From positions 1 to 64,000 of IMG/VR virus record IMGVR_UViG_3300005518_000003: a stretch of 64,000 nucleotides of DNA; one strand, given 5' to 3'. How positions within the stretch are numbered: the first letter of the stretch is position 1; each line of letters opens with the position of its first letter. This document shows positions 1-64,000 of the stretch, one piece after another. The notes beneath the pieces were generated by a model, which was given only the letters and a program-made list of their open reading frames with translations, was not told the origin of the DNA and made no database searches. A program made the translations under genes and the position numbers. The stretch comes from a virus.

Positions 1-642
1 CGCGTGGCGCGCGATGTGACGATCGCGCGAGACATTGCGGCGCACGTGCGCACGCTCGGTGCTGTCGTGATCACCGCGGACGGTATGTCCGACACGGAAG
101 ATCGAGCCGATGGCCGCCTAAAGCAGGGAATTAGTGACCTTTTTGCCGAGCACGAGCGTCACCAGATCGCCGATCGCACGCGCCAGGGGCTCGCAGTGAT
201 GCGCGCGAGGGGTCTCCGCACGGGAAAGGTGCCGTACGGCTTCCAGATCGCCTCCCAAGGGCCGCTGTCGAAGAAATCCGGACGTCCCCTTCCCTTGGAG
301 CTGCACGAGGCAGAGCAAACGGTGTGTGCGTACGTGGTGCGTCTACACGAGGGAGGAGCCAGCGTCTCACATATCGTCGACGAGCTTCAGGATCGCGGCT
401 TCAGATCGCGCGCCGACCGCGCTCTTGAGCCAAAGCAGGTACGACGCATCATTGACAACTGCGAAGGGCTTCGGAAGCTGTTTCCGGAACATGCCGGCGG
501 CAGGCTCGGAAAGATCCTTTCGTGTGGCCGCGGTCATGTGCACGAGGACGCGCGCGAAGGATCGTACTGTTGTCGAAACGAGTGTGCAGCCGACCGTGGG
601 ACGTACGAACCGATGAGACGAATCGAATGGAGAAAAAAATGA
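1..642 (+). CDS. Serine recombinase (resolvase/integrase family), 5' truncated
   Basis: EHERHQIADRTRQGL...G.RTGKVPYGF helix-E and recombinase-domain signature; catalytic N-terminus (YxRxS) not in the window and the frame is open from base 1. Confidence 0.85.
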   Translation, partial: RVARDVTIARDIAAHVRTLGAVVITADGMSDTEDRADGRLKQGISDLFAEHERHQIADRTRQGLAVMRARGLRTGKVPYGFQIASQGPLSKKSGRPLPLELHEAEQTVCAYVVRLHEGGASVSHIVDELQDRGFRSRADRALEPKQVRRIIDNCEGLRKLFPEHAGGRLGKILSCGRGHVHEDAREGSYCCRNECAADRGTYEPMRRIEWRKK

Positions 643-962
643 GTGATGGTCAGTTCAAGGAATTCAGTCCCGAAGAAATGCGTGCGGTTGCGTTTCGCAT
701 TGGAGATCTTCTGCTCAGGTTGCCTGCGCTCTCTCGACACCTGCGACACGAACATCCGTTCGATACTTACCGAGACTACGTGCAACTGGACCAGAGCACC
801 TCCGACAAAATTGAACGTGCAGCGGTGGAATATCTACACGATCTTTTGCGCGCCAGGACGTTGAAGACGCCGGACATCATGAAGAAGTGGTTCAGCGAAG
901 ATCCGTGGGAGTACAACCCGACAGAAAACCTAGGCGATCCGCCTGCTTGGTTGTTTGGCTGA
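639..962 (+). CDS. Hypothetical protein
   Basis: ATGA overlap with the recombinase stop; GGAG RBS. Confidence 0.6.
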   Translation: MSDGQFKEFSPEEMRAVAFRIGDLLLRLPALSRHLRHEHPFDTYRDYVQLDQSTSDKIERAAVEYLHDLLRARTLKTPDIMKKWFSEDPWEYNPTENLGDPPAWLFG

Positions 963-979
963 AGCCAGAGCGGCGCGAG

Positions 980-1501
980 TTACTTCTTGCCCCTAGGAAT
1001 GCGGTGCGGCAGGTCTTTCTTCGCGACCTTGGCTGGTGCCGCGGCGGAAGCGAGAGCTGCCAGCTCGGCCGGCGGTGCGAACGGCTTACTGGCCTCCGTG
1101 AGCTCTTCGATCAACGCGATGATCCATTCGCCCGTGTCGACGTTCTCGAGCACCGCGTACGGCTGATCGAACGCGTTGAGCACGTAGGTGAAAATGCGGC
1201 CGATCCATTTCGCAGGCTGATACTTGTTGGGACCCGAGTATTCGATCCCGCCGAAGGCCCAATTCACTTGCACGATCGTGCCGGGCTCGAAGCCTCCCGT
1301 GGGTAGGCTCGTCGCGTAGTTGAGATGGACGGCTTCGTTCGAGGCATCGTCGTCGCTCATGAAGAACGGCGACGCACTGTTTCCAGCGCCGCCGCCGATC
1401 GAGCATACGAGCCAGCCGTCGACTTCGTTTTCGACGCGAGGGAGCGTCAGTTGCCAAATGCGACGGAAGTCGAGCGTGATCGTATCGAATTGGTTGGCCA
1501 T
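980..1501 (-). CDS. Hypothetical protein
   Basis: 173-aa ORF in operon with upstream structural genes. Confidence 0.6.
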   Translation of the reverse strand: MANQFDTITLDFRRIWQLTLPRVENEVDGWLVCSIGGGAGNSASPFFMSDDDASNEAVHLNYATSLPTGGFEPGTIVQVNWAFGGIEYSGPNKYQPAKWIGRIFTYVLNAFDQPYAVLENVDTGEWIIALIEELTEASKPFAPPAELAALASAAAPAKVAKKDLPHRIPRGKK

Positions 1502-1511
1502 GAAAATAATG

Positions 1512-2627
1512 TTAGCGGCGTTTGCGCATTTCTGCTCGGATTTCGCTAACGAGGACCGTCGCTTTACCGCCGGCTCGTTTGGCTAGGGATTCGAGTCGTT
1601 CCACACGAGCGCGTAACTGAGTCTTCGATGGCGACGTCTGGAGACGTGCAAGCACTTCCGTTGCCTCAGATCGAACACGAGCAAGAAGAGGATTCGGGTC
1701 GCCACCGCTTCCTCCGTCACTTTCCGTAGCGAACGCAGCGATTGCGTTCATCATCAAATTGTCTTCGAGCTCGACGTTGCTCTGCGTAACAAAGGACGCA
1801 AGAGCCGCGAATGATTGCGCCAGCTCTTTGATCGACTCACTCGAGCCGATCAGTGCGCCCGTCGCAACGAGTTGCAGCACTACTTCTTCGACGAGCGCCG
1901 CCGCCGTCGTGAAGCTCGCCGCCGAGCTAAGCGTGAGCGCAGCATCTGCGGTTACCGCGGCCTGCGCGTTGAGACTCGAAGCTGTTGTAAGGGCCAGCTC
2001 CGGAGAGATCACGGCCTCGGAGAGAGAAGGCAACGCTGCGCCAGCTTGGAGCGATTGTGCTGTTTCGAGGGTAGCGTCAGAGCTTGAGGAGAGCGCGCTC
2101 GCGGCGCTGAGCGTCTCGGTAGCCTCTTGGATCTCGACCGCTTCGGTTTGAAAATCCGTCGCGACGGATAGCGCCAAGGCACCCTCACGAGATAGGGATG
2201 CATCCAATGCAATCGCCGCGGAGGCCGATAGAGACTGGGCGTCTTCTACGACCTTTCCGCCTTCCGTGGAGAAGGCCGATGCGGTCGTGAGTGTTTCGGA
2301 AGCCTCCAGAATGGCGATGTCGTCGGTCACTAGGGCGCTCGCTGCCGTCAAACTTTGCGCGGTCTCTTCCACCAGAGCAGCGTCTTCGGTGAGTGCCGCG
2401 GCGACATCGAACGCCACACTGTCTTCGTAGATTTGTGGAGCGACAGGTTGCTCGCCCTCAATAATGCTGGGGGCCGTTGGCGTATCGAACTCGTTGAAAA
2501 AGTTCGGAAGCAGCGCGCCGAAGTACGACCCGTTGACGAATCCAGCCGTGTTGATGTTGGCGCCCGTTCCGCCGTAGCCAATTTGCTGAATTGCAAAGGC
2601 GCTCGCTCCCGTTCGATAAACGGGCAC
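1512..2627 (-). CDS. Putative spike/fibre protein with ~12 x 20-aa Ala/Ser/Thr/Glu repeats
   Basis: Repeats such as EETAQSLTAASALVTDDIAI / LEASETLTTASAFSTEGGKV. Confidence 0.6.
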   Translation of the reverse strand: MPVYRTGASAFAIQQIGYGGTGANINTAGFVNGSYFGALLPNFFNEFDTPTAPSIIEGEQPVAPQIYEDSVAFDVAAALTEDAALVEETAQSLTAASALVTDDIAILEASETLTTASAFSTEGGKVVEDAQSLSASAAIALDASLSREGALALSVATDFQTEAVEIQEATETLSAASALSSSSDATLETAQSLQAGAALPSLSEAVISPELALTTASSLNAQAAVTADAALTLSSAASFTTAAALVEEVVLQLVATGALIGSSESIKELAQSFAALASFVTQSNVELEDNLMMNAIAAFATESDGGSGGDPNPLLARVRSEATEVLARLQTSPSKTQLRARVERLESLAKRAGGKATVLVSEIRAEMRKRR

Positions 2628-2630
2628 GGC

Positions 2631-3098
2631 TCACTCCTCCGTGAGGAACGAAACCTCGGAGGTCGGAAATATGATCGCGGCGCGGTTCACGAGTGCGAGC
2701 CCTCGACCTGGGCCGATCGCAATGCCTTCGGGGTACGGCTTCACGATGCCGGATGCCGCCACGGCCGCGAAGACCCACGCGTCGAGATCGCCCGCAACGA
2801 TCGTTGGCTGCGCGGTGTATGCGGCGAGATCGAGAAGGTAACCGGAAAGGGGGTTTGTTCCCGGATCCTCATCGGTCTCGTTGACGGCCGCGGGCGTCAC
2901 CGTCGATCCTGGCGTCCCGCGCGCGCTGAGACGACGAACGAGGAAGCCGGCGCCAGCTCCGGGAGCCGCGAAGGCCACGACGGAGATCTCACGACAGATG
3001 ATCGTCTTCGTCGCATGCGGATTCCAAAGCGCGCAAATCGCGTGTTGATCCGTCGCGGCGGTCGCTGCTGTCGTCCCTGAAACGCGATAGCGAGCCAT
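2631..3098 (-). CDS. Putative virion structural protein
   Basis: Small beta-rich Ala/Gly/Thr protein between fibre-like genes. Confidence 0.5.
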   Translation of the reverse strand: MARYRVSGTTAATAATDQHAICALWNPHATKTIICREISVVAFAAPGAGAGFLVRRLSARGTPGSTVTPAAVNETDEDPGTNPLSGYLLDLAAYTAQPTIVAGDLDAWVFAAVAASGIVKPYPEGIAIGPGRGLALVNRAAIIFPTSEVSFLTEE

Positions 3099-3101
3099 GA
3101 T

Positions 3102-3674
3102 TTAGGTCAAAGAAGCGGTGACGGTGACGTTGATCGTGTCACCATTCACGGCCGGACGATCTCCGCCCGTGAAATTGCCCTCGCCGAGGAGCGTCCCCGT
3201 TGTTCCGCCTTTCGTCGAATTGTCGGCCATAAAACTTCCTGCGATTGTCACCGTCGCGTTGATCGAAAAGCTCGCCTTTGCGGCCGAATTGTCCACGGAA
3301 CCCGACGCGATCGTTCCTGGCATGAACGCGGGTCTCGTCGCGTTGGAGTATCCGGTGTCCTCTGCCCAGCCGGCGTGAGAGCCCATCGTGTCGGCGGCGG
3401 CGTACGTGTTGCCTGCGCCAGGCCCCGTAATGAGCCCCACGAACCACGAAGGCGCCGCGAGTCCCGTTTTTAGTGTCGCATCGAGATATTTGTTTCGTCC
3501 GGCCGTGACAACGAGGTTCTTGAAGTCATCGGCCCACTTGAGGTTGCCGTCCTTGTCGAAACACTCGACGTGGTAGTGGTGCTCGATGGTGACGGTAAGA
3601 TGTTGTTCTCCGCTTTTGGCCAGCTCGGCACCCATGCCCAAAAAGGCCTTCATCTTCTCGATGAAGCGGCTCAT
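3102..3674 (-). CDS. Putative virion fibre/spike-associated protein
   Basis: NLVVTAGRNKYLD...GDTINVT pattern typical of small phage fibre/collar proteins. Confidence 0.6.
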   Translation of the reverse strand: MSRFIEKMKAFLGMGAELAKSGEQHLTVTIEHHYHVECFDKDGNLKWADDFKNLVVTAGRNKYLDATLKTGLAAPSWFVGLITGPGAGNTYAAADTMGSHAGWAEDTGYSNATRPAFMPGTIASGSVDNSAAKASFSINATVTIAGSFMADNSTKGGTTGTLLGEGNFTGGDRPAVNGDTINVTVTASLT

Positions 3675-3886
3675 AGCTTCAGCTCGCCGACGTCTGACGG
3701 GGTGATCGACACCGTCTCGAATCCTGGAAGCTTCAGCTCCTCGACCGTGATTTCGATTGTGTCACCCGTCGCTTCGAAGATCGTAACACGGCAGATGTGG
3801 CCGTCTTCGGTTTTGCCCGTCCAAGTGCGACCGCGCTTCCCGTTGACGTCCACGATGTGGGGATCCTTCAGCGCGACTAGCCGCAT
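3671..3886 (-). CDS. Small hypothetical protein
   Basis: 4-nt overlap with downstream gene. Confidence 0.5.
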   Translation of the reverse strand: MRLVALKDPHIVDVNGKRGRTWTGKTEDGHICRVTIFEATGDTIEITVEELKLPGFETVSITPSDVGELKL

Positions 3887-3918
3887 GCGGATAGCCTACA
3901 TGTAAGGCTTCGCAGAGT

Positions 3919-4785
3919 CTATTGCGGAAGCATCGCTGCCATACCCAGCACCCCGACCTGCGCGGTGAGCTGCGAATCGGCAACGCCGTCAGAGATATCG
4001 CCAAACGGGTTCTTGAAGACGCGTGTGAAACGCTCCAGAGATGGATTGTTCGGTGCCCATCCCAAGCATGTCGCTTCGTTGCGAAGCCAGTGCTCGCGAT
4101 GCATGAGAATGAGCATCGCGGCGAGCACTTCTTCCTCCGGCGGCACGCTTTGATCGTGGAAGTGCAGCGTTCCGCGGTCGGTTGCGTCCCAGCAAATCCG
4201 CCCATTTCGTTCGGCGATCATGCTCGAGCGGTGCGCAAGGATGTAGACGTGGCCCGTGAGACCGCCGCGAACGACGATGTAACGATCGCGCGCCCAAGTC
4301 CCGTGCTGCTCGACGGTGAGAAACGCGAGGAGCGATTCGGTCGCGGGTGCGCACGCATCGACGAAGCAATTCGGGCAGCACGGTGTGGGGCGATTCACGG
4401 TCGCCGCCGCTTCGGCTTCTTCTTTCTCGGCGACCTTCTCCAGCTCCTTCGACGTCACGCCAGAGTCGCGATGCTCGACGATCTCGATGTGGCCATCCTT
4501 GAATTTCACCGCCGAAAGCACGGCGGGACCGGGCCGGAGAACATTGACGATCTCGGGACCAACCTTTTCGAGCGGTGCGTTGATGAGCACCTCGGTTGCG
4601 TCTTCGGCGATCTCTTCTTTGATCCATCCGCGATCGAGCAGGATCGTTCCGATCTTCACGAGCGCTTTCTTCTCCAGCGGCGTCGGATCGACGATCGAGA
4701 GCTTCGTCTTCTTGTTTCGGTACGGCGATGCCGCTGGTTCGAGTCGAAGATCGCCGTTGAAGGTCGGCACGTACCAAGCTTTCAT
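3919..4785 (-). CDS. Hypothetical phage protein
   Basis: GAAGGAGA RBS before MKAWY; CCPNC motif; C-terminal TGHVY..C..P.EEVLA pattern. Confidence 0.7.
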   Translation of the reverse strand: MKAWYVPTFNGDLRLEPAASPYRNKKTKLSIVDPTPLEKKALVKIGTILLDRGWIKEEIAEDATEVLINAPLEKVGPEIVNVLRPGPAVLSAVKFKDGHIEIVEHRDSGVTSKELEKVAEKEEAEAAATVNRPTPCCPNCFVDACAPATESLLAFLTVEQHGTWARDRYIVVRGGLTGHVYILAHRSSMIAERNGRICWDATDRGTLHFHDQSVPPEEEVLAAMLILMHREHWLRNEATCLGWAPNNPSLERFTRVFKNPFGDISDGVADSQLTAQVGVLGMAAMLPQ

Positions 4786-4910
4786 GATGTCTCCTTCGAC
4801 TTGAATTTGATGAACCTGGAAGACGGACGATTCACGCGGCCGTTGGGCCACCAACCTACGAAGTCAACCGCAAACGGAGTCCTTGCTTGGTCGATTTCCG
4901 CAGAGGCTCT

Positions 4911-5489
4911 TCATCCCCCGAATCCTACCGCAGGTGGCGGCGGTTCAGTTGCCAGCGGCTTGACCGCGACCTGGTCGAGATAATCCTGCACCGTGGGCGC
5001 CTTGTCGACGGGCTTCTCTCCGTCGAGTTTCCTTCCGAGAAGTTTTTGTTCGAGCTCGGCGGCGATGTCGGTCATCCCTTCGCGGCGTGCAGTCGCGAGC
5101 GCTTCCACGAGGTTGTCGGGCGATTCCTTGCTCGTCTTCTGGTACTCCTGCCACGCCGCAATGATTTGCCGCATCATCTGCGCGCCGTAGGTCTCGGCGT
5201 TGTTTGGCATCACCCCGATCGGACCGGGGTTCAGCACTTTGTGTTCACCGAACATCACCGCTTCGGGTGCGCGCAAGCACATAAGGAGGTCATCGGACTG
5301 ATTCGCGATTCGCCCCAACTCACTGAGTCGATGCTCGAGTTTCGGATCATCGACGATCTTTTTCAGCTCCGTGCGAATTGCTTCGACGAGGTGCGCTGGA
5401 GCCGGCGCGTACTCACGCTGCGGAAGCTGCACGGAGCTTCCGTTCTGGATGGCGGCGAGCAGCGGAGGAATCGGTTGCGGTTGCATCAT
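4911..5489 (-). CDS. Hypothetical protein
   Basis: 192-aa ORF preceded by the repeated promoter-like motif. Confidence 0.65.
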   Translation of the reverse strand: MMQPQPIPPLLAAIQNGSSVQLPQREYAPAPAHLVEAIRTELKKIVDDPKLEHRLSELGRIANQSDDLLMCLRAPEAVMFGEHKVLNPGPIGVMPNNAETYGAQMMRQIIAAWQEYQKTSKESPDNLVEALATARREGMTDIAAELEQKLLGRKLDGEKPVDKAPTVQDYLDQVAVKPLATEPPPPAVGFGG

Positions 5490-5654
5490 GGGAGCTTACT
5501 GTACCACGACCGCGATTCGTGCCAAGGGTCACTCTTCGTCTTCATCGCGTATGTCTTCACCGCGGAAGAAGGCCACCCAGGCAAGCCATAGGTATTTCCC
5601 CAGCTCGGCGAGAACGATTGCAAACACGAGGATGATGACGATTTGCATTAGTTC

Positions 5655-6407
5655 TCAGCCGTGGGCCGCTTGATCTCGTGCGAATTGGTTGATGTCGAGG
5701 TTTCTTGCGTCGATGCCCCGTGCGCTGTGGTGCACGGGGAGTGCTTCGCGTGCCGCCCAGACCATGAACCCGGCTTGTTGCAAAGTTAGACACGCACCGT
5801 AGTCCTCACCGAACGAGCGCGGGATGTTGGGCTGATGCGCTCGATAGTGAATCCGCGATCGAAAGAGGAGAGGGTGCCTTTCGTCGAGCTTGCCCGTAAC
5901 GGACATCCTTCCAATGGGACAATAGGATTCGACGAGCTTTGATGCTTCTTCGATCGCGTGACGCGTCATCGCGAAGAATCCCGCGCCCGCTACCGCGATC
6001 CTGAAGTAGCCGTGACCGTTGATCTCGAGTGTTGGACCGACATAACCGGTTTCTTTGTCGACGTCGTGCGACAAAAATTCGAACGTCGGTGTGATCGGTT
6101 CGTTTTTGGTCATGTAAAGCCCAGCCACAACGTGCGCCTTGCCGGCGGCGATCGGTTCGAGGACGGCTTCGATGTCCTTGGTTTGCCACGACATGTCGCC
6201 GTCGATACAAAGCATCACTTCGTAGTCGCTGAGGAGAAAGCGACCGACGAGCGTTGCGCGAGCGAACTCGACGTGGCTGATACCCACAAGCTCATCGTAT
6301 TTGATACGCCGCGAAATCTGGAGCGTGCGACCGAGAGATCGCTTGAACTCCGGATGCACGAAGTCGTGGATCGGCGTCGAGATCAGCGTTCGAGGTGTCT
6401 CGATCAT
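5655..6407 (-). CDS. GT-A fold glycosyltransferase (GT2-like)
   Basis: AR..LV..FL, CIDGDMSW (DxD), GAGF and GEDY motifs. Confidence 0.85.
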   Translation of the reverse strand: MIETPRTLISTPIHDFVHPEFKRSLGRTLQISRRIKYDELVGISHVEFARATLVGRFLLSDYEVMLCIDGDMSWQTKDIEAVLEPIAAGKAHVVAGLYMTKNEPITPTFEFLSHDVDKETGYVGPTLEINGHGYFRIAVAGAGFFAMTRHAIEEASKLVESYCPIGRMSVTGKLDERHPLLFRSRIHYRAHQPNIPRSFGEDYGACLTLQQAGFMVWAAREALPVHHSARGIDARNLDINQFARDQAAHG

Positions 6408-6857
6408 GCGTCGAACGTTGCATGGATGCGGATTAGGTACGAAGGGAAGTCCGTAGCCATCTTTGCGACGAACTGCTTGCCGGTACGCAGATCGCGTACG
6501 AGCACCAACCCTCTTGCTTCACGCTTTCGAGCGTTTCGACGATGGCGGCGGAGTCTTCGCGTTCGGGGATTCATGGTCTTGCTTCTGTTTGAGGTCGTGG
6601 GTTGCTTGCTCCATCGCACTGACGATCGAATGGCTCCCGCGAGTGTAAAAACGCACGCGTTCGCTCCACCATTCGACGTCTTCGTCGGAGATCTCTCGCT
6701 TCGCAAGCCTTCGGACTTGAGGAAGATCGCCGAGTTTCGGGTTCCAAAGAAGGGGTGCTGCCATTTCGTTCCTTTCTTTGTTGCGGATCGCCGATTTGCA
6801 CGGCGCTTTTTCGGAGTATGAAACCGACGCGACTCTCAGCCGCCCATCCGCATTACT

Positions 6858-7112
6858 TCATCTAGTCGAAGGTGGAAGCTTGAGCAAATTCTGGTGATTG
6901 CAGTTTCGCCATCCGCCGATCGCTCCGATGTGGCCCTGGGACACGAACTGCATCACTTCCGCGAACATCATTGGCGGTGTGAGCGGAAGCTTCTCTAGCT
7001 CTTTCAAGAGCGACTCTTGAAACGCTACGGCTTGCGTTGGCGATAGCCAGAACTGAAGCTCGTGCTTCAGCGGGTTGTACCGCCACGACGGAGCGAAGGT
7101 GGATTCAGCCAC
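6858..7112 (-). CDS. Small hypothetical protein
   Basis: Coupled small-ORF string. Confidence 0.45.
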   Translation of the reverse strand: MAESTFAPSWRYNPLKHELQFWLSPTQAVAFQESLLKELEKLPLTPPMMFAEVMQFVSQGHIGAIGGWRNCNHQNLLKLPPSTR

Positions 7113-7308
7113 CGGATCGCGCCTTGTATTCGGCGTCGAGCTGGGCTTCGGTTTTGAGTCCGAGCTCGGTAGCTAGGCATCGAGCAAGATCGACCGAATG
7201 CTTGGCGATTTGTTGAGGATTGCCGCCCGTTGTATGCGCAGCGATCGAACCGGCGATTAGGGCCGATGACAGCAACGTGTACTCCTCGTGTGACGGACCT
7301 CGACTCAT
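7105..7308 (-). CDS. Small hypothetical protein
   Basis: Overlaps both neighbours by a few nt. Confidence 0.5.
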   Translation of the reverse strand: MSRGPSHEEYTLLSSALIAGSIAAHTTGGNPQQIAKHSVDLARCLATELGLKTEAQLDAEYKARSGG

Positions 7309-7691
7309 CCTCCACCTTGCCCTTGTTCTTTGAAGAGCATCGCGCGTACGGCTGCGTCCTTCGATTCGAGAAGCTTGCGGAGCGCGACGGTGCGCTCGGG
7401 ATTACGTGGAAGCTTCTCGACGAGATGATACGCCATGGCGTGGAACGGCCGCGAAACCTCCTGAAGGTGCGACGGAAGATGTTCGTAGGCGAAAAATTGG
7501 AGAATCGGCTCGTTTTCCATCACCACTCCTAGGTAGGCTTCTGCGTCTTCTTTCTCAGCAAACCGTGCGACGACTCGAGATGTGACACCGTGCTCGCCTT
7601 CGGGCGTCGGAACGAGAACGTTGACCGCCCACGGACAATCGCGCGTCGTGATGATGCGCGATACAAACACTTCGGGAAATTTGTTCATCAC
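7305..7691 (-). CDS. Conserved phage helical-hairpin protein, possibly Acb2/Tad1-like
   Basis: C-terminal FFAYEHLPSHLQEVSRPF...LPRNPERTVALRKLLESKDAAVRA. Confidence 0.55.
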   Translation of the reverse strand: MMNKFPEVFVSRIITTRDCPWAVNVLVPTPEGEHGVTSRVVARFAEKEDAEAYLGVVMENEPILQFFAYEHLPSHLQEVSRPFHAMAYHLVEKLPRNPERTVALRKLLESKDAAVRAMLFKEQGQGGG

Positions 7692-8149
7692 GCGACCTCT
7701 TTCCAGATCTGTCCGTCACGGATTCGACGGAGGGTCACACGTGAAACTCCGAACTCTTTGGACAACCTCAAGAGAGATTCTGAAGCCATGCGTTTACGCA
7801 GCGTCCGAACTTGTTTGGGCTTGAGCTTGCGCGTGTTGTCTCCAGCTCTGCGAGGAATGAAGCTACGAAGTGCGCGATCAATCTGTCCTTGTCGACGTTC
7901 GCCCATCAGAGGGCGCAAACGCTTCATGAGTACGGCGGCACGAAGACCTCGCAGAATGAGCTGGTAGCAGCGTTTGTAATACGAGGGACCGTTGCGTTTG
8001 ATCGAGAGATACTGCAATTCCCACAACGCTGCGACGCGCGAGACAACATCTCGATCTGTCATCGACAAAGAAATGCGAATTGCATTCGGAGCGCTCGGCG
8101 GACCACGCATGAAACTGCCTTCACCTTCCATAAGATCATCGCGGGTCAT
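7688..8149 (-). CDS. LAGLIDADG-type homing endonuclease with truncated motif helix and C-terminal HTH
   Basis: MEGEGSF...ISLSMTDRDVV...RPLMGERRQGQI; the usual WLAGL before EGEGS is missing. Confidence 0.7.
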   Translation of the reverse strand: MTRDDLMEGEGSFMRGPPSAPNAIRISLSMTDRDVVSRVAALWELQYLSIKRNGPSYYKRCYQLILRGLRAAVLMKRLRPLMGERRQGQIDRALRSFIPRRAGDNTRKLKPKQVRTLRKRMASESLLRLSKEFGVSRVTLRRIRDGQIWKEVA

Positions 8150-8157
8150 GAAAAATT

Positions 8158-8247
8158 CGGCCCGAGTGGCAGGTGCGCAAAAAGGTGGTTCCGTAGACCA
8201 CTGGAGTACAAGTCCAGCTTGCGTGTAGGCACCGACCTGCCGGGCCG
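8158..8247 (-). ncRNA. Candidate structured RNA (long stem closing a junction with two 7-nt-loop hairpins)
   Basis: Pairings CGGCCC/GGGCCG, GGCAGGU/ACCUGCC, ACGCAA/UUGCGC; hairpin loops CUUGUAC and CUACGGA; promoter-like motif at 8257-8267. Confidence 0.55.
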
Positions 8248-8284
8248 TGTGAAGAGACTACTCTACCACGGAGGTCCTGACCAA

Positions 8285-8758
8285 CTATTTGTGAAGCGTG
8301 AAGATGTGCGCTCCGCGGAACTCAGGAAGCTGCACGCCAGAGCCATCGGGCGGTTTCGTCGCCCATTGCCCTTGGTAGTCGTCTCCGCCGATCCCGAGAA
8401 TCTTCACGTTGAAGACCTTCGGGATCCCTTTGTCTCCGTACGTGAACACGAGCGAAGCGGTCATGCCGATATGAGCGTCCCTGTCCGGATCGAGATTGGC
8501 GGGACGAATTCCGCGAACATCGCGAAGAACCCACCCTCCACCGAAATCCGATTCGTCGAAATTCGGTGTCGTGCCCGCGTAGTACGACCCCGGCGGAAGG
8601 GAGAGCGGAAAGCCGGGTTGCCATCCATACGGTGGTTTGAGGTCTTGCGGCGGCGGAAGCTCTTTCTTTGAGCTTCGCCATCGCAGGAAGAATCCACCTA
8701 CGCTTGCGAGGACGAGTCCGCCTCCAGCAGCAAGGGCAATTCGTTGGCCGCGCTCCAT
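8285..8758 (-). CDS. N-terminally membrane-anchored protein
   Basis: IALAAGGGLVLASVGGFFLRWR TM segment. Confidence 0.65.
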   Translation of the reverse strand: MERGQRIALAAGGGLVLASVGGFFLRWRSSKKELPPPQDLKPPYGWQPGFPLSLPPGSYYAGTTPNFDESDFGGGWVLRDVRGIRPANLDPDRDAHIGMTASLVFTYGDKGIPKVFNVKILGIGGDDYQGQWATKPPDGSGVQLPEFRGAHIFTLHK

Positions 8759-8903
8759 CGGCCAAGAATAGCCGGACTATTTGATGAGCGCGACCGTTTT
8801 ACCGGCCGAATCTGGCCGACTCCAGCCCAGTCCTTCACTTTCTGCCAACGCATCAGAATGAGTCCGATGATCATGAACCAAACCGGAAGCGTTGTAATGA
8901 AAA

Positions 8904-9086
8904 TCATCGGGCTTTGTCCTTTGGCGGTTCGGGAACGGCAGGGATGGGTGGAAGTTCCTGACCCATGTCAGCGAGCGCGAGGCACGTGTTGCACATGCCG
9001 TTTCGTGCAACCGGTTGTCCCGGATGCCTGGGGCAGCTCGGCGACGCCGGCCGAGGAGTAACGCGTCGTGTGTGTGAACCTTTCAT
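8904..9086 (-). CDS. Small Cys/His protein
   Basis: CPRH...CNTC; 4-nt overlap with upstream ORF. Confidence 0.45.
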   Translation of the reverse strand: MKGSHTRRVTPRPASPSCPRHPGQPVARNGMCNTCLALADMGQELPPIPAVPEPPKDKAR

Positions 9087-9340
9087 ATTGACCTTTCCTT
9101 GGTGCATTCTTCGCAGTGTTCCGTCCGGTGTTCCCGTGCGATGTAGCACTTGGCACAAGTGCACCTGCACCGAGCGCGATCGATCACGCGCTGCGCACGC
9201 TGACCGATCTCGGAAGCGAAGTCGCGGATGTCTTCGGCGACACTTGCGGTCGCATGGTCTACGGCCTTCGTTGCAACGCGTCCGAGTCCTCGGAGGATGA
9301 ACTGCGCGGCCGGATGCATTGGTTCTTTCCGCGGCATCAC
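9083..9340 (-). CDS. Small hypothetical protein with Cys-rich C-terminus
   Basis: Coupled ORF; CRCTCAKC...HCEEC. Confidence 0.5.
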   Translation of the reverse strand: MMPRKEPMHPAAQFILRGLGRVATKAVDHATASVAEDIRDFASEIGQRAQRVIDRARCRCTCAKCYIAREHRTEHCEECTKERSI

Positions 9341-9945
9341 TTTGGTCCCTGATCGTTGGGCTCAAACTCGGCGTCGATCTCACCTGTCTGCGGAGCTTGC
9401 TTCTCCATGGTCGATCCGAAAACGATCATGCGAAGAAAGTCCTGAAGGACTTCGCCGATAGGCTGCTTCTCAGAGAGAATGCGCTCGATTTTTTCCTTCG
9501 TCTCGAAGCTGAAGACGTGAAAGTTCGATCCGCCTTGCCTCTTTTTGAAGGAAATCTCGACCTCGATCCTGTCGATGTTGTCGGCGAAAACGGCCACACC
9601 TTGGTCGACGACGAAGTTCACCATTTTGGCTGGACCAGCATCGGCCGCGGACTTGATCGCTTCGATGTCGATGAGATCTTTCCAGTTGATCCCGGCGAGT
9701 TTGCCCATTTTTTGGATAAGCGTCGTGTAACCGTACACCGCAAGGAGCACCGGCCATCCAAACGAAACGGTGAGAGCCACCAGCTTTAGGAACTTCGCAG
9801 GTTCCTTCACGCCGTGAAAGGCTGGAATCGCTCCGAGAAACGGCAGCATCGGTGTGATCTTCCAGATGAGGTACGCGTACGCGCCGCACGCGATCGTCAT
9901 GTAGATGAGCGACGAGACGATGATGAAAAGCTGCCAGTGAGCCAT
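9337..9945 (-). CDS. Membrane protein
   Basis: Two or three hydrophobic segments after MAHWQLF; start overlaps the GroES stop. Confidence 0.6.
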   Translation of the reverse strand: MAHWQLFIIVSSLIYMTIACGAYAYLIWKITPMLPFLGAIPAFHGVKEPAKFLKLVALTVSFGWPVLLAVYGYTTLIQKMGKLAGINWKDLIDIEAIKSAADAGPAKMVNFVVDQGVAVFADNIDRIEVEISFKKRQGGSNFHVFSFETKEKIERILSEKQPIGEVLQDFLRMIVFGSTMEKQAPQTGEIDAEFEPNDQGPK

Positions 9946-10535
9946 CAGTCCTCTTCGATCGCGGCGCGAAGCTGATCGTCTGCGACGACGACATGAGCTT
10001 CGCCGCCGATGGTGATCTCTGGCGAGTAGTTGTGGAAGTAGAGGACACGTTGCCCGATAACGACGTCTGGCATCGGCCACCGTTTTCCGCCCTTCTGTCG
10101 CATGCCAGGACCCATAGCCACGATCGTGCCAGAGACAAGGGCCTCTTTTTGCTGGCGCTCCTTTTGGTAGCTCTTCGGGATCACGATGCTGCCCACCTTT
10201 TCCTCGGGGGGATCGGGAAGAAGCAGCACTTTGTTGCCGATCGGTCGAAGCGTACCGTTCTCGAGCACGCCGTGGATGTCGAATTCTTCGAGGAGCAAGA
10301 ACTCGCCCTCCTCGAGCTTCACCACTTTGCCGGCAGAGCGAACGAACATGACGCGATCGTCCGTCTTCACGTCGAGAACGAACTCGGTCCCCACCGAGAC
10401 AACTTCACCTTCGGACGTCGGGATTTGCGCGGAGTCGGGGATGTGGATGAGTCCGATCTTTTTCTGGATCTCGTCGCGCTTGACGAGCACGCAGTCGTGG
10501 AGCGTCCGAAAATTCACCTTTCGTTCTTCGGTCAC
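9945..10535 (-). CDS. groES: Tandem two-domain GroES co-chaperonin
   Basis: Two Cpn10 units: FRTLHDCVLVKR..GLIHIPDSAQ..GEVVSVG..DIHGV and LRPIGNKVLL..GSIVIP..GTIVAMGPG..GQRVLY..DQLRA. Confidence 0.9.
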   Translation of the reverse strand: MTEERKVNFRTLHDCVLVKRDEIQKKIGLIHIPDSAQIPTSEGEVVSVGTEFVLDVKTDDRVMFVRSAGKVVKLEEGEFLLLEEFDIHGVLENGTLRPIGNKVLLLPDPPEEKVGSIVIPKSYQKERQQKEALVSGTIVAMGPGMRQKGGKRWPMPDVVIGQRVLYFHNYSPEITIGGEAHVVVADDQLRAAIEED

Positions 10536-10801
10536 TTTTCTTTCTTCTCCACGAGAACCCATTCCTGTTTCGCTTTGTCCCAGATCCATTCGTACCCGCG
10601 CTTTCTCTTCGTTGGCTTCCGTCCGCGAGGATTTCGCGAACCGGGGTTCTTTTTGTGACCGATCCGCGCCGCTCGCGCAGCCTCTTCGGGTGTGAAACGG
10701 TGAGGTCTCTTCTTCGAGCGAGCCGCAGCCAGACCACCCTGCCGAGCTGTCTCGCGGAGTGTTTCAGCGTCCATTCTGGCAAAACCGGTGCGTTTTCCCA
10801 C
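10532..10801 (-). CDS. KGG-motif (general stress protein-like) small protein
   Basis: GFARMDAETLRETARQGG...HRFTPEEAARAARIG. Confidence 0.75.
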   Translation of the reverse strand: MGKRTGFARMDAETLRETARQGGLAAARSKKRPHRFTPEEAARAARIGHKKNPGSRNPRGRKPTKRKRGYEWIWDKAKQEWVLVEKKEK

Positions 10802-10809
10802 GCGCGAAA

Positions 10810-10854
10810 CTTACTCTACCAGGCCCGAAACGATCAAGGTATAGGTAGAGTAAG
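10810..10854. promoter_or_regulatory. Divergent pair of GGTAGAGTAAG promoter-like motifs
   Basis: Inverted copies at 10810-10820 and 10844-10854 between divergent genes; related copies at 5495, 8257, 27422 and 53199. Confidence 0.55.
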
Positions 10855-10871
10855 CAAAAGGGATCAAAAAT

Positions 10872-11273
10872 ATGGCTCGTCGACATCGCTTCCATCGCAT
10901 TCGTCGCATCGACGTGGAAAAGAAGCGCTTTATGGAGCGCAAAAAAGCTGCCCAACAGCTTCTTCCGTGGAACGTCAACGCCTACTACGGCGGTTTCAAT
11001 CAGGCGTACGATCGCGCTCTTTTCAAAATTGTCGGCCGTTCAAGCGACGGCAGCGGCATGATGTTTGGCGACGGAGAACGAGATCACGGCTGGAGTTTCA
11101 AAACATATAAAGAAGCTCGTGAAGCGGCCAATACGCTCGTCGATTTTCCCGGCATCACACGTGTAGAAATCGTGGGGAACCTCACTGAAGAACGTGAGGT
11201 CGTTCTTATGAGCGGACCGTTCGAACCACGTTACGAACGCCGTCGTCGTCGTCGTCGTCGATCGAAGAAATAG
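10872..11273 (+). CDS. Hypothetical protein with Arg-rich termini
   Basis: 133-aa ORF ending in a poly-Arg (CGT) run just before tRNA-Arg. Confidence 0.65.
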   Translation: MARRHRFHRIRRIDVEKKRFMERKKAAQQLLPWNVNAYYGGFNQAYDRALFKIVGRSSDGSGMMFGDGERDHGWSFKTYKEAREAANTLVDFPGITRVEIVGNLTEEREVVLMSGPFEPRYERRRRRRRRSKK

Positions 11274-11278
11274 CTCTC

Positions 11279-11352
11279 GGGCTCGTAGCTCAATTGGATA
11301 GAGCGCCGCTCTACGGAAGCGGAGGTTGAAGGATCATTCCCTTCCGGGCTCA
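11279..11352 (+). tRNA. tRNA-Arg(ACG) with atypical T-loop
   Basis: Acceptor GGGCTCG/CGGGCTC, D arm GCTC-AATTGGATA-GAGC, anticodon arm CCGCT-CTACGGA-AGCGG, T arm GAAGG-ATCATTC-CCTTC. Confidence 0.85.
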
Positions 11353-11359
11353 CTCTTTT

Positions 11360-11617
11360 TTACGGAATCGGTCCGCCACCCGGCGGAACCGGCGGCGGCA
11401 CGGGAATCGGAACCGTTTTGCCCGTCCACGGCTGCGCGAACGATGCAGGCGGCTGCGGTGTGGGCGGAAGGTTCGTGTTCGGGTTGAGCGCGACGTTCGT
11501 CGGCAGCGAGTCGTTCGGCTCGTGTGGGAACGTCAGCTCCCAAAGCTTCTGCGTCTGCGCGATCGGGTACGGAAACGGTTCACGTTTCGAGAGTGCGATT
11601 GCTCTTTTCCAGCCCAT
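11360..11617 (-). CDS. Small Pro-rich hypothetical protein
   Basis: TATTCT-N6-ATG leaderless-type start. Confidence 0.5.
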   Translation of the reverse strand: MGWKRAIALSKREPFPYPIAQTQKLWELTFPHEPNDSLPTNVALNPNTNLPPTPQPPASFAQPWTGKTVPIPVPPPVPPGGGPIP

Positions 11618-11723
11618 GGGAAGAGAATAGCACGCGACCCCGTGGTACGTTCTATGTGCTTCGCGTGTGCGTTCCTGGGAGTTTCCGGATCGACTTGTCG
11701 GCGCGCACGCGAAGCTTCTCTAG

Positions 11724-11796
11724 AGCTCGGGGCCGGATTCGAACCGACATGGTTCCGCTTACGAAACGGGGGCTCTGCCAATTGAGTTACCCGAGC
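11724..11796 (-). tRNA. tRNA-Thr(CGT)
   Basis: Acceptor GCTCGGG/CCCGAGC, anticodon loop TTCGTAA, T arm GTCGG-TTCGAAT-CCGGC. Confidence 0.85.
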
Positions 11797-11800
11797 GCGG

Positions 11801-11872
11801 AGAGGGCGGTGAGATTCGAACTCACACTGCACGGTTTGGAAGACCGGCCTACGACCGTCGTATTGCGCCCTC
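11801..11872 (-). tRNA. tRNA-Gly(TCC) with atypical D arm
   Basis: Acceptor GAGGGCG/CGCCCTC, loop CTTCCAA, T arm GTGAG-TTCGAAT-CTCAC. Confidence 0.8.
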
Positions 11873-11876
11873 GCGC

Positions 11877-12218
11877 TTAGCTGACGGGCGTCACCCGTGT
11901 GCCACCTGTCGTCCCGGTGGTCAGCCGCTCGGTGTATTTGATTTCGCCTGGTCCCGCGGGTTCTTCGCGAAACCAATCGTTTCCTTCGCGCGCGAAACAG
12001 ATCGGTTCGCTCATTTCCACCTGATCACGGTGGAGAAGACCAATCGGCACGCCTTCTTCGATCAAGTAGGGGACCTCGAGCGTTCGAAACTCGGAGTTGC
12101 CGCGGAGCATGTGACGGAGGTCCATGCCGCCGTACAGCGCAGGCTTCGGACGCAGGAAGGGGAAGATCGCGTACACGATCGCCAAGAGTCCGGCGACGAT
12201 GAAGTTGCGACGTTCCAT
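11877..12218 (-). CDS. Small membrane/Tat-like protein containing a copied segment of the putative major capsid protein
   Basis: MERRNF + hydrophobic helix, then YGGMDLRHMLRGNSEFR..PY.I..G.PIGL shared with 16008..17390. Confidence 0.7.
   Translation of the reverse strand: MERRNFIVAGLLAIVYAIFPFLRPKPALYGGMDLRHMLRGNSEFRTLEVPYLIEEGVPIGLLHRDQVEMSEPICFAREGNDWFREEPAGPGEIKYTERLTTGTTGGTRVTPVS
12096..12134. repeat. 39-bp exact direct repeat, copy 1 (copy 2 at 16437-16475)
   Basis: gttgccgcggagcatgtgacggaggtccatgccgccgta at both sites. Confidence 0.95.
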
Positions 12219-12249
12219 GCAGGAGAGACTACACGATCGCGGCCCAATG

Positions 12250-12696
12250 TCACGCCGCGACGAGCGTGACAAGAGCTTGCCAGATGACCTGGTCTTTCGT
12301 GCCGACGCTGAGAGTGAGAGCACCGCGGGATCCCGGATCCGTTCCTGGAGGGATCATTAGATAGAGCTGCCCGAGCTCTCTTTTTTCCCAAAGCATTGCA
12401 AAGTCACCCGTAAACATTTCGTTATCGCCGATATCATTCCGAGCAACGATCTCGGGAGGGATTTTGATCCACAAAAAGTCCGCTGTCGGTCGAAGGAGAA
12501 ACGCCCCGTTGTCTCCGTCATGAAGAAGAAGCGGTGCATTGAGGTTGACTGACTTCGGCTGCGCTTTGGATGGAAGAAACGCGATTGGAACGCCTTGGGC
12601 CGCTGCTTTTTTCGGCCAGAAGACGATCGCTCCTGCGGCAACTCCCGCCACTCCCGCAGCAGCGAGCCACGCCCACTTTTTTGTTTCGGGTGTCAT
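12250..12696 (-). CDS. N-terminally membrane-anchored virion protein (putative)
   Basis: KKWAWLAAAGVAGVAAGAIVFWPKK TM. Confidence 0.65.
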   Translation of the reverse strand: MTPETKKWAWLAAAGVAGVAAGAIVFWPKKAAAQGVPIAFLPSKAQPKSVNLNAPLLLHDGDNGAFLLRPTADFLWIKIPPEIVARNDIGDNEMFTGDFAMLWEKRELGQLYLMIPPGTDPGSRGALTLSVGTKDQVIWQALVTLVAA

Positions 12697-12700
12697 GACG

Positions 12701-13291
12701 TCACGCGTGCCGGCGTCGACGGTGGCGAGCTCCGCCCTTTTTTGGTTTCGCAAGGACGGCCCACCCGATGATGCCAAGTCCGAGCACCGCCGCGCCGCCG
12801 AGAATCCACGGCGTGTAATCAGACTCCGTGGTCGTCCCGGTCGGTGGAACGGACACGGGAGTGATTCCGCCGCCACCGCCTTGAACAGGACCCGTTCCGT
12901 TGTGTGACTTCGTGTAGCCGACGCCACCGAGGTAGTCGGTCGCGACGTAGCCTTCTTTGCCGGAAAGCTCACCGCTCAAGACTTTGACGTGTGCCCAGTT
13001 GTGGCCACCGGCGTTGTAAACCATTTGCGCGTCCGTATCGACCGTATCGACCGGTTCGACGACGACGTTGTTGTTCGCGCCGTATCTGTTGTTGAAGCGA
13101 CCGATCTCGGCTCCGTTCGCTGTTTGACGAAGCGCCACCTGCGTCCCCGTGATCTCGTACGTGCCGGCAGGAACTTTTTCGCGAAGATTTGGATCCCCGA
13201 GAATGCCGAGACCCTCGTAGACGGACCCGAACCACGCCCCGAGACCAGCGGCGAGTTGAACTTCTTCGTGTTTGACGAGTTGCGTGTCCAT
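12701..13291 (-). CDS. SH3b-like domain protein with C-terminal TM anchor
   Basis: ALRQT...WAHVKV...EGYVATDYL SH3 pattern; TM followed by RHRRRR; GLG leader. Confidence 0.7.
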   Translation of the reverse strand: MDTQLVKHEEVQLAAGLGAWFGSVYEGLGILGDPNLREKVPAGTYEITGTQVALRQTANGAEIGRFNNRYGANNNVVVEPVDTVDTDAQMVYNAGGHNWAHVKVLSGELSGKEGYVATDYLGGVGYTKSHNGTGPVQGGGGGITPVSVPPTGTTTESDYTPWILGGAAVLGLGIIGWAVLAKPKKGGARHRRRRHA

Positions 13292-13301
13292 GTTCTGTCC
13301 T

Positions 13302-14384
13302 TTATGCAGGCGCGAGATGGCGCGGTCGAGATTCCTTGAGGGCCTTCCAAACGAGAAAGCCTCCTCCTCCGATCGTAGCTGCGATGGCAGTGCCGAGCAG
13401 CACCTTGCTTGTGGTGCTCATTCCCTGCGGAGGAGTCATCGGGGTCGGAGACGGAGATGGTTGCGGCTGCGGCTGTTTGATCTGCGTTCCAGCACCCGGT
13501 TCAACATACAACTGCGCGACCCAGCCAGCTCCGTGTGTCTGCGTTCCGACGCGCACGTAATCGATTCCGGCAAAATTCGGATCATTGTTCGGAGCTACGG
13601 TTTCGTCTTGCTTGACCATCCACTTGGGATCGGTCTCGACATCACCGAAGACGTACACATTTTCGCCGTTCTGAAGCGTTGCGATCGCGGTGGACTCGTA
13701 CTCCGGCTTCGCACGAAGAATCACCCCGGTACCTTTGATGTGGTAGTTCCCCGGCGTCGGATGTTCGTCGTATTCCATCCCGAGTCCGCGCTTTGACGGG
13801 CGGTAGTACGGATAGATGCCGACCCGCGCGCCTGGCGACGAAACCGGATTGACGGGACCCATCTGCGAGGCACCGTGTTCCGGCGAGCCAACTGGCCACA
13901 CCGGTCCCATTCGTTCGCTGCTTGGCATGTAGTAGGGATAGATCCCACCAGGGGCTCCAGCCGATGACGGACGAAACGATTCGATGTCTCCGAGCCCAGC
14001 GACACCGTAAAGACCCGTGATGAAACTGGCCGCGACGACGCAAACGAAGTACGCATGCGGCGAAGCTCGCTCACCCCACCATCCACCGCCTACGAATGCT
14101 GCACGCCATCCAGCTTGGAAAGGAAGCTTCGAGAGCGTGGCAACGACGTCGGAAGGAACCGGACCCGCGGGAGGCATCCACGAACACGATGCCGGCTCGA
14201 CGTAAACGTTAGGACCCCAAAACCAGGGCCAATCGAACCACGGCCCGCCACCGCGGAAGCGACGAAATCTACCCCCGTGGGAAACTGTATGATGAAATCC
14301 ACCATGCGGGTGTCCCCCACCGCCCATAGGTGGAGCGCCGAGTCCGATGATCGCACTTACGAGCTCGAGGTCTTGCGCGTTCAT
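13302..14384 (-). CDS. Multi-segment protein with SH3b-like domain and C-terminal TM anchor
   Basis: VILRAKP..IATLQNGENV..YVRV..GWVAQLYV; three GLG motifs; duplicated GIYPYY. Confidence 0.7.
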   Translation of the reverse strand: MNAQDLELVSAIIGLGAPPMGGGGHPHGGFHHTVSHGGRFRRFRGGGPWFDWPWFWGPNVYVEPASCSWMPPAGPVPSDVVATLSKLPFQAGWRAAFVGGGWWGERASPHAYFVCVVAASFITGLYGVAGLGDIESFRPSSAGAPGGIYPYYMPSSERMGPVWPVGSPEHGASQMGPVNPVSSPGARVGIYPYYRPSKRGLGMEYDEHPTPGNYHIKGTGVILRAKPEYESTAIATLQNGENVYVFGDVETDPKWMVKQDETVAPNNDPNFAGIDYVRVGTQTHGAGWVAQLYVEPGAGTQIKQPQPQPSPSPTPMTPPQGMSTTSKVLLGTAIAATIGGGGFLVWKALKESRPRHLAPA

Positions 14385-15250
14385 TCTTCGGGGTCGTCGA
14401 TCTCGAAGACCAACGCTCCTGCCACACGCCAGATGATGGCGGTTGGGAAATTGAGAAGAAATTGTTCTTCGGGCGAGAGGCCGCCTTCAAAAAACGGATT
14501 CGGTGCGGGAATTCGAACACGGCCTTCTTGCGAATCAGGATTCGTTTGCTGCACGCTCGCGTAGAACGCGATTCGGCACGGTCCCTGAAGACGAATGTCG
14601 AGTGCGTTCCAGTCGTGCGCATCGTCCCAGCGCGTTTTGAGATCGTAGAACGTATCGAGCTCACCCGTTACGCCCTCACCTGGTGGTTTTCCTCCGAGCG
14701 GAGGCGTGTACGCCGTGAGCTGCACGTAAAACGGCGTTGGTGTCGCAACGGTATTGAAGAGCAATCCAGGTCCAGCGGAATCGCGGAACGCGAGGTTCTG
14801 CTGATTTCCGCCGGTAAGCGGATCCATCCTTTGCTCTTGAAGTGGCGGACGACCATACGGTTCGTTCTTCCCCATTAGGCGCATGTGCCACGAGATATTT
14901 CCGTCCGGCAGCTTGAAATTCGGCGTTGTTACCCACTGCTCGACGACGCGCGGTCCCGCAGGAGGTCCTGTCACGTCGAGCCTGGTACCGAGCGACCAGC
15001 CCATGCGAAATCCGCGAAGCCAAACGTTGCACGCTTCCGGAAAATTCGCCGTGCAGAGCAAAAAGAGGAAACGGTTCGTCGGACCGTGGGTGACGAGCGC
15101 AGGCACACGAAGGCCAATCGATGACGTTCCGCCGTACGGATCGCCAGCGAGACCCTGCAATGCTTCGTCGATGCCGGTCGAGACGAGCTCGACTCGGCGT
15201 CTTGGAATCACCAGGCTTGGATATCGTCGGAGGTGAGCGACTGCGCCCAT
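14381..15250 (-). CDS. Putative capsid-associated structural protein
   Basis: Beta-rich soluble protein cotranscribed with the capsid candidate. Confidence 0.5.
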   Translation of the reverse strand: MGAVAHLRRYPSLVIPRRRVELVSTGIDEALQGLAGDPYGGTSSIGLRVPALVTHGPTNRFLFLLCTANFPEACNVWLRGFRMGWSLGTRLDVTGPPAGPRVVEQWVTTPNFKLPDGNISWHMRLMGKNEPYGRPPLQEQRMDPLTGGNQQNLAFRDSAGPGLLFNTVATPTPFYVQLTAYTPPLGGKPPGEGVTGELDTFYDLKTRWDDAHDWNALDIRLQGPCRIAFYASVQQTNPDSQEGRVRIPAPNPFFEGGLSPEEQFLLNFPTAIIWRVAGALVFEIDDPEE

Positions 15251-15258
15251 TCAGCCTC

Positions 15259-15927
15259 CTACGACTTGCACGCCGTGATGTAGCAGTCCGGAATCTGGAT
15301 TCCGCACATATCACGAAGTCGAAGCAGCGCTTCGCGATCCGTGATGTTGACGCCGTCGAACTTGTCCGTGTCGGGCGTAAGCGTTTTGAACGTCATCACG
15401 ACCGTGATTGGGAAGTCCGGGAGCTGGACACGCGCGAGAAAATCGACCTGGAGCTGCTGTTGGTACGTCATCACCCAGATGCCGTTTGGAAATCCGGGTC
15501 CTGGCGTTCCGGCGGCTTTCGCGAGCGTCGAGAGTGGCGTGAACTTCGATGCGATCGACGGCCGCGGCATGCCGACGACGTTGATCTTCGCTTCGATGCC
15601 GCTTTGGAGCGAAAAGAAGAAGTCGCTCTGCGGTTGAAGCACGTTCTGCGGCGTGCGGTCGCGTGTGATCGTGTACTCGATCTCCTCGATGATCGTGTCC
15701 GCGACGATCTTCACGTCGCTTCCGACTTCCGGATTCAGATTGCGATCCGGGTTGTCGAACGTCGTACGGACGTTGATGTAGTAGGGCACGAACGGAATGC
15801 CCTGCGCGCGCGCGAGTGCGAGTCGCGGATACCCGAGTGAGAGAAATCGGTAGATGTCCCTCAGCCAGTGATCGATCCCGCATGCCCCGGCGCAGTCGCC
15901 GAATCCCTTCTTGAGCTCGTCATTCAT
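15259..15927 (-). CDS. Putative minor/second capsid protein
   Basis: Alternating beta-strand pattern, strong codon bias, directly downstream of the capsid candidate. Confidence 0.5.
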   Translation of the reverse strand: MNDELKKGFGDCAGACGIDHWLRDIYRFLSLGYPRLALARAQGIPFVPYYINVRTTFDNPDRNLNPEVGSDVKIVADTIIEEIEYTITRDRTPQNVLQPQSDFFFSLQSGIEAKINVVGMPRPSIASKFTPLSTLAKAAGTPGPGFPNGIWVMTYQQQLQVDFLARVQLPDFPITVVMTFKTLTPDTDKFDGVNITDREALLRLRDMCGIQIPDCYITACKS

Positions 15928-15940
15928 GGGGTCTCTCGAC

Positions 15941-16001
15941 GCCTCAGCCCCTCGGCCTTTCGGCGTCGGGGCTTGGCGTAGCTAGCGCGGCTTTCGCCGC
16001 G
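15941..16001 (-). promoter_or_regulatory. Two GAAA-tetraloop hairpins downstream of the capsid gene
   Basis: CGCGGC-GAAA-GCCGCG and AGCCCC..GCC-GAAA-GGC..GGGGCU. Confidence 0.65.
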
Positions 16002-16007
16002 TCAGCG

Positions 16008-17390
16008 TTAGATGTTGACGAAGCCGCACTCGCACTCCGAGCAGAGTGCATCGCGCGCGTCCGCGTTGTTGCGGAGGAACGTCATGAGGTCGCCGTCGAG
16101 CTCGCGGCCCTTGACGAGCATCGAGAGCTTGAGGTCGCCCATCTTGTAGAAGGCGCGCTCCGCGAAGACCGCCTGCGAGTAGTTGACGATCGCCGCGGGC
16201 GGCACGTCGAGCGATTGCTCGAGCATGACCGGCGAGCCGCTGACCGTTCCGCCGAAGTTGATGTTCGTCGCGTCGACGATGAACGGAGGAATCACGCCGT
16301 TGCCCTGACGGCCCTGCGTGACCGAGAGGTAGTCGCGCATGATGTCGCCCTGGGTGTCGTCGACCTGCTGGAGGACGAGACCGATCGGGATGCCTGCGCC
16401 GATGATGTACGGCAAATCGAGCTTTCGGAACTCGCTGTTGCCGCGGAGCATGTGACGGAGGTCCATGCCGCCGTAGGTGACGGGCGCGAGCTCGAACGCG
16501 CGCGACGGACGGAATTCACCGACCGGTACGCCGCCGACCGTGAGCACGCCCTCGCGGATGAAGTCGATCTTGAGGAAGTCGAACGCCGTTCCGAGCGAGT
16601 CGTAGTAGTCGTTCGTGCGACGAATCTCGGCGAGAACTGCGTCCTCGCTGAGACCCGACGAGCCGTCCTGAGCGTTCGGCGGCATGTACGCCGTGTGACG
16701 GAGGATTTCGTCGAGGATGTTCCACTTCGTGCCGATCGCCCAGCGGAGATCGTACGCGCGCACGAGGTGCCACGCGACGTAGTTGGCCCACGCACCCCAC
16801 TGAAGGATGGCAGGACGCATGAACTGCGTCGGCGTCTGACCGTCGAAATTGTCACCGAGGGCTCCGTTCACGATGTCGGCGACGGTGAAGACATCGGGGC
16901 TCGGCGGCTTCGCTTGGCCGACGACCGGGTGCGTCCACGCGTTGCCGAGAATCGACCACGACTTCGGCTCGGGTTCGAGGTGAAATCCGATCGCGCACGC
17001 GAGCATGTGGGTGTTGAGCTCGCCGTTCTGCGGCATCGTCGATTCGACGAATGCCACACCTTCGACGCTCTTCGAATTTCCGAAGAGATCGATCTCGCTC
17101 GAGAAGTTCTTCTCGATCGCCTGGTCGGTGATCGGGCCGACGAGCGTCCAGCGCGTTTGATGGATCGTGTCCATCGCGTAGGACGCGCAGTCCATCGAGC
17201 TCTTGAGGAGGTTCGTGACGCCAACCGCGCCAAGACCCTTCTTCACGCCGCCTTCGTAAGAGCGGACCTTCTCGATGCTGATCGGCTCGCCAAGGCCGAC
17301 TTTCTTGATCTCGATCTCCCGCTTGATTTGGCGGAACTTCGGGCGGAACGGGTGTTTCGGAGTCGACGGTTTGGCAAGTGCGGTGTCCAT
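16008..17390 (-). CDS. Putative major capsid protein (non-HK97; jelly-roll suspected)
   Basis: Appears to have the strongest C/G third-position bias in the window, AGGAG RBS, flanking RNA hairpins, beta-rich, central in the structural cluster; fold not verifiable by eye. Confidence 0.55.
   Translation of the reverse strand: MDTALAKPSTPKHPFRPKFRQIKREIEIKKVGLGEPISIEKVRSYEGGVKKGLGAVGVTNLLKSSMDCASYAMDTIHQTRWTLVGPITDQAIEKNFSSEIDLFGNSKSVEGVAFVESTMPQNGELNTHMLACAIGFHLEPEPKSWSILGNAWTHPVVGQAKPPSPDVFTVADIVNGALGDNFDGQTPTQFMRPAILQWGAWANYVAWHLVRAYDLRWAIGTKWNILDEILRHTAYMPPNAQDGSSGLSEDAVLAEIRRTNDYYDSLGTAFDFLKIDFIREGVLTVGGVPVGEFRPSRAFELAPVTYGGMDLRHMLRGNSEFRKLDLPYIIGAGIPIGLVLQQVDDTQGDIMRDYLSVTQGRQGNGVIPPFIVDATNINFGGTVSGSPVMLEQSLDVPPAAIVNYSQAVFAERAFYKMGDLKLSMLVKGRELDGDLMTFLRNNADARDALCSECECGFVNI
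16437..16475. repeat. 39-bp exact direct repeat, copy 2
   Basis: Identical to 12096-12134. Confidence 0.95.
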
Positions 17391-17455
17391 GCTGTTCTCC
17401 TCTGCTCTCGTGGTTGCCGCAGCCGGGTCACGAGGTGCAGTTTGGTTTTTTCAAT

Positions 17456-17493
17456 GCCTCAGCCCCTCGGGCTTGCGCCGTTGGGGCTCTGGC
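17456..17493 (-). promoter_or_regulatory. GNRA hairpin upstream of the capsid gene, homologous to 15941-15977
   Basis: 15-bp exact match gcctcagcccctcgg and compensatory stem changes. Confidence 0.7.
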
Positions 17494-17510
17494 ACGCTAT
17501 GTCGAAGCGG

Positions 17511-19247
17511 TTACTCGGCCGCTTCGTCGTTGCGACGGTGTCTCGACGTTCCGGGGAACCGGAGCGAGGAGTTGTCCTCTTCCACCACGAGTCCGAGACC
17601 GCGCGCCGCGCTGTCGAGAACCTGCGGATGGAATTGTCCGAGCGTCGCGAAGCTGCCGCGATGCTTGGCGATGAGCTGATCGGCGTACTTGCGCTGATCC
17701 GGTGTCGCATGTCCTGCCGCATGCGCAGCGAGCACTTCGCGATTCTTTCGAAGCGCGACGTAGGCTTCTCCGTGCGAGCGTAGGACGTCCGTTGCTCCCG
17801 AAACGTCGCCGAGTCCACGGACTCCCACCGGAGCGTACGCGGAAACCGGAGGGCTTTGTGGCGTCGTCGGAACCATGATGCCCGGAGGCATTTGTTCCGG
17901 CGGAACTTGTGGCTGACGCGAAATCGCCGGAGGCGGCACGAATCCGCCTGGCGGGGTGTACGGGCCTTGATTCACGACGGGCGGATATCCTCCGCCCGGT
18001 GGAATCGTCGGATGCGGACCGCCTTGTGGAAGTTGCATTTGCGGCATCACGCTCGGCCCGGTTGAAGGACCGGACGGAATCATGCTGCGACATCCGCAAG
18101 AACCGCCGAGGCCAGGGTACTGACCGCAGGTCGAGCACGGGGCTCCGGCGAGACCGACCGCCGTGCGCTGTCCGATTTCTCCCGAGAAAAGCTTCTTCCC
18201 GGTCGAGTCGGATGCGCTGTCCTTGAAGAGGTACGCCGCGAGATCGTCGACGGCTTTTCCGACGAGACGAACGGCTGCGCCGAATCCGAAGAACTGAAGC
18301 GCGCTGCGCCCCATCGGCGATCGAATGAACTGCGCGACGACGAGCGGTGTTCCGGCCACGGCGACGCCCGCACCAACGCGCGGAAGGAAGTCGTCCATGA
18401 GCGGAGCTTCGATGAAGCGCATCGCGAGCGCTTGACCTTTGTCGTCCTTGCGTTCTCGCATCGTCACGAGACGATCGATCACGTCGGCAGCGGTGTAACC
18501 GATGGCGCCCGTGACGAGGCCGACGACGAGCTCCCAGCCAGTGACCGGGTTCTCCATCGCTCCGCGACGGGAGTGACGACGGCGACGGAGACGCTCACCC
18601 GTGATGTGTCCGACGAGGCGCGTGCGGTAGCGCTTGCCGTGCGACTTGCCTCCGCGGCGACGTGTGAAACGTCCGCGACGGGTGCGACGCACCTGGCGCG
18701 GGAACTCGCGCGCACGCGCGCGACGACGACGACCACCTCGACGGCGACGGCGGCGGCGCGGAGCTTCGGCTGCACGCGCGTAGCGGCGGCGACGGCGGCG
18801 GCGCGGAGCTTCTCGAGAACGACGTGCGCGACCTCGACGACGGCGACGGCGGCGCGGAGCTTCCTCACGCGATTGACGACGACGACGACGACCACCCTTG
18901 CGACGTTTGCGGGCCATGTGCACGGTCTCCTTGGAATGAGAACGGCGTCTCGCCCGCACGCGAGATCGTTTTCTTCGCTTGAGTGAACCGCGACGGCGGC
19001 GCTTCGTCAAGCCCTCTTCTTTCGCATGACGACGGCGACGGCGTTTGCCGGCACGACGCTTTGCAGCTTTCCCGCCGAAACCAGCCTTGATCTGCGCAGG
19101 AGTCAGCCTGCGTCGTTTTCCTCTTCGCGCCATCTTTCTGCCTCGTTTTCGTGGGGTGTCTGCATGAAGGACCACCGCCCGCCTCGAAGCAGCCTGCTCT
19201 GGCTCGGAACGCGCTCGCGAGAGAATCTCTCGATAGTCGACGGGCAT
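17511..19247 (-). CDS. Protamine-like Arg-rich core protein fused to membrane and Pro-rich segments (alternative start 19133)
   Basis: ~190 aa of poly-Arg blocks with EAPRRRRRRR repeats, then ENPV, hydrophobic helices, a CxxC motif, a Pro-rich linker and GLG motifs. Confidence 0.75.
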   Translation of the reverse strand: MPVDYREILSRARSEPEQAASRRAVVLHADTPRKRGRKMARRGKRRRLTPAQIKAGFGGKAAKRRAGKRRRRRHAKEEGLTKRRRRGSLKRRKRSRVRARRRSHSKETVHMARKRRKGGRRRRRQSREEAPRRRRRRRGRARRSREAPRRRRRRRYARAAEAPRRRRRRRGGRRRRARAREFPRQVRRTRRGRFTRRRGGKSHGKRYRTRLVGHITGERLRRRRHSRRGAMENPVTGWELVVGLVTGAIGYTAADVIDRLVTMRERKDDKGQALAMRFIEAPLMDDFLPRVGAGVAVAGTPLVVAQFIRSPMGRSALQFFGFGAAVRLVGKAVDDLAAYLFKDSASDSTGKKLFSGEIGQRTAVGLAGAPCSTCGQYPGLGGSCGCRSMIPSGPSTGPSVMPQMQLPQGGPHPTIPPGGGYPPVVNQGPYTPPGGFVPPPAISRQPQVPPEQMPPGIMVPTTPQSPPVSAYAPVGVRGLGDVSGATDVLRSHGEAYVALRKNREVLAAHAAGHATPDQRKYADQLIAKHRGSFATLGQFHPQVLDSAARGLGLVVEEDNSSLRFPGTSRHRRNDEAAE

Positions 19248-19322
19248 GACGGTGTTCCCACGTCACCCGCACGTAACGCTTGGGAGAAGTCTACGCGCAG
19301 ATCGAGAGATTACGCAACAAGG

Positions 19323-19838
19323 TCACGGAACCACGATTCCGCGGTCATCGACGATGCATCCGTCCGGCAGCTCGATCCGATAGAACTGCTCCGAGGTCTT
19401 TCGACGCCAAAAGGAATAGAGCACCGCGGGTTTCTTGAACGCTCGGCTCTTGAATGGATAGAGAAGAAGCTGCGTGAGATTCTTCGCCTTGTTGAATTTA
19501 TGGTGAAAGAACCCCGGATGCTTTGTGCCTGCTCGGTCGTAGTAGATCTCGTTGATCTCTCCGAGCTTGTGCCACGTGGAAATATTTTCTGGCGGAAGAT
19601 CGATTCCGCCTTCGAACACGGTTGCGCTGCGACCAAAATAATCTGAACCTTCGTCGCTCTCTGTCTTTCCACGATCGAACTCACCGATCAGCAAGCTGCA
19701 CGTGGGCCAGTCTTCACCACTCTCGTCGTAGAGCATCGCCGCGTCGCGAGCCGGCTTGACCCTCTTACTCCCGCTACCGAGACCGATTCCCGGAGCGCGT
19801 AGGTTGATCTCGATCTTGCGTCCCATGCAGATCAGCAT
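19323..19838 (-). CDS. Hypothetical virion-cluster protein
   Basis: 171-aa ORF with N-terminal GIGLG. Confidence 0.6.
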   Translation of the reverse strand: MLICMGRKIEINLRAPGIGLGSGSKRVKPARDAAMLYDESGEDWPTCSLLIGEFDRGKTESDEGSDYFGRSATVFEGGIDLPPENISTWHKLGEINEIYYDRAGTKHPGFFHHKFNKAKNLTQLLLYPFKSRAFKKPAVLYSFWRRKTSEQFYRIELPDGCIVDDRGIVVP

Positions 19839-19844
19839 GGAGCC

Positions 19845-20681
19845 TCACTTCGCTCGACGACTCGCCCACCAAGCTTTGATGTCGTCTTTGTACACAAAGC
19901 CGAGAACACCCGCGGTGACGACTGTTCCGCCAAGCATCCACCAACCCCACGGGAACTCCGGCCCGGCCTTTGGCGTAGTGCATCCGCCAGCCACGAACTT
20001 CTGCGCTTCGAGAAGATCGTCGCGCGCCTTCAAATCTTCCTTCGACCAGGGCGCGTTCGGATTCTGGATGTGATAGTCGACGATTTTGTTGTAGTCCGCA
20101 TGCAATCGAATGAGCTCGCGATCACATTCGATCTTCGAAAGAATGTCGTCGATGACGAGCGACGCGAAGTAGATCAAAGCGATGGCGATCGCTGTAACCG
20201 CAAGCATCTGCGCGATGACGGCAACGATCATCACGGGGATGAGCACCTCGATGTTTCCCGTCGAGTTGTTTTTCATCTGCGTGGCGTCAGCCGGCGTTGG
20301 CGTTTTGATTCCGCGTCGCTTCGCAATAATCTGAAGCGTACGAGCCAGCGTATCTGTCGGATTGTCCGAGCCGCCAGCGCTGATATTTTTGTCGTTCGCG
20401 AGCTTCGCGTTGATCGCACTCGAGACCATGAGCGTGATGAAGTCTTGCTTCGAAGGGTTGTCGTTCGCGATCCACTTTTTGGCGGTGGCTCTTGCATTCG
20501 CGGAGGCGAACGCCTGATCCCACGAGCGGCCCTGTACTTGTGCCCAAAACTGTTTGATGAGTACGTACGGATTGAGCGAAAACGCAGGAAGTTTGAGCGC
20601 TGCGGTGACGTCGTCGATGGGTGCGCCAAGGCCCACGATGCGAAGTGCTTTCTGAAAATCTTCGTAGCGTACGAGGGTCAT
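19845..20681 (-). CDS. Membrane protein (internal and C-terminal TM)
   Basis: GLG leader; long hydrophobic stretch; WGWWMLGGTVVTAGVLGFVY. Confidence 0.7.
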   Translation of the reverse strand: MTLVRYEDFQKALRIVGLGAPIDDVTAALKLPAFSLNPYVLIKQFWAQVQGRSWDQAFASANARATAKKWIANDNPSKQDFITLMVSSAINAKLANDKNISAGGSDNPTDTLARTLQIIAKRRGIKTPTPADATQMKNNSTGNIEVLIPVMIVAVIAQMLAVTAIAIALIYFASLVIDDILSKIECDRELIRLHADYNKIVDYHIQNPNAPWSKEDLKARDDLLEAQKFVAGGCTTPKAGPEFPWGWWMLGGTVVTAGVLGFVYKDDIKAWWASRRAK

Positions 20682-21565
20682 CGGCTTCTCACCTTTCGAA
20701 TGACGACGGCAGCGAGAGCCGACGCAGCGACGATACCACCGCCGACCACGGCCGCCTGCTTGTTCGTGAGCTTCGGAAGTGAGGGCAGATCGGGAAAGAA
20801 ATCGCCAAGCTCACCGAGACCACGAACGAGACCGCGAATCGGCTTCGCGAGCTGCGGTGCTGCGGCTTGGACGCCCTGACCGACGTTATACCAAACCTGT
20901 TCTTGCGGATCCGGACCGAGCACCATCTCGCTCGGAAGTTGATGGTACTGGCCGTCACTTCCAAGACCAAGCACCGGTAGTGCTCCGATTCCGACGAACT
21001 CGGCTTGAAGACCCGCGTACGCCGGATCCTTCCACGGGTTCATGCGTGTCTCACGCGACGCCTTCGCCTTTTCACCCGCCGTGAAGCGCGGCGTGGTCGC
21101 ATCGAGTGGAAACCATTTCCCATCTTCGAGTTTCACTTCGCAAATCACGTGCTGTTGATGCTCCGACCCGAAGAACTGGCGAACAATCTCAACTTCGAGT
21201 CCCGACGCCGCGCAAAGCGACGCGAGTGCCGTCACGAAGCCATCGCAATCCTCGATCGGAATGCACGCCAAGGCCCCTTCAACGCAGAGCGTGATCGGCG
21301 CGGCTTGGATCAACTCCGTGCCCGGTGGATCGTGCGTGTACCCAATGCTTCGTTTGCAATGGTTGAAGTGCGCGGTCGCTTTCTCTTTGTTCGTTCGCGG
21401 AAACATCGCTTGGCGAAGGATGTTGCCCGCGAAGCTGCGAAAAATTGGCATGGGAGCAGCCTCCCGAACCTTTTCGCAGATTTTGTGCAGCGACTTTTGG
21501 ATCCCTTCCTCGCCGTCCGGATACGACTCACGAAGGTACGGAACGCCAGCGGAGGAGGTGTTCAT
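20678..21565 (-). CDS. Transglutaminase-like (papain-fold) cysteine protease with C-terminal TM
   Basis: Y..DP.G.E, EDCDG (Cys), QHVICEV (His), WFPLDAT (Asp) triad order. Confidence 0.85.
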   Translation of the reverse strand: MNTSSAGVPYLRESYPDGEEGIQKSLHKICEKVREAAPMPIFRSFAGNILRQAMFPRTNKEKATAHFNHCKRSIGYTHDPPGTELIQAAPITLCVEGALACIPIEDCDGFVTALASLCAASGLEVEIVRQFFGSEHQQHVICEVKLEDGKWFPLDATTPRFTAGEKAKASRETRMNPWKDPAYAGLQAEFVGIGALPVLGLGSDGQYHQLPSEMVLGPDPQEQVWYNVGQGVQAAAPQLAKPIRGLVRGLGELGDFFPDLPSLPKLTNKQAAVVGGGIVAASALAAVVIRKVRSR

Positions 21566-21568
21566 CGA

Positions 21569-21961
21569 TCAGTCCTGAATGCACATATACGGGAAGTTCG
21601 GCATTCCCGTAGGAACGGAGTGATATCCCGGAGGACACGGATTCGCTTTCGGGTTGGAAAGATTCTGCGCGAGCTGACTCGCAACATTTGCAAGATTGAC
21701 GGGTTGCAATTGCGGCGGCGGCTGCGGTGGTGGCGTCGTATCGACCGGCTTGACGTTTCCAGGCGGACCGGTTGTCGTCGGCGTCGATCCAGGAGGAAGC
21801 GGTTGCTTTCCGCTCGCGATGTCCTCGGTCGTCGATTTCTTCGTAAGGTAGTTCGTGAGGAGAACGGCGACGGTCGTTGTTATCGCGGCTGTTGCCCCGG
21901 CAATAAGGAGCTGCATCCCCGTGCTCTCGACCGGATTTCTTCGCGCTCTTCGCATCACCAC
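21569..21961 (-). CDS. Small membrane protein
   Basis: RRARRNPV, then TM, then Pro-rich tail. Confidence 0.65.
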   Translation of the reverse strand: MVMRRARRNPVESTGMQLLIAGATAAITTTVAVLLTNYLTKKSTTEDIASGKQPLPPGSTPTTTGPPGNVKPVDTTPPPQPPPQLQPVNLANVASQLAQNLSNPKANPCPPGYHSVPTGMPNFPYMCIQD

Positions 21962-22533
21962 ACCGGAAGCGGGTTGGCTGGGAGCAGAAACCCAATCTGC
22001 GAAGCGATGGCTTGAACGCTCTTATAGAGCGCGTTGATCAACTCCGAAGAGAGCTGGAGCCCTTTCATCGCGTTCACCCATGCGGCAACGTCGTTCAAGA
22101 GCTGTTGGTTATTCTGCTGGTTCGGCTGACCGTACGCTTGCGGATTCGGCGCGGGCGGTGGTGTTCCGCCTCCTCCGCCTCCGCCTGGTGGAAGAGTTTT
22201 TCCACCGCCACCCATTTGCGCTGAACTTGGACGCAGCGCGAAGTAGAGGCCCGTCCCTAGGATGGCTGCACCGCCGAGACCACCGAGGATGTAGAGCGTC
22301 GATTTTTTCATGACCGGATTGCTGCGTGCACTTCTTCGGCGTGCGCGTCGACGTTTTACGTAGCGACGAGAATAATCGCGTCGATCAAGGCTTGCAGATC
22401 CACGCGAACCGTGAGGAAGCCATCGCAGAGCTTCTCGTTTGTTCCTCGCTTGGACGTAAAAGTACGACGACCTGCTTTCCCCAGGATAGCGGTAGGTCAC
22501 CTTGTACGATTTGAAATCCCACATCGCGGGCAT
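21955..22533 (-). CDS. Basic membrane protein
   Basis: Arg-rich segment, RSNPV, TM LYILGGLGGAAILGTGLYFAL. Confidence 0.65.
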   Translation of the reverse strand: MPAMWDFKSYKVTYRYPGESRSSYFYVQARNKREALRWLPHGSRGSASLDRRDYSRRYVKRRRARRRSARSNPVMKKSTLYILGGLGGAAILGTGLYFALRPSSAQMGGGGKTLPPGGGGGGGTPPPAPNPQAYGQPNQQNNQQLLNDVAAWVNAMKGLQLSSELINALYKSVQAIASQIGFLLPANPLPVW

Positions 22534-22597
22534 CCCTCTTTCACGCACGACGCGCCCGCACGAGCGCCTGCATGTCGTCAGCATACGACGAGGTGGG

Positions 22598-23698
22598 TCA
22601 CTTCGACAATTCGGCCAATTTGTTGATGGTGGTGGCGATCTTTATAACGACGCTCAGCGCAGAGAGTGCGGGGCCGAAAGCCAAGGAAAACACTGTTCCG
22701 ATCGTGGCCATGAACATCTCGAAGACCATCCCAGCATCGACCACTTTGATGCATGGATTTACCTTCTCGTCGTGCGACTCGAACATGTCGATCAGTCCCG
22801 CGATCATCATTCCGCCAACAGACGCGTGGAGCATCGTGAGCGATTTTTGCGGAAGAGGTTTCCCTTCGCTGTCGGTCGTCGGAAGCGTTTTGTCGTTTTT
22901 CTTTGCGAGGTCGCGTGCAAATTGTGCGAGCCGATCGCGCGTCCACGCGGGCATTGCGAACATAAAGAGCGAAGAAACATCACCTGGAAGAGAAAACGGC
23001 AACGTGATCCCGTATTTCTTCAACGCGGTGAGCACACCTCCGAAGTCTCCGCTGTCCAGTCCTTTTTTGATGCTGGCCTCCATCGAAGCGACGACCGCTG
23101 CGTTGAATGCTCCTGGATCTGCGTGAGGATCGATCGCGTTCCCAGCGTAGCGAATCTGTTTTCCTTTGTCTCGCGGGTCGCATTGGAGATCGACTCCACA
23201 CGTCTTGATGATGTCAGGACCGCGATAGACCGTGTTGAAGAACGGGTAGGCCCAATCGTTTCCGAGCTGAACAACCGCTGCGGCCAACGTCTGGCAATGC
23301 GAATGACTCGCAAGTTCGTCGGTCGTGAATTTATTTTCTTTGTTGTAGAAGGCCGCCAGAATGAGATCGATCACTTTTACGCCGCCGTGCGTGAAGATTT
23401 TTCGAAACGCATCGGCTTGAAGAAAAATCGGCGTGCCATTCCCGAGTAGATCCGCCATGGCCGTCAGCCGTTTCGTAAGCGCTGCGATCTCGATTCCTCG
23501 AAGCACGGACACTTGTGCGTACGTCGAGCTCACGGCGAGCATGCTCTCGATCGCGGATTTTTTCTTTGGCCTTGTCGCCGCGTAGACGATTCCGCCGAAG
23601 AGAGCAACGCCAGCACCGATGCCACCGTAAACCGTGAGCTTCGGGTGCTTGTGATAGAAGCGCTTCGCACTCCTCTTGACGTCGCTGACGAGTTTCAT
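22598..23698 (-). CDS. Membrane-anchored helical protein
   Basis: N-terminal TM and hydrophobic C-terminus. Confidence 0.65.
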   Translation of the reverse strand: MKLVSDVKRSAKRFYHKHPKLTVYGGIGAGVALFGGIVYAATRPKKKSAIESMLAVSSTYAQVSVLRGIEIAALTKRLTAMADLLGNGTPIFLQADAFRKIFTHGGVKVIDLILAAFYNKENKFTTDELASHSHCQTLAAAVVQLGNDWAYPFFNTVYRGPDIIKTCGVDLQCDPRDKGKQIRYAGNAIDPHADPGAFNAAVVASMEASIKKGLDSGDFGGVLTALKKYGITLPFSLPGDVSSLFMFAMPAWTRDRLAQFARDLAKKNDKTLPTTDSEGKPLPQKSLTMLHASVGGMMIAGLIDMFESHDEKVNPCIKVVDAGMVFEMFMATIGTVFSLAFGPALSALSVVIKIATTINKLAELSK

Positions 23699-24006
23699 GA
23701 CCGAGTCGCTGAAATCACACCACCGCCGCCACCGTTACTTCCGCCGCCACCGATCTGATTTCCGTGTTCATCGACCCACGACACGTTTGGAGAGTATGGA
23801 GCGAACGCTGCGTAGACTCCCGGAACAGCAGTGGGAGAGATCGTCGTTACGTTTGGCTTGGCTCCATCACCGCTTGTCGGTGGTCTCGTTCCTTGGGGAG
23901 AGACGATCTGCTTCGGCCTAGTGGCGTAGTAGACCGCCCCGCCGATGCCAGCCGCACCTGCGAGGAGTCCAACGATCCACGCTGCCTTCTTTGCACCCTT
24001 CGTCAT
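23695..24006 (-). CDS. Small N-anchored membrane protein
   Basis: AAWIVGLLAGAAGIGGAVYYATRPK. Confidence 0.65.
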   Translation of the reverse strand: MTKGAKKAAWIVGLLAGAAGIGGAVYYATRPKQIVSPQGTRPPTSGDGAKPNVTTISPTAVPGVYAAFAPYSPNVSWVDEHGNQIGGGGSNGGGGGVISATRS

Positions 24007-24018
24007 CCGGCAACGATA

Positions 24019-24207
24019 TCACTGGTCGGACACCGCCACCAAGATCGCGATCAGAGTGAGCGGCCAAAACGCGGAAACGAACATCGCTCCGATCGTTACT
24101 TCGACCAATTCTTCCGTCGTCGCGCGGTGTTTCCAGGGACGGATCACGGCCGCGCAGAGGCCCATTGATCCAGTAAACCCGAGAAGCCAGATGTGAAAGA
24201 TTGTCAC
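24019..24207 (-). CDS. Small two-TM protein
   Basis: Two hydrophobic helices (holin-like size). Confidence 0.45.
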   Translation of the reverse strand: MTIFHIWLLGFTGSMGLCAAVIRPWKHRATTEELVEVTIGAMFVSAFWPLTLIAILVAVSDQ

Positions 24208-24209
24208 GA

Positions 24210-25721
24210 TCAGAAGCCTCCCCAACCTCCTTCGCCTGAACCCGTCCCTGGATTTTGCGGAGGCTGCGGTGGTTGCTGCGGTTGAAGTTGTTGCATCGGC
24301 GGCGGCTGTTGAAATTGCGGTGTCTGCTCTTCTTCTTCGGGCGATCCGGCGAGACCACGACGCTTGGTGGCTTGAGCTTCGAGCCATGCAGCTCCCGCAT
24401 CCATAAGCCTCTGCGACGGACGCGGATTCATGAGAAGCATCCCGAGCGGATCGACCTTGCCCGTTTCCTTGTCGCGAACGAGCTTCGCCTTGGTTCCGTC
24501 GTCCCACACCGAGGGCAGCTCGGTGATCTGGTACGGGAGATCGTCCTCTTCCTTCACCTCGGGCGGTGCAGGAAGCATTGGAACGGTCGTCGTCTCTTCC
24601 GGCTCTTCGGCCGCAAATCGTTCGCGCATCTTTTCACCGAACGCGACGTAGCGATCGAAAATCTTGAAACCCTGATCCATCGCCGTAAGCGGATCCATCT
24701 GCGTTGACGACGTTGGTGGAGCGCCGAGACCGGCTGCTTTGACGGCAGCGATCATCGCGGTCGCAAGACCTTCGACGGTCATCTGCGTGATCGGGGTTTG
24801 ACCCGGAGGAGCTCCGACACCCGGTCGATGTTGTGGTTGTGGTGATTGCGGTTGCTGCCTCAGCCGCCGATTCTCTTCTTCGAGCGCAGCGAGACGCTTC
24901 TCGAGATCGGATTGCTGCGGCGGCGGAAACCCGTATTGAGGTGGGTAGCCGTAGGGCTGGTAGCCGTACGGAGCCGGAGGTTGCGGAGGTTGCTGCGGCT
25001 GCTGTTGCTGCGGCTGCTGCGGTGGTTGTCCAGGAGCAGCGGGGAGCCGGGGAATTTGGCCGAAGCCCGGTTGCGGGCCGTACTGGCTCGCCATTCGCTG
25101 TTGCCACTGGGCTTGACGAAGCGCGTTGATCTCGCCTTGCGACTGAAGCGAGATGTAGCCGTTGACGATGTACTGTCCGTTCGCTTTCCAGACGAACTGG
25201 AGCTCGTAGCGAGCCGGACCGCGCGCGATGTTGTGGTAGTAGTCCTCGACGTACTGTTTGATCGCCGTTGTCGGCGACATCTCTTGGTTGCCAACGACCG
25301 CGCTCGCCTCGAACGCATACCCAATGCTCTGACGCGGCGGCGGATCGATTCGAATCACGTTGACGACGACGTCATACGCAGATCGTCCGTGCGCCTCGAG
25401 CCATTCGAGAACTTCGGGCCAAAGAACTTCTACTTCTCGGCTCGTCCACTTCGGAGCTCCGTCTGCACTCGCATCGAATCGATCAGGGATGGCTCCTGCT
25501 TTTCCGCTCGGTCTTCCAGGAGTTTTCGGAGCGCCAACACCCGTTTGAGTTGGACCGCGACGCCTGCCCGCGGGATGTGTTTTTTCTTTCTCTTGAGGTG
25601 GAGGCGTTGGAGGAGGAACGACCGGTGCTGTTTCAACTGGTACACCATTCGCTCCTTCCGGCGGCGGTTCCCAATCTGGTCCCTGACCCGGCGTTGCCGG
25701 ATCTTGCGTTTCATTGTCCAT
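24210..25721 (-). CDS. Pro/Gln-rich protein, putative scaffold/assembly protein
   Basis: Low-complexity P/Q tracts, short coiled coil, GVGAP x2, GLGAP and GLAG motifs. Confidence 0.65.
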   Translation of the reverse strand: MDNETQDPATPGQGPDWEPPPEGANGVPVETAPVVPPPTPPPQEKEKTHPAGRRRGPTQTGVGAPKTPGRPSGKAGAIPDRFDASADGAPKWTSREVEVLWPEVLEWLEAHGRSAYDVVVNVIRIDPPPRQSIGYAFEASAVVGNQEMSPTTAIKQYVEDYYHNIARGPARYELQFVWKANGQYIVNGYISLQSQGEINALRQAQWQQRMASQYGPQPGFGQIPRLPAAPGQPPQQPQQQQPQQPPQPPAPYGYQPYGYPPQYGFPPPQQSDLEKRLAALEEENRRLRQQPQSPQPQHRPGVGAPPGQTPITQMTVEGLATAMIAAVKAAGLGAPPTSSTQMDPLTAMDQGFKIFDRYVAFGEKMRERFAAEEPEETTTVPMLPAPPEVKEEDDLPYQITELPSVWDDGTKAKLVRDKETGKVDPLGMLLMNPRPSQRLMDAGAAWLEAQATKRRGLAGSPEEEEQTPQFQQPPPMQQLQPQQPPQPPQNPGTGSGEGGWGGF

Positions 25722-25745
25722 GTTGGTCCCTTTTCTGAAATTCGT

Positions 25746-26921
25746 TTACGCGACGAGAGGTGTCGCACTCGTGACCGGCGTGATCGCGATCTGCTGAATC
25801 GTTCCCTGAAGGAACTGAAAAAACGCTTCTGCTTGCGCTTGCGTATTTCCAGTAACGGGCGGAAAGAATTCCTCGAACTGAGGTGTGATCGTGAACGTCG
25901 TTCCCGGAAAGTAGCCTTCGCCTTCGGCGATCGTGTCGATGCGACCGAGACCCATCCGTGCATGCGCTGTTGCACCGGTTCCTGGAGCGACGCCCGTGTC
26001 GCGAATGAGAATCGATGGAACGGTGACGTAGTTGTCACCAGGATCGGTGACCGTAATGGCCGTGATGGGAAATCCAGGGCCAGCCCCAACCGTGACGACA
26101 CCTTGCGCAGGAAGACCTTCGGCCATGACGGCGAAGAGTTTCGCAGGACGGCGAGGAGCGATTCCGGTCGTCGTCGTAATGAAGACATCCGGCACCGATT
26201 CGTAGACGCGACCCATATCGACGATCGTGATCGACTGAACGCGACCTCGGGCGTCGAGCTGAAGAATTCCCTGCGCAGGAATCGGTGGCGAATTTCCTTC
26301 CGGACCGCCACCCTGAATGTTGAGGATCGCTGTTGCCGGGTCATATCCCTCGCCTGGATCCGCGATGTTGATGTAGCGAACCGCTCCGCCACGTCCACCC
26401 TTACGCGTGTCGAAGTTGAAGCCCGCAGGCGGAAGGCCTCCAAGCCACGTGATCCTCGTCGTCGAGGCCGTGTATCCGGCCCCTCCGGTGTCGAGCGCAG
26501 TTTCGTACGCAGCCATGTACGCCCTGAAGAGCGCATCACGTTGGGTCGGTCTCCTCGGAACGACGTTTCCGTTCACGATGGGAGCGAGCGGTTCGCGCTG
26601 GTTGTTGTTCGCCCGAATGATCGGCGGAAGAATGAAATCACGACCGCGATTCGCAACGTCCACGGTTACCTGCTGGATGCGACTTGTGTTCGTGATCGTC
26701 GGCGGGTTCAAGAGCGCGGCGACTGAAGGCTCAAAGCCGAGCACGATCGTACGCACGATTGGATTCACGGCAGGGATCGTGATGGAGTCCGAAATGATCC
26801 GCAGGCCGAGCGCCTGAAGAATGTCTGGCGGGATGGGGGCGCTCGCAATGAACGGCTGAATCTTGGTCGAGCTGATCCCGAGCGCCTGGACCGTGTAAAC
26901 GAGCGTGACCTGGGTACCCAT
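25746..26921 (-). CDS. Virion structural protein with I.DPG.GY...P.V beta repeats
   Basis: INIADPGEGY, ITIVDMGRVYESVP, ITVTDPGDNYVTVP, IAEGEGY. Confidence 0.65.
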   Translation of the reverse strand: MGTQVTLVYTVQALGISSTKIQPFIASAPIPPDILQALGLRIISDSITIPAVNPIVRTIVLGFEPSVAALLNPPTITNTSRIQQVTVDVANRGRDFILPPIIRANNNQREPLAPIVNGNVVPRRPTQRDALFRAYMAAYETALDTGGAGYTASTTRITWLGGLPPAGFNFDTRKGGRGGAVRYINIADPGEGYDPATAILNIQGGGPEGNSPPIPAQGILQLDARGRVQSITIVDMGRVYESVPDVFITTTTGIAPRRPAKLFAVMAEGLPAQGVVTVGAGPGFPITAITVTDPGDNYVTVPSILIRDTGVAPGTGATAHARMGLGRIDTIAEGEGYFPGTTFTITPQFEEFFPPVTGNTQAQAEAFFQFLQGTIQQIAITPVTSATPLVA

Positions 26922-26933
26922 GCCGCGAGACTA

Positions 26934-27398
26934 CTATGTGCTAGGAGGCGAGACCACCGCCGTGGTCGGTTGACCGTTTTCTACTTCTTCGTCTTCGTCG
27001 AGAACCTCGTCGAATTCGGCTGCGTATCCACCCAAATCGGCCGCAAGCGAATCGAAAAGGGTATCCGTGTCGAGGTACCGCGTGAGGCTATGTGTCGGTG
27101 CCGTTTTCTGGACGGTCCACCTCACCGGGAAACGTTCCGGTGCCGGCTTCTCGGGAACTCCGTAGATTCGCGCGCAAACTTCGTCTTCGAAGATCGCCAC
27201 GATCTTGTGCTCCGCGCTGAGCGGTGAAGTCTCTCCGACCTGGAACTTCTGAAGCTCTCGCTTGAAGTTGAACCAGTCGAACGAAAACGTCTGCGGCACG
27301 TTGGACGGATACCCCTCTTCGCCTTCTGGACGCTCGACGTTCGCACGCACGCAGATCCGTCCCCAAATGTCAGCTTTCTTCGATTGTTCTTCCGGCAT
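26934..27398 (-). CDS. Acidic hypothetical protein
   Basis: RBS and promoter-like motif upstream. Confidence 0.6.
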   Translation of the reverse strand: MPEEQSKKADIWGRICVRANVERPEGEEGYPSNVPQTFSFDWFNFKRELQKFQVGETSPLSAEHKIVAIFEDEVCARIYGVPEKPAPERFPVRWTVQKTAPTHSLTRYLDTDTLFDSLAADLGGYAAEFDEVLDEDEEVENGQPTTAVVSPPST

Positions 27399-27427
27399 GT
27401 TGGTCCCTTTCAAAAAGGGAGCTTACT

Positions 27428-29377
27428 CTACCGGGAACGCACCTTGTGAAGCTTTTTGTCGGCGAACGAATAGAACTCGCCTTCGCCCATCACCACGTGG
27501 TCGATGAACGCGATTCCAGAGGCTTTGCAAGCATTTTTCATTGCTTTGGTCAGGTCGGCATCGGCATCCGAAAAATCCGCTCCGCCGCTCGGATGGTTGT
27601 GCAGGATCGCAAGCCCTTTCGCGCCGCGATCGATGGCCGGCTTGAGGACGTCAGCAGGATCGACGGCAACGCGATCGCGCTGACCTACGTGAACGATGGC
27701 GACCCCGCGGAGGTCGGAATGGATATCGAGCAGGATCGCGCAGAGGTGCTCCTTGTCCTGCTTCGAAGCCCACGGATGCATCATGTTGTAGATGTCGCGT
27801 GAATTCTTGATCGGACCGATTTGTTGCGCGACCTCGCGAATCTCTCGAAAGTCATCCGCGTTGCGCTCGACCTTCACGAACGGAATTCCATCCGTCACCT
27901 CAACGGGATTCTCACCCACGTGTTTTGCATGTGGCCAGTGCTGTCGCGCGCTTGCTCGTACTTGATCTTCAGATTCACCACGAATGATGTTGATCGAGTA
28001 CCCGTGACGATCACGCGCAACCGCTTCCCACTCTTGGCGGACTTCGTCGTACGCGATCTCTACGGTCACGACCTTTCGCTCGCGTCCCTCGGCCGCCCCG
28101 CCACATCCGTGCTCGCAGCCGCATTCGTTCGCTTCACGCGAGATGCCACCAGGAACACCTCGTTGCGGATCCAACTTAGACAAAGCCTCGGCATTGCTCG
28201 GGAGCTTCCTCACCCGCTTACCAGTGTTTGGCCAGTGATAGAGCCCCTTCTTGTAAAAGAGCTCGCGCTCGGTGTAGCTGCCGTCATCCCGCGGCGTGTA
28301 CGTCCGAACGACCCATTTCTTTTTGTCGTCCCAATACTTCACGAAGTGCGTCGCTGAGAACATTCCACGATGAGCTTCATGGCGAAGCGCATCGTCGATG
28401 TTGTTGAAGTCGCGCGCTTCACGTGGCCCGCTCTCTGGAGGAAGTAGTGGAGGAGTCTCCGGTCCCGAGTGGAGAATGAGATGCTCCGATTTCATCTTGC
28501 CTTTAGAGCCGTCGCGCCAGAGAACGGTGATCTTTTCGCCTTCGACGGAGATCACGACGCCGGGATTGAGTTTCTTTGCAAGCCTTGGAAGAACGCCAGG
28601 CGCAAGCTGCACGTCGTCACCGCGTTGGAAATCGCGCGCCTGGACTGGGTTCTCGCGGAGCAACCGATCGACGCCCGACTTCGCCTGTCGCAACGCCTCA
28701 CCACGTGTGGTCGCACCCCAATGACCTCCACGAACGATGGCCGACCACCACGTGGTTCCGTCGTCCATGAGATATTTTTCGAGTCGAATGTTCTCGCCGT
28801 GGTAGTCGACCGTCTCGCGTTGTTGGATTCGATCGCGCGCCTCGACGGGGTTCTCGCGAACAAACGAGACGCTCGGACGCACCGCAGGCTGCGAATTCGC
28901 AAAAGCTTCTGCTTCGCCTTTCGTCTTGAACGGGCCGTGATACTCGCTGCTCCGATCACTTGGTCTGCGGCCGTATGCGTACCAGACCGTGCTCCCGTCT
29001 TTCGGACGCTCTGATGGATGCATCTGATCACTCGAAACGATTCGCCAAGGAATCGGTTGCCTCCATGCCGGCTGAGGACCGCGACGAGGATTCTCTCGCG
29101 CACCCGGACGTCGGATCAGTCCAATGTGCACCGCGTAGTCGTACGCGCTCTCGTGCATCTTTCGTGGATTGAGGAAGCCGTCTTGAATCGCTTCGCCGAC
29201 TTGATCATCCCACCACTCAATGATGGTCGCGTCGTTCTTCGCGTTGATCAGCTCGACGTGTGCTCGGTCACGCTCCTCCCAGGTCGAGAGCCGCGTGTCA
29301 CTGAGAGACAATTCGGGCACGGAATGACGTCCACGGCGACGGGCTTCTTCGGCGGCGGCGGGATTCATTCGAGGCAT
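27428..29377 (-). CDS. Modular polyprotein-like protein with C-terminal RadC/JAB domain
   Basis: KEHL..ILLD, HNHPSG..FSDAD..LT..M...GI.FIDHVV JAB motif; upstream modules separated by ENP motifs. Confidence 0.85.
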   Translation of the reverse strand: MPRMNPAAAEEARRRGRHSVPELSLSDTRLSTWEERDRAHVELINAKNDATIIEWWDDQVGEAIQDGFLNPRKMHESAYDYAVHIGLIRRPGARENPRRGPQPAWRQPIPWRIVSSDQMHPSERPKDGSTVWYAYGRRPSDRSSEYHGPFKTKGEAEAFANSQPAVRPSVSFVRENPVEARDRIQQRETVDYHGENIRLEKYLMDDGTTWWSAIVRGGHWGATTRGEALRQAKSGVDRLLRENPVQARDFQRGDDVQLAPGVLPRLAKKLNPGVVISVEGEKITVLWRDGSKGKMKSEHLILHSGPETPPLLPPESGPREARDFNNIDDALRHEAHRGMFSATHFVKYWDDKKKWVVRTYTPRDDGSYTERELFYKKGLYHWPNTGKRVRKLPSNAEALSKLDPQRGVPGGISREANECGCEHGCGGAAEGRERKVVTVEIAYDEVRQEWEAVARDRHGYSINIIRGESEDQVRASARQHWPHAKHVGENPVEVTDGIPFVKVERNADDFREIREVAQQIGPIKNSRDIYNMMHPWASKQDKEHLCAILLDIHSDLRGVAIVHVGQRDRVAVDPADVLKPAIDRGAKGLAILHNHPSGGADFSDADADLTKAMKNACKASGIAFIDHVVMGEGEFYSFADKKLHKVRSR

Positions 29378-29392
29378 CTTACACCGAGTGTA

Positions 29393-29575
29393 CTACCCCT
29401 GCTTCTGCGGCGTCGGATCGACCTTGTGGGCGATGAGAGTGATCCCTTGACCCCTGAAATAAAGCTTGGCGCTCGGTGATTTGAGCGTGTCGTCGAGCTT
29501 TTTCGTGAGCATCGCAGCTTGAGCGTCATCCTTCGCATCGAAGACCGCTTCCAGTTTCATCACATACCTCGGCAT
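29393..29575 (-). CDS. Small hypothetical protein
   Basis: GAGGAGG RBS; coupled start. Confidence 0.5.
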   Translation of the reverse strand: MPRYVMKLEAVFDAKDDAQAAMLTKKLDDTLKSPSAKLYFRGQGITLIAHKVDPTPQKQG

Positions 29576-30072
29576 CACTTCCTCCTCTTTCTCCTCAGTT
29601 TTTTCACACCTTGTGGAGAACCGTGTCGCGGTGGTCCGCCAGCACATTCGCGCACCAATCGATGCGCTTCGTCGATCACGAATGGGTGTTTCCTCCAACC
29701 GAATTTCGTGTGGTAGAGGAATTTCATCATCGCGTTGTAGGCAATGGCCACGAGGTGACGCCGCGGGTCGCCCTCAAAGTGATCGTACGGCACGCCGGTC
29801 ACGTACTCGACGTAGTGCTTGAGCACGTGGTTGAGCGGATCCGCATCCTCAGTGAGCTCGCTCAACGAATACTGGAAGCAGTCTTCGTACTTCTCGTCAG
29901 CGTACGCGCCGATCTCCGCCATCATCAACAAAAACTCGGGATTGATGGCGTCGTAGCGGTAGCGAACCTTGTTACGTGTTGCTTTGACTAGCTTTCCCCC
30001 CATCCGAACGGGATCGAGCATGTCGCGAACGGTTTCTTCCACCTGCGGACTGAATTTTTTCTTTCGTTTCAT
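29575..30072 (-). CDS. dATP/dGTP diphosphohydrolase-like domain (DUF5664)
   Basis: RYDAINPEFL..MAEIGAYADEKY...NHVLKH...HLVAIAYNAM. Confidence 0.75.
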   Translation of the reverse strand: MKRKKKFSPQVEETVRDMLDPVRMGGKLVKATRNKVRYRYDAINPEFLLMMAEIGAYADEKYEDCFQYSLSELTEDADPLNHVLKHYVEYVTGVPYDHFEGDPRRHLVAIAYNAMMKFLYHTKFGWRKHPFVIDEAHRLVRECAGGPPRHGSPQGVKKLRRKRRK

Positions 30073-30500
30073 TGCGTGGTCTTCTGAAGAGCTTGATTCC
30101 AGGTTTCCAAAAGCTGGAACACGTGCTCTTCGTCCCGGATATTGACGAACTCGATCATCTCCTTCGGTGTTACCGGTCGGATGATCTTCTCCGTCGTGCG
30201 AATCTTTCGCACCTCACCGTCGACCGTGACCTCTTGAACTTTCTCGACGGTGAATTCGATTCCAGCCTTCATCCACGCGAGATACGCGATGCGCGCCTGA
30301 AGAAATTCGTTCCGGTTGATCGGTTCGGGCGGTTTCGAGATTCGCGGCGTGGTACTCGCCGGTCGAGCAGCTACGAGCGCATCGCGCTGCGCCGTCAGTC
30401 GCGCAACTTTTTTGGTGAGGAATTTGTCGTACGCCCACCCGATAAAGTACACGACGACAAATCCCAGAAGGACGTAGCTCACCCAAGCCGGCGCGTTCAT
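30069..30500 (-). CDS. N-anchored membrane protein
   Basis: N-terminal TM. Confidence 0.55.
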   Translation of the reverse strand: MNAPAWVSYVLLGFVVVYFIGWAYDKFLTKKVARLTAQRDALVAARPASTTPRISKPPEPINRNEFLQARIAYLAWMKAGIEFTVEKVQEVTVDGEVRKIRTTEKIIRPVTPKEMIEFVNIRDEEHVFQLLETWNQALQKTTQ

Positions 30501-30772
30501 GGACCGAGAAGCTCCGAAAATGCTTCGAGTGCCTTCTCGACTTTCTCGCCTTTGCCGAGCTTACGCGCCCACTCCTTGAGCGCCGTCGCGCATTCGTTCG
30601 CTTCACGAATCTGCGGATCGTCTCCTCGTTGACCCATCGCCGTACGCATCTGGATCCAGAAAAGAACCACGAACGGCGCGGTAGGATCGCGACCGAGCAA
30701 CGTGAAGTGCGGCTCATCGGGGTCTGCTTTCGTGTGGCAGTCGAACTTACCGGGGTTGTTTTTGGTCGCCAT
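30497..30772 (-). CDS. Conserved small phage protein
   Basis: KNNPGKFDC..KADPDEP.F.LLGRDP.AP..V..W pattern. Confidence 0.65.
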   Translation of the reverse strand: MATKNNPGKFDCHTKADPDEPHFTLLGRDPTAPFVVLFWIQMRTAMGQRGDDPQIREANECATALKEWARKLGKGEKVEKALEAFSELLGP

Positions 30773-31196
30773 CGCTTTTCCTTTCTCGAAGTATCTGAAC
30801 GAGCCTCGTGCACCATCGCGTCTGACCTTCTTTGGTCATCCTCCCGAAGAATTCGTTCGCTTCTTCGTCGGTGAGATCTTCGACTTCTAGATCGACGATC
30901 GATTCGCCGCGTTTGATTCGAACGAAGATGCCGGAGCCAGTCTCCGGCGAGCGCTCGCGGACGCCAGGTCTGTCGTTGTGGAGATCCCCTTCCTTGGTGG
31001 GCCCAGCAAGTGCCCATATTCCGCACTTGTCACATTGAAGCCTACGAACCCAGGGTGACCACGCCTGGTATCGATAGGTACCGCCACATTGTTCGGCTTC
31101 GTGCGTCGGGTACTTCTCACGAAGCGGGCAGCCGCGGAAGTGCCGCGTCGGATCGCGATTCATGATCTCGGCGCAGTGACACTCTTGCTCAACCAT
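30747..31196 (-). CDS. Cys-rich hypothetical protein
   Basis: ORF coupled to neighbours. Confidence 0.45.
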   Translation of the reverse strand: MVEQECHCAEIMNRDPTRHFRGCPLREKYPTHEAEQCGGTYRYQAWSPWVRRLQCDKCGIWALAGPTKEGDLHNDRPGVRERSPETGSGIFVRIKRGESIVDLEVEDLTDEEANEFFGRMTKEGQTRWCTRLVQILRERKSDGDQKQPR

Positions 31197-31941
31197 AATC
31201 CGCTCCCGCGTTCATGCGCACGAGCGCGCGTTCCGCCATCGCTTCGATCTCTTTCGGGATCGCCTTACGAGGTTCGGCGCTCACCCACTTCTCTCCGTGC
31301 GGGAAGCATACGTACGCGTGTTCGGTGTCTTCACGAAACTCGCGCTCGATGATCGTGACCGTTCCTGACTCGGGCTTCGATTCGTGGAACGCATCCGCGG
31401 TGAGGCTGTACGAATCGCCTTCAACGAAGGTGACTTCCTGAAGCTTCTCGACGAGTACGGATTCGGATTCTCCAACCGCGCATCCGCCAGGACCGCATAC
31501 GATCTTTTGCCTGGAGTGCGTAGGCGTCTTGAATCCGAAGTTGCTCACCTCGTAGAGCACGTCGGTCATCCGCCCCGAGATGACCGTCGAACGGAAGTGC
31601 CACGGATGCGAATGAATCGTCGAGACACTCTCTGTACGGAAGCGATCGTCCCAAACGTGAAGACGCATCGATTTCGACAAGTAGAGTCGGAACATTCCGA
31701 ATCCCTGGAGCGTCCACGTGTCGAACGCGAGCGGTGCCATGAGAATTCGGCGAACCGTCTCGCGAAGCATTCGCTGCTTTGGTTGGTCTATCGTATTCCA
31801 AAGCTCCCACGCTTTCGGGCGCTCCATTCGTCCTTTTCCATCCGAGAACGCACCGCAGTTGGGACACCACGCGGGAATCAGTCGAGTGTCTCGCGCTTCG
31901 ACGATCGTCACCGGGTTCCGACAAAAATTACAGACCGCCAT
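31189..31941 (-). CDS. Zn-ribbon plus cupin (DSBH) protein
   Basis: CNFC..CPNC; RLHVW..IHSHPWHF.S.VISG...FH. Confidence 0.75.
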   Translation of the reverse strand: MAVCNFCRNPVTIVEARDTRLIPAWCPNCGAFSDGKGRMERPKAWELWNTIDQPKQRMLRETVRRILMAPLAFDTWTLQGFGMFRLYLSKSMRLHVWDDRFRTESVSTIHSHPWHFRSTVISGRMTDVLYEVSNFGFKTPTHSRQKIVCGPGGCAVGESESVLVEKLQEVTFVEGDSYSLTADAFHESKPESGTVTIIEREFREDTEHAYVCFPHGEKWVSAEPRKAIPKEIEAMAERALVRMNAGADYG

Positions 31942-31942
31942 C

Positions 31943-32842
31943 TCAACCCTCCGCCTTCATCCAAGGAACGGGAAATAGATTCGGCCACCGCTCGACGCAA
32001 ATGCGCCGGAGCTTCTTCGCAAAGCGCTGCATCTCGAGATCAGCGGCTTCGCCCGCGCGCTCTTTGACGAGCTTCGCGATGGCGGCGGGGTTGGTTGTCC
32101 AGATGAAGCTCGTCTCCGCCTGATGCGGTAGGAAGCTCGACGCCGCTTCGTAGATGCGTTTCTTGTCCATGCTCGTCGGCGGCTTTCCGTACCGCGCCGC
32201 AAAAGAGTCGACTTCCTCTTGAACCGCGCTGAGATAAAAGTCGTACGAAGTCTGCATCGCATGAACGAAGCGTTCCCGCATCGGGTGGCCAAAGTCGTCC
32301 ATCGGCAGGGTTTCACGCGCCTGCAAATAGCGTGGCGGCATGATGAAAAACCCGTAGTGGTGCGTGAACCGCGTGCTCTCTTGTGACGGCGCCCCCTCTT
32401 CGCTGCGATCGGCGCCGACGTAGTTTCGGATCAACTCGTGGCTCACACGTCGCGAGATGCCAGCGAAGAAGAAGCTCATCTTCGCGTGGTACAAAATCGA
32501 CGCATGTGGGGGATCCATCTCCTGCGTGTGCGCGATGTACTCGGCGTTCGACTTGCGACCGGCCTTGAGTCCGAACGAGTCGTAGCACTTTCGACCGGCC
32601 AGCTCGACGAGCAGCTCGTTGTCAGAAACTTTGTCGGCATGTGGAAAGAGCGAGAGCGTCCGTCGAGGATCCTTCGACACACCGCGCACCGACCAATCGA
32701 TGCTGTCACCGTCCGGTAAACACTCCGGTCGATGATCGCGAACCCAATCGACCATGTTGTTGATGCCCTCATGCGACAAGCACATCTCGGCGATGACCTC
32801 GATCGTCGGATCACCTGTCAGAATCGTGACTTCCTTTTTCAT
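31943..32842 (-). CDS. thyX: ThyX-like flavin-dependent thymidylate synthase, deviant motifs
   Basis: ELAGRKCY.SF, HASILYH, GISRRVSHELIR, SQESTRF, LP..AET, ER...AD.EM. Confidence 0.85.
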   Translation of the reverse strand: MKKEVTILTGDPTIEVIAEMCLSHEGINNMVDWVRDHRPECLPDGDSIDWSVRGVSKDPRRTLSLFPHADKVSDNELLVELAGRKCYDSFGLKAGRKSNAEYIAHTQEMDPPHASILYHAKMSFFFAGISRRVSHELIRNYVGADRSEEGAPSQESTRFTHHYGFFIMPPRYLQARETLPMDDFGHPMRERFVHAMQTSYDFYLSAVQEEVDSFAARYGKPPTSMDKKRIYEAASSFLPHQAETSFIWTTNPAAIAKLVKERAGEAADLEMQRFAKKLRRICVERWPNLFPVPWMKAEG

Positions 32843-32850
32843 CTGGTCAC

Positions 32851-33060
32851 CTAGTTTTTCGGCTTTCGCTTTTGATCCCAACACGCGAGCGCTTCTTCGA
32901 TTGCTTCGACGAGTGTTCCGCCTTCACCTGGAAACACGCCAAGCTCGGGGTCGTCGGCTGCGTATAGCCACACGACGATGCATGCGTTTTGCGTACTGAA
33001 GATCTGTAAGCTCAGATCGCGCTCGCGCAGAGCTGCTTCGAGCTCTTCGATCGTCTTCAT
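32851..33060 (-). CDS. Small hypothetical protein
   Basis: 4-nt overlap with the ATPase stop. Confidence 0.5.
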   Translation of the reverse strand: MKTIEELEAALRERDLSLQIFSTQNACIVVWLYAADDPELGVFPGEGGTLVEAIEEALACWDQKRKPKN

Positions 33061-34838
33061 GCGTCCTCCGCAAGCATCTCTGCCATCTTCACGCGCTCGC
33101 GAGACGTCTCTTCGGCGAGCTCGCGTCGTGTGAGCCTCTGGATGTACGCATTGCGCGAAGACGTTGCCCAGCGCTCTTCCTCCAGCGCTTCCCCAATCTC
33201 TTCGCGCGTCATGTCCTTTGGATACGCGTCAGCGAGAACGCGAAGACACTTTGCTTCGGGTCCTGGAAGCTTGCGAAGCCAGTGTTCGAGCAGCGCTACG
33301 CCGGTCGGAAGCTCTTCGTAGTCATCGCCAAGCCATTCGACGCCCTCCAGAGTGATGCGGTGGCGATCTCCGACCTCCTCAAAGATGCCGGCATTCCGAC
33401 CGCGCTGGAAATACGCGTTGCGTGTGCTTCCCTTCGCCCCGGTGATTTGTGTGATCTGCGAGCGCGTCACTCCGCTTTCTCCGAACTGCGCGACCGCAGC
33501 CACGAACGACCGCGGAACTTTCACTTCTCCTTCAACCTTCGACGCATCCCCATTCGACTGAGGTCTCGACGCAACCCTCTTCTTTTCTTTTGGTACGACG
33601 ACGATCGCCGGAACAACGATCTTTCCGACAGCGAGATGTTGCATCTGCTGGCGAAGTCGCTTGAGCTCATCGAGCGCTGACTGCGCCATACCCTCGGCTC
33701 GGAGCGTTTTCTCTTTCGCATCTTCGGTTGCTTTGCGCGACGAACCCAAAGCTTCAACCAACGCGTCGACCTGCTTCTCGAGTTTCTTTTCTTGTCGCTT
33801 CGTAAGAACCGGTACCTCGATACGCTTTGGGATACGCGCGGGAGATGGATCGGGTTGAAGCTTCTTGAATTTTCCCGCTGCCTCGAGCTCCTTTTTGAGT
33901 CGCATGACTTCTGCCTTCAATGCTTTCGGATCGTTCGCTTTCGCTTGTTCTACGGTCGCCGCCATCTGCGCAGAGAGCGCACCAAGATCGACGTCAGCAA
34001 GTGTCTTGGGAGGCTTGACCTTCTTCCCATCCGGCGTCCGACTGGAGTCGAACGTCTTTCGTTCACGGAATGAAACGCATTCGAGCATCCCGTTCATGAG
34101 ACCTGGCGCCCAAAACCAACCCGTGCCGCGTTCGAGCGACGAAAGCGTTCCTAGCACTTGCTTTTGCTCTTCTTTGGTCCCGTTGTGTTCGATCCAGTCC
34201 CCGAATGCGTTGATGTCCTGCGGTCCCGTGAGGCGAAACGCGATCAAGATCTCGATTTGTGTGAGCACGTCTTTCGCGATGCGTGCAGGACGCTGCGAAA
34301 TGAGCGTCACACCGATGCCGCGCGTACGACCACGCAGAACGAAATCGTTGATCGCCCCAACGAGCGGAAGCATGTCCGCAGAATCGACGCGCTGCGGGAC
34401 GAAGAGATCGCACTCATCGATGACGATGTGAAGAGGCTCTCGTTGCTTGTTCTTGAGGAGGTAGAGCTTATCGGCGAAGTCGCGAACGAACCGGCGCATC
34501 GCGCTCTTCGAGAAGTCGGAGAGATCGAGCACACACGAGAGACGATTTTCGACGACGTACTCGGCGAGGACGGTACCTCCACGCTCCTCGAGTGGCATAT
34601 CCGCATGGAGACCCCCGAAGATCGGAATCGGATAGCCGCCTTCCTTTTTTCCATTGCTCCCCGCACGAAGCCCCCAGGCTCCGCCTGTCGGATCGATGAC
34701 AATGGTCTGCACCTTTGCGTCGAGTAGCTCCTCGACGAGGAGCATCCCGGTGTGGGTCTTACCCGAACCGCGCTTACCGATGATTCCGATGGTCTCGGTT
34801 GCGATGTTCGGGATCTTGAGCTTGGGGGCGAGACGCAC
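33057..34838 (-). CDS. HerA/FtsK-superfamily ATPase (DUF87-like) with coiled coil and probable wHTH C-terminus
   Basis: GKRGSGKT Walker A, VIDPTG, IVIDECD Walker B, RGRTRGIG, ISQRPA. Confidence 0.9.
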   Translation of the reverse strand: MRLAPKLKIPNIATETIGIIGKRGSGKTHTGMLLVEELLDAKVQTIVIDPTGGAWGLRAGSNGKKEGGYPIPIFGGLHADMPLEERGGTVLAEYVVENRLSCVLDLSDFSKSAMRRFVRDFADKLYLLKNKQREPLHIVIDECDLFVPQRVDSADMLPLVGAINDFVLRGRTRGIGVTLISQRPARIAKDVLTQIEILIAFRLTGPQDINAFGDWIEHNGTKEEQKQVLGTLSSLERGTGWFWAPGLMNGMLECVSFRERKTFDSSRTPDGKKVKPPKTLADVDLGALSAQMAATVEQAKANDPKALKAEVMRLKKELEAAGKFKKLQPDPSPARIPKRIEVPVLTKRQEKKLEKQVDALVEALGSSRKATEDAKEKTLRAEGMAQSALDELKRLRQQMQHLAVGKIVVPAIVVVPKEKKRVASRPQSNGDASKVEGEVKVPRSFVAAVAQFGESGVTRSQITQITGAKGSTRNAYFQRGRNAGIFEEVGDRHRITLEGVEWLGDDYEELPTGVALLEHWLRKLPGPEAKCLRVLADAYPKDMTREEIGEALEEERWATSSRNAYIQRLTRRELAEETSRERVKMAEMLAEDA

Positions 34839-34840
34839 GA

Positions 34841-35203
34841 TTACTCCTCTTCGTCGCCAGCTTCTCGATCGGGCCTACGCACTTCGTCGTCCGAGGGCGG
34901 CTTGGGAGCTTCGAGACTGCGAATCGTGTTGCGAAGCTTGAGGAGCTTGTCCTGTACCTTGTCGAATTTTCTCTGCGACGGAAGCTTGCTATCGAAGATG
35001 TTGTCGCGTTTGTTTTCGAGCTTCGAGATCCAATCGTCGAGCTTGTCGATCTCGCGCTGATTCGTCCTTCGTTCGCGATCGAGGCTCTTGTCGATCTTCT
35101 TCGATTCGCGTGTGAGTTTTACCTCTGCTTTCTTCAGCTTCGCGAGACGCTTCTCTCGTGCGATTTCTTTCTTCGACTTCTTTCCCGGTCTCTTCGTGCC
35201 CAT
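34841..35203 (-). CDS. Basic coiled-coil protein
   Basis: AGGAG RBS; Lys/Arg/Glu heptads. Confidence 0.6.
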   Translation of the reverse strand: MGTKRPGKKSKKEIAREKRLAKLKKAEVKLTRESKKIDKSLDRERRTNQREIDKLDDWISKLENKRDNIFDSKLPSQRKFDKVQDKLLKLRNTIRSLEAPKPPSDDEVRRPDREAGDEEE

Positions 35204-35211
35204 GGTTTCTC

Positions 35212-35640
35212 CTATTTGTTCACTACGGTTCCGTTGAACATTTTCGCGAGCGCGATTGCATCGCGAACCTGAAACGACGTCGCATCGCCCGGCACTCGTC
35301 CCTCGACCTCCGCGATCGCTTCGTAATATTTGTGCTCCGGGTTTGCTTCGTAGTCTTTGAGCGTGAACCCTTTCGGTAGAGGATTCGGTGGAGGCAAGAC
35401 CTTCGGACCAAACTCCCGGATGTAGTACGTCGAGCCGTACCTCCGAAGCCTCACGAGGCACGGGTAGCGGAGATGTTGAATGCCCGAGGCACGCGCTATG
35501 CGACGCTTCGTGCATTCGGTTGGATTCCAACAGTAGCCGGCGGGAGTGAGCCGTTGCCCGGTCACCCCGCATGTTCGGCACTTGTCGTTCGACGTCTTTC
35601 CCTCTGCCGTTCCGGCGGTGAGCTCTCCAACGATGGTCAT
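35212..35640 (-). CDS. Hypothetical protein
   Basis: GGAGG RBS, CxxC motif. Confidence 0.55.
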   Translation of the reverse strand: MTIVGELTAGTAEGKTSNDKCRTCGVTGQRLTPAGYCWNPTECTKRRIARASGIQHLRYPCLVRLRRYGSTYYIREFGPKVLPPPNPLPKGFTLKDYEANPEHKYYEAIAEVEGRVPGDATSFQVRDAIALAKMFNGTVVNK

Positions 35641-35957
35641 CGTTTCCTCCTCTTTCGTTTCTTTTTCGGTTCGATAAGCGAACTTGAAAATCTCATCCGA
35701 ATGAACGACGAGCCGTCCGGTTCGATTGGGACAACGCCGACTTCAACGGTTCGCACTTCTCGACCGAGCTGGTTCTTCCCCCATTCCGAACCGGCAGGGA
35801 GCACCATCCATCCGAGCGCGCGATACTGTCTTCCCTCGAAGTGAGGAAGCACATCGTCATGGCAAATCGTTTCGGAGCGTTCCACGCTCACGCGTGCCAC
35901 GTACTGCTTGAAGTCGTCACCGACGTCGATGATGCGAATCGATTCCACGGTGGGCAT
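35637..35957 (-). CDS. Hypothetical protein
   Basis: Coupled ORF. Confidence 0.5.
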   Translation of the reverse strand: MPTVESIRIIDVGDDFKQYVARVSVERSETICHDDVLPHFEGRQYRALGWMVLPAGSEWGKNQLGREVRTVEVGVVPIEPDGSSFIRMRFSSSLIEPKKKRKRRKR

Positions 35958-35959
35958 TC

Positions 35960-36208
35960 CTAGTTCTCGGTAAAGGGTTGAGCAGAGCGCTTGCGTACTC
36001 GAAGAATCATTGGTCGACGAACGGCGCGCATGCGACGAACTTTTTTCTTCCACCAATAGAGTGGGTACGAGATCGCGTAGATGCAGATCGCCCAGAACAC
36101 AAACACGGGCCAGAACACCTCGGGATGTGCATGCCAGCACCAGCAGCACAAAACGACACCTGCCCATTCGTCTATGCAGATGAAGATGCGCTGCTGGAGC
36201 TTGGTCAT
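35960..36208 (-). CDS. Small membrane protein
   Basis: Two Trp-rich hydrophobic segments. Confidence 0.45.
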   Translation of the reverse strand: MTKLQQRIFICIDEWAGVVLCCWCWHAHPEVFWPVFVFWAICIYAISYPLYWWKKKVRRMRAVRRPMILRVRKRSAQPFTEN

Positions 36209-36214
36209 GGCCCG

Positions 36215-36871
36215 TCAGTATTTGGCTGCGGGGCTCGGTTGCTGCGCTTCCGGCGGAGGAGGAGCCGGCGGCGCTGCGGGAAGCGGCGCAGCTTGTTGCG
36301 GCGCGGGCTGTCCGGTCGGGGGTGCGTTCGCTCCAAAGTCGAAGCTCTCTGCCTGCGCGCGCGTCGGAGTCGGTTGATTGCGGCGCTGACGCGCTGCGAG
36401 GATTGAGCCGGCGAAGCGAGAGGCGAACTGCTTCGCTTCCTGAACCTCCATCGGCTTGTGAACGCTTGCGCTGCGCGCGGGATCATTTACCCACTGCACG
36501 CGATTCGAACGACGGGTTTCCTGGACGATGATCGTCGCACCGGTCGTCTCGTCGGTCTTCTCGACGTCTTGCTTGTATTCCTCTTCGTCGACGACGATGA
36601 GCACCTCGTTCTTGTTGATGCCGACCGGGTTCGAGAGATCGTCTCCCTCGAGACCGCAGAGGAGAAGCGCTTCGATCGTGCGCGCTTCCGTACTCTCCGT
36701 AAGCCAGCCATCCCAAGGAACACGCTTGCCTTTGGACTCACCCGCCTCGGTGATCTCGAAGAGGATGAAGAACTCCGGAGTCCCTGCTTTCTTCGATGTG
36801 CGAAGACCGCTGATCGGCTTGCCTTCGTGATCGACGCCGATGACTGCTTTTGCTCTGAATGTACCTTTCAT
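36215..36871 (-). CDS. Putative single-stranded DNA-binding protein (DUF669-like OB fold)
   Basis: SKKAGTP..F.I.E...G.RV.W pattern, flexible tail, immediately downstream of the Sak4-like gene. Confidence 0.65.
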   Translation of the reverse strand: MKGTFRAKAVIGVDHEGKPISGLRTSKKAGTPEFFILFEITEAGESKGKRVPWDGWLTESTEARTIEALLLCGLEGDDLSNPVGINKNEVLIVVDEEEYKQDVEKTDETTGATIIVQETRRSNRVQWVNDPARSASVHKPMEVQEAKQFASRFAGSILAARQRRNQPTPTRAQAESFDFGANAPPTGQPAPQQAAPLPAAPPAPPPPEAQQPSPAAKY

Positions 36872-36925
36872 GATCGTTTCTCCTTGTTCACAAACACAAA
36901 ACACAAACAAACATCCGTCGCTGCC

Positions 36926-37885
36926 TCACTTCGGCAGCTTTTCCTTCGCGTCCGTGAGCTGCGCTTCGAGCGCGCGGAGCTTGCCGATGTCATCTCCGAA
37001 CGTCGCGAGGTTCGCTGGAGTCGCCCACAAAAGGAGGTTCTTCGTAACGACGTCATCCGTTGCGGGAAAAGACTTCGCCAGCGCAATGACGCGCGTGCGC
37101 ACGTTCTCCGCGGTCTCGTTGAGCTCGCGCGTGAACGAGACGTGATCAAGCCGAACGATAGGCGGTAGGCGAAATCCGCCGCGTACGCCAGCCTCGAAAC
37201 CGCTGTTCTCGGCGGTTTGGCACGAGTAGAGCCAGCGGTTCTCCTTCACGATCGCTCGTGTGTGGATGTTCTCGCCGGGATCGTGGATGGCTCGCTCCTT
37301 CGCCGCGTAGAGGACGATGTCCGCCCAGTTGCTCGTGGCGTTCCAGAGAGCACGATGCATGTCGCCCTGCCAGATGTAGTATTTGTCGCCGAGCTGCGAA
37401 TCGTTCACGCCAGCTTGCACCGCGTGCGCGAGAAGAACGATCGTCATGCCGCGCTTGTTACGGCAGTGTTCGAGAAGCGACATCCAAACGCGCCACTCGC
37501 GAACGAGGTCTTCTTCCTTGCCCCAGCCCATTTTTTCCCACGAGCCCTTCTTTGACTCGTTGACGACGTGATCGAGACAGACCGCGGAAAGCGGCCCAAG
37601 GGTGTCTCCAACGAGCGTTTTGAAGTCGTGGTTTCCGTACGCGAGCGCGCGCGTGTAGTTGAGCAGCTCGGTCCACGTCGTAACGTGACCTTCGTTCGGG
37701 AACCGAAAGTCGGCGATCCCATGCGCTCCATCTTCACCGCAAATGAATGCGGGCTTTGGAAACGCGGCGGCGAAGGTGGTCTTGCCGATCTTCTTCTCGC
37801 CGTAGGTGAGGAGAATGGGCGGTCTCTTGGCTTTTTGTTTCGATCCTGTCGCGAGGATCGCGGTGTAGTCGACGGTTTGGGTCAT
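36926..37885 (-). CDS. Sak4-like AAA ATPase recombinase
   Basis: YGEKKIGKTTFAA, EDG, FKTLVGDTL, IVLLAH, WADIVLY. Confidence 0.85.
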   Translation of the reverse strand: MTQTVDYTAILATGSKQKAKRPPILLTYGEKKIGKTTFAAAFPKPAFICGEDGAHGIADFRFPNEGHVTTWTELLNYTRALAYGNHDFKTLVGDTLGPLSAVCLDHVVNESKKGSWEKMGWGKEEDLVREWRVWMSLLEHCRNKRGMTIVLLAHAVQAGVNDSQLGDKYYIWQGDMHRALWNATSNWADIVLYAAKERAIHDPGENIHTRAIVKENRWLYSCQTAENSGFEAGVRGGFRLPPIVRLDHVSFTRELNETAENVRTRVIALAKSFPATDDVVTKNLLLWATPANLATFGDDIGKLRALEAQLTDAKEKLPK

Positions 37886-37929
37886 TTTCTTTCTCCTGGT
37901 TCACTCACTCACAATTCAAAAAAAAATCT

Positions 37930-38259
37930 TTAGTGACGCTCGCCCTCAGGCGGCGGTGTTTCGTCGTCGTCGTCGTCGTCCGACGCATCGATCATCATGC
38001 AGAGCTCGTCGTGAGCGAACTCGATAAGCGCCGTTCGCGCTTGATCGAAAGGAATCGGAACCTTCAGCGGATCGATCATCGTCGCAAGGTTGTAATCGAC
38101 CTTTTTGCCTTCTTTTCCCGTAAAGACCACGAACGCCAACATGGCCTCTGGCTCGAAGCCCTTCTCCTGAAGCTCGGTCATCATCCGTCCCATGTGTCGG
38201 TTGACGATCTCGTTCTCTTTTTCGGCGTCGCGCGGCATCACTTTGTCTTCTTCCGTCAC
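37930..38259 (-). CDS. Acidic hypothetical protein
   Basis: GTGA overlap with the PLD stop. Confidence 0.55.
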   Translation of the reverse strand: MTEEDKVMPRDAEKENEIVNRHMGRMMTELQEKGFEPEAMLAFVVFTGKEGKKVDYNLATMIDPLKVPIPFDQARTALIEFAHDELCMMIDASDDDDDDETPPPEGERH

Positions 38260-38984
38260 GTTCCATCTCTCCATTCTGGATTTGCGTATTCGTTCTCCCA
38301 GTCGAGTGGTTCGCTCAAACACGCAACTTGCTCGAACTCCTTCAGATACGAAGCAGCGACACCTTCGTCTCGAATGAAGACAGCATTTTCGAGCGACCGC
38401 CGACCATTGTTTGTCCAGTTGAAGGACCCCGTCCATACGGCCTTTGCGACGTAACGCGGCATTTCTGCGCTAAGCGAAAAAACTGCATCGCAGAACACGA
38501 CGAACTTGTGGTGCATCCTCGGAACCGACCTTGAACCAGGATCGACCATGCCAACACATCGAACGCCGTCCATTTCTGGATCGCCGGAGGACGACATGCG
38601 CGACAGCGATGAAAAGAACATGCGATTAGAACCGCGAACTGCCTCGTACAGCGCCCTGAGCTTCGACTTGCTTGGCCCGCCCACATCGGGGCGAAGAAAA
38701 TCTTCTTTTTGAACGATGATGGTCGCTTGTTTTAGTCGACTGAGAGCGTCGAGAATCGGTTCGTGTGTGAGCCATGCAACACAACCGAAGGCAAATTCAA
38801 ATTGACAGAGATAAGAGATCAAGGCGTCAGGCAACCGCTTGAAGTGCACTGTCACTTGGCCAAAAGGTGCACTGAAATCGCGTTGAGGATCCCGGTCATT
38901 CCCATCTGTTCTGATGCGCATCTCGTTGAGGTCTTCGCGAGCTCGCTCAGCTTCGTCTCTGTCAATTTTTTCCCACCATTCCAT
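38256..38984 (-). CDS. PLD-family (HKD) nuclease-like protein
   Basis: CVAWLT, MHHKFVVFCD, WTGSFNWT...SLEN. Confidence 0.85.
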   Translation of the reverse strand: MEWWEKIDRDEAERAREDLNEMRIRTDGNDRDPQRDFSAPFGQVTVHFKRLPDALISYLCQFEFAFGCVAWLTHEPILDALSRLKQATIIVQKEDFLRPDVGGPSKSKLRALYEAVRGSNRMFFSSLSRMSSSGDPEMDGVRCVGMVDPGSRSVPRMHHKFVVFCDAVFSLSAEMPRYVAKAVWTGSFNWTNNGRRSLENAVFIRDEGVAASYLKEFEQVACLSEPLDWENEYANPEWRDGT

Positions 38985-38988
38985 CGAC

Positions 38989-40044
38989 CTAAATCTCCTT
39001 CAGCTCCTCGTGTTTGTCCTCGACGATCGGAAACTCTTCGATGCGCGCCGTTCCCGAGCACACACTGAAGTACGGGCACATCCCGCCGTAGCGTTTGCAC
39101 GAGCCGCGATGTCGCGGTGCGCGCTTGGCAAGCTCGTTGTCGCGAATGATCTGAGCGGTCTGCCAGAGATCGTCAGCGTGCTCGCGCTCGTCTTGTTCGA
39201 GACGGACAATATCACCACGTGCGAAATACTTCATCGACGCATCGCGAGCTTTTTCTTCGTCGATCACGAGCGGAACCGTCCCGAGCGGTTGGCCAAGGAT
39301 GTCTTCCGAGACCCGTTGCTCGTACTCGTCCGGCGTTTCGTCGGTCTTGCGCATGTTCGAGTAGAGCTCGCCGTCCTTCTGACGAAACTTCTGCGACTCC
39401 GGCGGCGTTGCCTTGAGCGGGAGGAGCTTTGGTTTGTGAACCACATCGTAGACACACCGGACGGCTTCTTCTTTCAAACCAACGTCAGATAGAATTTTCC
39501 GCGCACCCTTGAAGTAGGTCGAGACCTGGGGATCGAGTGCCGTGATGGTTCGCCAGTACGACGACTCGCGTTCAATCTTGTCCGACGTCGTCTTCGTCTC
39601 GACGATCAAAATCTCGCGCGTACGAACGTCGCGAACGAGTACGTCGAGCTTACCGCCAAGCTCATACACCTTCGAAGGACGACCGGTCCGCGGGTTGACG
39701 ATCGCGGTCCGAAACATCGGTTGGACGCGAATCACTTCGTACGGCTCGTTCACCCAACGTGCGTCATACCCGAGGAGGAGAGCTCGAGCTTTCGCAACGT
39801 CGAACCGATCAGTCCTCTGCTCCTTCGCGAATTCTTCGAGTCGCGCGAGCATGGAATCGCATCCGTGGAGTGGTCCTGCCGTCCACCACGCCTGGAGCGC
39901 TTCGTCGAACATCTTCCCGAAACGAAGCGCGTACGACTCCGAACGCGGACGACGGCGAAGCTTGTATCGATAAAAATGCTCTCGCGGGCACCTTTGAAAA
40001 GTCTGGACTTCGCTATGGGTAAGGAGTGGAAGCGGTTCGCTCAT
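38989..40044 (-). CDS. PD-(D/E)xK Cas4/RecB-like exonuclease
   Basis: S..TFQRCPR, GKLDVL..IVETKTT, Q...Y, C..YGGMCPY..VC. Confidence 0.85.
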   Translation of the reverse strand: MSEPLPLLTHSEVQTFQRCPREHFYRYKLRRRPRSESYALRFGKMFDEALQAWWTAGPLHGCDSMLARLEEFAKEQRTDRFDVAKARALLLGYDARWVNEPYEVIRVQPMFRTAIVNPRTGRPSKVYELGGKLDVLVRDVRTREILIVETKTTSDKIERESSYWRTITALDPQVSTYFKGARKILSDVGLKEEAVRCVYDVVHKPKLLPLKATPPESQKFRQKDGELYSNMRKTDETPDEYEQRVSEDILGQPLGTVPLVIDEEKARDASMKYFARGDIVRLEQDEREHADDLWQTAQIIRDNELAKRAPRHRGSCKRYGGMCPYFSVCSGTARIEEFPIVEDKHEELKEI

Positions 40045-40499
40045 ACGTGCCTCCAATTCTTCCCACGAACGATTCTCGACACCGTCATTCGGTGAACCAA
40101 AAATCCGCGAGCGATCTCTTTGTTCGTTCGACCTTTCTTCGATTCTCTTCGAATGGTGCGAACGTCTTCTTCCGTCAATTTATGACGCGCGTTCCTAGTT
40201 CCTACGATCGATCGTCCCTTGGCAATCATGTCGCGTGAATTCTGAGCCTTAGTTCCGACGAACAGATGCCTCGGGTTGCAACAAGCCGGGTTATCGCAAC
40301 GATGAAGTGCGCACGATTTGCCAAGATTTTTTCCAGAAAGAAGAAGCGCAACGCGAGAAGCCTTGATCGGTCTTCCCTTCACATTGATCTGTCCGTAGCC
40401 GTGTTGATCTTTTGATCCCACCCACGGCCAGCACACCTTTTTGGTGCCGACAGCGACCTTCGACCAGAAGCGTGCGATGGTTTCCCACGAAAGCCTCAC
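40041..40499 (-). CDS. HNH homing endonuclease with C-terminal HTH
   Basis: CWPW.G..GYG, ALHRCDNPACCNPRHL.GT..N. Confidence 0.9.
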   Translation of the reverse strand: MRLSWETIARFWSKVAVGTKKVCWPWVGSKDQHGYGQINVKGRPIKASRVALLLSGKNLGKSCALHRCDNPACCNPRHLFVGTKAQNSRDMIAKGRSIVGTRNARHKLTEEDVRTIRRESKKGRTNKEIARGFLVHRMTVSRIVRGKNWRHV

Positions 40500-40683
40500 T
40501 TCGTGTTCTCCAGACGTTCGAGCGCTTTCCTAATTTCATCTCGATGCGATCGCTCGACCGAGTGCGTACCTGGAACGGCAATGATGCGATCGAGCTTCTT
40601 GAGCGCACGTTTGAGCTGCGTCTCTGCGTATTCGACGTTGAGCTGCCAGTCCGTGAGGTACTCGTTACACGAGATGCGGAGCA

Positions 40684-40974
40684 TTAGTAGCCCTCCCATT
40701 CGATATCGCGAATCAGGTACGTGTCCGCGAGCTCACCTGCGCGAATTTTTTCGATCTCGTCGGCTGCAACTTCGAGAGCCTTCGCGACCGCACGAAGACC
40801 AGCCGGCGTTCCTGGCATCATCATCCGCACGTGACGCGGAGGATCGCGTGGGTCGCTGCCTTCTTGAGGAACGGGCTTATAGCCTTCTCGAATGACGTAT
40901 TCCAGTCGAACACCTTCGACACCGTACGCGTCCGGACCACGACTGATGAAGAATCTTGCGGCGTGGTCGCTCAT
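40684..40974 (-). CDS. Hypothetical protein
   Basis: Coupled ORF. Confidence 0.5.
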   Translation of the reverse strand: MSDHAARFFISRGPDAYGVEGVRLEYVIREGYKPVPQEGSDPRDPPRHVRMMMPGTPAGLRAVAKALEVAADEIEKIRAGELADTYLIRDIEWEGY

Positions 40975-41390
40975 GTGAGCACCGCTCCGATCGTCTCTTG
41001 ATTCGCGAGGTCGTACGCCTGCTGAAGAGCACACGCGATCTTCCACGCATGTGTCCCCTCACTGAGAGTCGTAAGCGTTTCTTTGAATTTCTCGTTGATG
41101 CCACGCGATTGGTACAGTTCTTTACCAAGCTCGACAGCAATATCCCCGAAGCGTTTCTCAAACGGCATCATCGCGCTTCCGTCCTTTTTCTTTGCGATCT
41201 CTGCCGCGAGCGCCGTCAGTTCGCCTTGCGTCTTGTCAATCAGCTCCGCCGCCGCGAATAGCCGCATGAAATCGGCAGCGCCCTTCAATTCAGTCTGCGC
41301 GCCTCTGATCGCCATTGCCGCAACGACGAGATCGCAGCGAGCGCGACCGATCGCGCTCTGAAGCTGTCCGATGAATTCTTCGACGTTCAC
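40971..41390 (-). CDS. Hypothetical helical protein
   Basis: Coupled ORF. Confidence 0.5.
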   Translation of the reverse strand: MNVEEFIGQLQSAIGRARCDLVVAAMAIRGAQTELKGAADFMRLFAAAELIDKTQGELTALAAEIAKKKDGSAMMPFEKRFGDIAVELGKELYQSRGINEKFKETLTTLSEGTHAWKIACALQQAYDLANQETIGAVLT

Positions 41391-41677
41391 GGCTTCCACC
41401 CCTGCTTCTTGAGCTCGCCCTCGATATGCTCGCGATTCTCGAACGCCACGTACACGTGGTAGCGACCCACCGTGCCGCTCGGCGACGGACGATGCACCCA
41501 CGCGCAAGGCCAACGAAGCTGGATTCGTTTGATCTGATTTATGAAATACGAAAAGTCTTCGGGCCGATCGATGTCAATGAAGAGCTCGTTCGGCTTCGGC
41601 TCGACGATGATGCAGCCCTTCTCCTTCGCCTGCTCTTCGGCGGCTTCGCGACGGAGCTTTCCGGTGTCGGCGCTCAC
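41387..41677 (-). CDS. Miniature AEP/primase-motif protein
   Basis: LFIDID and SPSG..GRYHVYV. Confidence 0.5.
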   Translation of the reverse strand: MSADTGKLRREAAEEQAKEKGCIIVEPKPNELFIDIDRPEDFSYFINQIKRIQLRWPCAWVHRPSPSGTVGRYHVYVAFENREHIEGELKKQGWKP

Positions 41678-41907
41678 GAATCGTCCTCCGAAAGTTTTTC
41701 GATCTCTTCACGCTCTCGCTTCTGAAGCGCTTCGAGATTTTTGACCGCGAATTGAATTGCGCAGCGGGTCGAGCACACGTGATACCCCCTGGCCTCGCCG
41801 AACAAACAAATGAGGTCCCACGGTTTCGGAGGAGCTACGTCAAACGACTCTTTCGTTTGCTCTTCTTTGCCGCAGTTGTCGCAGGTACAGATCTTTCGAG
41901 CGCTCAT
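41674..41907 (-). CDS. Small Zn-finger protein
   Basis: CDNCG...CSTRC. Confidence 0.55.
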   Translation of the reverse strand: MSARKICTCDNCGKEEQTKESFDVAPPKPWDLICLFGEARGYHVCSTRCAIQFAVKNLEALQKREREEIEKLSEDDS

Positions 41908-42554
41908 GGCTTCATCTCTGCGAGCATTTTCCGTGCAACGCCCTGATCGATTTCACCAAGCCCCGGAATCATTCGCTCGATGAAGACTTCGAGCTTCTTG
42001 ATGTAGAGCGACGCCTCCGAAGGCGTCCCGTCCGGCTTCACGCCGAACAAATTCTCGCGCGAGGCAAACGCGAGGTGGACGCGATGCTCCTTCAAATCCT
42101 TATCGAGCTTGGCGTTGCGAACGAGAAGCCAGTTGATGAGCGCGACGATCGCGCCCTTACTGTAGCGGTTGGTCACCATCTTCATCGCGGTCGCGTACTG
42201 CTCGTGTGACTCCGAACGCGTTGGATGCGCTTCGTGAATCGCTTCGCTCCATTCGTCCTTCGCATCGATCCACGCGTCGCTATCGGTGGTCGCAGTCGAA
42301 GCCAAAAGCGATTCTTCTAGCGCCTTCAAACGCTTTACCGCTTCGGGACCATAGAGAACCTGAAGTGCCTCGTCGTAGGTTCCCAATGCTCTGCGACCGC
42401 AGTTTTCGATGCAATGTTCGAGCTTGTAGATGAACGCTTTGTTGTCGAGCGCGGGGACCAGCAATCGCCATTCCTCGGAGTTGCAGCGAAGCTCTTGAAG
42501 CTCGGCGAGCGTCACGTTCCCACGCGCGATGAGCGCTTCGACTTCGGGTTTCAT
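41904..42554 (-). CDS. Hypothetical protein
   Basis: 216-aa coupled ORF. Confidence 0.55.
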   Translation of the reverse strand: MKPEVEALIARGNVTLAELQELRCNSEEWRLLVPALDNKAFIYKLEHCIENCGRRALGTYDEALQVLYGPEAVKRLKALEESLLASTATTDSDAWIDAKDEWSEAIHEAHPTRSESHEQYATAMKMVTNRYSKGAIVALINWLLVRNAKLDKDLKEHRVHLAFASRENLFGVKPDGTPSEASLYIKKLEVFIERMIPGLGEIDQGVARKMLAEMKP

Positions 42555-43006
42555 ATCGTCCCCGCTTCAATACGATCGGCGAATCCGAGAAGCGTTCCTT
42601 TCGCGACCGCCATAACACCTTCGACAATCGCGCCGGCAAACCCCGGAGTTTTTTTCGCCGTGACATCTTTCGCGACTTCGTCTCGCAGCATCTTTACGAT
42701 GCGAGCGCGTTCATTTTCCGCACCCTGCGCGTACGCTTGCGTGATTTCCGATCGAAGTGCCGGGATCGTGTGCTGATCCATCTCGTAGACCTGGTCGTAG
42801 AGCTTCGGACATGTGAGGCAGTCCGTGTGCCATGTGATGCTCGCCTCGTATGCATCGATCCGATCGAGCAAGAGAGCGACATCCGATATTCGGATCCCTT
42901 CAGCGCCAGCGGTGGGGCTTCGCTGCGCTCCCACGAAATCGCGAACGCGCTGCTCAGCCGCTTTCATCTTTGCGATGCGCGCCTTGTGCTCTTCGAGGGT
43001 AGTCAT
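42551..43006 (-). CDS. Hypothetical protein
   Basis: GAGGAG RBS. Confidence 0.55.
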   Translation of the reverse strand: MTTLEEHKARIAKMKAAEQRVRDFVGAQRSPTAGAEGIRISDVALLLDRIDAYEASITWHTDCLTCPKLYDQVYEMDQHTIPALRSEITQAYAQGAENERARIVKMLRDEVAKDVTAKKTPGFAGAIVEGVMAVAKGTLLGFADRIEAGTI

Positions 43007-43416
43007 GTCTCCTCTCCCAAGTACCGAAAGAACTTTCGAATGCACTCCGGACACACCTCGACGTGTTTCGTTCCGTTTCCAGAAGCATGCTGGATTTGAA
43101 AGTGTTCCCAGCCCTTCGGTGGCACCGCGCTTCGGATAACGAACACGTTGGAGTCCACTTTCCCCGTCTCGTACTCCATGCTGTCGTAGCCGACCGGAAT
43201 GCTCTTCGCTTCGGCGCCACACTTCGCGCAAATGTGATCGAGTGTGATCCCCTTCGTGCGATCGACGCGAATGGTCACTTCAACGATGTTCGTGTTTTCG
43301 TTTTCTTCGTGCATGAGACGCGTTGCCTCTTCGATCATGTCCTGGCGTACGAAAGGATCGACGTCGGGCCGCTTGATCTTTTCTTCAAGCTTTGAGATCC
43401 GCTGTTTGCGGTTCAC
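43003..43416 (-). CDS. Zn-finger hypothetical protein
   Basis: CAKCG...PKGW...CPEC. Confidence 0.55.
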   Translation of the reverse strand: MNRKQRISKLEEKIKRPDVDPFVRQDMIEEATRLMHEENENTNIVEVTIRVDRTKGITLDHICAKCGAEAKSIPVGYDSMEYETGKVDSNVFVIRSAVPPKGWEHFQIQHASGNGTKHVEVCPECIRKFFRYLGEET

Positions 43417-43964
43417 TTCTTTTCCACGCGCGGAATTGCTTTCTTGAAGAGCGAGTACGCGTACATGGCGACGCCACCGATGAGGAGATAGCCAAGCCAC
43501 GGCGATCCCCAGAGCGAAGACGAGCTGCGATCGTGTTTGACCTGGGCGTAAAGCGCTTCGAATTCGTGCATGCGAGCCGCGCCGACCATGCGAATGTGAT
43601 GAAGCTGTTGCGCCAGATTGAGCGCTCGTTCCCGTTCGTTGCCCGTCGAACCCACGGGAGGAGCGGTGAGATCAATCTGCGCAAGCTCGAAGAGATGAAC
43701 TGTTTCGAGGTACGTCTTCTCCAGCGAGACGAGCTCGACCTGAAGTTGCGCGAGCTTTTCGTCCTGCGCTTTTTCTTTCGCTAGACGCTCTTCGCGTTCT
43801 TTCCGAACCAGCTCGTCGGTCTCGCGGCGTTCGCGCTCGGCTCGTTCCGCCGCTTCGCGATCGGCTATATGTCTCGCCTCGAATTCGTCGCGCTCCTGCT
43901 GCTCTGCTGCTTCACGAGCTTCGCGTCGAATGCGCTGCGCCTTCGTCTCTCGCTTCTTCTTCAC
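43413..43964 (-). CDS. Coiled-coil protein with C-terminal TM
   Basis: E/R-rich helix; WLGYLLIGGVAMYAYSLF. Confidence 0.6.
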   Translation of the reverse strand: MKKKRETKAQRIRREAREAAEQQERDEFEARHIADREAAERAERERRETDELVRKEREERLAKEKAQDEKLAQLQVELVSLEKTYLETVHLFELAQIDLTAPPVGSTGNERERALNLAQQLHHIRMVGAARMHEFEALYAQVKHDRSSSSLWGSPWLGYLLIGGVAMYAYSLFKKAIPRVEKK

Positions 43965-44512
43965 GCCGCACCCCAATCCTTGGTCCAATGTTGACCATGT
44001 ACGATTCGAAAAATCTGCGTGATACCGACTCCGAAACGGTGGGCTAACTCTCGGTAGACCGCTCCCGACTTTCGGAGCTGACGAATTTGCTCAACCTGGG
44101 TTGATGAAAGTTTCGCTGCGCCATTTCTCTCCCCACGCGGTTCCACTTTCAGCGGCGGAGCAGCAATTTTCTTCGATGCCAATTTTTCTCTCCATTTCGC
44201 GACGTAAGCGAAGACTGGAACAGAATTTGGATGAGTGATCAGTCCTTCAATCGTGTTGCATCGCACACAAAGCAAGCCGCGAGGTTCACCAGTCAAGTGA
44301 CAATGATCGATGACGGGTTCTTTCTTCTTTTCGAGAAACTTCGAACCGCAACATTCGCATCGACCATCGGCTCGTTTTTCAGCGGCCACAAACCACTCGT
44401 AGAATTCGTTGGCCGACATGTTGATGCCGGCGTGACCAGCGATTCGAGCTTCCATGTTCGCTCTTACGCGTCGATACCCAATGTTCTTTCGCTTCGAGTC
44501 AGCCCAGCCCAC
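43961..44512 (-). CDS. Endonuclease VII-like protein with C-terminal HTH
   Basis: CECCG..VIDHCH.TG..RGLLC.RCN. Confidence 0.9.
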   Translation of the reverse strand: MGWADSKRKNIGYRRVRANMEARIAGHAGINMSANEFYEWFVAAEKRADGRCECCGSKFLEKKKEPVIDHCHLTGEPRGLLCVRCNTIEGLITHPNSVPVFAYVAKWREKLASKKIAAPPLKVEPRGERNGAAKLSSTQVEQIRQLRKSGAVYRELAHRFGVGITQIFRIVHGQHWTKDWGAA

Positions 44513-44741
44513 GTCGAACCTTCGCTTTCACTGTTGCGACGCACTTTTTGTGAAGCCCAGTCTGAGACTCCAAGCTGCCCCCGCCCACGACGATCGCCAA
44601 ATCGCAGTTGAATCGCCCGCACGCGATGCAAACGAGATGGCTCTCGTCGGTGGGCGAGAGCTCCACCCGGAGGAAAGTGTTCCGCACGTTGTTTGGATCC
44701 CTTTCACGACCTGGTCTACAGGTCGCGTCTGACAAAGTCAA
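44499..44741 (-). CDS. Small Cys-containing protein
   Basis: CIACG...HKKC. Confidence 0.4.
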   Translation of the reverse strand: MTLSDATCRPGRERDPNNVRNTFLRVELSPTDESHLVCIACGRFNCDLAIVVGGGSLESQTGLHKKCVATVKAKVRRGLG

Positions 44742-44743
44742 CT

Positions 44744-44944
44744 CTAAGCAGCCTGCGCTTTTACTTTCGAACGTTCGAGCGCTTCATCAACAACTCGTCG
44801 AAGCCAGGCGGAAGGATTCTCGAACCCGTTCTGACGTGCAGCATCTTCGATGCGCTTCTTGTTACGCCGTGTCGTGCGAAAGAAGATCTGCACGTCCTTC
44901 GTCTGTTTCGTGGCCATGATTTTGTCTAGCATTGTCTTGACCAC
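44744..44944 (-). CDS. Ribbon-helix-helix DNA-binding regulator
   Basis: VQIFFR strand, KRIEDAA helix, SAWLRRVVDEAL helix; first gene of the leftward unit at the divergence point. Confidence 0.7.
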   Translation of the reverse strand: MVKTMLDKIMATKQTKDVQIFFRTTRRNKKRIEDAARQNGFENPSAWLRRVVDEALERSKVKAQAA

Positions 44945-44996
44945 TTTCGCAAGCGCGAGTTAGGTTGGATCCTCCTGGCTCGTTCAGCGGGAATCA

Positions 44997-45069
44997 AATT
45001 CCAATCCCCGGCTCCGGTGCCCGATCGCCTTCGGGCGCTCTCGACAAGGCACCGACCGGGCACGGAATT
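44997..45069 (+). other. Long imperfect hairpin with cUUCGg tetraloop at the divergence point
   Basis: AATTCC/GGAATT, CCCGG/CCGGG, CGGTGCC/GGCACCG, CGCC-TTCG-GGCG. Confidence 0.55.
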
Positions 45070-45083
45070 GAAAAGGGATAAAA

Positions 45084-45521
45084 GTGGACGCTTCGGTGTT
45101 GGGCGCAGAGACGCAGCTCATGTACGTGAAGTTTGCCGCCAAGGAGGGCAACTGGCGTTCGCTAAATCGTCGTGGCTTCGAGCCGACCGAAACAATGCGA
45201 CGTCTCTTCATCTCGATGCGTGCAAAGTACCTCGAATGGAAGAAACGTCGTGACCTCGAAGATGCGATCGAAGAAGCACAACCAAAGTTCTGGTTCGAGC
45301 TTGAGCCCGGTCATTGGGTTCGCGCGTCGAGTGAAGAAAAAGCTCGCGCGTTCGCCGAGTCCGTGAAGCCGATCGAAGTCATCGAAGCCGAGGAACGCGA
45401 ACGAAAATATCCAGAAATCGATACGAGTCACACCTGCGATCACTGCGGGTGTAGGACGCTTGGGCCAGGAATTGAAAAGTGTTCGGCGTGCTGGGCGATC
45501 AACAGAAAGTGGACGCAGTAA
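45084..45521 (+). CDS. Hypothetical protein with C-terminal Zn ribbon
   Basis: CDHCG..CSAC. Confidence 0.5.
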   Translation: MDASVLGAETQLMYVKFAAKEGNWRSLNRRGFEPTETMRRLFISMRAKYLEWKKRRDLEDAIEEAQPKFWFELEPGHWVRASSEEKARAFAESVKPIEVIEAEERERKYPEIDTSHTCDHCGCRTLGPGIEKCSACWAINRKWTQ

Positions 45522-47147
45522 ATGGCAGCACCTCTCCTGAGACCTTACCAGGACTTCGCCCTCGTCAACGGTCGCGTCCACATTCTCGCCGGACGAAAGC
45601 GCATCATTCTTTGCGCGTGCACGGGCGGCGGAAAGACCGTTATCGCCTCCGCGATCATCCACTCCGCGCGTAAGAACTTCAACGCGAAGATTCTCTTTGT
45701 CGCGCATCGCCTGGAGCTGATCGATCAAGCGGTCGCGCAGCTCGAACGTTGGGGTATCACCGAGGTCGGCGTCATCCGCGCCGACGATAAACGAACCGCT
45801 CCGCTCATGCCCGTGCAAGTAGCGTCGATCCAGACGCTTGCGCGCCGCGAGCTTCCTTGGATCCCCGACATCATCTTCATCGATGAATGCCATCGCTCGG
45901 CAGCGGAGAGCTACCAGAAGCACATCTTTGAGAAGTTCCCGGACTCAATCATTTTCGGCCTCACGGCGACGCCATGTCGTGCAGATGGAAAACCGCTTGG
46001 CAAAATCGTCGGAGGTCCATTCGACGCGCTCGAGATCGCAGCATCGTACTCGCACTGCATCACGGACGGTTTTATCTCGGAGCCGCGTTGCTTCTCGTGT
46101 CCTCCAATGCAAGCGCCTGATCTTTCGAAGGTGCATACCGTGGGTGGCGATTTCGACATCGGCGAGCTCGAAGAGATTATGGTCGGTGAAGCGCTCGTCG
46201 CCGGCATCTACGATCGGTGGGCCGAGCTTCACGACGGACGAAAGACCGTCATCTTCGCGACCGGCGTCCAGCACTCGCAGTCGATCGTAAAGAAGTTCCA
46301 CGAGAAAGGCGTAAAGGCCGCGCATCTAGACGGCAACACGCCCGAAGGACTTCGTCGAGAAATTCTGGCGATGCTCGAAGACGGTAGGCTCGACGTCGTC
46401 TCGAACTGCCAGATTCTCACGGAGGGTTGGGACCAACCGAGCGTGAAATGCATCATCCTCGCGCGCCCGACGAAGTCACTCGTCCTCTACATGCAGATGT
46501 GCGGTCGTCCGCTTCGTCCGTGCTGCGAATGCGGACACCCACCCGAAACACATCCGGAAAAAGGGCCGTGCACGATTTGTACGAGTTTGCTCTGTCATCC
46601 AGGTTTTCGTCCGATCACGCCCCTCATTCTCGATCACGCCGGTAACTACGATCGCCATCGCGCTCCCCACATCGATCGTGAATGGTCGCTCGACACGCCC
46701 CCGAAGCATCCGAAGGAGAGCAAGTTCAAAACGTGCCCAGAGTGCTTCGCATACATCCCATCGAACGCGCGCGAGTGTCCACACTGCAAGCATTCGTTCG
46801 TCGTCGTGCAGCCGTTCACCCCACCGAGAGAGCACAATGTTCCGCTCGTCGAGCGAAAGCCGGTGAGTGAGAAGCGAGAATTTTTCGAGAAGAAGCTCCG
46901 CGAGGCACGCGCGAACGGATACAAGCCCGGCTACGTGTCGGCGAAGTACAAGGACGAGTACGGCGCGTGGCCTCCGTGGTCGTGGAGCGAAGAAGTATCG
47001 CTGATCTTCGATCAAGACCCCACCTGGCAATCTCGCCTCGCCCGCAAAGAAGAGTGGCGCGCGAAAAGGCGCGCCGAAGAGGGTCAGACGACCGACGACC
47101 GACTCGTTCAAATGGCTGAGGCCGCGATGAAGGAATGGGACACGTGA
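45522..47147 (+). CDS. SF2 (DEAD/DEAH-like) helicase with C-terminal Zn ribbon
   Basis: LRPYQ, TGGGKT, DECH, TATP, LTEGWD, QMCGR.LR, CPEC..CPHC. Confidence 0.95.
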   Translation: MAAPLLRPYQDFALVNGRVHILAGRKRIILCACTGGGKTVIASAIIHSARKNFNAKILFVAHRLELIDQAVAQLERWGITEVGVIRADDKRTAPLMPVQVASIQTLARRELPWIPDIIFIDECHRSAAESYQKHIFEKFPDSIIFGLTATPCRADGKPLGKIVGGPFDALEIAASYSHCITDGFISEPRCFSCPPMQAPDLSKVHTVGGDFDIGELEEIMVGEALVAGIYDRWAELHDGRKTVIFATGVQHSQSIVKKFHEKGVKAAHLDGNTPEGLRREILAMLEDGRLDVVSNCQILTEGWDQPSVKCIILARPTKSLVLYMQMCGRPLRPCCECGHPPETHPEKGPCTICTSLLCHPGFRPITPLILDHAGNYDRHRAPHIDREWSLDTPPKHPKESKFKTCPECFAYIPSNARECPHCKHSFVVVQPFTPPREHNVPLVERKPVSEKREFFEKKLREARANGYKPGYVSAKYKDEYGAWPPWSWSEEVSLIFDQDPTWQSRLARKEEWRAKRRAEEGQTTDDRLVQMAEAAMKEWDT

Positions 47148-47422
47148 CGCCTGTTCAAATCAAAAACCTGCGGAAGTCTTTTGATCTCGAACGAGCTTCG
47201 TTCGCAGCTCTCCTCGGCTGTAACGAACGCACGCTCACTCGTTGGGAAGATGGTTCCAACTCTCCCCAAGGACTTCACCGAACCCTTTTGAGTTGGCTCA
47301 TTCGAGTCGAACGCGAAACTCCAGCCATCGACATGAAGCTCTGGGGAAAGAAATGCTGGGACCTCATGTTCGACAAAGGCCATTTGATCGCCCTTCGAGA
47401 ACTTCTCCGAGGTCCCCAGTGA
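47144..47422 (+). CDS. XRE-like HTH protein
   Basis: IKNLR..FAALLGCNERTLTRWE.G..P. Confidence 0.8.
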   Translation: MTPVQIKNLRKSFDLERASFAALLGCNERTLTRWEDGSNSPQGLHRTLLSWLIRVERETPAIDMKLWGKKCWDLMFDKGHLIALRELLRGPQ

Positions 47423-47823
47423 CCTGGCGCGATCACCTCTACGAGCTGAAGAAAGCCACGGAGACGGAGCTGCGTCCGTACTTCGTCGCGTGGTGTACCG
47501 AAACGATCACCGACGCGCGCTTCCTCATTCGGAACGTCGGCAATGTCGAGACCGAGGGGAGGCACTTCAAGGCCGGCGTCCGTGGACAAAGTGATGTTTA
47601 CGGCTGGCTCTTTCGCGATCCGTATCCAATGGAATTCGAGATCGAGCTCAAGAACGTCAAAACCAAACAAAGCGATGAGCAGAAGGCGTGGGCGGCGTTC
47701 TGCACGAAGTTCAAAATCCCGTACATCCTGCTTCGCGCGAACGAAGGTGAAACGCCGTACCGCATCGTTGAACAGTGGGCGAGGGAAACATGGGAATGGA
47801 TGAAGGAGCTGCGAAAACGATGA
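47419..47823 (+). CDS. VRR-NUC family nuclease
   Basis: GVRGQSD..G....EIELK...QSDEQKAW. Confidence 0.8.
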   Translation: MTWRDHLYELKKATETELRPYFVAWCTETITDARFLIRNVGNVETEGRHFKAGVRGQSDVYGWLFRDPYPMEFEIELKNVKTKQSDEQKAWAAFCTKFKIPYILLRANEGETPYRIVEQWARETWEWMKELRKR

Positions 47824-48299
47824 AAGAAGTCTGGAAACAAATAGCTAAGCACCCTCGATACATGGTGAGCAACCTTGGGAGAATTCGGTCTCGCACTAAG
47901 ATTCGGAAGTTGGTCCCGAATAATCGTCGAGGCGGGTACCTAGGATGCAGCGTCGTCAAGAATGGGAAACATTTCCTTCTTCTCGTTCATGTTCTTGTTG
48001 CTGAAAATTTTGTTGGTCCACGCCCGTTCGCCAGAGCCGAAGTGAGGCACCTGGATGGAGATGTAACAAACAATCGGTTCGACAATCTAAGGTGGGGAGA
48101 TCGCGATGATCAATTCGCTGATCAAGTTCGTCATGGCACTGACACTCGCGGACCACGAAACGGAAACGCCAGACTGACGCAGCGTGAAGCCGACACGATT
48201 CGATCCAGCTTTCGGTCTGGAAAAATTCTCTCTGAGACCTACGGCGTGTCGCAATCAACGATCAGTAGGATTCGGGGAGGGCAGAGGTACGCGTCATGA
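47820..48299 (+). CDS. NUMOD4-HNH homing endonuclease
   Basis: EVWK..Y.VSNLGRIRS; VH.LVA..F.G; VRHLDGD..NN..DNL.W. Confidence 0.9.
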   Translation: MKEVWKQIAKHPRYMVSNLGRIRSRTKIRKLVPNNRRGGYLGCSVVKNGKHFLLLVHVLVAENFVGPRPFARAEVRHLDGDVTNNRFDNLRWGDRDDQFADQVRHGTDTRGPRNGNARLTQREADTIRSSFRSGKILSETYGVSQSTISRIRGGQRYAS

Positions 48300-49129
48300 G
48301 TGCACGACCGTTTGTTAAGTGGGCTGGGGGGAAAACGAAACTTCTTCCGGAGCTGCTCAAACATGTGCCCGAGAAGATCGATACGTATGTCGAACCGTTC
48401 GTGGGTGGGGGAGCATTGTTCTTCGAGCTGGCGAACCAACGTCGGTTCAGGAAGGCGATCATCTGCGACATGAACGCGGAGCTGATCAACGCGTTCGTCG
48501 TCGTCTGGCGATCGTTTCCCGCGCTCGTCATCCAGCTCGAACGGCACAAAGAGAAACACTCCGAAGAATATTTCTATGAGGTGCGAGCCCTCGATACGAG
48601 CGCTCTCTCGGACGTCGCGCGCGCCGCTCGATTCATCTACTTGAACAAGACGTGCTTCAACGGCCTCTACCGTGTGAACAAGGCCGGGAAGTTCAACGTG
48701 CCGTTCGGTAAGTACAAAAACCCAACCGTCTGCGATCTCGAAAATCTTCGCGAGGTCTCGAAGCTTCTTCGCGAGGTCGAAATCGAATTCGTCGTCGCCG
48801 ATTACGGCAGGCTTCTTGAAAACCTCGATGTTTTCGGGAAGGGCGGATTCCACTTCGTTTACTGCGATCCGCCATACGACACCATCTCCAAAAACGCCGA
48901 CTTCACGAGCTACACCGAGGGCGGTTTCGGCTGGAAAGAACAAGAACGGCTCGAAGCAATCGCTCGTGCGATTCCTGCCGGACGAACAAAAATCGTTCTC
49001 AGCAATGCCGACACGCCCCGCGTCCGAAAACTCTACGAGAAGTGGACGCTTCACGAGGTGAGGGCGGAGCGATCCATCAATTCGAACCCTGACAAGCGCG
49101 GCAAGGTCGGGGAGCTCGTCATCACGTGA
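48296..49129 (+). CDS. dam: DNA adenine methyltransferase, Dam/D12 class
   Basis: KWAGGK, YVEPFVGGGA, YLNKTCFNGLYRVN..G.FNVPFG, DPPY. Confidence 0.95.
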   Translation: MSARPFVKWAGGKTKLLPELLKHVPEKIDTYVEPFVGGGALFFELANQRRFRKAIICDMNAELINAFVVVWRSFPALVIQLERHKEKHSEEYFYEVRALDTSALSDVARAARFIYLNKTCFNGLYRVNKAGKFNVPFGKYKNPTVCDLENLREVSKLLREVEIEFVVADYGRLLENLDVFGKGGFHFVYCDPPYDTISKNADFTSYTEGGFGWKEQERLEAIARAIPAGRTKIVLSNADTPRVRKLYEKWTLHEVRAERSINSNPDKRGKVGELVIT

Positions 49130-49782
49130 ACGAGCACGAAGAGAAGGTACGTCGCTTGATCGCGCTCGCTCTCAACGCGGGCGCCACGGACGGCGAATCG
49201 AGGAATGCTGCCATTCAAGCGCTGCGTCTCATCGAGAAGCACGGACTCATCGGAAATAGTTCTGGTCCGCAGGCTCCCACGGGTCGAGATGACACCGCAT
49301 ACAACCACATCGTCATCGCGAACCTTCAGGAGCGCATCCGCCTCCTCGAGTCGATGGTGCGCGGCGCGCGCATGAACGACGCACTTTTGCAAGGTCAGAT
49401 CCGACGCCTCAACGAGGATCTTGCGAGGGCGCACAACGAAATCGCTGGCCTCAAACACGAGGTCATGGAGGAGAAAGACAAAAAGCGCGATGCCGAGGAT
49501 CGTGCTCGACGCTTCCGTGATCATCGCTTTCCAACAACGGTGACTGAGCCTGTATGGAGACCCGGTCCGCATCCCATGAGCCAACCTGGTCGAGGGACGG
49601 TGCGGGACCCCGAACCATCAAACGGATCAAAGCCACGTCGCAAAATCATCCGTTCCCAGTATTCAGGGACGTGCAGCCGGTGTAAGGAACCGTTCGAAGT
49701 GGGCGATCGGATCGCCTGGCGAAAGGGCGCCGGGGCTCTGCATCTGCTCTGTTACGAGCGCGAGCTCCAGGAGCCTGCATGA
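49126..49782 (+). CDS. DUF2786-like protein with coiled coil
   Basis: KVRRLIALA....E.RNAA..A.RLI.KH. Confidence 0.65.
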   Translation: MNEHEEKVRRLIALALNAGATDGESRNAAIQALRLIEKHGLIGNSSGPQAPTGRDDTAYNHIVIANLQERIRLLESMVRGARMNDALLQGQIRRLNEDLARAHNEIAGLKHEVMEEKDKKRDAEDRARRFRDHRFPTTVTEPVWRPGPHPMSQPGRGTVRDPEPSNGSKPRRKIIRSQYSGTCSRCKEPFEVGDRIAWRKGAGALHLLCYERELQEPA

Positions 49783-52094
49783 TGCACGCCCCCGCATCGA
49801 CCATCCGATTCGACTTCAGCACTGATCCGGACATTCGCGTGCTCGACGCCGCGATCGAATACTTCCGCGCGGGCGCTGTTCCGGTCTTCTTGCATGGCAT
49901 CGAGGGCGGCAAGTGTACGTGCGGTAAGTCGCACGACCAGAAGACGAACGGAAAACACCCAATCCTTCGCAATTGGCAAAGCTCGATCCCAAAGGACGAG
50001 AACGCCATCCACGATCAATTTCAGTCGATCAAGGTCGCCGCTCCGAACGTCGGTCTCGTACTCGGTGCGCAGCAAACCGGCGACTACCTCATCGCGATCG
50101 ACAAGGACAGCGAAGAGCGGTTCGACGAGCTTACGGGCGAATTCGGAGCGCTTCCGAAAACACCACGCTGCGATTCAGGCCGCGGACACCGTCTCTTCTA
50201 TCGCCTGCCCGCGGGCATCCCTACGGATCGCCTAAAGAACGTCACCGGTATCGGGGGTCAACCCGGCGTCGATGCGAAGGTAAAAGGCGGACAAGTCGTC
50301 GTCGCACCGTCGAAGCATTTTCTTGGCGGCGTTTACTCATGGGTCGCCGACACCATGGGCGCGCTCGCCGAGCTACCCATGACGTGGGTCGATGCGCTCA
50401 TCGCCGAACCACTGCCGCCGCCATTCGCGCGCGAGTACACGCCGGAGACAATTCGCGCCGACGATCGTGCAAAACGAAAGCTCGAACGGTACCTCGAACG
50501 TGCTGTCATCGAAGAGTGCTCGCGTCTTTCGCGCATGCCCGAAGGACTTCGGAACACGTATCTCCATCGCAAAGCGATCTCGCTCCTCTCGCTCGTCAAC
50601 GGATGCTTCATTCCTGCACGTTGGGGCTACGTTCTCTCCGAGCTCGATAGAGCTGCGCGTGCGGCTGGTCTCTCTGGATCGGAAGTTCGAAAGACGCTGA
50701 CCTCTGCCGAAAACTTCGTCACGCGCGAAGGTGCGACGCGCGGTCCGCGTCCTGTTGTCGATCCGCCAACGTCGTCGCCTCCGTCCGGAGGTGAACCACC
50801 AACGAATGGCGCTGCGCCCTCTGCGCAGCCTGCGCCCGAGGGAGAACCGTCGCCGCAGCGCTATCCGCTCATCGTTCTTGTTCAAGATCGAGGACAGAAC
50901 GCAGCGATCGCAGAGAACGTCGCGCGCGTCCTGTCCCATCATCCGGAATGGAATGGAGGTCCGCGTCGAGACATGCTCGGGCAAACCGTACGCTGGTCAA
51001 ATCCTCTTCCTTCCCCGATCGCAGACATCCCGCGATCACGTTCAGCGATTGCGGACGAAGATCGAGCAGTGGTCCAAGCGTGGGCGTTAGGGAACTTTCA
51101 GGTTCGAGCCGGCCTCGATGTCGTTCGAGAAGGAATTGATCTCGCTGCGCGCCGTCACTCGTACGACAGTCTTATGGAGTACGTCGAAAGGCTCCCTCAG
51201 CACGACGGTGCACCTCGCCTCGACTTTTGGCTTACGACTTACTTTGGAGCTGCCGATGCGAGGGTTATTCGTCGCATCGGCCGCGCTTGGCTCACGAGTG
51301 CGATGGCTCGTGCGCTCTACCCTGGGTGCGTGGCCGATGGAATGCTCATTCTCGAAGGCCAAGAGGGAACGGGAAAAAACTGGGGCATCGAAGAGCTTTT
51401 TGGAAATGAGTGGGTAAGCCAACTCGGAAGATACAAAATTGGTGAGGATTCTGAAGCGGATCGTCTTGCCGGAATGTGGTGGGTTCTTCACGACGACGAG
51501 CTTCGCTTTCGGAAAATGCAGAAGGACGCGATGTTCTCGTGGATCACACGAAAGACCGACACCTTTCGTCTCCAGCACAAGAAGGAAATTCTAACGGTGC
51601 CGCGTCGAGCGGTGGTCGTCGGATCGAAGAATCCTCCGTACCAATACCTCGACGACGGAGAAAATCGTCGCTTCTGGCCCGTGCGTACCGGAAGGATCGA
51701 CATCGCAGCGATCAAACGAGATCGCGAACAACTTCTGGCCGAAGCACTGCTTCTCGCTCGAAGACAGGATCCAAGCGAATGGATCATTGAAAAGGACGAT
51801 CCCATTTGGGAAGACCTCGCCGAAGAGCGCGCCGAACGCATCATCAACGACCCGTTGGTGATGGACGTCATGCAGGTCCTTCCTCACGACGCAGAGATCG
51901 TCACCACGCGATGGATCCTGAACGAGCTCGGCGTTCCGCCCGAGCGGCGAAAGCAGATGGACCAAGCGGTTGCGACCGCGCTCGAGCGACTTGGCTACAC
52001 GAGTCAACGTGCACCTCGGACCGTTCCGGGTCGTCCCCGGATCCATGTCCGGTCCGGGGTGGTCCTAGGTGGAAAAATGAAAGTTTATTCGTGA
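49779..52094 (+). CDS. Bifunctional prim-pol fused to VapE/VirE-type helicase
   Basis: GKHP, NVG, IAIDKD, GRGHRLFY, VVVAPS.H; ILEGQEGTGK, DDEL, GENRRFWP. Confidence 0.9.
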   Translation: MMHAPASTIRFDFSTDPDIRVLDAAIEYFRAGAVPVFLHGIEGGKCTCGKSHDQKTNGKHPILRNWQSSIPKDENAIHDQFQSIKVAAPNVGLVLGAQQTGDYLIAIDKDSEERFDELTGEFGALPKTPRCDSGRGHRLFYRLPAGIPTDRLKNVTGIGGQPGVDAKVKGGQVVVAPSKHFLGGVYSWVADTMGALAELPMTWVDALIAEPLPPPFAREYTPETIRADDRAKRKLERYLERAVIEECSRLSRMPEGLRNTYLHRKAISLLSLVNGCFIPARWGYVLSELDRAARAAGLSGSEVRKTLTSAENFVTREGATRGPRPVVDPPTSSPPSGGEPPTNGAAPSAQPAPEGEPSPQRYPLIVLVQDRGQNAAIAENVARVLSHHPEWNGGPRRDMLGQTVRWSNPLPSPIADIPRSRSAIADEDRAVVQAWALGNFQVRAGLDVVREGIDLAARRHSYDSLMEYVERLPQHDGAPRLDFWLTTYFGAADARVIRRIGRAWLTSAMARALYPGCVADGMLILEGQEGTGKNWGIEELFGNEWVSQLGRYKIGEDSEADRLAGMWWVLHDDELRFRKMQKDAMFSWITRKTDTFRLQHKKEILTVPRRAVVVGSKNPPYQYLDDGENRRFWPVRTGRIDIAAIKRDREQLLAEALLLARRQDPSEWIIEKDDPIWEDLAEERAERIINDPLVMDVMQVLPHDAEIVTTRWILNELGVPPERRKQMDQAVATALERLGYTSQRAPRTVPGRPRIHVRSGVVLGGKMKVYS

Positions 52095-52309
52095 TTTCAC
52101 ATATTTATCTTGCCGGTCCGGGGTACCTTGGATCCAAGCGGTCCAACTTTTCCCTACGCGCGCACACGCGCTCGCGCGCGCCCGCGGGCACGGGTGGGCT
52201 ACAGTTTTCTTATTCTTCTTCTATTCTTCAAAAAACCTTGGACCACCTTGGACCATGGCCACATCATTGAAAAAAAACCTTGGCCCACCCCTTGGACCAT
52301 CTTGGACCA
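52060..52309. repeat. Putative replication origin with CCTTGGACCA iterons
   Basis: Copies at 52236, 52246, 52278, 52290 and 52300, a variant at 52126, an inverted variant at 52060; AT-rich tracts; directly after the primase-helicase. Confidence 0.7.
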
Positions 52310-52322
52310 CCACGGTACCAAA

Positions 52323-52832
52323 GTGAAAATTCGAGCGAAATTCATTCCCTGGCTGCTTCATCAGGTCGAGCGACGGGATCCCGTGGGCGACCTCGCAAAA
52401 GACGTCATGCAAGACATGGCGGATTACGATGCCGGCACTGAGCTCGATGGCGACAGACCCGACTTGGGCTGGTCGTGGAAGAATTTGTACAGACATATCC
52501 ACGCCTTCGCAGCATTCGACGTGAAGCTCGCGATCATCGAGGCAGCGAAACTCTGGCGGTCCAATCCTTTTCTCGAATTCCGAGATCCACCGACATGCGC
52601 GGGCGTGTACTGCGTGAGCTACGGAAGTTTGCCTCAGCTCGTGAAGATCGGACGAGCGAACAACATCGCGAAACGATTGAGGGGTTTGGGAACTGGAGCA
52701 CCGGGTGGAGTCGTACTTCGCGCCGTTCTTAGTCTCGATCCCGACGACGAGAAGGTCTTTCATGAAAAATTTGCACGTCATCACTTCGACGGTGAGTGGT
52801 TTCGCGCCGATCTCCTCAAAGAAGTCGAATGA
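52323..52832 (+). CDS. YozE-like plus GIY-YIG (T5orf172-like) protein
   Basis: WL..Q..R.DPVGDLAKD; GVY..VKIGRA.N..KRL..L.TG; E...H.KF...GEWF. Confidence 0.75.
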   Translation: MKIRAKFIPWLLHQVERRDPVGDLAKDVMQDMADYDAGTELDGDRPDLGWSWKNLYRHIHAFAAFDVKLAIIEAAKLWRSNPFLEFRDPPTCAGVYCVSYGSLPQLVKIGRANNIAKRLRGLGTGAPGGVVLRAVLSLDPDDEKVFHEKFARHHFDGEWFRADLLKEVE

Positions 52833-53053
52833 TGAACGGCACTTACGTCCCTGGTCGGATCAAACCTTCGGAGCGCAGCATTCCGGTCCGAGGAAAACTG
52901 CTCGACCGTCTTCGACGTGCGATCGAGCTCCACGGGCGCGCGCGGGTCGCCAAGATACTCGGGATCGATCGCGCAAAGCTCGACCGGATCTGGAAGCTTC
53001 GCGTCGTTTACCGGTCGACACACGAGCTTCTCTTGCGAAAGTTGCCGCCCTGA
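52829..53053 (+). CDS. Small HTH-like protein
   Basis: RVAKILGIDRAKL. Confidence 0.5.
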   Translation: MMNGTYVPGRIKPSERSIPVRGKLLDRLRRAIELHGRARVAKILGIDRAKLDRIWKLRVVYRSTHELLLRKLPP

Positions 53054-53228
53054 ACGTAAAGTGTGGGCAGAGCCAAACTCGCAAGGGTCCCTTTCGCCGC
53101 TTCGACGGCGTCCAATGCCCCGCGGGGCAGTGCTCTGAAACGGTTGGTTTCGCGCCCGCACGCGCCAAGCCCACCGTTTCTCTTTCCCTAGCTCACGTGG
53201 CAGAGTAAGCTCCGCTCAAAGGGATCCC

Positions 53229-53444
53229 ATGGGAAAGAAAGACGAGACGCAAGAGAAGCCGCAGCGAACGCACACCAAGTTCATCCAGCTCTTGGGCGAT
53301 GCAGAAGCGATTTACGCCCTCGATGCTGAGGGTCGCGTGTTCATCTACGTCGACGACGACTCCACCGACGAACACGGTTGGTATCAGCTCGAATACGACG
53401 ACGTTCGAGTGATCGCACAAACGCCGGACGCCGACGAAGATTGA
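53229..53444 (+). CDS. Small acidic protein
   Basis: Promoter-like motif and RBS upstream. Confidence 0.55.
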   Translation: MGKKDETQEKPQRTHTKFIQLLGDAEAIYALDAEGRVFIYVDDDSTDEHGWYQLEYDDVRVIAQTPDADED

Positions 53445-53447
53445 GTC

Positions 53448-53786
53448 ATGGTGGTCCTCGTGTGCGGAGGTCGCGACTACAAGGATCGCAACCTCGTCTT
53501 CCGGGTGCTCGACTCGTTTTTGTTCGACGAGCTTGTCCACGGCGCATGTCCAACCGGCGCTGACTTCTTTGCGGATATGTGGGCTCGCAACCGCGGACAC
53601 AAGAAGGTGAAGACGTACCCCGCGGATTGGGACGCTCACGGACGCGCCGCTGGACCGATTCGCAATGCGTTCATGCTCGACGACGCGAAACCGAACTTCG
53701 TGATCGCGTTCCCTGGCGGACCGGGAACAGCCAACATGGTCGCGCTCGCAACTGGGAAGGTTCCCGTTCTCAAAGTGGACTGGTGA
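53448..53786 (+). CDS. SLOG family (YspA/DUF2493-like) protein
   Basis: VLVCGGRDY, VHGAC.TGAD, ADW..HGRAAGPIRN..M, AFPGG.GT.NM. Confidence 0.9.
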   Translation: MVVLVCGGRDYKDRNLVFRVLDSFLFDELVHGACPTGADFFADMWARNRGHKKVKTYPADWDAHGRAAGPIRNAFMLDDAKPNFVIAFPGGPGTANMVALATGKVPVLKVDW

Positions 53787-53797
53787 AGGAGAAAAAA

Positions 53798-54085
53798 ATG
53801 GCATCCGAAAGCAATTGGATCTGCGATTGGTGCGGTGTGCGTGTAGAGAATTCGGATCAATTTCCGAAGAACTGGGCGGTGCTCGATACACATCGCGCTA
53901 CAGCACGTCGCGGTTACGGACAACACAACGAAATTCAGCTCTTTCCGAAAGAGATGTCCGTCGAAAAGACCGATGAGCATCCTCGCAACTACGAAGCCGA
54001 GTTTTGCGGTGAGTGCTTTCAAGCCATACTCGACGCTCTCAAGAACACGCGAGAAATCCGCATCTCGAAGCGCTCGAGAAAATAA
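53798..54085 (+). CDS. Zn-finger hypothetical protein
   Basis: CDWCG...CGEC. Confidence 0.55.
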   Translation: MASESNWICDWCGVRVENSDQFPKNWAVLDTHRATARRGYGQHNEIQLFPKEMSVEKTDEHPRNYEAEFCGECFQAILDALKNTREIRISKRSRK

Positions 54086-54253
54086 GGTAGGCTCGATGCA
54101 TGAAGCGCAACCCCACCACCTGGACGCGTTCACCGTTCGGTCTCGGTCTCGTCGGTCTCGCAATGGTCGGGACGGGTCTCTTCGCCGCTTGGGCGTGGAA
54201 GAACATGAGCGAGCGCGAGCGCGAGAAATTCGTCAAGAACCTCTGAGGCCCGC

Positions 54254-54490
54254 GTGATGGGCCGGTTGCGCACCAAACTGCGCCAACCGATGACGAACAG
54301 GCAGTTCATCGTAACGATGGTCGTGTTCGTGGTCTTCTTCGTCGGGATGGAGATCAAAATAGCGCTCATTCAGCGCGATACCATGCGGCACCTCGACAAC
54401 ATCAACGCGTCGCTCGACGAGATGGACAAATCTTTCGTCGCCATCAACGCTTCGCTCGATCACATGCTTGACGGAGGAGGTGATCCGTGA
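54254..54490 (+). CDS. Small membrane protein with heptad repeat
   Basis: TM, then INASLD twice. Confidence 0.5.
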   Translation: MMGRLRTKLRQPMTNRQFIVTMVVFVVFFVGMEIKIALIQRDTMRHLDNINASLDEMDKSFVAINASLDHMLDGGGDP

Positions 54491-54693
54491 CCGGTCTCCG
54501 AACTTCGCTCAGCGTAGACGGCAAGACGATCGTATTTCTCTGTCACAAATGTGGTCGCGAGCAGGCGTACGCGTCGGAGGAGAATCCCGGCGGCGTCACG
54601 CATCAGGAAGCTAAAAACTTCGGCTGGAAGGTCACAACGAGACACTGGCCGAGAACGGTCGAAACGCAACTCTGTCCCTTCTGCGAGCCATGA
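54487..54693 (+). CDS. Small Zn-finger protein
   Basis: CHKCG...GW...CPFC. Confidence 0.55.
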   Translation: MTGLRTSLSVDGKTIVFLCHKCGREQAYASEENPGGVTHQEAKNFGWKVTTRHWPRTVETQLCPFCEP

Positions 54694-54956
54694 GCATGGG
54701 TTTTTCGCGCGAGGACCAACGGCGCGTGTTTGTCCTTTGCAAGGACCGCAGCATCACGGTTGTATGGAATTATTCACCGAAGAGCTTCATCTATCACGCA
54801 ACTGCGAACGGTTTGAAAGCCGTGTGTGGAGCGCAAACCGTACTTCAGGAAGAGGAGCCCGGCATCGGTGCGTTTGATCGATCCAAAAACGTCATGACGT
54901 GCCAAAAATGCGCAGGTCTGGTCGCGCGAACGATGCGTGTGAGAGAGCCGGCCTGA
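54690..54956 (+). CDS. Small hypothetical protein
   Basis: H..CG...CQKC. Confidence 0.5.
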   Translation: MSMGFSREDQRRVFVLCKDRSITVVWNYSPKSFIYHATANGLKAVCGAQTVLQEEEPGIGAFDRSKNVMTCQKCAGLVARTMRVREPA

Positions 54957-55447
54957 TGAAGGAGCGCGAGACCGTCGATCGACTGATCGCGCTCGCGCTC
55001 GATCGGGGAGCATCCGAAAACGAATCCCGGAATGCCGCGCTTCTCGCGGTCAAGCTCATCGACGAGCACGACATGCTTGGCGCTCATCTCTTCGAGGAGA
55101 AAACGAAAAGGAAGCGTCCATCGATCTCGATCATGATCGAATTCAAGTCGGTGTTGGAAAAGATTCAGTCCGCCGACTTCGAGGGTGCGATTCGCGAGAT
55201 CGAAGTGATCAAGCGTCGCGCCGAACGGCTATCGCACGAGCGCATTCGAAACATGCGCGACGACATGGAGGCGAAACCGACGTGGACCGAGCAGACTACC
55301 CACCATGCCCGGCATGCGTCGCAAATCCACGAGTGTGCGCACTGCCACGAGACCATCATGCTCTGGTCGTGGATGGTGAATCCGCACCGCGGATCGATCG
55401 CGATGCACCTCCGGTGCTTTAGAGAAGGTGGCCATGGAAAACGTTGA
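54956..55447 (+). CDS. DUF2786-like paralogue of 49126..49782
   Basis: RLIALALDRGASENESRNAA. Confidence 0.6.
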   Translation: MKERETVDRLIALALDRGASENESRNAALLAVKLIDEHDMLGAHLFEEKTKRKRPSISIMIEFKSVLEKIQSADFEGAIREIEVIKRRAERLSHERIRNMRDDMEAKPTWTEQTTHHARHASQIHECAHCHETIMLWSWMVNPHRGSIAMHLRCFREGGHGKR

Positions 55448-55856
55448 TCCGAATTTGCTCGAGATCGCCGAGTACCTCCGCGAATCGGCCAAGATGTGGA
55501 AGTACGTCGGGCCTCGCCCATACGAGGGATGGGAGATCCTGGTGTACGCACCGAACTTCCCGAGGCCTCAAGGAGTTCCAGAGGAATGGCGACTCTCGGC
55601 ACGCCGAAGTAATCGCAGGACACCTACAGACAATGATCTCCGATGGCTGACGAAGCTCGCGAAGGCCGTGAGCGAAGACAAGGCGGAAGGACCGTTCGAG
55701 GCGACCGGAAAAGTCGAACACAACTTGAACGGATTTCGCGACAACATCACGTTCACGCACTATTTCACGTGGTCGGTGAAGAGAGAAGACAATGATTGGG
55801 ATGGATTCGAAAATGACGACGGAGATTCGGAGGACGAAGATGCAACTCGAGGATGA
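55428..55856 (+). CDS. Hypothetical protein
   Basis: ORF with acidic tail. Confidence 0.5.
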   Translation: MAMENVDPNLLEIAEYLRESAKMWKYVGPRPYEGWEILVYAPNFPRPQGVPEEWRLSARRSNRRTPTDNDLRWLTKLAKAVSEDKAEGPFEATGKVEHNLNGFRDNITFTHYFTWSVKREDNDWDGFENDDGDSEDEDATRG

Positions 55857-56163
55857 GACGAAGGCGTTGATCAATCGATCGAACCAGCTCCATGCGGCGC
55901 TCATGGAACAGAAGAAAATTCAGGCCGCGTTCTGGGATCGCTTCCACGGCGCTTCGAAGAAGCTCCATGAGGTAAGCGATGCATTCGCAGCATCACTTAT
56001 CTCCAAGGAGGAGTGGGCGGCCTTCTACGTCGAGTGGCAAAAGATTCGCGAAGAGGATCCGCCGAAACCGCCGGACGCGACGGATTGGACGATCGCAAAA
56101 GAGGAAGCGATGATGGCTGTCGCTCAAGACGCCGGTCTTCGTCTACGCATCGACGGACTATGA
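55813..56163 (+). CDS. Hypothetical helical protein
   Basis: Coupled ORF. Confidence 0.5.
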   Translation: MTTEIRRTKMQLEDETKALINRSNQLHAALMEQKKIQAAFWDRFHGASKKLHEVSDAFAASLISKEEWAAFYVEWQKIREEDPPKPPDATDWTIAKEEAMMAVAQDAGLRLRIDGL

Positions 56164-56492
56164 AGAACCAACGCATATTCCTCAAGCTCTGCGAGCCGTG
56201 CAGAAAAAAGTCTTGCACTCCAGGCGCGAAATCTCCGCACACCGTACTGCGTATCCAAACGTCTTCCGAGAATGCCGGTCCCCTTCTTCCATGGCCGATG
56301 GAAGAGGATTGGGTCGATCTCTGCAACGAATGCAAAGCGAAGATCATGCAGGCCGTGCGGCTCTTGATCTCGGACAACCTTCAGCCTGCGGCCGTCGTCG
56401 TCGAGATGACGGAGATACCGATCCGAAAGGAACTTGATCGAACGTGCCGTACCGACCTGCTCCTTCTTATCGAGGAGCTACGAGGGTCGTGA
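56160..56492 (+). CDS. Zn-finger hypothetical protein
   Basis: CEPC...DLCNEC. Confidence 0.5.
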   Translation: MKNQRIFLKLCEPCRKKSCTPGAKSPHTVLRIQTSSENAGPLLPWPMEEDWVDLCNECKAKIMQAVRLLISDNLQPAAVVVEMTEIPIRKELDRTCRTDLLLLIEELRGS

Positions 56493-56732
56493 TCCACATC
56501 ATCCTACGCATCTATCTCCTTCTTTTTCCGCGGTGCGAGATGATGGTGAGCTTTCTTACCGACTTTTCGCACTGCAACGACTCGTCGGCGTGGGCGACGC
56601 ATTGCTACGCGAAGAGTGATTGGGACTACGGCGGGGCAATGCCAGCGGAGCCACTGACACGTCGCTACGATCCCGAGGCGTTCATCATCCAACTGCCGTT
56701 CGTTCGCAGCGTGAGCTGCTGGCGTTAGGCGA

Positions 56733-57065
56733 TCACCGAAGTCTCTTCGCGAGTTGCCAGCCGAGCAAACCGCCGCCAATAATTCCGGCGCCGGCAGCGA
56801 TGAGGCTGTACTTCACAACGGCGGAACGCGCAGCCTGCGCGCCCGTTTCTCCGGCCATGGCAGCTTGTTGATGGACGTAGTCTTTCGAGCTGTTGATGAC
56901 GCTCTGAGCGAGGCTATCGAGCTGCGGTTTCACCTGGGCGATGATCTGGGCTCGGATGTTCGCTTCGAGTCTAGCAATCTCGCTATCGACGGTCTTGCGA
57001 ACGTCGAGCAGATCTCCGGGTGAGAGCCCGAGACCGATGCGCGCGGCGAGCTCGGCGTCGTTCAT
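56733..57065 (-). CDS. Small C-anchored membrane protein with GLG leader
   Basis: MNDAELAARIGLG...SLIAAGAGIIGGGLLGWQLAKRLR. Confidence 0.65.
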   Translation of the reverse strand: MNDAELAARIGLGLSPGDLLDVRKTVDSEIARLEANIRAQIIAQVKPQLDSLAQSVINSSKDYVHQQAAMAGETGAQAARSAVVKYSLIAAGAGIIGGGLLGWQLAKRLR

Positions 57066-57280
57066 CGAATCCCTGCTGCTCGCTGAAGCTCTGGAATTTG
57101 ATCCGTAGGGATAAGGAATCCGCCCTGGGCTGCCGTAGCCCAACCAGCCTTCCAGAGGGATTCATAGATGCTCCAACCTTCGTCGCTCGGGACGAGAATG
57201 CGACCACGAGCGAGAAGAAGCTTCACGAGTGCGCGAAGTTGCGGAGGTCGGAGCTGTTCGAGAGATTTTTTCTTTTTCAT
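57062..57280 (-). CDS. Small hypothetical protein
   Basis: 4-nt overlaps on both sides. Confidence 0.5.
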   Translation of the reverse strand: MKKKKSLEQLRPPQLRALVKLLLARGRILVPSDEGWSIYESLWKAGWATAAQGGFLIPTDQIPELQRAAGIR

Positions 57281-58077
57281 CCGAACCTCACGACGGCTTT
57301 GATCGGCGTACCCTGAAATTGAATCGTGCGCATGCGCCCGCCGGGCGGAAGCTGGCGCAAACGGATGTACTGGTCAGTGACGTCGACCTTTCCGCTTTTG
57401 AAACCGTGCTTCTTCGCCCATGTTTGCGCAGTCTCCGGTGTGAAACTCGAACGCGGAAAGAGGAGCGTCTGCACGCGACCGCCGCCGGCTCCAGGAGCTT
57501 TCGATGCTGGACGTTTTCCAGGAAGACGCTTGACCGGATTTTCTTCAGCGGCTGCAAGACGTCCAACGACAGGGATTTGCCGAAAGAGATCAGGGCGGAA
57601 GTAGTAGACCGCCCCGCCCGTGGCGGCAGCGATGAGTGCGACCGTGACGACTGGATGCTCTTTCACCCAAGCAGCAGCTCCTCCCGAACCGATCGCACCC
57701 TCGTACTCATTTTGGTATTGGAGAACTTTTTGGACGTAGTTTTGCGTTTCCGCGTACGGAGGAATGCCTCCAGCTTGAGCGACCGCACCTGGACCTGCGT
57801 TGTACGCAGCCACCGCCAAAGGTGTGGAGCCAAACCTCTGCAAGTTCTGTTTCATGAGGCGCGCAGCGCCGTCGATCGCTTGCGCCGGATCCATGGGGTT
57901 CACCCCGAGGTTTGCTGCCACTTCAGGCATGATTTGCATGAGACCCCGTGCGCCCGCTGGGCTCATCGCGTTCGGATTGAATCCGGATTCCGCCCTCGCC
58001 ATCGCAGCGAGCAAGGCAGGGTCGACGTGGTATTTCTTACCGGCGGCGACGAAGAGCGAAGCGTACGGAATGCTCAT
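57277..58077 (-). CDS. Lytic transglycosylase (SLT) with TM anchor and extra C-terminal domain
   Basis: AESGFNPNA.SPAGARGLMQ.MP, AAYNAGPG, PPY.ETQNYV; TM VVTVALIAAATGGAVYYF. Confidence 0.95.
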   Translation of the reverse strand: MSIPYASLFVAAGKKYHVDPALLAAMARAESGFNPNAMSPAGARGLMQIMPEVAANLGVNPMDPAQAIDGAARLMKQNLQRFGSTPLAVAAYNAGPGAVAQAGGIPPYAETQNYVQKVLQYQNEYEGAIGSGGAAAWVKEHPVVTVALIAAATGGAVYYFRPDLFRQIPVVGRLAAAEENPVKRLPGKRPASKAPGAGGGRVQTLLFPRSSFTPETAQTWAKKHGFKSGKVDVTDQYIRLRQLPPGGRMRTIQFQGTPIKAVVRFG

Positions 58078-58718
58078 CGGCGGAAGTATCCTTTGCGCCA
58101 GAGGACCGCAGCGGTCGCGATCGCTCCGACAGCGCCAACTGCAACGAATATCTTCGTCGTGCTGCTCCATTGGCTGCTAATGGCTTTCGCAACAGCGCTT
58201 GCCCACGTTTGAGCTCCAGCACCGTAGAGATGTACGCCATCGCCTTGGCCGGCGTTCACCGCTGCTTGCGTCGCCGGCCTGGAATCGAAGACGGCAGAAC
58301 CGGCTGCCTTGTAGAACGCCGCGACGGCAGCATTCGTGTAGTACGGCACGTTCCCACGCGTCGCGGGCGGACCAATCCAGAACGTTTGCTTCGCGTTGTA
58401 GCTCGCGATCGCCTTTTTGATGTCGGCGACGGCTTGCGTGACGGAGCGACCGCCCGCGGCGGCATTCGCTGCATCGTTCGTCCCGAGCGAGACGATAAGC
58501 AGATCAGGTGAGTGCGGGAGCTTCGACTGGTCGACGCACCACGAGTTGTCAGGTCGACAAACGGTCTGTCTCGTGGCCCACATCAGGCCGTTCGAGGATC
58601 CAACGCCCGCGACGGTGACGATGTAACCCTGCGCCTGGAGAAGCTTCGCGAGATCCGGCCCGAATGCACCCACCGGCTCGACATGGCTGTCGCCAATAAT
58701 GAGCGCGGTTTTCGCCAT
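58074..58718 (-). CDS. SGNH/GDSL esterase with C-terminal TM
   Basis: IGDSH, GVGS, SLGTND and DGVH blocks. Confidence 0.9.
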   Translation of the reverse strand: MAKTALIIGDSHVEPVGAFGPDLAKLLQAQGYIVTVAGVGSSNGLMWATRQTVCRPDNSWCVDQSKLPHSPDLLIVSLGTNDAANAAAGGRSVTQAVADIKKAIASYNAKQTFWIGPPATRGNVPYYTNAAVAAFYKAAGSAVFDSRPATQAAVNAGQGDGVHLYGAGAQTWASAVAKAISSQWSSTTKIFVAVGAVGAIATAAVLWRKGYFRR

Positions 58719-58743
58719 GGGGAGAGCTTACCTTTCCCGACCG

Positions 58744-59337
58744 TCAGGCCGCAACCATAGGTACAGTCCGCCCCTGATAGTCCGCGTAAACGAAGTCGAT
58801 GTCGACCTCGACGCCCGCACGTTCGACCTCGCACACGCATTGGTACATGCACCATCCGCACTTCGGTGCGGCTTCGGCACCGTTTCGATCGAGAACGCGC
58901 GAGCACGAGTGCCAGTATCGAACGACCGCAAGCTTGTAGAGCTCGAGACTCGTAAGAAGCGCGCCTGCGCCAACATAGAGACCTGGGATGTAGCCCGCGG
59001 CTTTGAGCGCGTTCGCCCACGTGTTGATCCGATTTTGTAGCGTGACGACGTCGTCGGTAACGCCTTCGACGTCGAGCCACACCACGGTGCCTTTTGGAAT
59101 ACCGAGACGCTGGAGCGCAGCGATCTCGTCAGACGGATCGAAGCTGTTCGCGTAGGAGATGAGCGTGACCGCGAGTCCTGCGCGAAGGATGTCCGAAAGT
59201 TCGGCTGCCGATAGAGATACGACGTATCGACCGACGAATCGAAAACCCGCGTCGAAGAGCTTGAGGCTGTCCATGTATGTGAGTTTGACAACGGTATCCG
59301 CACCTTTGGATCCGGCTTCAAGCGTGACGACGTTCAT
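58744..59337 (-). CDS. DUF1906-like (GH25-related) glycoside hydrolase, putative endolysin
   Basis: GADT, GFRFVGRY, VWLDVEG, GY.PGLYVG, Q......ID.D. Confidence 0.75.
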   Translation of the reverse strand: MNVVTLEAGSKGADTVVKLTYMDSLKLFDAGFRFVGRYVVSLSAAELSDILRAGLAVTLISYANSFDPSDEIAALQRLGIPKGTVVWLDVEGVTDDVVTLQNRINTWANALKAAGYIPGLYVGAGALLTSLELYKLAVVRYWHSCSRVLDRNGAEAAPKCGWCMYQCVCEVERAGVEVDIDFVYADYQGRTVPMVAA

Positions 59338-60232
59338 CGGCTTGCTCCTGTTCGTTCTCCGTTTCCCACGGGTAGCTGCACGAAACATAAAGCGACTCGC
59401 AGGGAAATTCTTCGGTGAGGGGGACAATGATCTCCTGGTCGCGCATCAGTCGAGCGAGTTGGGCGCTGGAGACTTTCATCTCTCCGAGCGACTCTTTGAG
59501 CTGCTCTTTCGTAATGCGAAGCTTGCGCTCTTTTTCTCCACGAGTCGTAGGTGTCCAGCTCGTGAAGGCTGCATCGGAAAGATTGACGCGAACGACCGCC
59601 TCTTCAAGCCCAAGCCACGCGAGAAGCGCGCTGAAAGATTCGCCGTCCCAGTCTTCGAACGCGCGCGGGAAGACCGTGCCGTAACCACCACCATCTTGCT
59701 CAGGACCGCTTCCTTCGGTCGAGATTTGCTCCCAATACGCATTCGCAAAGATCCGTTCGGGCATCTTCTCGAAGAGCGCTTCCACTGTTTCGCGAAGCTC
59801 TGGGTCGGCGCGGCCGGCAAGTTCGTCTCGCGTATCACGAAGGCCGTAGTCGTTCCAATTCTCGTCCTGGATTTCTTGGGTGAGATCACTCTCGTCGCTT
59901 TCACTTAGAATTGGATACTCTTCGAGTGCGTCGATCGCTTCTTTCTGATCGGTCGGCGCAATGTCGATGCGAACGAAGATGCCGCTGCTTCCGAGATCCC
60001 ACCACGTTTTTCCTTCGGTCTCCGCGAAGTCGTCTTTCCACACGCGATAGTTCGATTCATTCGTCGGCCCACCCGAGTCATACGAGCGCGAGTGGTACGT
60101 GTACGGCACCATCGTGAAGGCCTTCGGCCATCGCTTGATCATGTACTCTGCGTCGCTGTAGTCCGGTTCGTGATCGCGAAGGTACGCGAGCGGTTTGTTT
60201 CGAAACTCGCCGTACTCGAGGTCATAGCTCAT
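59318..60232 (-). CDS. Acidic hypothetical phage protein
   Basis: ESNY...LEEYPILSESD.S pattern. Confidence 0.65.
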   Translation of the reverse strand: MSYDLEYGEFRNKPLAYLRDHEPDYSDAEYMIKRWPKAFTMVPYTYHSRSYDSGGPTNESNYRVWKDDFAETEGKTWWDLGSSGIFVRIDIAPTDQKEAIDALEEYPILSESDESDLTQEIQDENWNDYGLRDTRDELAGRADPELRETVEALFEKMPERIFANAYWEQISTEGSGPEQDGGGYGTVFPRAFEDWDGESFSALLAWLGLEEAVVRVNLSDAAFTSWTPTTRGEKERKLRITKEQLKESLGEMKVSSAQLARLMRDQEIIVPLTEEFPCESLYVSCSYPWETENEQEQADERRHA

Positions 60233-60438
60233 AGCCGGATCCCCAAGATGCGTAGTGCGATACTGGCGTCTGCGCGATGGCGAAGCTCCGAAGCAATTTT
60301 GGAAAGCCGCTGGTGTTCACGAATTTCTTCTTCGGCCGGAAGTGCCGGACGTCCGTTGACGATTCGATTCACGATCGCATCCTGCGCCTCGAGATCAAAG
60401 AGGCGAGAGAGCTCCTGAAGCATCGCCGGTTTCATCAT
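60229..60438 (-). CDS. Small hypothetical protein
   Basis: Coupled ORF. Confidence 0.45.
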   Translation of the reverse strand: MMKPAMLQELSRLFDLEAQDAIVNRIVNGRPALPAEEEIREHQRLSKIASELRHRADASIALRILGIRL

Positions 60439-60665
60439 CGCCGGACGACGACCATTCCGAGACCGATGAGATCGTAGATGCCGCCAACCACCTTAGTCAG
60501 AGCTTTGCCTTTGACAATCGCGTACGTTCCCGATCCGAGAAGAAGAGCGCCGCCAAGTTGCGGAGCTCCCAGCACGGCGGAAGCGATACCAACGAGACCA
60601 CCGATCGTGAGGACGGAATCGACGTTCTCGGGCGGATTCCGTTTTGCTTTTCTTCGACGTCGCAT
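60435..60665 (-). CDS. Small hydrophobic membrane protein
   Basis: MRRRRKAKRNP, then Gly-rich TMs. Confidence 0.6.
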   Translation of the reverse strand: MRRRRKAKRNPPENVDSVLTIGGLVGIASAVLGAPQLGGALLLGSGTYAIVKGKALTKVVGGIYDLIGLGMVVVRR

Positions 60666-61003
60666 CAGTCCTCCTCGCGTTTGATCGGTGGTCTAAACGG
60701 TGCGGGATCCGTATCTGGGGCAGGTTCGAGCGGTGGAGGTCTTTCGAGAGCTTGCCTCGATTCGGGTGAAGTTGGAACATCATCCTCATCGTCCTCGGGA
60801 AGCCCATGCTGCTTGCGCCATTCTTTGTAGCGATCGGGCTTGACGTACCGAAGATGGCGCTTTTCTTCGTTGTCCCAGCACCACGCACAAGGCCCTTCGA
60901 TCTCCGTCGATGGGCGCTTTTGCGAGTTACACTGCGGACAGTGAAGCCACCCGAAGGCTTGGAGCACACCGCTCGGTTTTGCCCACGGACGCTTCTCGCT
61001 CAT
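60665..61003 (-). CDS. Zn-finger hypothetical protein
   Basis: CPQC..CAWC. Confidence 0.5.
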   Translation of the reverse strand: MSEKRPWAKPSGVLQAFGWLHCPQCNSQKRPSTEIEGPCAWCWDNEEKRHLRYVKPDRYKEWRKQHGLPEDDEDDVPTSPESRQALERPPPLEPAPDTDPAPFRPPIKREED

Positions 61004-61023
61004 TGCTCCCGTATCATAGCCGG

Positions 61024-61212
61024 ATGAGCCCGCATCGTCGTCGCTGTCTCACGAAAGCGATCTTGGAACTGAAAGGTGCGCTCGCTGGAGTCACCGCGGA
61101 AAAACTCCTCAAGATGAGCGATAGGGAGCTCACCACGGTCTACGAAGAAATCGAGAAGTCGCTGGCGGCGGCAAACGCCACCGAACCGATGCCTCCGCCA
61201 AGAGAAGGCTAG
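61024..61212 (+). CDS. Small hypothetical protein
   Basis: TATCAT-N6-ATG start. Confidence 0.45.
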   Translation: MSPHRRRCLTKAILELKGALAGVTAEKLLKMSDRELTTVYEEIEKSLAAANATEPMPPPREG

Positions 61213-61652
61213 ATGGGTGCGATTCGGCGAATGGAAACCACCTGGAGGTCGATGGGGTTTCCTGCAATCGGGTTTGTGACGCTGAAATCGACGTTGGTCC
61301 CATTGATCGCGGGAGCATTGACGGTCGGAGGATTCGCAAGTCCAGGCTGAATGACTTGGAATTCATTCTGCGTCGCGATGAACGGGGTATTGAGATTCAC
61401 CTCCGAACGAAGCGTGGTGTACATGTTTCGTTCGAGAGTGTGATCGCGGAACATGAACGTCGTTTCGAGGAGGACCGGGTTCGTTGTCACCGGCACCGAC
61501 AACACGATGACGGGCGCGCCGCTGTCGGGCACCGTCAGTACCGCAGAGAAAGGCGTACCGAAAGAGAGAAGCTGCGTAAGCGCTGACGATGCGGATGTGA
61601 GGGCGCGCCTAATCAGCTTTTCAAGCCGTTCGACACGACCGAGGAGTTTCAT
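61209..61652 (-). CDS. Putative spike-associated protein
   Basis: N-terminal RVERLE coil, then beta-rich domain. Confidence 0.55.
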   Translation of the reverse strand: MKLLGRVERLEKLIRRALTSASSALTQLLSFGTPFSAVLTVPDSGAPVIVLSVPVTTNPVLLETTFMFRDHTLERNMYTTLRSEVNLNTPFIATQNEFQVIQPGLANPPTVNAPAINGTNVDFSVTNPIAGNPIDLQVVSIRRIAPI

Positions 61653-61942
61653 TGCGGCGGCTCGGAATCGAGCGTCCCGAGCGTTTCGGGAATCGTCTCG
61701 TGGAGAACCTCATCGACAGCTTCGGGATCGACGACGGCTGGAGGATCGGTATCTGCGGACAATCCGATCCCGATGGCGTCCGCCCAATCGTCCGCGTTGC
61801 GATGGTCTTCGTCGAAGTGACCTCGGTTCACGTTGTTCGGGTCGGTGACGTCTTCCACACCGCGACCGATGCGAAAGATTTTACCGTCGCGCGTGACCTC
61901 TCCACCGCGCTTGAGAATTTCGAGAGCTTCTTCGAACGTCAT
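61649..61942 (-). CDS. DUF2829/Tad2-like small protein
   Basis: MTFEEALE.LK.G..V.R.G ... A.DW. Confidence 0.55.
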   Translation of the reverse strand: MTFEEALEILKRGGEVTRDGKIFRIGRGVEDVTDPNNVNRGHFDEDHRNADDWADAIGIGLSADTDPPAVVDPEAVDEVLHETIPETLGTLDSEPPQ

Positions 61943-61955
61943 GTTGATCCTCTTT

Positions 61956-62486
61956 TCAGACTTGATATGCGCGGATGCCGTAGACGTTGACCCCGCTCGT
62001 CCCGTCTCCGGTATACGAGAGCCCGTCGTCGACGTCGGAGAGACCGAGGGATGCATCCGTGATCTCCGCGTCGTGGCCACGCACGATCAGGGTGAGATGA
62101 TACCAACCGGATTCCGAAGCCGAGATCTGAAGCTCCACCTTGCCATTCGGCGAGTATTGAGTCCCGCGCGTACCGTCCACGGGTTTGAAGAACGCGTACC
62201 AATCTTGCTCGTCTTCCCCTGCCTCCAAAAAGAGAAGCGACATCCAGAACCACCGGCTGCCCGAATTGTTCTTGACCCAACACTCGAGCCGGACCTCTTC
62301 TCCCGCTGGCGTGGTTGGGTAGACGTCGGATGTCACTTCGTGCGCCGACGCAGAGGAGTCTTCCTTCACGAAGACGGCCGTCGATCCACCATCGGGATCA
62401 GATTGCCCGCCTGTCGTCGTTGTATGGACGAGATACCAGAGATCTCCAGCAGCATTTTCGATCTTCGAGGGAACGATCGTCTTCAT
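61956..62486 (-). CDS. Carbohydrate-binding-like spike/fibre domain protein
   Basis: SGWYHLTL...SYTGDGTSGVNVYG pattern of phage spike fibre domains. Confidence 0.6.
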   Translation of the reverse strand: MKTIVPSKIENAAGDLWYLVHTTTTGGQSDPDGGSTAVFVKEDSSASAHEVTSDVYPTTPAGEEVRLECWVKNNSGSRWFWMSLLFLEAGEDEQDWYAFFKPVDGTRGTQYSPNGKVELQISASESGWYHLTLIVRGHDAEITDASLGLSDVDDGLSYTGDGTSGVNVYGIRAYQV

Positions 62487-62503
62487 GGCAATTCAGCTCC
62501 TCG

Positions 62504-63547
62504 TTATGTGGTCGCGACTTCCCAGTCGATGGTTGAGGTGTCCGCGCCGTTGACCGCTCCGCCGCCCGCCGCGACGAGCGCCGAGATCTGGAACGAGCCT
62601 GGATTTCCGTTGACGCGATCCGCAGCAAGCGCCGCGTACTTTATGGTGAGGGCATCACCAACAGGTGTCTTGAGAGACACGAGAATGCGGCTGTTTGCGT
62701 TGAGAAACGCGGGGATAGCCGCCGTCTTTCCCGTTCCAGCCACGATTGCGGTCGAGCCGCGAGCGACCATCCCGAGAGGAATGACCGCTGCGGCAGCAAC
62801 CTGCGTGTTGTACGGAAGGAGTCCGGGGAATGCCGTCGATGAGACGAAGACGTTTCCCGTGACGCCGACGCCAACGGAAAGCATGTTCGCGTCGAGAACG
62901 GCGGTGTCTTCGATGAAGATCTGAAGCACTCCGCCGACCGATGCGCGAACGGCGATCGAGCCGCCGTCGAGCGTGGAAATGAACGCTCCGTCCTGCATGT
63001 AGAGATTGAGTGATCCCGCCGTCATAGCGAGAAACGAAACGCCGGCACCCGAAAGAACGCTCTGGTAGATCGCCGAGAATCCGCCCATGTAGTAATCGAC
63101 CTGGTTTGCGGCGGTCACGGAGATGACATTCGATGTCGATCGGTTGTCGATCTGAACGTCGAATTGCCCGGAGAGCCCATGGATAGTCACGGCGGCATTC
63201 GCGATCGTGATGAACGGCGCCGAGTTGGTCTTGCTCGCGTTGACCAAGTAAACGGGGCCAGAAATGCCAGGCGGTCGAAGATCCCATGCACCAGCAGGGA
63301 TAACGGCGGCGGCGAGATCAGTGTCGACACCGATCGTAACGTCGCCGTTCACTTTTGCGACGGCAGCAACGACCTCAGCCCAAGTTGCGTAGACGTTGTC
63401 CGCGCTGACGCCACCTGGACGCCAGATGACGCTCGTCGATTGAGCAAAGGAGGTTGCAGAAGCGACGGCGGCAGCGAAAGCTCGATTTTTTTTGAGCAGG
63501 CTTTCGATCCGATCAATGCGCGGTCGACCTGCGGGAATAAACGTCAT
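62504..63547 (-). CDS. Putative spike/fibre protein
   Basis: WRPGG...NVYATWA.V, then Ala/Gly/Val-rich beta-helix-like region. Confidence 0.6.
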   Translation of the reverse strand: MTFIPAGRPRIDRIESLLKKNRAFAAAVASATSFAQSTSVIWRPGGVSADNVYATWAEVVAAVAKVNGDVTIGVDTDLAAAVIPAGAWDLRPPGISGPVYLVNASKTNSAPFITIANAAVTIHGLSGQFDVQIDNRSTSNVISVTAANQVDYYMGGFSAIYQSVLSGAGVSFLAMTAGSLNLYMQDGAFISTLDGGSIAVRASVGGVLQIFIEDTAVLDANMLSVGVGVTGNVFVSSTAFPGLLPYNTQVAAAAVIPLGMVARGSTAIVAGTGKTAAIPAFLNANSRILVSLKTPVGDALTIKYAALAADRVNGNPGSFQISALVAAGGGAVNGADTSTIDWEVATT

Positions 63548-63591
63548 GGCGATCTCCCTAAAACGCTAGAAGTTGACGGACCTCGACGCGG

Positions 63592-64000
63592 TTAGATCAC
63601 TTCTTCGAGGAGAAGCGCTGCGCCATCGATGCCGGCGCCGGCCACACCGCCGAGCGTAACGGCATCGTCCCCTGCGGTCGTCTGCCAGTGCACCGAGATC
63701 ACCGTGCCGGCCGGAGCTCCTGAATCGAACTCGAACACGGTGCTCGCACCGTCGACGACTCCTGCGGTCGCAACCGGAGCCCACGAATACACCGTGGTGA
63801 AAGCACCCGCGCCGACCTTCACCTGAAGGAACGCGTTGACGCCGCCTGCACCGCCGCCTCCCACGCCGGAGTAGCTCGCATTGATGAGGATTTTTCCGGT
63901 CGGCCCTTTCGTCGTGATCGATGCGTCCGGGGTGATTGTGGTGCCCGCAGCGACGACCACACCGGAGAGCGCGACTTGCTGTACGCGGTTTCCGAGGATC
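63592..64000 (-). CDS. Putative spike/fibre protein, 5' part outside the window
   Basis: Frame open to the window edge; Gly/Ala/Thr-rich beta domain. Confidence 0.55.
   Translation of the reverse strand, partial: ILGNRVQQVALSGVVVAAGTTITPDASITTKGPTGKILINASYSGVGGGGAGGVNAFLQVKVGAGAFTTVYSWAPVATAGVVDGASTVFEFDSGAPAGTVISVHWQTTAGDDAVTLGGVAGAGIDGAALLLEEVI

Follow-up and report, generated by a model that had tools for sequence, protein, structure and literature searches.

Known capsid sensors recognise short segments of capsid proteins and are activated on binding their epitope, as in the case of Lit, which responds to the Gol peptide of T4 gp23, and CapRel. A free capsid segment could engage such sensors. 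In Bodo saltans virus, fragments of essential viral genes are found in ankyrin-repeat proteins, for which a decoy role has been proposed (Deeg et al. 2018, PMC5871332). The tail assembly blocker Tab of the Pseudomonas prophage JBD26 blocks the virion assembly of other phages; it acts in lysogens and comes with a dedicated anti-Tab (Patel et al. 2024, PMC10884400).

Here, we describe small proteins in which a constant leader is followed by pieces of a putative major capsid protein, a design for which we found no published description in the literature. As in Bodo saltans virus, fragments of an essential protein of the virus itself are fused to one constant, amplified module. However, Bodo saltans virus is a eukaryotic giant virus with an ankyrin module and fragments of catalytic domains, whereas the proteins described here have a leader of 26 amino acids and a cargo that always derives from the putative capsid protein. 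The likeness to Tab lies in the role that would be expected of a capsid-fragment interferer, namely that of an accessory phage protein acting on the assembly of others, but no sequence relationship to Tab was found.

The analysed stretch of DNA, here called the window, represents the first 64 kb of a complete record of 78,563 bp from an uncultured soil virus. The ends of the record are direct terminal repeats according to the IMG/VR classification, and an end overlap of 90 nt is present.

A family of small proteins with a leader and pieces of a putative capsid protein

The small gene encodes a protein of 113 amino acids, part of which is a copy of a segment of a 460-aa protein encoded elsewhere in the window. 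The features of the two genes are:

11877-12218, minus strand: small accessory gene of 113 aa with leader, capsid piece and tail (ATG at 12218, TAA at 11877-11879; from the ORF list)
12141-12218, minus strand: leader, aa 1-26, with M-E-RR-N-F-I, a 17-residue hydrophobic helix and P-F-L-R-P-K-P; twin-arginine-type signal or signal-anchor
12027-12140, minus strand: capsid-derived piece C, aa 27-64, similar to residues 304-341 of the 460-aa protein (capsid-family HMM i-E 8e-20; BLASTP E 1e-17 between the two proteins)
12096-12134, minus strand: tract of 39 nt identical to 16437-16475, read as a gene-conversion patch, with a lineage-private His codon
11967-12008, minus strand: weak remnant of capsid piece A, aa 71-84, similar to capsid residues 141-154 (i-E 0.22, not significant in the window copy)
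11880-11924, minus strand: conserved C-terminal tail, ..TGTTGGTRVTP[AV]S, common to members with pieces C and A and members with piece B
16008-17390, minus strand: putative major capsid protein of 460 aa, the source of the copied piece, with 129 metagenome cluster representatives
16370-16475, minus strand: capsid-gene copy of the 106-nt repeat, residues about 305-340 (repeat finder, codon alignment)

The small gene is the last gene in a co-oriented structural cluster or operon, and its GC content at the three codon positions (0.63/0.45/0.72 in frame) is similar to that of the neighbouring genes. It is the only ORF in the genome with an RR-type leader. The identical protein sequence has been recorded on two contigs from two sources; among the sequencing runs that contain the sequence, no RNA runs are listed. 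In the AF2 model of the isolated protein, residues 3-18 form a helix (pLDDT 74-83), and both this model and the ESM Atlas model confine order to the leader helix and predict a disordered cargo, as expected of a fragment that needs a partner. A complex prediction for the capsid protein and the 113-aa protein scored 0.00, which gives no verdict and counts neither way.

Full-length relatives of the protein with 50-59% identity (P0002-P0006) were identified in a search of 5.8 billion proteins, and with a profile search the number of distinct mini-proteins with the leader rose to 25 (64-142 aa, the one in the window included), all from metagenomes. No members were found in IMG/VR, JGI metagenome contigs, GTDB genomes or GenBank phages. 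All members have in common the 26-residue leader, which consists of M-[DE]-RR-[ND]-F-[LI], a hydrophobic helix and A-[IL]-F-P-x-L-R-x-[KR]-P. The window protein aligns with its 24 relatives over the entire leader, and the invariant columns R3, R4, F6, A17, I18, P20 and L22 are common to all. The cargo is a piece of 40-60 aa from the 460-aa family, with a significant hit to the capsid HMM in 25/25 members. The proteins retrieved with the leader alone as the query likewise all carry capsid pieces. Five regions of the capsid protein are represented, with boundaries given in the numbering of the window capsid:

Piece N, capsid residues 45-103: 5 members
Piece A, capsid residues 108-161: 1 member, and a secondary piece in three C-type members
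Piece B, capsid residues 177-243: 10 members
Piece C, capsid residues 296-353: 6 members, including the window copy
Piece D, capsid residues 399-459: 3 members

From these alignments, the 113-aa ORF belongs to an undescribed family in which one constant leader precedes cargoes that together tile five regions of the 460-aa protein. In the capsid model, each of the pieces coincides with a beta-hairpin or a beta-alpha-beta unit. The pieces show a mean conservation of 0.43 as compared to 0.38 (permutation p=0.06), which lends weak support to a preference for the most conserved capsid blocks. In P0002-P0004, the position homologous to 11967-12008 matches capsid residues 134-153 with i-E values of 2e-3 to 5e-3, and in diverged members the position of the C-terminal tail resembles capsid residues 226-241. 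Some members have piece C before piece A, and since these pieces are out of order, such members are not accounted for by a simple deletion within a copy of the capsid gene. Paralogues with different pieces are probably located on one contig in two cases, with C+A, B and N on 6283 nt, and C and B on 2823 nt; this is concluded solely from the matching lengths of their longest contigs. BLAST extensions hinted that the leader itself might derive from the capsid protein, but a leader HMM gave real capsids lower scores than shuffled ones, and this origin was rejected. We also rejected the idea that the window copy belongs to a capsid gene that is split or interrupted by an intron, since this gene is intact and its 129 homologs are colinear with it.

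Segment C of the window copy and of its C-type relatives has retained each of the residues that are invariant across about 54 capsid segment-C sequences, which are two Gly, Arg, Pro, Gly, Pro and Gly. The positions with Asp, Leu, Arg, Asn, Glu, Phe, Tyr and Ile, which are highly conserved, are kept as well. The small proteins share acidic replacements (E/D) at three sites where the capsids vary, and this signature is absent from the approximately 54 capsids. The first-pass annotation had proposed that selection keeps the peptide, and the retention of every capsid-invariant residue of the segment in relatives with an overall identity of 50-59% bears this out. It had also named an unconserved and decaying ORF as the outcome that would speak against the proposal; instead, the intact relatives, the invariant leader and the gene-like codon-position GC indicate a maintained gene. 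The copy of the capsid piece looks like a maintained, translated and deliberately non-identical mimic.

The repeat shared with the putative capsid gene

Sequence reading and a repeat finder both recovered the exact 39-nt match between 12096-12134 and 16437-16475, which lies in the same frame in the two genes as first described. The match is part of a direct repeat of 106 nt with 82% identity (12029-12134 versus 16370-16475), which is in frame in both ORFs on the minus strand. The synonymous differences noted earlier in the adjoining SEFR stretch, with Ser encoded by TCC versus AGC and Phe by TTT versus TTC, are also seen in the codon alignment. The identity is unevenly distributed along the repeat, with 39/39 identical positions followed by 46/63, and since a mismatch-free run of 39 nt is very unlikely at the latter divergence, the identity is heterogeneous. 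A His residue encoded within the 39-mer is limited, among about 60 segment-C sequences, to the window capsid, its nearest relative L009 and the 113-aa ORF. The His thus belongs to the capsid lineage, as it is also present in L009, which suggests that the capsid gene was the donor in the conversion and the small gene the recipient. A recent overwrite by gene conversion from the resident capsid gene is the best reading of the 39-nt identity, which as such does not date the copy; the small-gene family is old and the 39-nt tract recent. Over a window of 50 codons, 6 of the differing codons are synonymous and 22 non-synonymous, a count that cannot separate the two branches, and in the homologous segment alone there are, by our own count, roughly 6 synonymous and 8 non-synonymous differing codons.

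A conversion tract that joins the two loci, with 39 exact bases and a lineage-private His codon, and a family that collectively covers five capsid segments would also be compatible with the small gene being a donor cassette for conversion of the capsid gene. Such a cassette, comparable to pilS or vls, would serve to diversify or repair the shell protein. The inferred direction of conversion is the opposite, and the E/D signature of the small family occurs at the three positions in none of the approximately 54 capsid segment-C sequences, so that no cassette-derived patch was identified in a capsid gene. Because the signature appears in none of these capsids, a donor role is unlikely. In addition, silent cassettes have no need for an invariant, translated leader, and a direct repeat on both sides of 4.3 kb of structural genes carries a risk of deletion. 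Altogether, we consider the donor cassette to have a very low probability. The pair of copies was also considered as the template and variable repeat of a DGR, and rejected because the mismatches span all base types, with G/C exchanges the commonest, rather than being confined to adenines. The ORFs scanned did not include a reverse transcriptase.

A crossover between the two copies of the 39-nt repeat, which lie on either side of 4.3 kb of structural genes, would remove five neighbouring genes along with part of the capsid gene. Intragenomic repeats of this length may also break k-mer assemblies of such genomes, and a chimeric assembly that arose at the repeat was therefore considered. The Logan contigs (k=31) from two rhizosphere runs match the window sequence at 100% identity, and in both runs they end inside the 39-mer. 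Contigs of this type cannot bridge the repeat, because contigs with k=31 break at a 39-mer, and the graph also permits a molecule of 74 kb together with a circle of 4.3 kb. In the deeper of the Logan runs, contigs of 74 kb and 4.4 kb have the same depth of about 50x, which argues against a chimera. Although the Logan contigs alone do not bridge the repeat, relatives are colinear across both junctions. Five relatives of the small protein span the junction in the small gene, and beyond the repeat the small ORF carries the signature of the small family, which it shares with P0002-P0005. Correspondingly, the nearest capsids span the junction in the capsid gene, and the capsid sequence past the repeat carries their signature. 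The identical 113-aa protein on two contigs from two sources also speaks against an artefact. The misassembly that had been listed as a possible refutation is thereby excluded by homology, and we regard a chimera as highly improbable.

The virus and the genomic setting of the small gene

The 460-aa protein has no sequence hit in Pfam, PHROG or PDB, including a profile search of PDB. Its AF2 model is beta-rich with a pLDDT of 88, and Foldseek yielded no meaningful match for it in PDB or BFVD. In an exhaustive search with VIA-align, the best matches were the capsid proteins of HCIV-1 (6h9c, Z 5.3 over 133 residues at 3.5 A) and SPV1 (6oj0, Z 5.0), followed by PRD1 P3 (1hqn/1w8x, Z 4.4-4.2), P23-77 VP16/VP17 (Z 4.4-4.0) and STIV (Z 4.0-4.4); all of these values fall in the range that the program treats as non-decisive. 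Capsid proteins dominate the list of structural matches, those of viruses with an internal membrane being at the top, with none standing out and all Z values below 6. The best matches of the 460-aa protein include vertical jelly-roll capsid proteins (HCIV-1, SPV1, PRD1 P3 and P23-77), to which it aligns with an rmsd of 3.5-7.6 A over 110-175 residues and has no link at the sequence level, so that a jelly-roll fold is a candidate assignment. Judged by these weak fold matches of the model and the genome context, the 460-aa protein is probably the major capsid protein. A 45-nt element brackets the capsid gene (15929-15973 and 17444-17488); its two copies are 80% identical and contain an inverted repeat around AGCCCC...GGGGCT.

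A protein of 593 aa (33057-34838, minus strand) contains a HerA/DUF87 Walker region and matches phrog_2666, annotated as terminase large subunit, with an E-value of 5e-17; it is probably the packaging ATPase, of the FtsK/HerA type, of a virus without a tail. Among about 60 ORFs scanned there were no hits to portal, tail or HK97 proteins, and no integrase was found among the ORFs scanned. Transmembrane proteins are numerous in the module at 12-29 kb. This context would fit a tailless virus with an internal membrane. Two other genes were noted. The first, at 9945-10589 on the minus strand and 1.3 kb from the small gene, encodes a 214-aa protein with two stretches of the Cpn10/GroES type (Pfam E=1.8e-28; phrog co-chaperonin), and the virus may use the host chaperonin to fold its shell protein. 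The second, at 17511-19247 on the minus strand, encodes a protein of 578 aa in which Arg5-8 blocks, derived from 45-nt DNA repeats (18723-18863), make up about 190 aa; hydrophobic helices and a Pro-rich region come next, and the product resembles a core or membrane protein of the protamine-like kind.

A second capsid piece is absent from three related viral genomes, two of which are at least 92% complete and each of which has one capsid gene. Neither the leader nor an extra capsid piece was found at 35 capsid loci from metagenomes, where the flanks covered reach 10 kb at most and many of the contigs are only 2.5-10 kb long. In a close relative represented by a wetland metagenome contig (likeness threshold 80%), positions 11618-12753 are replaced by 464 unrelated bases, so this relative probably lacks the ORF and both of the adjacent tRNA genes. 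By this distribution, the small gene is accessory and sporadic.

A context that would fit an internal-membrane, tailless virus, with the transmembrane proteins in the 12-29 kb module, the HerA/FtsK-type ATPase and the jelly-roll-like matches, together with the terminal position of the small gene in a co-oriented structural operon, would suit an assembly factor of the virus's own virion. In that case, a membrane-anchored capsid strand would dock capsomers on the internal membrane or nucleate the shell. The gene is missing from the three related complete or near-complete genomes, the 35 capsid loci (with the same limit of short contigs) and the corresponding region of the wetland relative, and such a sporadic distribution makes an essential or core role in assembly unlikely. 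The pieces furthermore stem from five capsid regions, as opposed to one docking interface. We therefore consider an assembly factor quite unlikely, though the least so of the explanations that dispense with mimicry.

The surroundings of the small gene are in part made up of RNA genes and a candidate promoter:

11723-11872, minus strand: tRNA-Thr(CGU) and tRNA-Gly(UCC), which directly follow the small gene in the same orientation (ARAGORN, Rfam)
12226-12253, minus strand: possible weak promoter, GTGACA, 16 nt, TAGTCT, 7 nt, ATG; identified by eye, below the scan threshold and a lead only

The position of the ORF just upstream of the tRNA genes, as first reported, was recovered, with the stop codon located 4 nt before the 5' end of tRNA-Gly (11799-11872), which is followed by tRNA-Thr. 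A structured RNA overlapping the ORF was considered and rejected, as Rfam gives the tRNAs only. No tRNA genes were found within 10 kb of the capsid gene in the eight longest related loci scanned. The two tRNA genes and the small gene behave as a replaceable island.

A promoter-like element of its own had also been attributed to the small gene in the first-pass annotation. This claim did not hold up, as a consensus scan identified no sigma-70-like site in 11000-13500. The arrangement of GTGACA and TAGTCT with a spacing of 16 nt would, if it is a promoter, give a leaderless mRNA. A Shine-Dalgarno motif precedes the capsid gene and several neighbours but is missing ahead of the ATG of the small gene. 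The octamer GTAGTCTC is located 7-9 nt upstream of the ATG both in the small gene (12219-12235) and in a gene for a 391-aa protein (25746-26921), which also has no Shine-Dalgarno motif, and this octamer may be a -10-like box for leaderless transcripts.

The location in a variable region beside tRNA genes, the sporadic distribution and an ATG that is not preceded by a Shine-Dalgarno motif are what would be expected of a by-product of illegitimate recombination, that is, an open gene fragment that does little or nothing, or a selfish passenger of the tRNA island. The family makes a neutral relic unlikely: there are 25 intact members with an invariant leader, the cargo is conserved at an overall identity of 50-59% with all capsid-invariant residues retained, the codon-position GC is gene-like, and paralogues appear to form arrays. 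Hence, we rate a by-product of this kind as hardly probable.

Possible roles of the leader and its cargo

The RRNF motif and hydrophobic helix that had been described as Tat-like are present, and the leader is invariant across the family. As compared to the twin-arginine consensus [ST]-R-R-x-F-L-K, the window protein has E-R-R-N-F-I, and RR-x-F-[LI] is invariant in the family. The mean Kyte-Doolittle hydropathy of the leader is 1.6-2.6. None of ten family members (0/10) matched a Tat profile (PF10518 in Pfam or TIGR01409 in NCBIfam) at E<=10; since the speed filters of such searches can drop short matches, this weakens the claim of Tat membership without excluding it. An AxA cleavage site is missing from the window copy. 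Several relatives have Ala-rich stretches past the leader, which are possible signal-peptidase sites. The leader shares with Tat signals and uncleaved Tat signal-anchors (PF10518, TIGR01409; Rieske proteins and hydrogenase small subunits) an N-terminal RR-x-F-[LI] followed by a helix, a proline and basic residues, and the small cargo of the window protein is a further point of likeness to Tat. It differs from Tat signals in that its n-region is very short and its helix, which is 17 residues long, is more hydrophobic than typical Tat h-regions. Folded proteins are the normal cargo of the Tat system, whereas the cargo of the window protein is predicted to be disordered. The leader may act either as a plain membrane anchor or as an uncleaved signal-anchor of the Tat type.

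If the leader mediates true export, the product might be a peptide with a role in the envelope or outside the cell, such as a signal, an envelope modifier or a block to entry, for which the capsid sequence served as mere raw material. The RR-x-F-L motif, the proline and basic residues past the helix and the Ala-rich stretches in several relatives are in line with such a peptide, as are the Tat-signal clusters among the language-model neighbours of the 113-aa protein, which have scores of only 0.82-0.83 and are at the level of a lead. The constant capsid origin of the cargo and the retention of its capsid-invariant structural residues are left unexplained by an exported peptide, which we judge to be very unlikely.

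We favour the reading that the small protein is a membrane-targeted mimic of unassembled capsid protein, to which we assign a probability of about 0.45. The leader would direct the protein to the inner membrane of the host, either as an uncleaved signal-anchor or by the Tat pathway. The cargo copies a single beta-hairpin unit of the putative major capsid protein (residues 304-341), is predicted to be disordered alone, and would then compete for whatever recognises this capsid segment. The targeting to the membrane or the Tat system, the binding and the nature of the partner are all inferred. The partner may tentatively be a host factor that senses or handles capsid protein, such as a defence sensor, a protease or a chaperone. 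It is somewhat more doubtful that the partner is the capsid protein itself, in which case the mimic would regulate or poison assembly, including that of co-infecting relatives.

Several points weigh against the mimic. The capsid role of the 460-aa protein is based on weak fold matches with Z values of about 5, the virus might impair the assembly of its own particles by mimicking its capsid protein, and true export would take the cargo away from both the capsid protein and cytoplasmic sensors, unless the purpose is to expel a bound partner. Because capsid sensors fire on binding their epitope, a plain titrating decoy is also difficult to envisage, and a decoy would have to be an antagonist.

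In a broader and rather unlikely version of the mimic, a portable leader of the twin-arginine type repeatedly captures pieces of the protein that forms the phage shell, in this case a capsid protein that is not of the HK97 type and probably has a jelly-roll fold, from a tailless membrane virus, giving rise to a general and undescribed class of phage bait proteins. The leader would carry the bait, together with a bound host sensor or a rival capsid protein, to the membrane or out through the Tat channel in a form of hitchhiker expulsion, and capsid-sensing immunity would thereby be disarmed, or co-infecting relatives sabotaged.

If the proteins are functional mimics, they represent a new class of phage accessory genes, in which a constant address label is combined with interchangeable excerpts of the main building block of the virion, and they would point to a hitherto unknown layer of conflict or regulation around unassembled capsid protein. 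The design is present in a lineage with a shell protein that is unrelated to capsids of the HK97 type, and gene conversion would keep the copy in step with the resident capsid gene. Pull-down experiments with the bait could then provide a handle on capsid-recognising factors in uncultured hosts.

A metagenomic protein of 149 aa (P0128) lacks the leader and starts with capsid segment C (about residues 293-336), which is followed by an unrelated domain of about 100 aa. This protein would represent a second mode of re-using capsid piece C.

Follow-up and report, generated by a model that had tools for sequence, protein, structure and literature searches.

Gly-hydrophobic-Gly motifs in virion proteins of an uncultured soil virus family and an adjacent transglutaminase-fold cysteine enzyme: a candidate maturation protease system

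The 64,000-nt window analysed here derives from an uncultured virus family (~75 kb; soil; bacterial hosts) in which virion proteins marked by Gly-hydrophobic-Gly (G-phi-G) and an adjacent transglutaminase-fold Cys enzyme most likely form a novel type of protease system for virion maturation. The motif is enriched in the structural block, specific to it and deeply conserved, the enzyme is intact and conserved, and the junction in enzyme fusion proteins is equivalent to a leader; from these observations we infer the link between enzyme and motif, and with it cutting at G-phi-G, the position of the scissile bond and the enzyme responsible. Virion proteins would start out as precursors that carry short N-terminal leaders, polyprotein-like linkers or, in the capsid protein, a basic N-arm. 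The membrane-anchored protease of the same module (Cys107-His139-Asp155) would cut them at G-phi-G while particles assemble on the viral membrane or afterwards, either between phi and Gly or following the second Gly. It would also cut its own linker and, where relatives have it fused to the 19845 protein, the fusion junction. That G-phi-G is the processing code of this family, read by the transglutaminase-fold Cys protease of the module, is held tentatively, with doubt slightly outweighing confidence. Tail and packaging genes are not recognisable in this family, and Pfam profile scans of the ORFs detected no prohead protease, HK97-fold capsid protein, portal or terminase. The enzyme is favoured as the processing protease also because the ORFs scanned yielded no other phage protease that could be recognised.

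Table 1 Features of the window discussed in the text (proteins are named by the first coordinate of their gene).
Feature	Size	Position	Strand	Remarks
Structural (virion) block		12.2-27.4 kb	-	17 ORFs
190-aa protein outside block	190 aa	3102..3674	-	leader MSRFIEKMKAFLGMG (3630-3674)
Tail-anchored protein	196 aa	12701..13291	-	leader ends in GLG, residues 16-18 (13238-13291)
12701, second GLG (27-29)		13205-13213	-	
Tail-anchored protein with SH3-like domain	360 aa	13302..14384	-	weak SH3_3 match
13302, leader MNAQDLELVSAIIGLG		14337-14384	-	
13302, GLG 200-202		13779-13787	-	ahead of SH3-like domain; G202 invariant
Conserved virion protein	222 aa	15259..15927	-	10-aa leader MNDELKKGFG (15898-15927)
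Major capsid protein candidate	460 aa	16008..17390	-	basic N-arm; beta-sandwich (jelly-roll-like) body from ~residue 73
Capsid site 1, GLG 32-34		17289-17297	-	in N-arm
Capsid site 2, GLG 52-54		17229-17237	-	in N-arm
Arg-rich (protamine-like) N-terminal part plus hydrophobic domain	578 aa	17511..19247	-	five G-phi-G
Conserved protein	171 aa	19323..19838	-	GIGLG 17-21 at 19776-19790
Membrane protein	278 aa	19845..20681	-	leader MTLVRYEDFQKALRIVGLG (20625-20681)
Transglutaminase-like Cys-His-Asp enzyme	295 aa	20678..21565	-	PF01841; catalytic domain ~1-185, disordered linker 185-267, C-terminal TM helix ~270-290, basic tail RKVRSR
Enzyme, catalytic residues		Cys107 21245-21247; His139 21149-21151; Asp155 21101-21103	-	
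Enzyme, linker sites		GIG 192-194 20984-20992; GLG 200-202 20960-20968; GQG 229-231 20873-20881; GLG 249-251 20813-20821	-	
Pro/Gln-rich coiled-coil protein	503 aa	24210..25721	-	scaffold-like candidate
24210, sites		GVG 61-63 25533-25541; GVG 301-303 24813-24821; GLG 331-333 24723-24731	-	AP after each
Protein with C-terminal RadC-type JAB domain	649 aa	27428..29377	-	PF04002, E 2.3e-28
JAB protein, intact JAMM motif HNHPSGGADFSDAD		27560-27601	-	
Tail-anchored protein	110 aa	56733..57065	-	leader MNDAELAARIGLG (57027-57065)
SLT lytic transglycosylase gene		57277-58170		PF01464, E 1.3e-27; adjoins 56733 gene

Processing is suggested in part by the confinement of GLG enrichment to the block and its recurrence in 37 related loci. 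The initial annotation, which had proposed this enrichment, was borne out: the block contains 18 GLG against 3.49 expected (sd 1.87; 18 reached in 0/2000 whole-protein shuffles) and 29 G[LIVFM]G against 12.4, and the window outside it 4 GLG against 5.75 and 16 G[LIVFM]G against 17.9. Local shuffles in 15-, 30- and 60-residue windows gave expectations of 4.3, 3.9 and 3.7 for the 18 GLG. Among 20 G-x-G triplets compared in the block, enrichment is limited to GLG (z 7.7) and GGG (z 7.1), the latter trivially through poly-Gly runs; in the co-oriented ORFs of the 37 related loci GLG occurs 164 times against 75.5 expected (z 10.5), accompanied by GFG (z 5.9), GVG (z 4.7) and GMG (z 4.3). In 6/17 block ORFs a motif begins within residues 5-20, against 5/116 elsewhere (Fisher p 5.6e-4). 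Since the 19 GLG sites fall in 12 different 9-mers, and their Leu codons (CTC/CTT) follow the ordinary usage of the genome, the signal lies at the protein level. The hydrophobic position is mostly Leu, less frequently Phe, Met, Val or Ile, the residue ahead of the motif is usually basic or hydrophobic, and Ala-Pro-Pro or a folded domain often follows directly. About four copies counted (12701 residue 171, 21955 residue 102, 22598 residue 26 and 23695 residue 20) lie within predicted TM helices and should not be taken for sites. Together, these data support a motif that is specific to the virion block and kept across a large virus family.

All leader and linker peptides quoted in the initial annotation were found in the genes named, with their coordinates checked; its further ideas, that motif positions are conserved in homologues and that internal copies mark domain boundaries, held in part. 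Sites kept are both of the capsid candidate, the leaders of the 15259 and 13302 proteins, the copy preceding the SH3-like domain of the latter, the two N-terminal copies in 12701, GVGAPP/GLGAPP of 24210 and two Gly positions of the enzyme linker. Conserved copies lie at the ends of variable leaders or linkers, while several of the internal copies listed are not conserved, and conservation is lacking for 19323 GIGLG, 17511 residues 56, 479 and 551, and 13302 residue 130 (GLG 130-132).

In the capsid, 15259 and 13302 families the motif outlasts its variable surroundings, which favours processing: it is the best-conserved part of otherwise variable, low-confidence N-terminal segments, and the sequence N-terminal of it is poorly conserved. 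In the capsid candidate (at least 168 homologues; 191 clusters at 50% identity), G-x-G is present in the N-arm at site 1 in 113/120 and at site 2 in 108/120 homologues, and G[LIVFM]G occurs within the first 75 aa of 65/78 distant full-length representatives. Fold matches of the capsid model (pLDDT 78.7; arm low-confidence) are weak and mostly to jelly-roll capsid proteins (Z <=5.7), leaving kinship with double jelly-roll proteins unproven. Leaders of the 15259 family (33 orthologues) range from 10 to ~60 aa, vary in sequence and carry one to three G-phi-G, the last directly ahead of the conserved domain; those of 13302 homologues also vary in length and sequence, with phi-phi-G-[LF]-G in 7/7 full-length or N-terminal homologues, again immediately ahead of the conserved domain. 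Both N-terminal sites of 12701 are retained in the single orthologue compared (L037; 43% identity), and GVGAPP and GLGAPP in several of the eight 24210 orthologues, several of which have a basic stretch ahead of the first site. Some relatives carry additional tandem copies with short basic spacers, another point in favour of processing, as these may be likened to multi-site propeptides.

Several single sites count against it. In the 17511 family (23 orthologues) only residue 321 and, loosely, residue 379 are kept, residue 479 being G-phi-P in relatives, and residue 321 looks structural, given its conserved hydrophobic segment. GIGLG of 19323 is a genome-specific insertion, missing at the same place in 21 orthologues. 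The equivalent segment of the 14381 family, LQG-phi-GGDP, is embedded in a conserved stretch and could be structural; this segment also weighs on the negative side.

The enzyme belongs to the transglutaminase-like superfamily, as judged by PF01841 (E 1.7e-6; 28.7 bits, cut-off 23; matched by 16/18 homologues) and by the fold of its model (3kd4, Z 11.0; factor XIII, 9.8; PNGase, 9.3; PeiP, 8.1; LapG, 7.6; PeiW, 7.3). The C-H-D triad recognised earlier stood up, C107, H139 and D155 being invariant in 18 sequences with identity down to 26%, as did the C-terminal TM anchor; the enzyme is intact and papain-like in architecture. The proposal of an adenovirus-like enzyme did not survive: the fold is transglutaminase-like, the enzyme has no adenain match in Pfam, and its catalytic order is Cys-His-Asp, against His-Glu-Cys in adenain (clan CE). 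Assignment as a C39 peptidase was likewise rejected (no PF03412 match), and Pfam BTLCP gave no match at E up to 1. The gene occurs in 17/17 informative relatives, those whose sequence extends 5.5 kb or more upstream of the capsid gene, and is a core gene of the virion module. In the linker, all 18 homologues keep G194 (FVGIG) and G231 (VGxGV) despite the position of these residues in segments of pLDDT <50, and GLG 200 and GLG 249 are retained in close relatives only. Triad, gene and linker conservation all argue for processing, as does an intein that interrupts the catalytic Cys of one orthologue; inteins favour conserved functional sites. A hydrophobic P2 is the classic preference of papain-like clefts, which phi would suit, and the fold includes site-specific proteases acting at small residues (LapG, DvhG). 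Counted on the other side, members of the superfamily include phage cell-wall isopeptidases, amidases and cross-linking enzymes as well.

The start of the 19845 gene overlaps the enzyme stop, and in ~500-aa relatives (P0137-P0143, L037) the 19845 protein is fused behind the enzyme. In BLAST alignments the 19845 leader GLG coincides with the internal junction G-x-G of these fusions; gene fusion and fission occur at the motif, a further point in favour of processing.

A short motif conserved in terminal arms would fit docking equally well, and conservation alone does not discriminate between binding and cutting. G-phi-G might be an uncut docking or virion-targeting motif, an extended peptide that places the Leu or Phe between its glycines in a pocket of the capsid protein, scaffold or membrane machinery and recruits unrelated proteins to the particle, with another role for the enzyme. 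Many unrelated virion proteins carry the motif in disordered terminal arms, at times in several copies, which suits such a tag, and Gly/Leu/Ile-rich encapsulin cargo-loading peptides work alike, being short Gly/hydrophobic terminal motifs on unrelated proteins that share one protein shell. However, those peptides bind an HK97-fold shell and stay uncut, whereas here the shell protein itself bears two copies and a protease-fold enzyme lies in the module. The motif also falls precisely where conserved domains begin, although their leaders differ widely in length, and sits at a fusion/fission junction behind a protease-fold domain, and poor conservation N-terminal of it is expected for a discarded propeptide; docking without cleavage thus appears rather unlikely.

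Beside the block lies a second conserved putative peptidase, which counts against processing by the transglutaminase-like enzyme: the RadC/JAB protein, a putative rival protease with an intact JAMM motif, whose gene adjoins the structural block in 4/4 related near-complete or complete genomes. This protein or a host protease might cut the sites, the transglutaminase-like protein then being a virion-associated cell-wall entry peptidase or cross-linker, as the matches to the phage lysins PeiP and PeiW would allow. JAB/JAMM enzymes typically cut after Gly-Gly tails, and in staphylococcal phage 80-alpha a host Cys protease (Prp) removes the capsid and scaffold leaders. RadC-type JAB domains are nevertheless common in phage replication and anti-defence contexts, to our knowledge have no established protease activity, and here the gene borders on the replication block. 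An SLT lytic transglycosylase is already encoded in this genome. The conserved G-x-G of the enzyme linker and fusion junction has no counterpart in the JAB protein (four ENP motifs and zero G-phi-G, against three G-phi-G and zero ENP in the enzyme), which argues for the enzyme, and cutting by JAB or host protease is considered unlikely. A reading with no shared function, G-phi-G being flexible hinges or glycine-zipper-like packing in membrane-associated, linker-rich proteins, would accommodate the TM-helix copies, 17511 residue 321 and the unconserved sites but is disfavoured as highly improbable, since the residue enriched between the glycines is Leu (with Phe, Met and Val in relatives) as opposed to Ala, Ser or Pro, enrichment persists under local-composition shuffles, N-terminal placement is non-random and conservation at defined positions reaches very distant homologues.

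Processing by the module's own Cys enzyme has partial parallels. Prohead proteases (HK97 gp4, T4 gp21, phiKZ gp175) and host Prp of 80-alpha take N-terminal propeptides off several head proteins at a common short motif during maturation, but are herpesvirus-assemblin-fold serine proteases or, for Prp, a host enzyme, with Glu- or Phe-based motifs. C39 peptidases of bacteriocin ABC exporters, papain-like with Cys-His-Asp, remove amphipathic N-terminal leaders of 15-30 aa that end in two small residues; the leaders here (10-19 aa, often acidic then hydrophobic, with a G-phi-G end) are similar, although a hydrophobic residue separates the glycines, the substrates would be virion proteins and the enzyme lacks an ABC transporter fusion as well as PF03412. 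PeiW and PeiP, pseudomurein endoisopeptidases of archaeal phages, share a phage-encoded transglutaminase-like fold, but are cell-wall lysins with neither a TM anchor in a virion-gene block nor an associated structural-protein motif. LapG is a site-specific protease cutting at Ala-Ala, and DvhG is membrane-bound via a TM helix (PMC10990149). These BTLCPs (bacterial transglutaminase-like cysteine proteinases) resemble the enzyme in superfamily fold and Cys-His-Asp triad; they differ in cutting cellular adhesins in the periplasm, at another site motif, rather than acting in virus assembly. Adenovirus protease substrates comprise pIIIa, pVI, pVIII, pVII, p-mu and pTP (PMC5409498), and in the virophage mavirus the MCP loses a positively charged tail through cleavage at GG↓X and GY↓G (PMC6048507). 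Likewise, a viral Cys protease would here act at glycine-based sites in several capsid and core precursors, among them a G-phi-G-bounded basic capsid arm and an Arg-rich core-like protein, but with a transglutaminase-like fold, Cys-His-Asp order, a membrane anchor and a bacterial host. The adenoviral cleavage rule invoked in the initial annotation transfers incompletely: the sites misfit (M/I/L)xGG↓x, with the hydrophobic residue obligatory between the glycines and none at the adenoviral P4 position, and G-x-G resembles the GX↓G type. Outside the block, the L037 orthologue of the 3102 protein (75% identity) has FFGAG at the leader motif position.

The virus record is 78,563 bp long, the window covering its first 64 kb, and its first 90 bases recur at the record end, indicating a complete genome that is circular or terminally redundant. 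A structural (virion) gene block of 17 tightly packed ORFs occupies 12.2-27.4 kb, with many products carrying transmembrane (TM) helices and one extremely Arg-rich. Pfam matches in the block are limited to Transglut_core (PF01841; the enzyme described below) and a weak SH3_3 (13302 protein; bare numbers are gene start coordinates), and the ten ORFs of 12701-21955 matched no PHROGs family, including any of an HK97-type head module. The rest of the genome carries replication genes of bacterial-phage type (primase-polymerase/VapE, helicase, ThyX, PD-(D/E)XK nuclease, RadC), and an SLT lytic transglycosylase gene implies a bacterial host with peptidoglycan. Pfam scanning of the 50 larger ORFs revealed no terminase, portal, packaging ATPase, HK97-type capsid, tail protein or prohead protease, and the only P-loop proteins found were an AAA_24 protein, the helicase and the primase/VapE protein. 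One small ORF beside the SLT gene encodes a tail-anchored protein with a GLG leader, in what may be a lysis or entry cassette. Leu codon usage in the window is unusual for 58% G+C (CTC 47%, CTT 26%, CTG only 11%) and may be a clue to the host.

Coordinates of features in the window and in related loci (L002-L006).
Feature	Position	Strand	Remarks
Small membrane protein	11877-12218	-	Contains capsid-like segment
Structural gene block	12.2-27.4 kb	-	17 ORFs
13302 protein	13302-14384	-	360 aa; weak SH3_3
Capsid candidate	16008-17390	-	460 aa
Arg-rich protein	17511-19247	-	ENP-type copy before TM helix
19845 protein	19845-20681		Gene next to that of the enzyme
Transglutaminase-like enzyme	20678-21565	-	295 aa; Transglut_core
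TM protein	21569-21955		ENP-type copy before TM helix
TM protein	21955-22584		ENP-type copy before TM helix
JAB protein	27428-29377	-	649 aa; RadC-type
JAMM motif of JAB protein	27560-27601		Intact
AAA_24 protein	36926-37885		P-loop
Helicase	45522-47147		P-loop
SLT lytic transglycosylase region	56733-58170	-	PF01464, E 1.3e-27; two small ORFs adjoin
Enzyme orthologue with intein	L003:4942-7245	+	PF01079, PF14528
Papain C1-like proteins	L002:18837-19667, L005:16897-17829, L006:17036-17965	+	Q-G-x-x-G-S-C motif
Collagen-like repeat proteins	L002:14040-14768, L004:16096-17349, L005:14398-14982	+	Gly-X-Thr repeats

The initial annotation had drawn attention to a Gly-hydrophobic-Gly motif (G-phi-G, mostly GLG) in leaders and linkers of virion proteins. 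All of the peptides it quoted are present, and the enrichment it had noticed by eye was borne out: the block contains 18 GLG, compared with 3.49 expected from within-protein shuffles (sd 1.87; 0 of 2000 reaching 18), while in the window outside the block (14,152 residues) it occurs 4 times, compared with 5.75 expected. Local Gly/Leu richness was ruled out as the cause of this excess by shuffles preserving local composition (15-60-residue windows), under which only 3.7-4.3 copies are expected. Enrichment among the twenty G-x-G triplets is confined to GLG (z 7.7) and GGG (poly-Gly runs); about four of the counted motif copies fall within TM helices. Of the 17 ORFs in the block, 6 have the motif starting at residues 5-20, compared with 5 of 116 in the rest of the genome (p 5.6e-4). 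Leader-bearing genes have start codons that either overlap the stop of the gene before or are preceded by purine-rich sequence resembling a Shine-Dalgarno site. The 19 GLG sites are encoded by 12 different 9-mers with the genome's ordinary CTC/CTT preference for Leu, placing the signal in the protein and ruling out a DNA-level explanation. A lipoprotein or Sec signal reading of the leaders was rejected by eye (no hydrophobic core, wrong lipobox positions -3 to -1), and a Cys follows the motif only in some 15259 orthologues.

Related loci were obtained by an alignment-based scan of viral contigs, a single-protein scan having given no match, and come mostly from forest-soil and peat metagenomes. 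In co-oriented ORFs of 37 non-redundant loci, 164 GLG were counted versus 75.5 expected (z 10.5), with GFG, GVG and GMG likewise enriched. At least 168 homologues of the capsid candidate lie on contigs 60-82 kb long, and its family comprises 191 clusters at 50% identity (89 at E <=1e-30). Across 120 homologues its N-terminal arm is variable, with two motif sites kept: R-[RYK]-[VI]-V-G-x-G-x-P-P-[DN] (site 1; G-x-G in 113/120) and [RK]-x-G-[LF]-G-[SAD]-phi-phi-D (site 2; 108/120), plus a third tandem copy in some. Of 78 full-length representatives of distant clusters, 65 carry G[LIVFM]G among their first 75 residues, almost always in the form [RK]-x-phi-G-phi-G and with (A)-P-P often coming next. 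A small membrane protein encoded at 11877-12218 holds a ~35-aa copy of capsid protein sequence (YGGMDLRHMLRGNSEFR...), and every one of the 37 related loci has a capsid homologue that it matches.

Conservation extends to several, not all, of the other proteins in which the motif had been noted. In 33 orthologues of the 15259 protein, leaders of 10 to ~60 residues, little conserved in sequence, carry one to three G-phi-G, the last always directly before the conserved domain. The 13302 family has a phi-phi-G-[LF]-G leader in 7/7 homologues and an invariant Gly before its SH3-like domain; the public gene call for this protein (P0145, 202 aa) begins at Met159, and homologues show the full 360-aa ORF, GLG leader included, to be conserved. 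Both N-terminal sites of the 12701 protein are kept in the one orthologue fetched, and in the 24210 family GVGAPP and GLGAPP are found again in several orthologues. GIGLG of the 19323 protein, three of five sites in the Arg-rich protein and the middle site of the 13302 protein are not conserved in homologues.

The protein encoded at 20678-21565, noted initially as having a Cys-His-Asp triad, does contain these residues in that order: Cys107 (in D-C-D), His139 (QxH) and Asp155 do not vary across 18 sequences whose identity goes as low as 26%. It matches PF01841 at 28.7 bits (curated cut-off 23; E 1.7e-6), as do 16 of 18 homologues (best E 3.9e-9), and residues ~16-185 of its model resemble transglutaminase folds (3kd4_B, Z 11.0, rmsd 3.6, 137 residues aligned; factor XIII, Z 9.8; PNGase, 9.3; TG2, 9.1; PeiP, 8.1; LapG, 7.6), with 3kd4 also retrieved by Foldseek (E 3.7e-4). 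By profile, triad and fold, the enzyme belongs to the transglutaminase-like superfamily, which has a papain-like core. The enzyme has no match in GenBank phages, PDB sequences or the ESM Atlas, and in every related locus that extends far enough (17 of 17) the coding sequence for its domain lies 3-5 kb upstream of the capsid gene. In one orthologue (L003) an intein (Hint PF01079 plus LAGLIDADG_3 PF14528) lies exactly at the catalytic Cys (GD-C...SN-C-DD).

The catalytic domain is followed by a linker and a single C-terminal TM helix. Model confidence in the linker is low, yet it has two invariant Gly, G194 (F-V-G-I-G) and G231 (V-G-x-G-V). In relatives of ~500 residues (P0137-P0143 and L037) the enzyme is fused to a homologue of the next gene's product, the 19845 protein, whose leader ALRIVGLGAP is aligned by BLAST with internal fusion junctions (MRVVGAGA, GGLGAP, FAGLGA); the same motif thus marks the N-terminal boundary of this membrane protein, whether enzyme-fused or free.

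Neither enzyme type cited initially as a parallel, adenovirus protease (adenain) or C39, was upheld as the identity of this protein. Peptidase_C5, C57 and Ulp1-like families gave no Pfam match at E up to 0.01 for the enzyme or up to 1 for 18 homologues, and clan CE structures are absent from its best 50 fold matches, a list filled by transglutaminase-like folds, so that this absence by itself says little about the fold. In adenain the catalytic order is His, Glu/Asp, Cys; the different family and order of catalytic residues show that the enzyme is not adenain. The enzyme is not C39 either: PF03412, the domain that these double-glycine leader peptidases carry ahead of an ABC exporter, matches neither it nor its homologues, and its own membrane part is one TM helix at the C-terminus. 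Likeness to LapG is structural only, with no BTLCP/LapG-type (C93) family match among the 18 homologues at Pfam E up to 1. Papain C1-like proteins are encoded downstream of the structural genes in L002, L005 and L006; none is present in this genome, eliminating such a protein as the family's common protease.

The capsid protein has no sequence match in PDB, Pfam, PHROGs, GenBank phages or the ESM Atlas, and its model (pLDDT 78.7) is a beta-sandwich after a low-confidence arm. No confident fold match was found (Foldseek against PDB and BFVD; VIA wide and second look), and in a test of two-jelly-roll membership the best matches were almost all jelly-roll capsid proteins with low Z (SGIV, 5.7; HCIV-1, 5.6; PRD1/PR772 P3, 5.2-5.4 over 160-168 aligned residues), followed by further weak matches to PBCV-1, Faustovirus and papillomavirus L1. 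Given such weak matches, a place in the double jelly-roll lineage (PRD1-adenovirus) is no more than possible, and 'adenovirus-like' can describe an analogy of mechanism only.

A maturation system is the best fit to these facts. Virion proteins would start as precursors whose leaders or linkers end in G-phi-G; during assembly the Cys enzyme, anchored in the membrane, would cut both these precursors and itself. Papain-like clefts readily take a hydrophobic residue at P2, and with phi in that position the scissile bond would follow the second Gly; adenain-style cleavage between phi and Gly is a further possibility. Complex prediction with enzyme residues 1-186 and capsid N-arm residues 1-75 gave a score of 0.00, which speaks neither for nor against. 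LapG, which cuts LapA at Ala-Ala, and the membrane-bound DvhG (PMC10990149) provide a precedent for a transglutaminase fold as a site-specific endoprotease at small residues. The nearest functional analogues are adenovirus and virophage systems, where a Cys protease processes the precursors of several capsid and core proteins at GG|X or GX|G (PMC5409498, PMC6048507) and, in mavirus, removes a positively charged capsid tail (PMC6048507); here, similarly, a basic capsid arm is bounded by sites and the module includes an Arg-rich, core-like protein. G-phi-G fits the Gx|G core of the adenoviral (M/I/L)xGG|x or (M/I/L)xGx|G rule. However, adenoviral sites have a hydrophobic residue two before the first Gly, which the capsid sites here do not; capsid site 1 instead has V/I/L at -1 of the first Gly (115/120), a feature absent at site 2.

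Conservation alone would be equally compatible with G-phi-G as a docking tag that stays uncut, as encapsulin cargo peptides do, but the variable-length leaders, tandem copies and fusion junction favour cutting. Cutting could be the task of another enzyme, the JAB protein, whose C-terminal JAB domain is of RadC type and has its JAMM motif intact; the protein is kept beside the block in four of four related near-complete or complete genomes. This protein lacks G-phi-G; it has instead four E-N-P copies that divide it into modules, a make-up reversed in the transglutaminase-like enzyme (three G-phi-G, no ENP). [E/S/R]-N-P-[V/R/T], a pattern chosen after seeing the data, occurs eight times in 12.2-29.4 kb versus 0.94 expected, and three ENP-type copies follow basic stretches just before TM helices. 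A pairing of each motif with one enzyme, G-phi-G with the transglutaminase-like protein and ENP with JAB, is only suggestive. Alternatively, the transglutaminase-like enzyme might be a lysin for entry, like PeiW and PeiP, although an SLT enzyme is already encoded in the genome. A purely structural hinge is disfavoured by the residue specificity and positional conservation of G-phi-G.

The proposal of virion maturation by a site-specific viral protease is partly supported: the motif is stronger than could be known from the one sequence, the putative protease comes from another enzyme family, and the virus lineage is undescribed. The fullest version, which is tentative and somewhat less probable than its negation, is of a widespread lineage of ~70-80-kb soil and peat bacterial viruses whose apparently tailless, membrane-containing virions, with a jelly-roll-like capsid and protamine-like core protein, would be matured by a membrane-anchored transglutaminase-fold Cys protease reading G-phi-G. 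Such a system would be the bacterial equivalent, reached by convergence, of glycine-directed processing in adenoviruses and virophages, and might work together with a JAB metalloenzyme and a second code, [E/S/R]-N-P. If true, this would add a new enzyme family to the short list of viral maturation proteases, from a virus group with no recognisable head, tail or packaging gene in common with known phages, and would give a bacterial parallel to the glycine-directed maturation seen in adenoviruses, virophages and giant viruses. The motif would predict where a dozen virion proteins begin or end once mature, and would flag virion proteins in hundreds of related, otherwise unannotatable metagenomic genomes. 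As co-expression and N-terminal mapping suffice, the prediction is testable without culturing the virus.

A scan of genome contigs matched only two MAG contigs (Chloroflexota and Polyangiaceae), both too short for the host to be named from them. Downstream of the capsid module, L002, L004 and L005 encode collagen-like repeat proteins, possibly fibres, with no counterpart seen in the window. Another related locus, L028 (Ga0209275_10000001; 148,729 bp), is ~2x the usual length for the family, perhaps as an assembled concatemer or as a relative of larger size.

Follow-up and report, generated by a model that had tools for sequence, protein, structure and literature searches.

A polyarginine arm fused to a conserved membrane-like three-helix domain in an uncultured soil virus: a candidate DNA-holding protein

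In the textbook view of phages, a motor packs naked dsDNA, and small cations neutralize its charge. PRD1 packs naked DNA by motor, and we know of no polybasic core protein in this phage. Adenovirus, a dsDNA virus with a jelly-roll capsid, contains the Arg-rich virion proteins pVII and pre-mu (pX), which are made as precursors and matured by the adenoviral cysteine protease; the adenoviral core proteins are soluble, small, and without a membrane anchor. Small polybasic segments are also packaged with the genome and neutralize charge in Microviridae (protein J) and hepadnaviruses (core C-terminal domain). T4-type prohead proteases (T4 gp21, phiKZ gp175, and SPN3US gp245) cut after A/S/G-X-E. Adeno-, asfar-, and baculoviruses use protamine-like proteins to condense their DNA, and for phage dsDNA genomes there is no evidence of basic proteins contributing much to neutralization (PMC3281028). 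In Sulfolobus polyhedral virus 1 (SPV1; Portogloboviridae), protein-complexed dsDNA lies within a lipid layer within an icosahedral jelly-roll shell (PMC8459092). A literature search for protamine-like or arginine-rich proteins in internal-membrane phages found nothing relevant.

The window (the whole 64,000-nucleotide stretch of DNA that was analyzed) belongs to the complete 78.5 kb DTR genome of an uncultured soil virus. One of its genes encodes a polybasic arm fused to a conserved domain of three predicted, membrane-like helices (Table 1). The arm was similar to adenovirus pVII and pX in its Arg-rich composition. Unlike for those proteins, there was no Pfam match among 17 aligned family members; the complete 78.5-kb genome had no match to adenain (Peptidase_C5, PF00770) at E<=1, and its host is prokaryotic by gene content. 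Set against adenovirus, the soil virus module also held a papain-fold enzyme with an intact Cys-His-Asp, and the arm protein had conserved G-L-G sites. A capsid chain of SPV1 (6oj0_T) was among the top, weak matches of the coat candidate (Z 4.8, rmsd 4.1, 143 aligned; within noise). Unlike the soil virus, SPV1 is archaeal with a genome of ~20 kb, and no sequence similarity between the two was found; to our knowledge, the SPV1 core protein is not known as a membrane-anchored polyarginine protein. The (E/S)-x-P-R-R-R-R repeats of the arm resembled the SPRRR repeats of HBV core, but protein J and HBV core have ssDNA or pgRNA as their targets, occur in small capsids, lack a membrane anchor, and showed no homology. 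The soil virus would share with PRD1-type phages (Tectiviridae and their relatives) a tailless design, a jelly-roll coat candidate, many small membrane proteins, and a HerA/FtsK-type ATPase (DUF87), but its genome is five times larger and had no sequence match to deposited phages.

Table 1. Features of the arm-protein gene and its neighbors in the window
Feature	Position	Strand	Remarks
Full ORF, long isoform	17511..19247	-	578 aa; only open frame through the tract; homologues found
N-peptide, residues 1-38 (M-x-DY..I..R...E.AA..V)	19134..19247	-	Conserved in 11 loci
GAGG Shine-Dalgarno-like site, 7 nt (AGGCAGAAAG) ahead of internal ATG	19141..19144	-	
Internal in-frame ATG, Met39 ('MARRGKRRR')	19131..19133	-	Likely second start; short isoform of 540 aa
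Polybasic arm, residues 39-232	18552..19133	-	43% Arg; R+K 50.5%; net +88; predicted disordered
Three DNA-level repeats, each encoding E-A-P-R-R-R-R	18751..18863	-	Exact 17-mers; TRF period 45 nt
Semi-conserved module in arm, residues 179-218 (AREFPRQVRRTRRGRF...RLVGHITGE)	18594..18713	-	Aligned in relatives
Junction A-M-E-N-P, residues 230-234	18546..18560	-	Invariant N, P
Helix 1, residues 237-262, Gly-zipper-like	18462..18539	-	pLDDT >90; Kyte-Doolittle 1.47
Helix 2, residues 283-307	18327..18401	-	Kyte-Doolittle 1.53; invariant R290, P301
Helix 3, residues 311-343, amphipathic 'RSALQFFGFGA..GK'	18219..18317	-	AF2 and alignment
Cys cluster CxxC...GLG...CxC, residues 371-386	18090..18137	-	Cys 371, 374, 384, 386
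Pro-rich linker, residues 390-470	17838..18080	-	32% Pro; Pro-rich and length-variable in all relatives
C-terminal helical domain with GLGD (478-481) and GLG (550-552)	17514..17837	-	Closer clade only
Jelly-roll coat candidate, 460 aa, downstream neighbor	16008..17390	-	Synteny; AF2 pLDDT 66; weak fold matches
Conserved 171-aa protein, upstream neighbor	19323..19838	-	Synteny in 10 loci
TM-anchored transglutaminase-like (papain-fold) protein	20678..21565	-	Pfam PF01841, E=1.7e-6; syntenic

The gene is real and its Arg frame is the translated one. Translation of another frame had been named as what would overturn the first-pass annotation; the other frames of the tract contained stops or poly-V/S/T, and the Arg codons were CGT/CGC, matching the neighboring genes. 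The Arg-rich tract of about 190 residues recognized in that annotation corresponded to the arm, whose 194 residues comprised 84 Arg, 14 Lys, 10 Glu, and no Asp, with eight Arg runs (each R4-R7). In the AF2 model, residues 196-236 had pLDDT values of 55-60 and no secondary structure. Clustered Arg above 40%, the lack of Asp, and low pLDDT together place the arm in the protamine-like compositional class. The DNA-level repeats, likewise recognized from the start, contained a 17-nt core (GAAGCTCCGCGCCGCCG) that occurred exactly three times (18751-18767, 18796-18812, and 18847-18863), with none expected in shuffles. The counterpart of the semi-conserved module in distant relatives was 'VPRKTKKVYVVAAEKPRRRR', and the module was duplicated in one relative (P0011). 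In a relative from another sequencing run, the tract had a 3-nt insertion at one site and 85 nt in place of 82 at another; neither change broke the frame. The two sequencing runs with the full gene were rhizosphere metagenomes and may be its source; no RNA data set carrying the gene was listed among the runs. Surplus read depth at 18700-18830 came from cross-matching GC-rich repeats of other organisms.

The gene probably yields two nested products: one long, from 19247 and with the 38-aa N-peptide, and one short, from the SD-preceded Met39 at 19133. The family consensus of the N-peptide was M-x-DYLD-I..R..PEHAA..PVFYE, which was kept in 11 loci and in at least 32 of 82 long representatives. 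An SD-like purine box stood 6-11 nt 5' of ATG-GCN in the window and in 10/10 loci, despite differing encoded residues. Gene calls began at the equivalent of the internal Met39 in 31 of 82 representatives, and the internal M-A/S-x was retained in 25 of 28 forms with the N-peptide. The conserved nested in-frame start at 19133 is new here.

The arm ended at a junction with the consensus [Y/G]-A-M-E-N-P. Among 113 representatives, N and P were present in all, E in 106, and M in 81; A was found at -2 in 64 of 91. The ENPV of the window protein (residues 232-235) was followed by hydrophobic helices, as had been read from the sequence earlier, and these resolved into three conserved helices from residue 237. 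AF2 modeled the anchor as three helices of 25-33 aa (pLDDT >90). Invariant residues were E239, G243, G250, D258, and R259 in helix 1, and R314, L317, Q318, F320, G321, G330, and K331 in helix 3. The best 19-residue Kyte-Doolittle windows scored 1.47-1.53 in the window protein and 0.97-1.39 in the family average, below the TM threshold of ~1.6. The best structural look-alikes of the anchor were mostly TM helix triplets of transporters and channels at Z 5-7 (<=6.9), within helical-bundle noise, and a BFVD Foldseek search with the anchor model returned nothing at E<=1e-3. The low hydropathy and the invariant charged residues in the helices mean that a soluble helical bundle is possible; in the preferred reading, the three-helix domain (237-343) would nonetheless most likely lie in the viral lipid layer. 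The same order of basic tail, NP, and hydrophobic helix was also found in small, clearly TM proteins of the virus and its relatives (Kyte-Doolittle 1.6-2.2), so the NP need not be a cut site. Skipping of the 2A type at NPG-P, which is specific to eukaryotic ribosomes, was rejected for ENP, the motif being incomplete. The invariant A-M-E-N-P junction together with 'RSALQFFGFG' is a practical marker for the lineage.

Beyond the helices, the CxxC, the Pro-rich linker, and the GLG sites (379, 478, and 550) were all present as first described. Within the Cys cluster, C386, G379, and G381 were conserved. The C-terminal helical domain was found in P0002-P0013; distant loci were without it.

A word search for relatives gave 15 matches, and 17 related loci were collected. 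The family comprised at least 440 representatives at E<=1e-3; at E<=1e-30 there were 175. In 83 long representatives the arm had a median length of 203 aa (90-380 aa), an R+K fraction of 0.27-0.52, and a net charge of +21 to +123. The R/(R+K) ratio of these arms spanned 0.20-0.94. It is the charge of the arm that is conserved and not its sequence. A K/R-rich arm was present in all long forms; the first-pass proposal would have fallen had homologues lacked the tract. No match was found among 50,697 GenBank phage records, and there was thus no cultured relative. A search of genome contigs recovered two short MAG contigs (Chloroflexota and Polyangiaceae), which were too short for naming a host. 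Viral contigs searched with the coat protein alone gave no relative, and those searched with the alignment gave one UViG (L003). Among PDB sequences, the family profile hit nothing but short stretches of designed repeat proteins, and these matches were spurious; ESM Atlas scores to viral clusters (<=0.84) were at noise level. Pfam and PHROGs searches of the protein and nine neighbors returned nothing beyond Transglut_core on 20678-21565.

The gene lies directly upstream of the capsid candidate, as was claimed from the sequence alone, with 120 nt between the two, and this position was conserved in more than 10 loci. The gene order in these loci was: TGase-like protein, 171-aa protein, arm protein, jelly-roll candidate, 222-aa protein, and 289-aa protein. 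Weak structural matches of the coat candidate were the jelly rolls of HCIV-1, SPV1, HHIV-2, P23-77, and PRD1 (Z 4.2-5.4), tied with discoidin domains. The best match was HCIV-1 6h9c_D (Z 5.4, rmsd 3.7, 132 aligned), from a model with pLDDT 66, so that the candidate is only weakly identified as the coat gene. Foldseek with the coat model returned nothing at E<=1e-3; papillomavirus L1, the sole return of Foldseek against the PDB, was rejected (TM<0.1). The 171-aa neighbor had no PDB or Pfam relative (profile against PDB sequences; Pfam), and the Cys107-His139-Asp155 triad of the TGase-like protein was invariant in five homologues. The module included many small TM proteins, which point only indirectly to a lipid membrane in the particle. 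A JAB protein is encoded at 27428-29377. A DUF87/HerA match (HerA/FtsK-type P-loop ATPase) was found in ORF 33057-34838 at 28.8 bits, which is above cut-off (E=1.7e-6; Walker region only), and the complete 78.5-kb genome had no match to the tailed-phage genes for HK97 capsid (PF05065) or terminase (PF03237). An FtsK/HerA-type ATPase in a genome free of such capsid and terminase matches is a combination that the virus shares with internal-membrane jelly-roll viruses (PRD1, sphaerolipovirus, and portoglobovirus types).

Seven of the ten Glu of the arm had A or S at -2 (AKE, SKE, SRE, SRE, AAE, ARE, and AME; shuffle mean 2.4, P=0.002), in keeping with the A/S-x-E spacers described at first pass. 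Three of these seven sites were derived from the DNA repeat and are therefore not independent. Of the other three Glu, two each stood second in an EE pair and one was in TGE. The non-random context extended to the homologues, where 322 Glu in 82 family arms gave the motif [V/I/M]-[A/S]-x-E-x-P. V/I/M was enriched at P4; at P3, A made up 29% vs 15% (z 7.4), S was enriched (z 4.8), and R was depleted (z -5.1); at P2', Pro made up 18% vs 4% (z 13). The protease gp245 of SPN3US cleaves after A-X-E with Val favored at P4 (PMC10052503). Similarly, the family arms were enriched in V/I/M at P4 and in A/S at P3, and the invariant junction read A-M-E. Unlike in T4-type prohead substrates, there was a strong Pro at P2', which is absent from the published motifs, and the soil virus was without S77/S78 and HK97 capsid: the complete genome matched neither the S77 (PF03420) nor the S78 (PF04586) prohead protease at E<=1, a search that a very divergent protease could escape. 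As to the earlier suggestion that the arm is cut into protamine-sized peptides, the Glu context is like A-X-E sites family-wide, but no S77, S78, or C5 protease was detectable in the complete genome. Maturation into such peptides is weakly supported.

The arm protein most likely holds or compacts viral DNA. The preferred reading, to which a probability of about 0.5 was assigned, makes it part of the virion of a tailless virus, in which the three-helix bundle sits in the lipid layer and the +88 arm binds the genome. The bundle of three Gly/Ala-rich helices would be seated in the viral lipid layer, and the disordered arm of ~190 aa would project from it and bind a polyanion, for which the 78.5-kb dsDNA genome is the most probable candidate. 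Such binding would neutralize part of the genome charge and fix the genome to the inner layer of the particle, and DNA binding or condensation combined with tethering to the viral membrane is plausible. By charge arithmetic, ~180 copies would neutralize 10% of the 157,126 phosphates and ~900 copies 50%.

Topology raises a competing placement of the arm. The positive-inside rule requires a +88 arm to remain cytoplasmic, and when particles assemble as in PRD1 the cytoplasmic leaflet of the vesicle faces the capsid; if vesicle formation is PRD1-like, the arm would therefore point towards the coat and not the DNA. It could then lie between membrane and shell or act as an assembly scaffold, gluing anionic lipid head groups and the acidic coat proteins to the vesicle and perhaps being trimmed or removed later. 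The N-in topology expected when a hydrophobic helix comes after a +88 tail agrees with this, as do the acidity of the coat candidate and its two neighbors (net -11, -3, and -5; pI 5.2-5.5), the presence of the same short basic tail and NP on the same side in many small membrane proteins of the module, and the Glu-centered motifs, which could mark removal sites. This placement is nevertheless unlikely: 190 aa with 43% Arg carries charge far beyond that needed for docking, its composition is like that of nucleic-acid condensers, and the wide variation of arm length (90-380 aa) and charge in the family is easier to reconcile with non-specific binding of polyanions than with a fixed interface to a protein. 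A genome-delivery (pilot) protein, whose helices would form a membrane tube or pore at infection while the DNA-bound arm escorts the genome into the cell and shields it from nucleases, has a rather low probability. Its position in the virion module, membrane-type helices, and nucleic-acid-binding-type arm suit that function, and the invariant charged residues E239, D258, R259, R290, R314, and K331 in the helices would suit a channel-like oligomer. However, none of the known tube or ejection proteins was matched (Pfam, PHROGs, BFVD Foldseek, and PDB profile), and nothing separates a pilot from a static core role; both may hold together.

A polyarginine arm in the cytoplasm would bind nucleic acids of any kind, and the protein could on that ground act outside the virion during infection, for example by compacting or sequestering host DNA or RNA while bound to the membrane, or by organizing replication there. 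The gene strictly kept its place inside a co-oriented structural block, flanked by the 171-aa gene and the coat candidate, and apart from the replication genes (31-52 kb), which makes such a function quite improbable. The last explanation, that GC-rich repeats give rise to a spurious Arg reading and that the true start is Met231 (MENP), derives from gene callers, which began 22 of 113 representatives (including the closest relatives, P0003-P0009) at the M of MENP, and from a GGAG just 5' of the Met231 ATG. That GGAG sits only 2 nt from the ATG, 29 of 113 representatives had L, A, or Y in place of the junction Met, and the arm bears conserved peptide motifs. Moreover, the basic arm was in frame and without a stop in all 13 loci that had upstream DNA, and P0089, a short gene call, corresponds to the C-terminal part of the arm-bearing L018 ORF. 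The L018/P0089 pair and the 13 loci trace the MENP starts to the gene callers; Met231 was rejected as the true start, and an artefact is extremely improbable. The comparison exposed a gene-calling error that recurs: genes are cut off at the junction Met.

Returning to the reading of a membrane-seated, genome-binding virion protein, a wider extension is doubtful, namely a widespread lineage of large tailless bacterial viruses (with at least 440 sequence clusters of the arm protein) that has a chromatin-like core of protein-condensed dsDNA. The anchored precursor would capture dsDNA at the lipid layer and be cut into protamine-sized peptides at the conserved [A/S]-x-E and/or E-N-P sites, by an unrecognized protease or by Asn-Pro self-cleavage, with the particle filled by co-condensation rather than by a motor alone; packaging by co-condensation is pure speculation. 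A DNA-holding or compacting role of this type has not been described for cultured phages. If true, protein-mediated genome condensation, as in adeno-, baculo-, and asfarviruses and archaeal SPV1, would extend to bacterial viruses. The arm protein would also help explain how jelly-roll viruses might attain genomes of 60-180 kb, and its natural modular design of polycation plus anchor may be of interest for DNA compaction.

The polybasic ORF encoded a protein in which residues 39-232 formed an arm with 84 Arg and 14 Lys against 10 Glu, free of Asp (net charge +88), with eight Arg runs of four to seven residues. A 17-nt core was present in three exact copies (none in 100 shuffles), each coding for E-A-P-R-R-R-R. 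Every element described in the first-pass annotation (Arg tract, repeats, Glu spacers, ENPV, helices, Cys residues, Pro linker and GLG sites) was found again. The annotation would have been overturned by translation of another frame or by homologues without the tract, and four lines of evidence showed the Arg frame to be the translated one. The remaining five frames of the tract contained stops or poly-Val/Ser/Thr, the arm Arg codons were CGT/CGC, as preferred for Arg in neighboring genes, and the frame continued directly into a domain conserved in 15 database proteins and 17 fetched loci. The family comprised 440 representative clusters at E≤1e-3, including 175 at E≤1e-30. In all 13 loci with enough upstream DNA to show the arm, a long K/R-rich arm preceded the conserved domain in frame and stop-free. 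A relative from another run carried a 3-nt insertion and an 85-for-82-nt replacement within the tract, both of which kept the frame; these low-depth contigs are weak evidence.

Database calls began exactly at the Met of M-E-N-P in 22 of 113 representatives and in the database relatives P0003-P0009. Such calls are best read as gene-caller truncations: one short call (P0089) was identical to the C-terminal part of an ORF bearing a 226-aa arm (locus L018), 29 of 113 representatives had L, A or Y in place of the junction Met, and the GGAG ahead of it was spaced by only 2 nt. An internal Met-Ala-(Lys/Arg), at Met39 in the window protein, followed an SD-like purine box by 6-11 nt in the window and in 10 of 10 loci examined, and the residues encoded by the box differed among loci. 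Gene callers were divided over the 82 long representatives, with at least 32 starting from the N-peptide versus 31 from the internal Met; the internal M-A/S-x was kept in 25 of 28 long forms. These start contexts suggest that two nested in-frame products are probably made, from 19247 and 19133.

Family anatomy was drawn from three alignments (A1, A3 and A4). The N-peptide consensus was M-x-D-Y-L-D-x-I...R...P-E-H-A-A...P-V-F-Y-E, a recognizable version of which formed window residues 1-38. Across 83 representatives the arm had a median length of 203 aa (range 88-377), an R+K fraction of 0.27-0.52, a net charge of +21 to +123 and an R/(R+K) of 0.20-0.94, the window arm lying at the Arg-rich extreme. 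The charge of the arm is conserved and its sequence is not. A semi-conserved module lay shortly upstream of the junction (AREFPRQVRRTRRGRF...LVGHITGE in the window protein; two copies in the relative P0011), with the counterpart VPRKTKKVYVVAAEKPRRRR in distant relatives. The junction consensus was [Y/G]-A-M-E-N-P-L-x-G-x-E, N and P being present in 113 of 113 representatives. Invariant helix residues were E239, G243, G250, D258, R259, R290, P301, R314, L317, Q318, F320, G321, G330 and K331. The helices were followed by GLG, the Cys cluster and the Pro-rich linker. The closer clade added a helical C-domain; distant clades (L003, L013, L018, L019; P0013, P0015) were without it and had a conserved C-terminal tail, basic-x-N-P-Y-x-W-G, containing a further N-P motif.

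Features of the polybasic protein, its gene neighborhood and related N-P proteins
Feature	Position	Strand	Description
Polybasic ORF	17511-19247	-	578 aa
SD-like box and ATG-GCN inside the ORF (Met39)	19131-19144	-	In frame with upstream N-peptide, no stop between; also in loci L003-L019
17-nt core copies	18751-18767, 18796-18812, 18847-18863		
Hydrophobic helices	After E-N-P-V, window protein		
Three helices	Residues 237-262, 283-307, 311-343		AF2 pLDDT >90, 94-sequence alignment
Cys cluster	Cys 371/374/384/386, window protein		
Pro linker	Window protein		32% Pro
GLG sites	Residues 379, 478, 550, window protein		
Spacer	17391-17510		120 nt
Coat candidate	16008-17390	-	460 aa
40-aa stretch	12027-12146	-	
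171-aa protein	19323-19838	-	
TGase-like protein	20678-21565	-	
209-aa protein	21955-22584	-	
RadC-like JAB protein	27428-29377	-	649 aa
JAB-protein motifs			ARENPR, VRENPVEARD, LRENPVQARD, VGENPVE; same E-N-P as polybasic junction, no TM helix after
Small tail-NP-TM proteins	Window 21937, 22320, 54109, 60638; L003 3514, 3954, 13096, 13502; L015 3815		Single-pass
Tail-NP-TM examples			RRARRNP-V..., RRSARSNP-V..., MARRRARANP-..., PMRRRARRNP-...

The complete virus record was 78,563 bp with direct terminal repeats, of which the window covers bases 1-64000, and had a GC content of ~58%. Recognizable genes were of bacterial or phage type: ThyX, AAA_24, PD-(D/E)XK nuclease, SF2 helicase, primase-polymerase/VapE and RadC-JAB. 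A P-loop ATPase with a DUF87/HerA match was also encoded. Neither an HK97-type capsid (PF05065) nor a terminase (PF03237) was matched at E≤1 in the whole genome, and a tblastn search of 50,697 deposited phage genomes with the coat candidate and with the anchor domain gave no match for either. Two rhizosphere metagenome runs contained the full stretch and may be its source.

The placement of the polybasic gene directly upstream of the coat candidate, pointed out in the first-pass annotation, was conserved. Using tblastn of window proteins against the loci, a fixed order was recovered in more than 10 independent contigs: TGase-like, variable gene, 171-aa, polybasic, 460-aa, 222-aa and 289-aa. 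The spacer that separates the polybasic gene from the coat candidate held a GC-rich hairpin (AGCCCC...GGC-GCAA-GCC...GGGGCT) with no T-run after it. The 460-aa protein was modeled as a beta-sandwich at modest confidence (pLDDT 66). Its best matches by exhaustive aligner were HCIV-1 (Z 5.4), SPV1 (4.8), HHIV-2 (4.8), P23-77 (4.2-4.4) and PRD1 P3 (4.2), all below the tool's noise guidance; these are jelly-roll capsids of internal-membrane viruses, and they tied with discoidin-type jelly rolls. From the model, a coat role for this protein is reasonable but unproven. Homologues of the coat candidate (46-47% identity) were also present on contigs of 4.4 and 2.3 kb (L020, L021) binned into Chloroflexota and Polyangiaceae MAGs, contigs too short for host assignment. 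Another small ORF ~4 kb off contained a 40-aa stretch with 68% identity to coat-candidate residues 302-341 (E=1.4e-14). The TGase-like protein, with a C-terminal TM anchor, was observed in the window and at L003, L006, L015 and L019, was syntenic with the module and had Cys107-His139-Asp155 invariant in five homologues; it could be a maturation protease, cross-linker or wall hydrolase. The 171-aa protein was conserved in 10 loci and had no relative in Pfam, PHROG or PDB; its C terminus, ...DDRGIVWP, lay immediately ahead of the polybasic gene. In some of its homologues a TM helix and then an N-P motif were added at the N terminus.

The first-pass annotation proposed a precursor that is later cut into protamine-sized peptides, noting that the phiKZ head protease recognizes S/A/G-x-E. 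In the window protein, Ala or Ser stood at -2 of 7 of 10 arm Glu (shuffle mean 2.4, P=0.002); three of these seven belong to copies of a single repeat, and the window taken by itself therefore exaggerates the enrichment. Across the arms of 82 representatives, 322 Glu were counted, which are not phylogenetically independent. At -2, Ala (29% vs background 15%, z 7.4) and Ser (15%, z 4.8) were enriched and Arg was depleted (z -5.1); V/I/M were enriched at -3, Ala at +1, and Pro at +2 (18% vs background 4%, z 13). A/S/G occupied -2 for 48% of Glu versus 25-32% of control residues (T, S, Q, P, G, H). By this context, the Glu sites are conserved motifs of the family and not randomly placed. The family [V]-A-x-E and the invariant A-M-E of the junction fit the specificity of SPN3US gp245, which cuts at A-X-E and favors Val at P4 (PMC10052503). 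However, the strong Pro at +2 is absent from prohead-protease and adenain-type motifs, and no S77, S78 or adenain-type protease was detectable in the complete genome. Two further observations count against proteolysis: the N-P mark also followed tails of only 8-10 aa in small proteins, from which little would be gained by cutting, and E-N-P-V recurred at domain borders of the soluble JAB protein. Asn-Pro self-cleavage occurs in reovirus mu1 and at the NPTH of FlhB/YscU, and by analogy it is a possibility for the polybasic protein.

The evidence for a membrane assignment of the three-helix anchor is no more than suggestive. In the window protein, helices 1 and 2 reached 1.47 and 1.53 in their best 19-residue Kyte-Doolittle windows; the family averages of helices 1-3 were 1.39, 1.14 and 0.97, and all of these values lay below the customary TM cut-off of 1.6. 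Most structural look-alikes were TM triplets from transporters or channels, but their scores (Z≤6.9) fell within the noise expected of helical bundles. The strongest argument, itself suggestive only, is an analogy with small proteins of the same virus: a short Arg-rich tail, N-P and a hydrophobic helix were found in at least five small window proteins and six in related loci, with clearly TM helices (Kyte-Doolittle 1.6-2.2). NP ranked second of 66 dipeptides tested for this context. The 209-aa protein showed the design on a reduced scale: its basic N-domain (net +24 for the whole protein) was followed by RSNPV and a TM helix, and then by a Gly/Pro-rich linker leading to a small helical C-domain. 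On this reading the polybasic protein would be an extreme member of the class, its tail expanded from ~8 to ~190 aa. The JAB protein (C-terminal RadC-like domain, Pfam E=2e-28) contained four R-E-N-P-V/R-type motifs at apparent domain borders; being soluble, it indicates that E-N-P-V is not simply a TM cap. The N-P mark may serve across the lineage as a signal for sorting, topology or docking.

In the explanation that we favor, the polybasic protein would be part of the virion, held in its lipid layer, with a disordered polycationic arm binding the genome. By charge arithmetic, approximately 180 copies would neutralize 10% of 157,126 phosphates and ~900 copies 50%. The main difficulty lies in the topology: on membrane insertion, a tail of +88 has to stay cytoplasmic, and the PRD1 vesicle turns its cytoplasmic leaflet outward on pinching off, so with PRD1-like pinching the tail would face the acidic coat-module proteins (net -11, -3 and -5), not DNA. 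Either assembly is unlike that of PRD1, or the arm is instead a coat/lipid glue or scaffold, an explanation that this orientation favors and that we consider unlikely overall.

Among viruses of eukaryotes, protamine-like core proteins are familiar. For phage dsDNA, no substantial contribution of basic proteins to charge neutralization is known (PMC3281028), and the literature searched described no comparable membrane-anchored protein. For the core-in-lipid-layer layout the precedent is archaeal: the Portogloboviridae have a nucleoprotein core within a lipid layer and icosahedral shell (PMC8459092).
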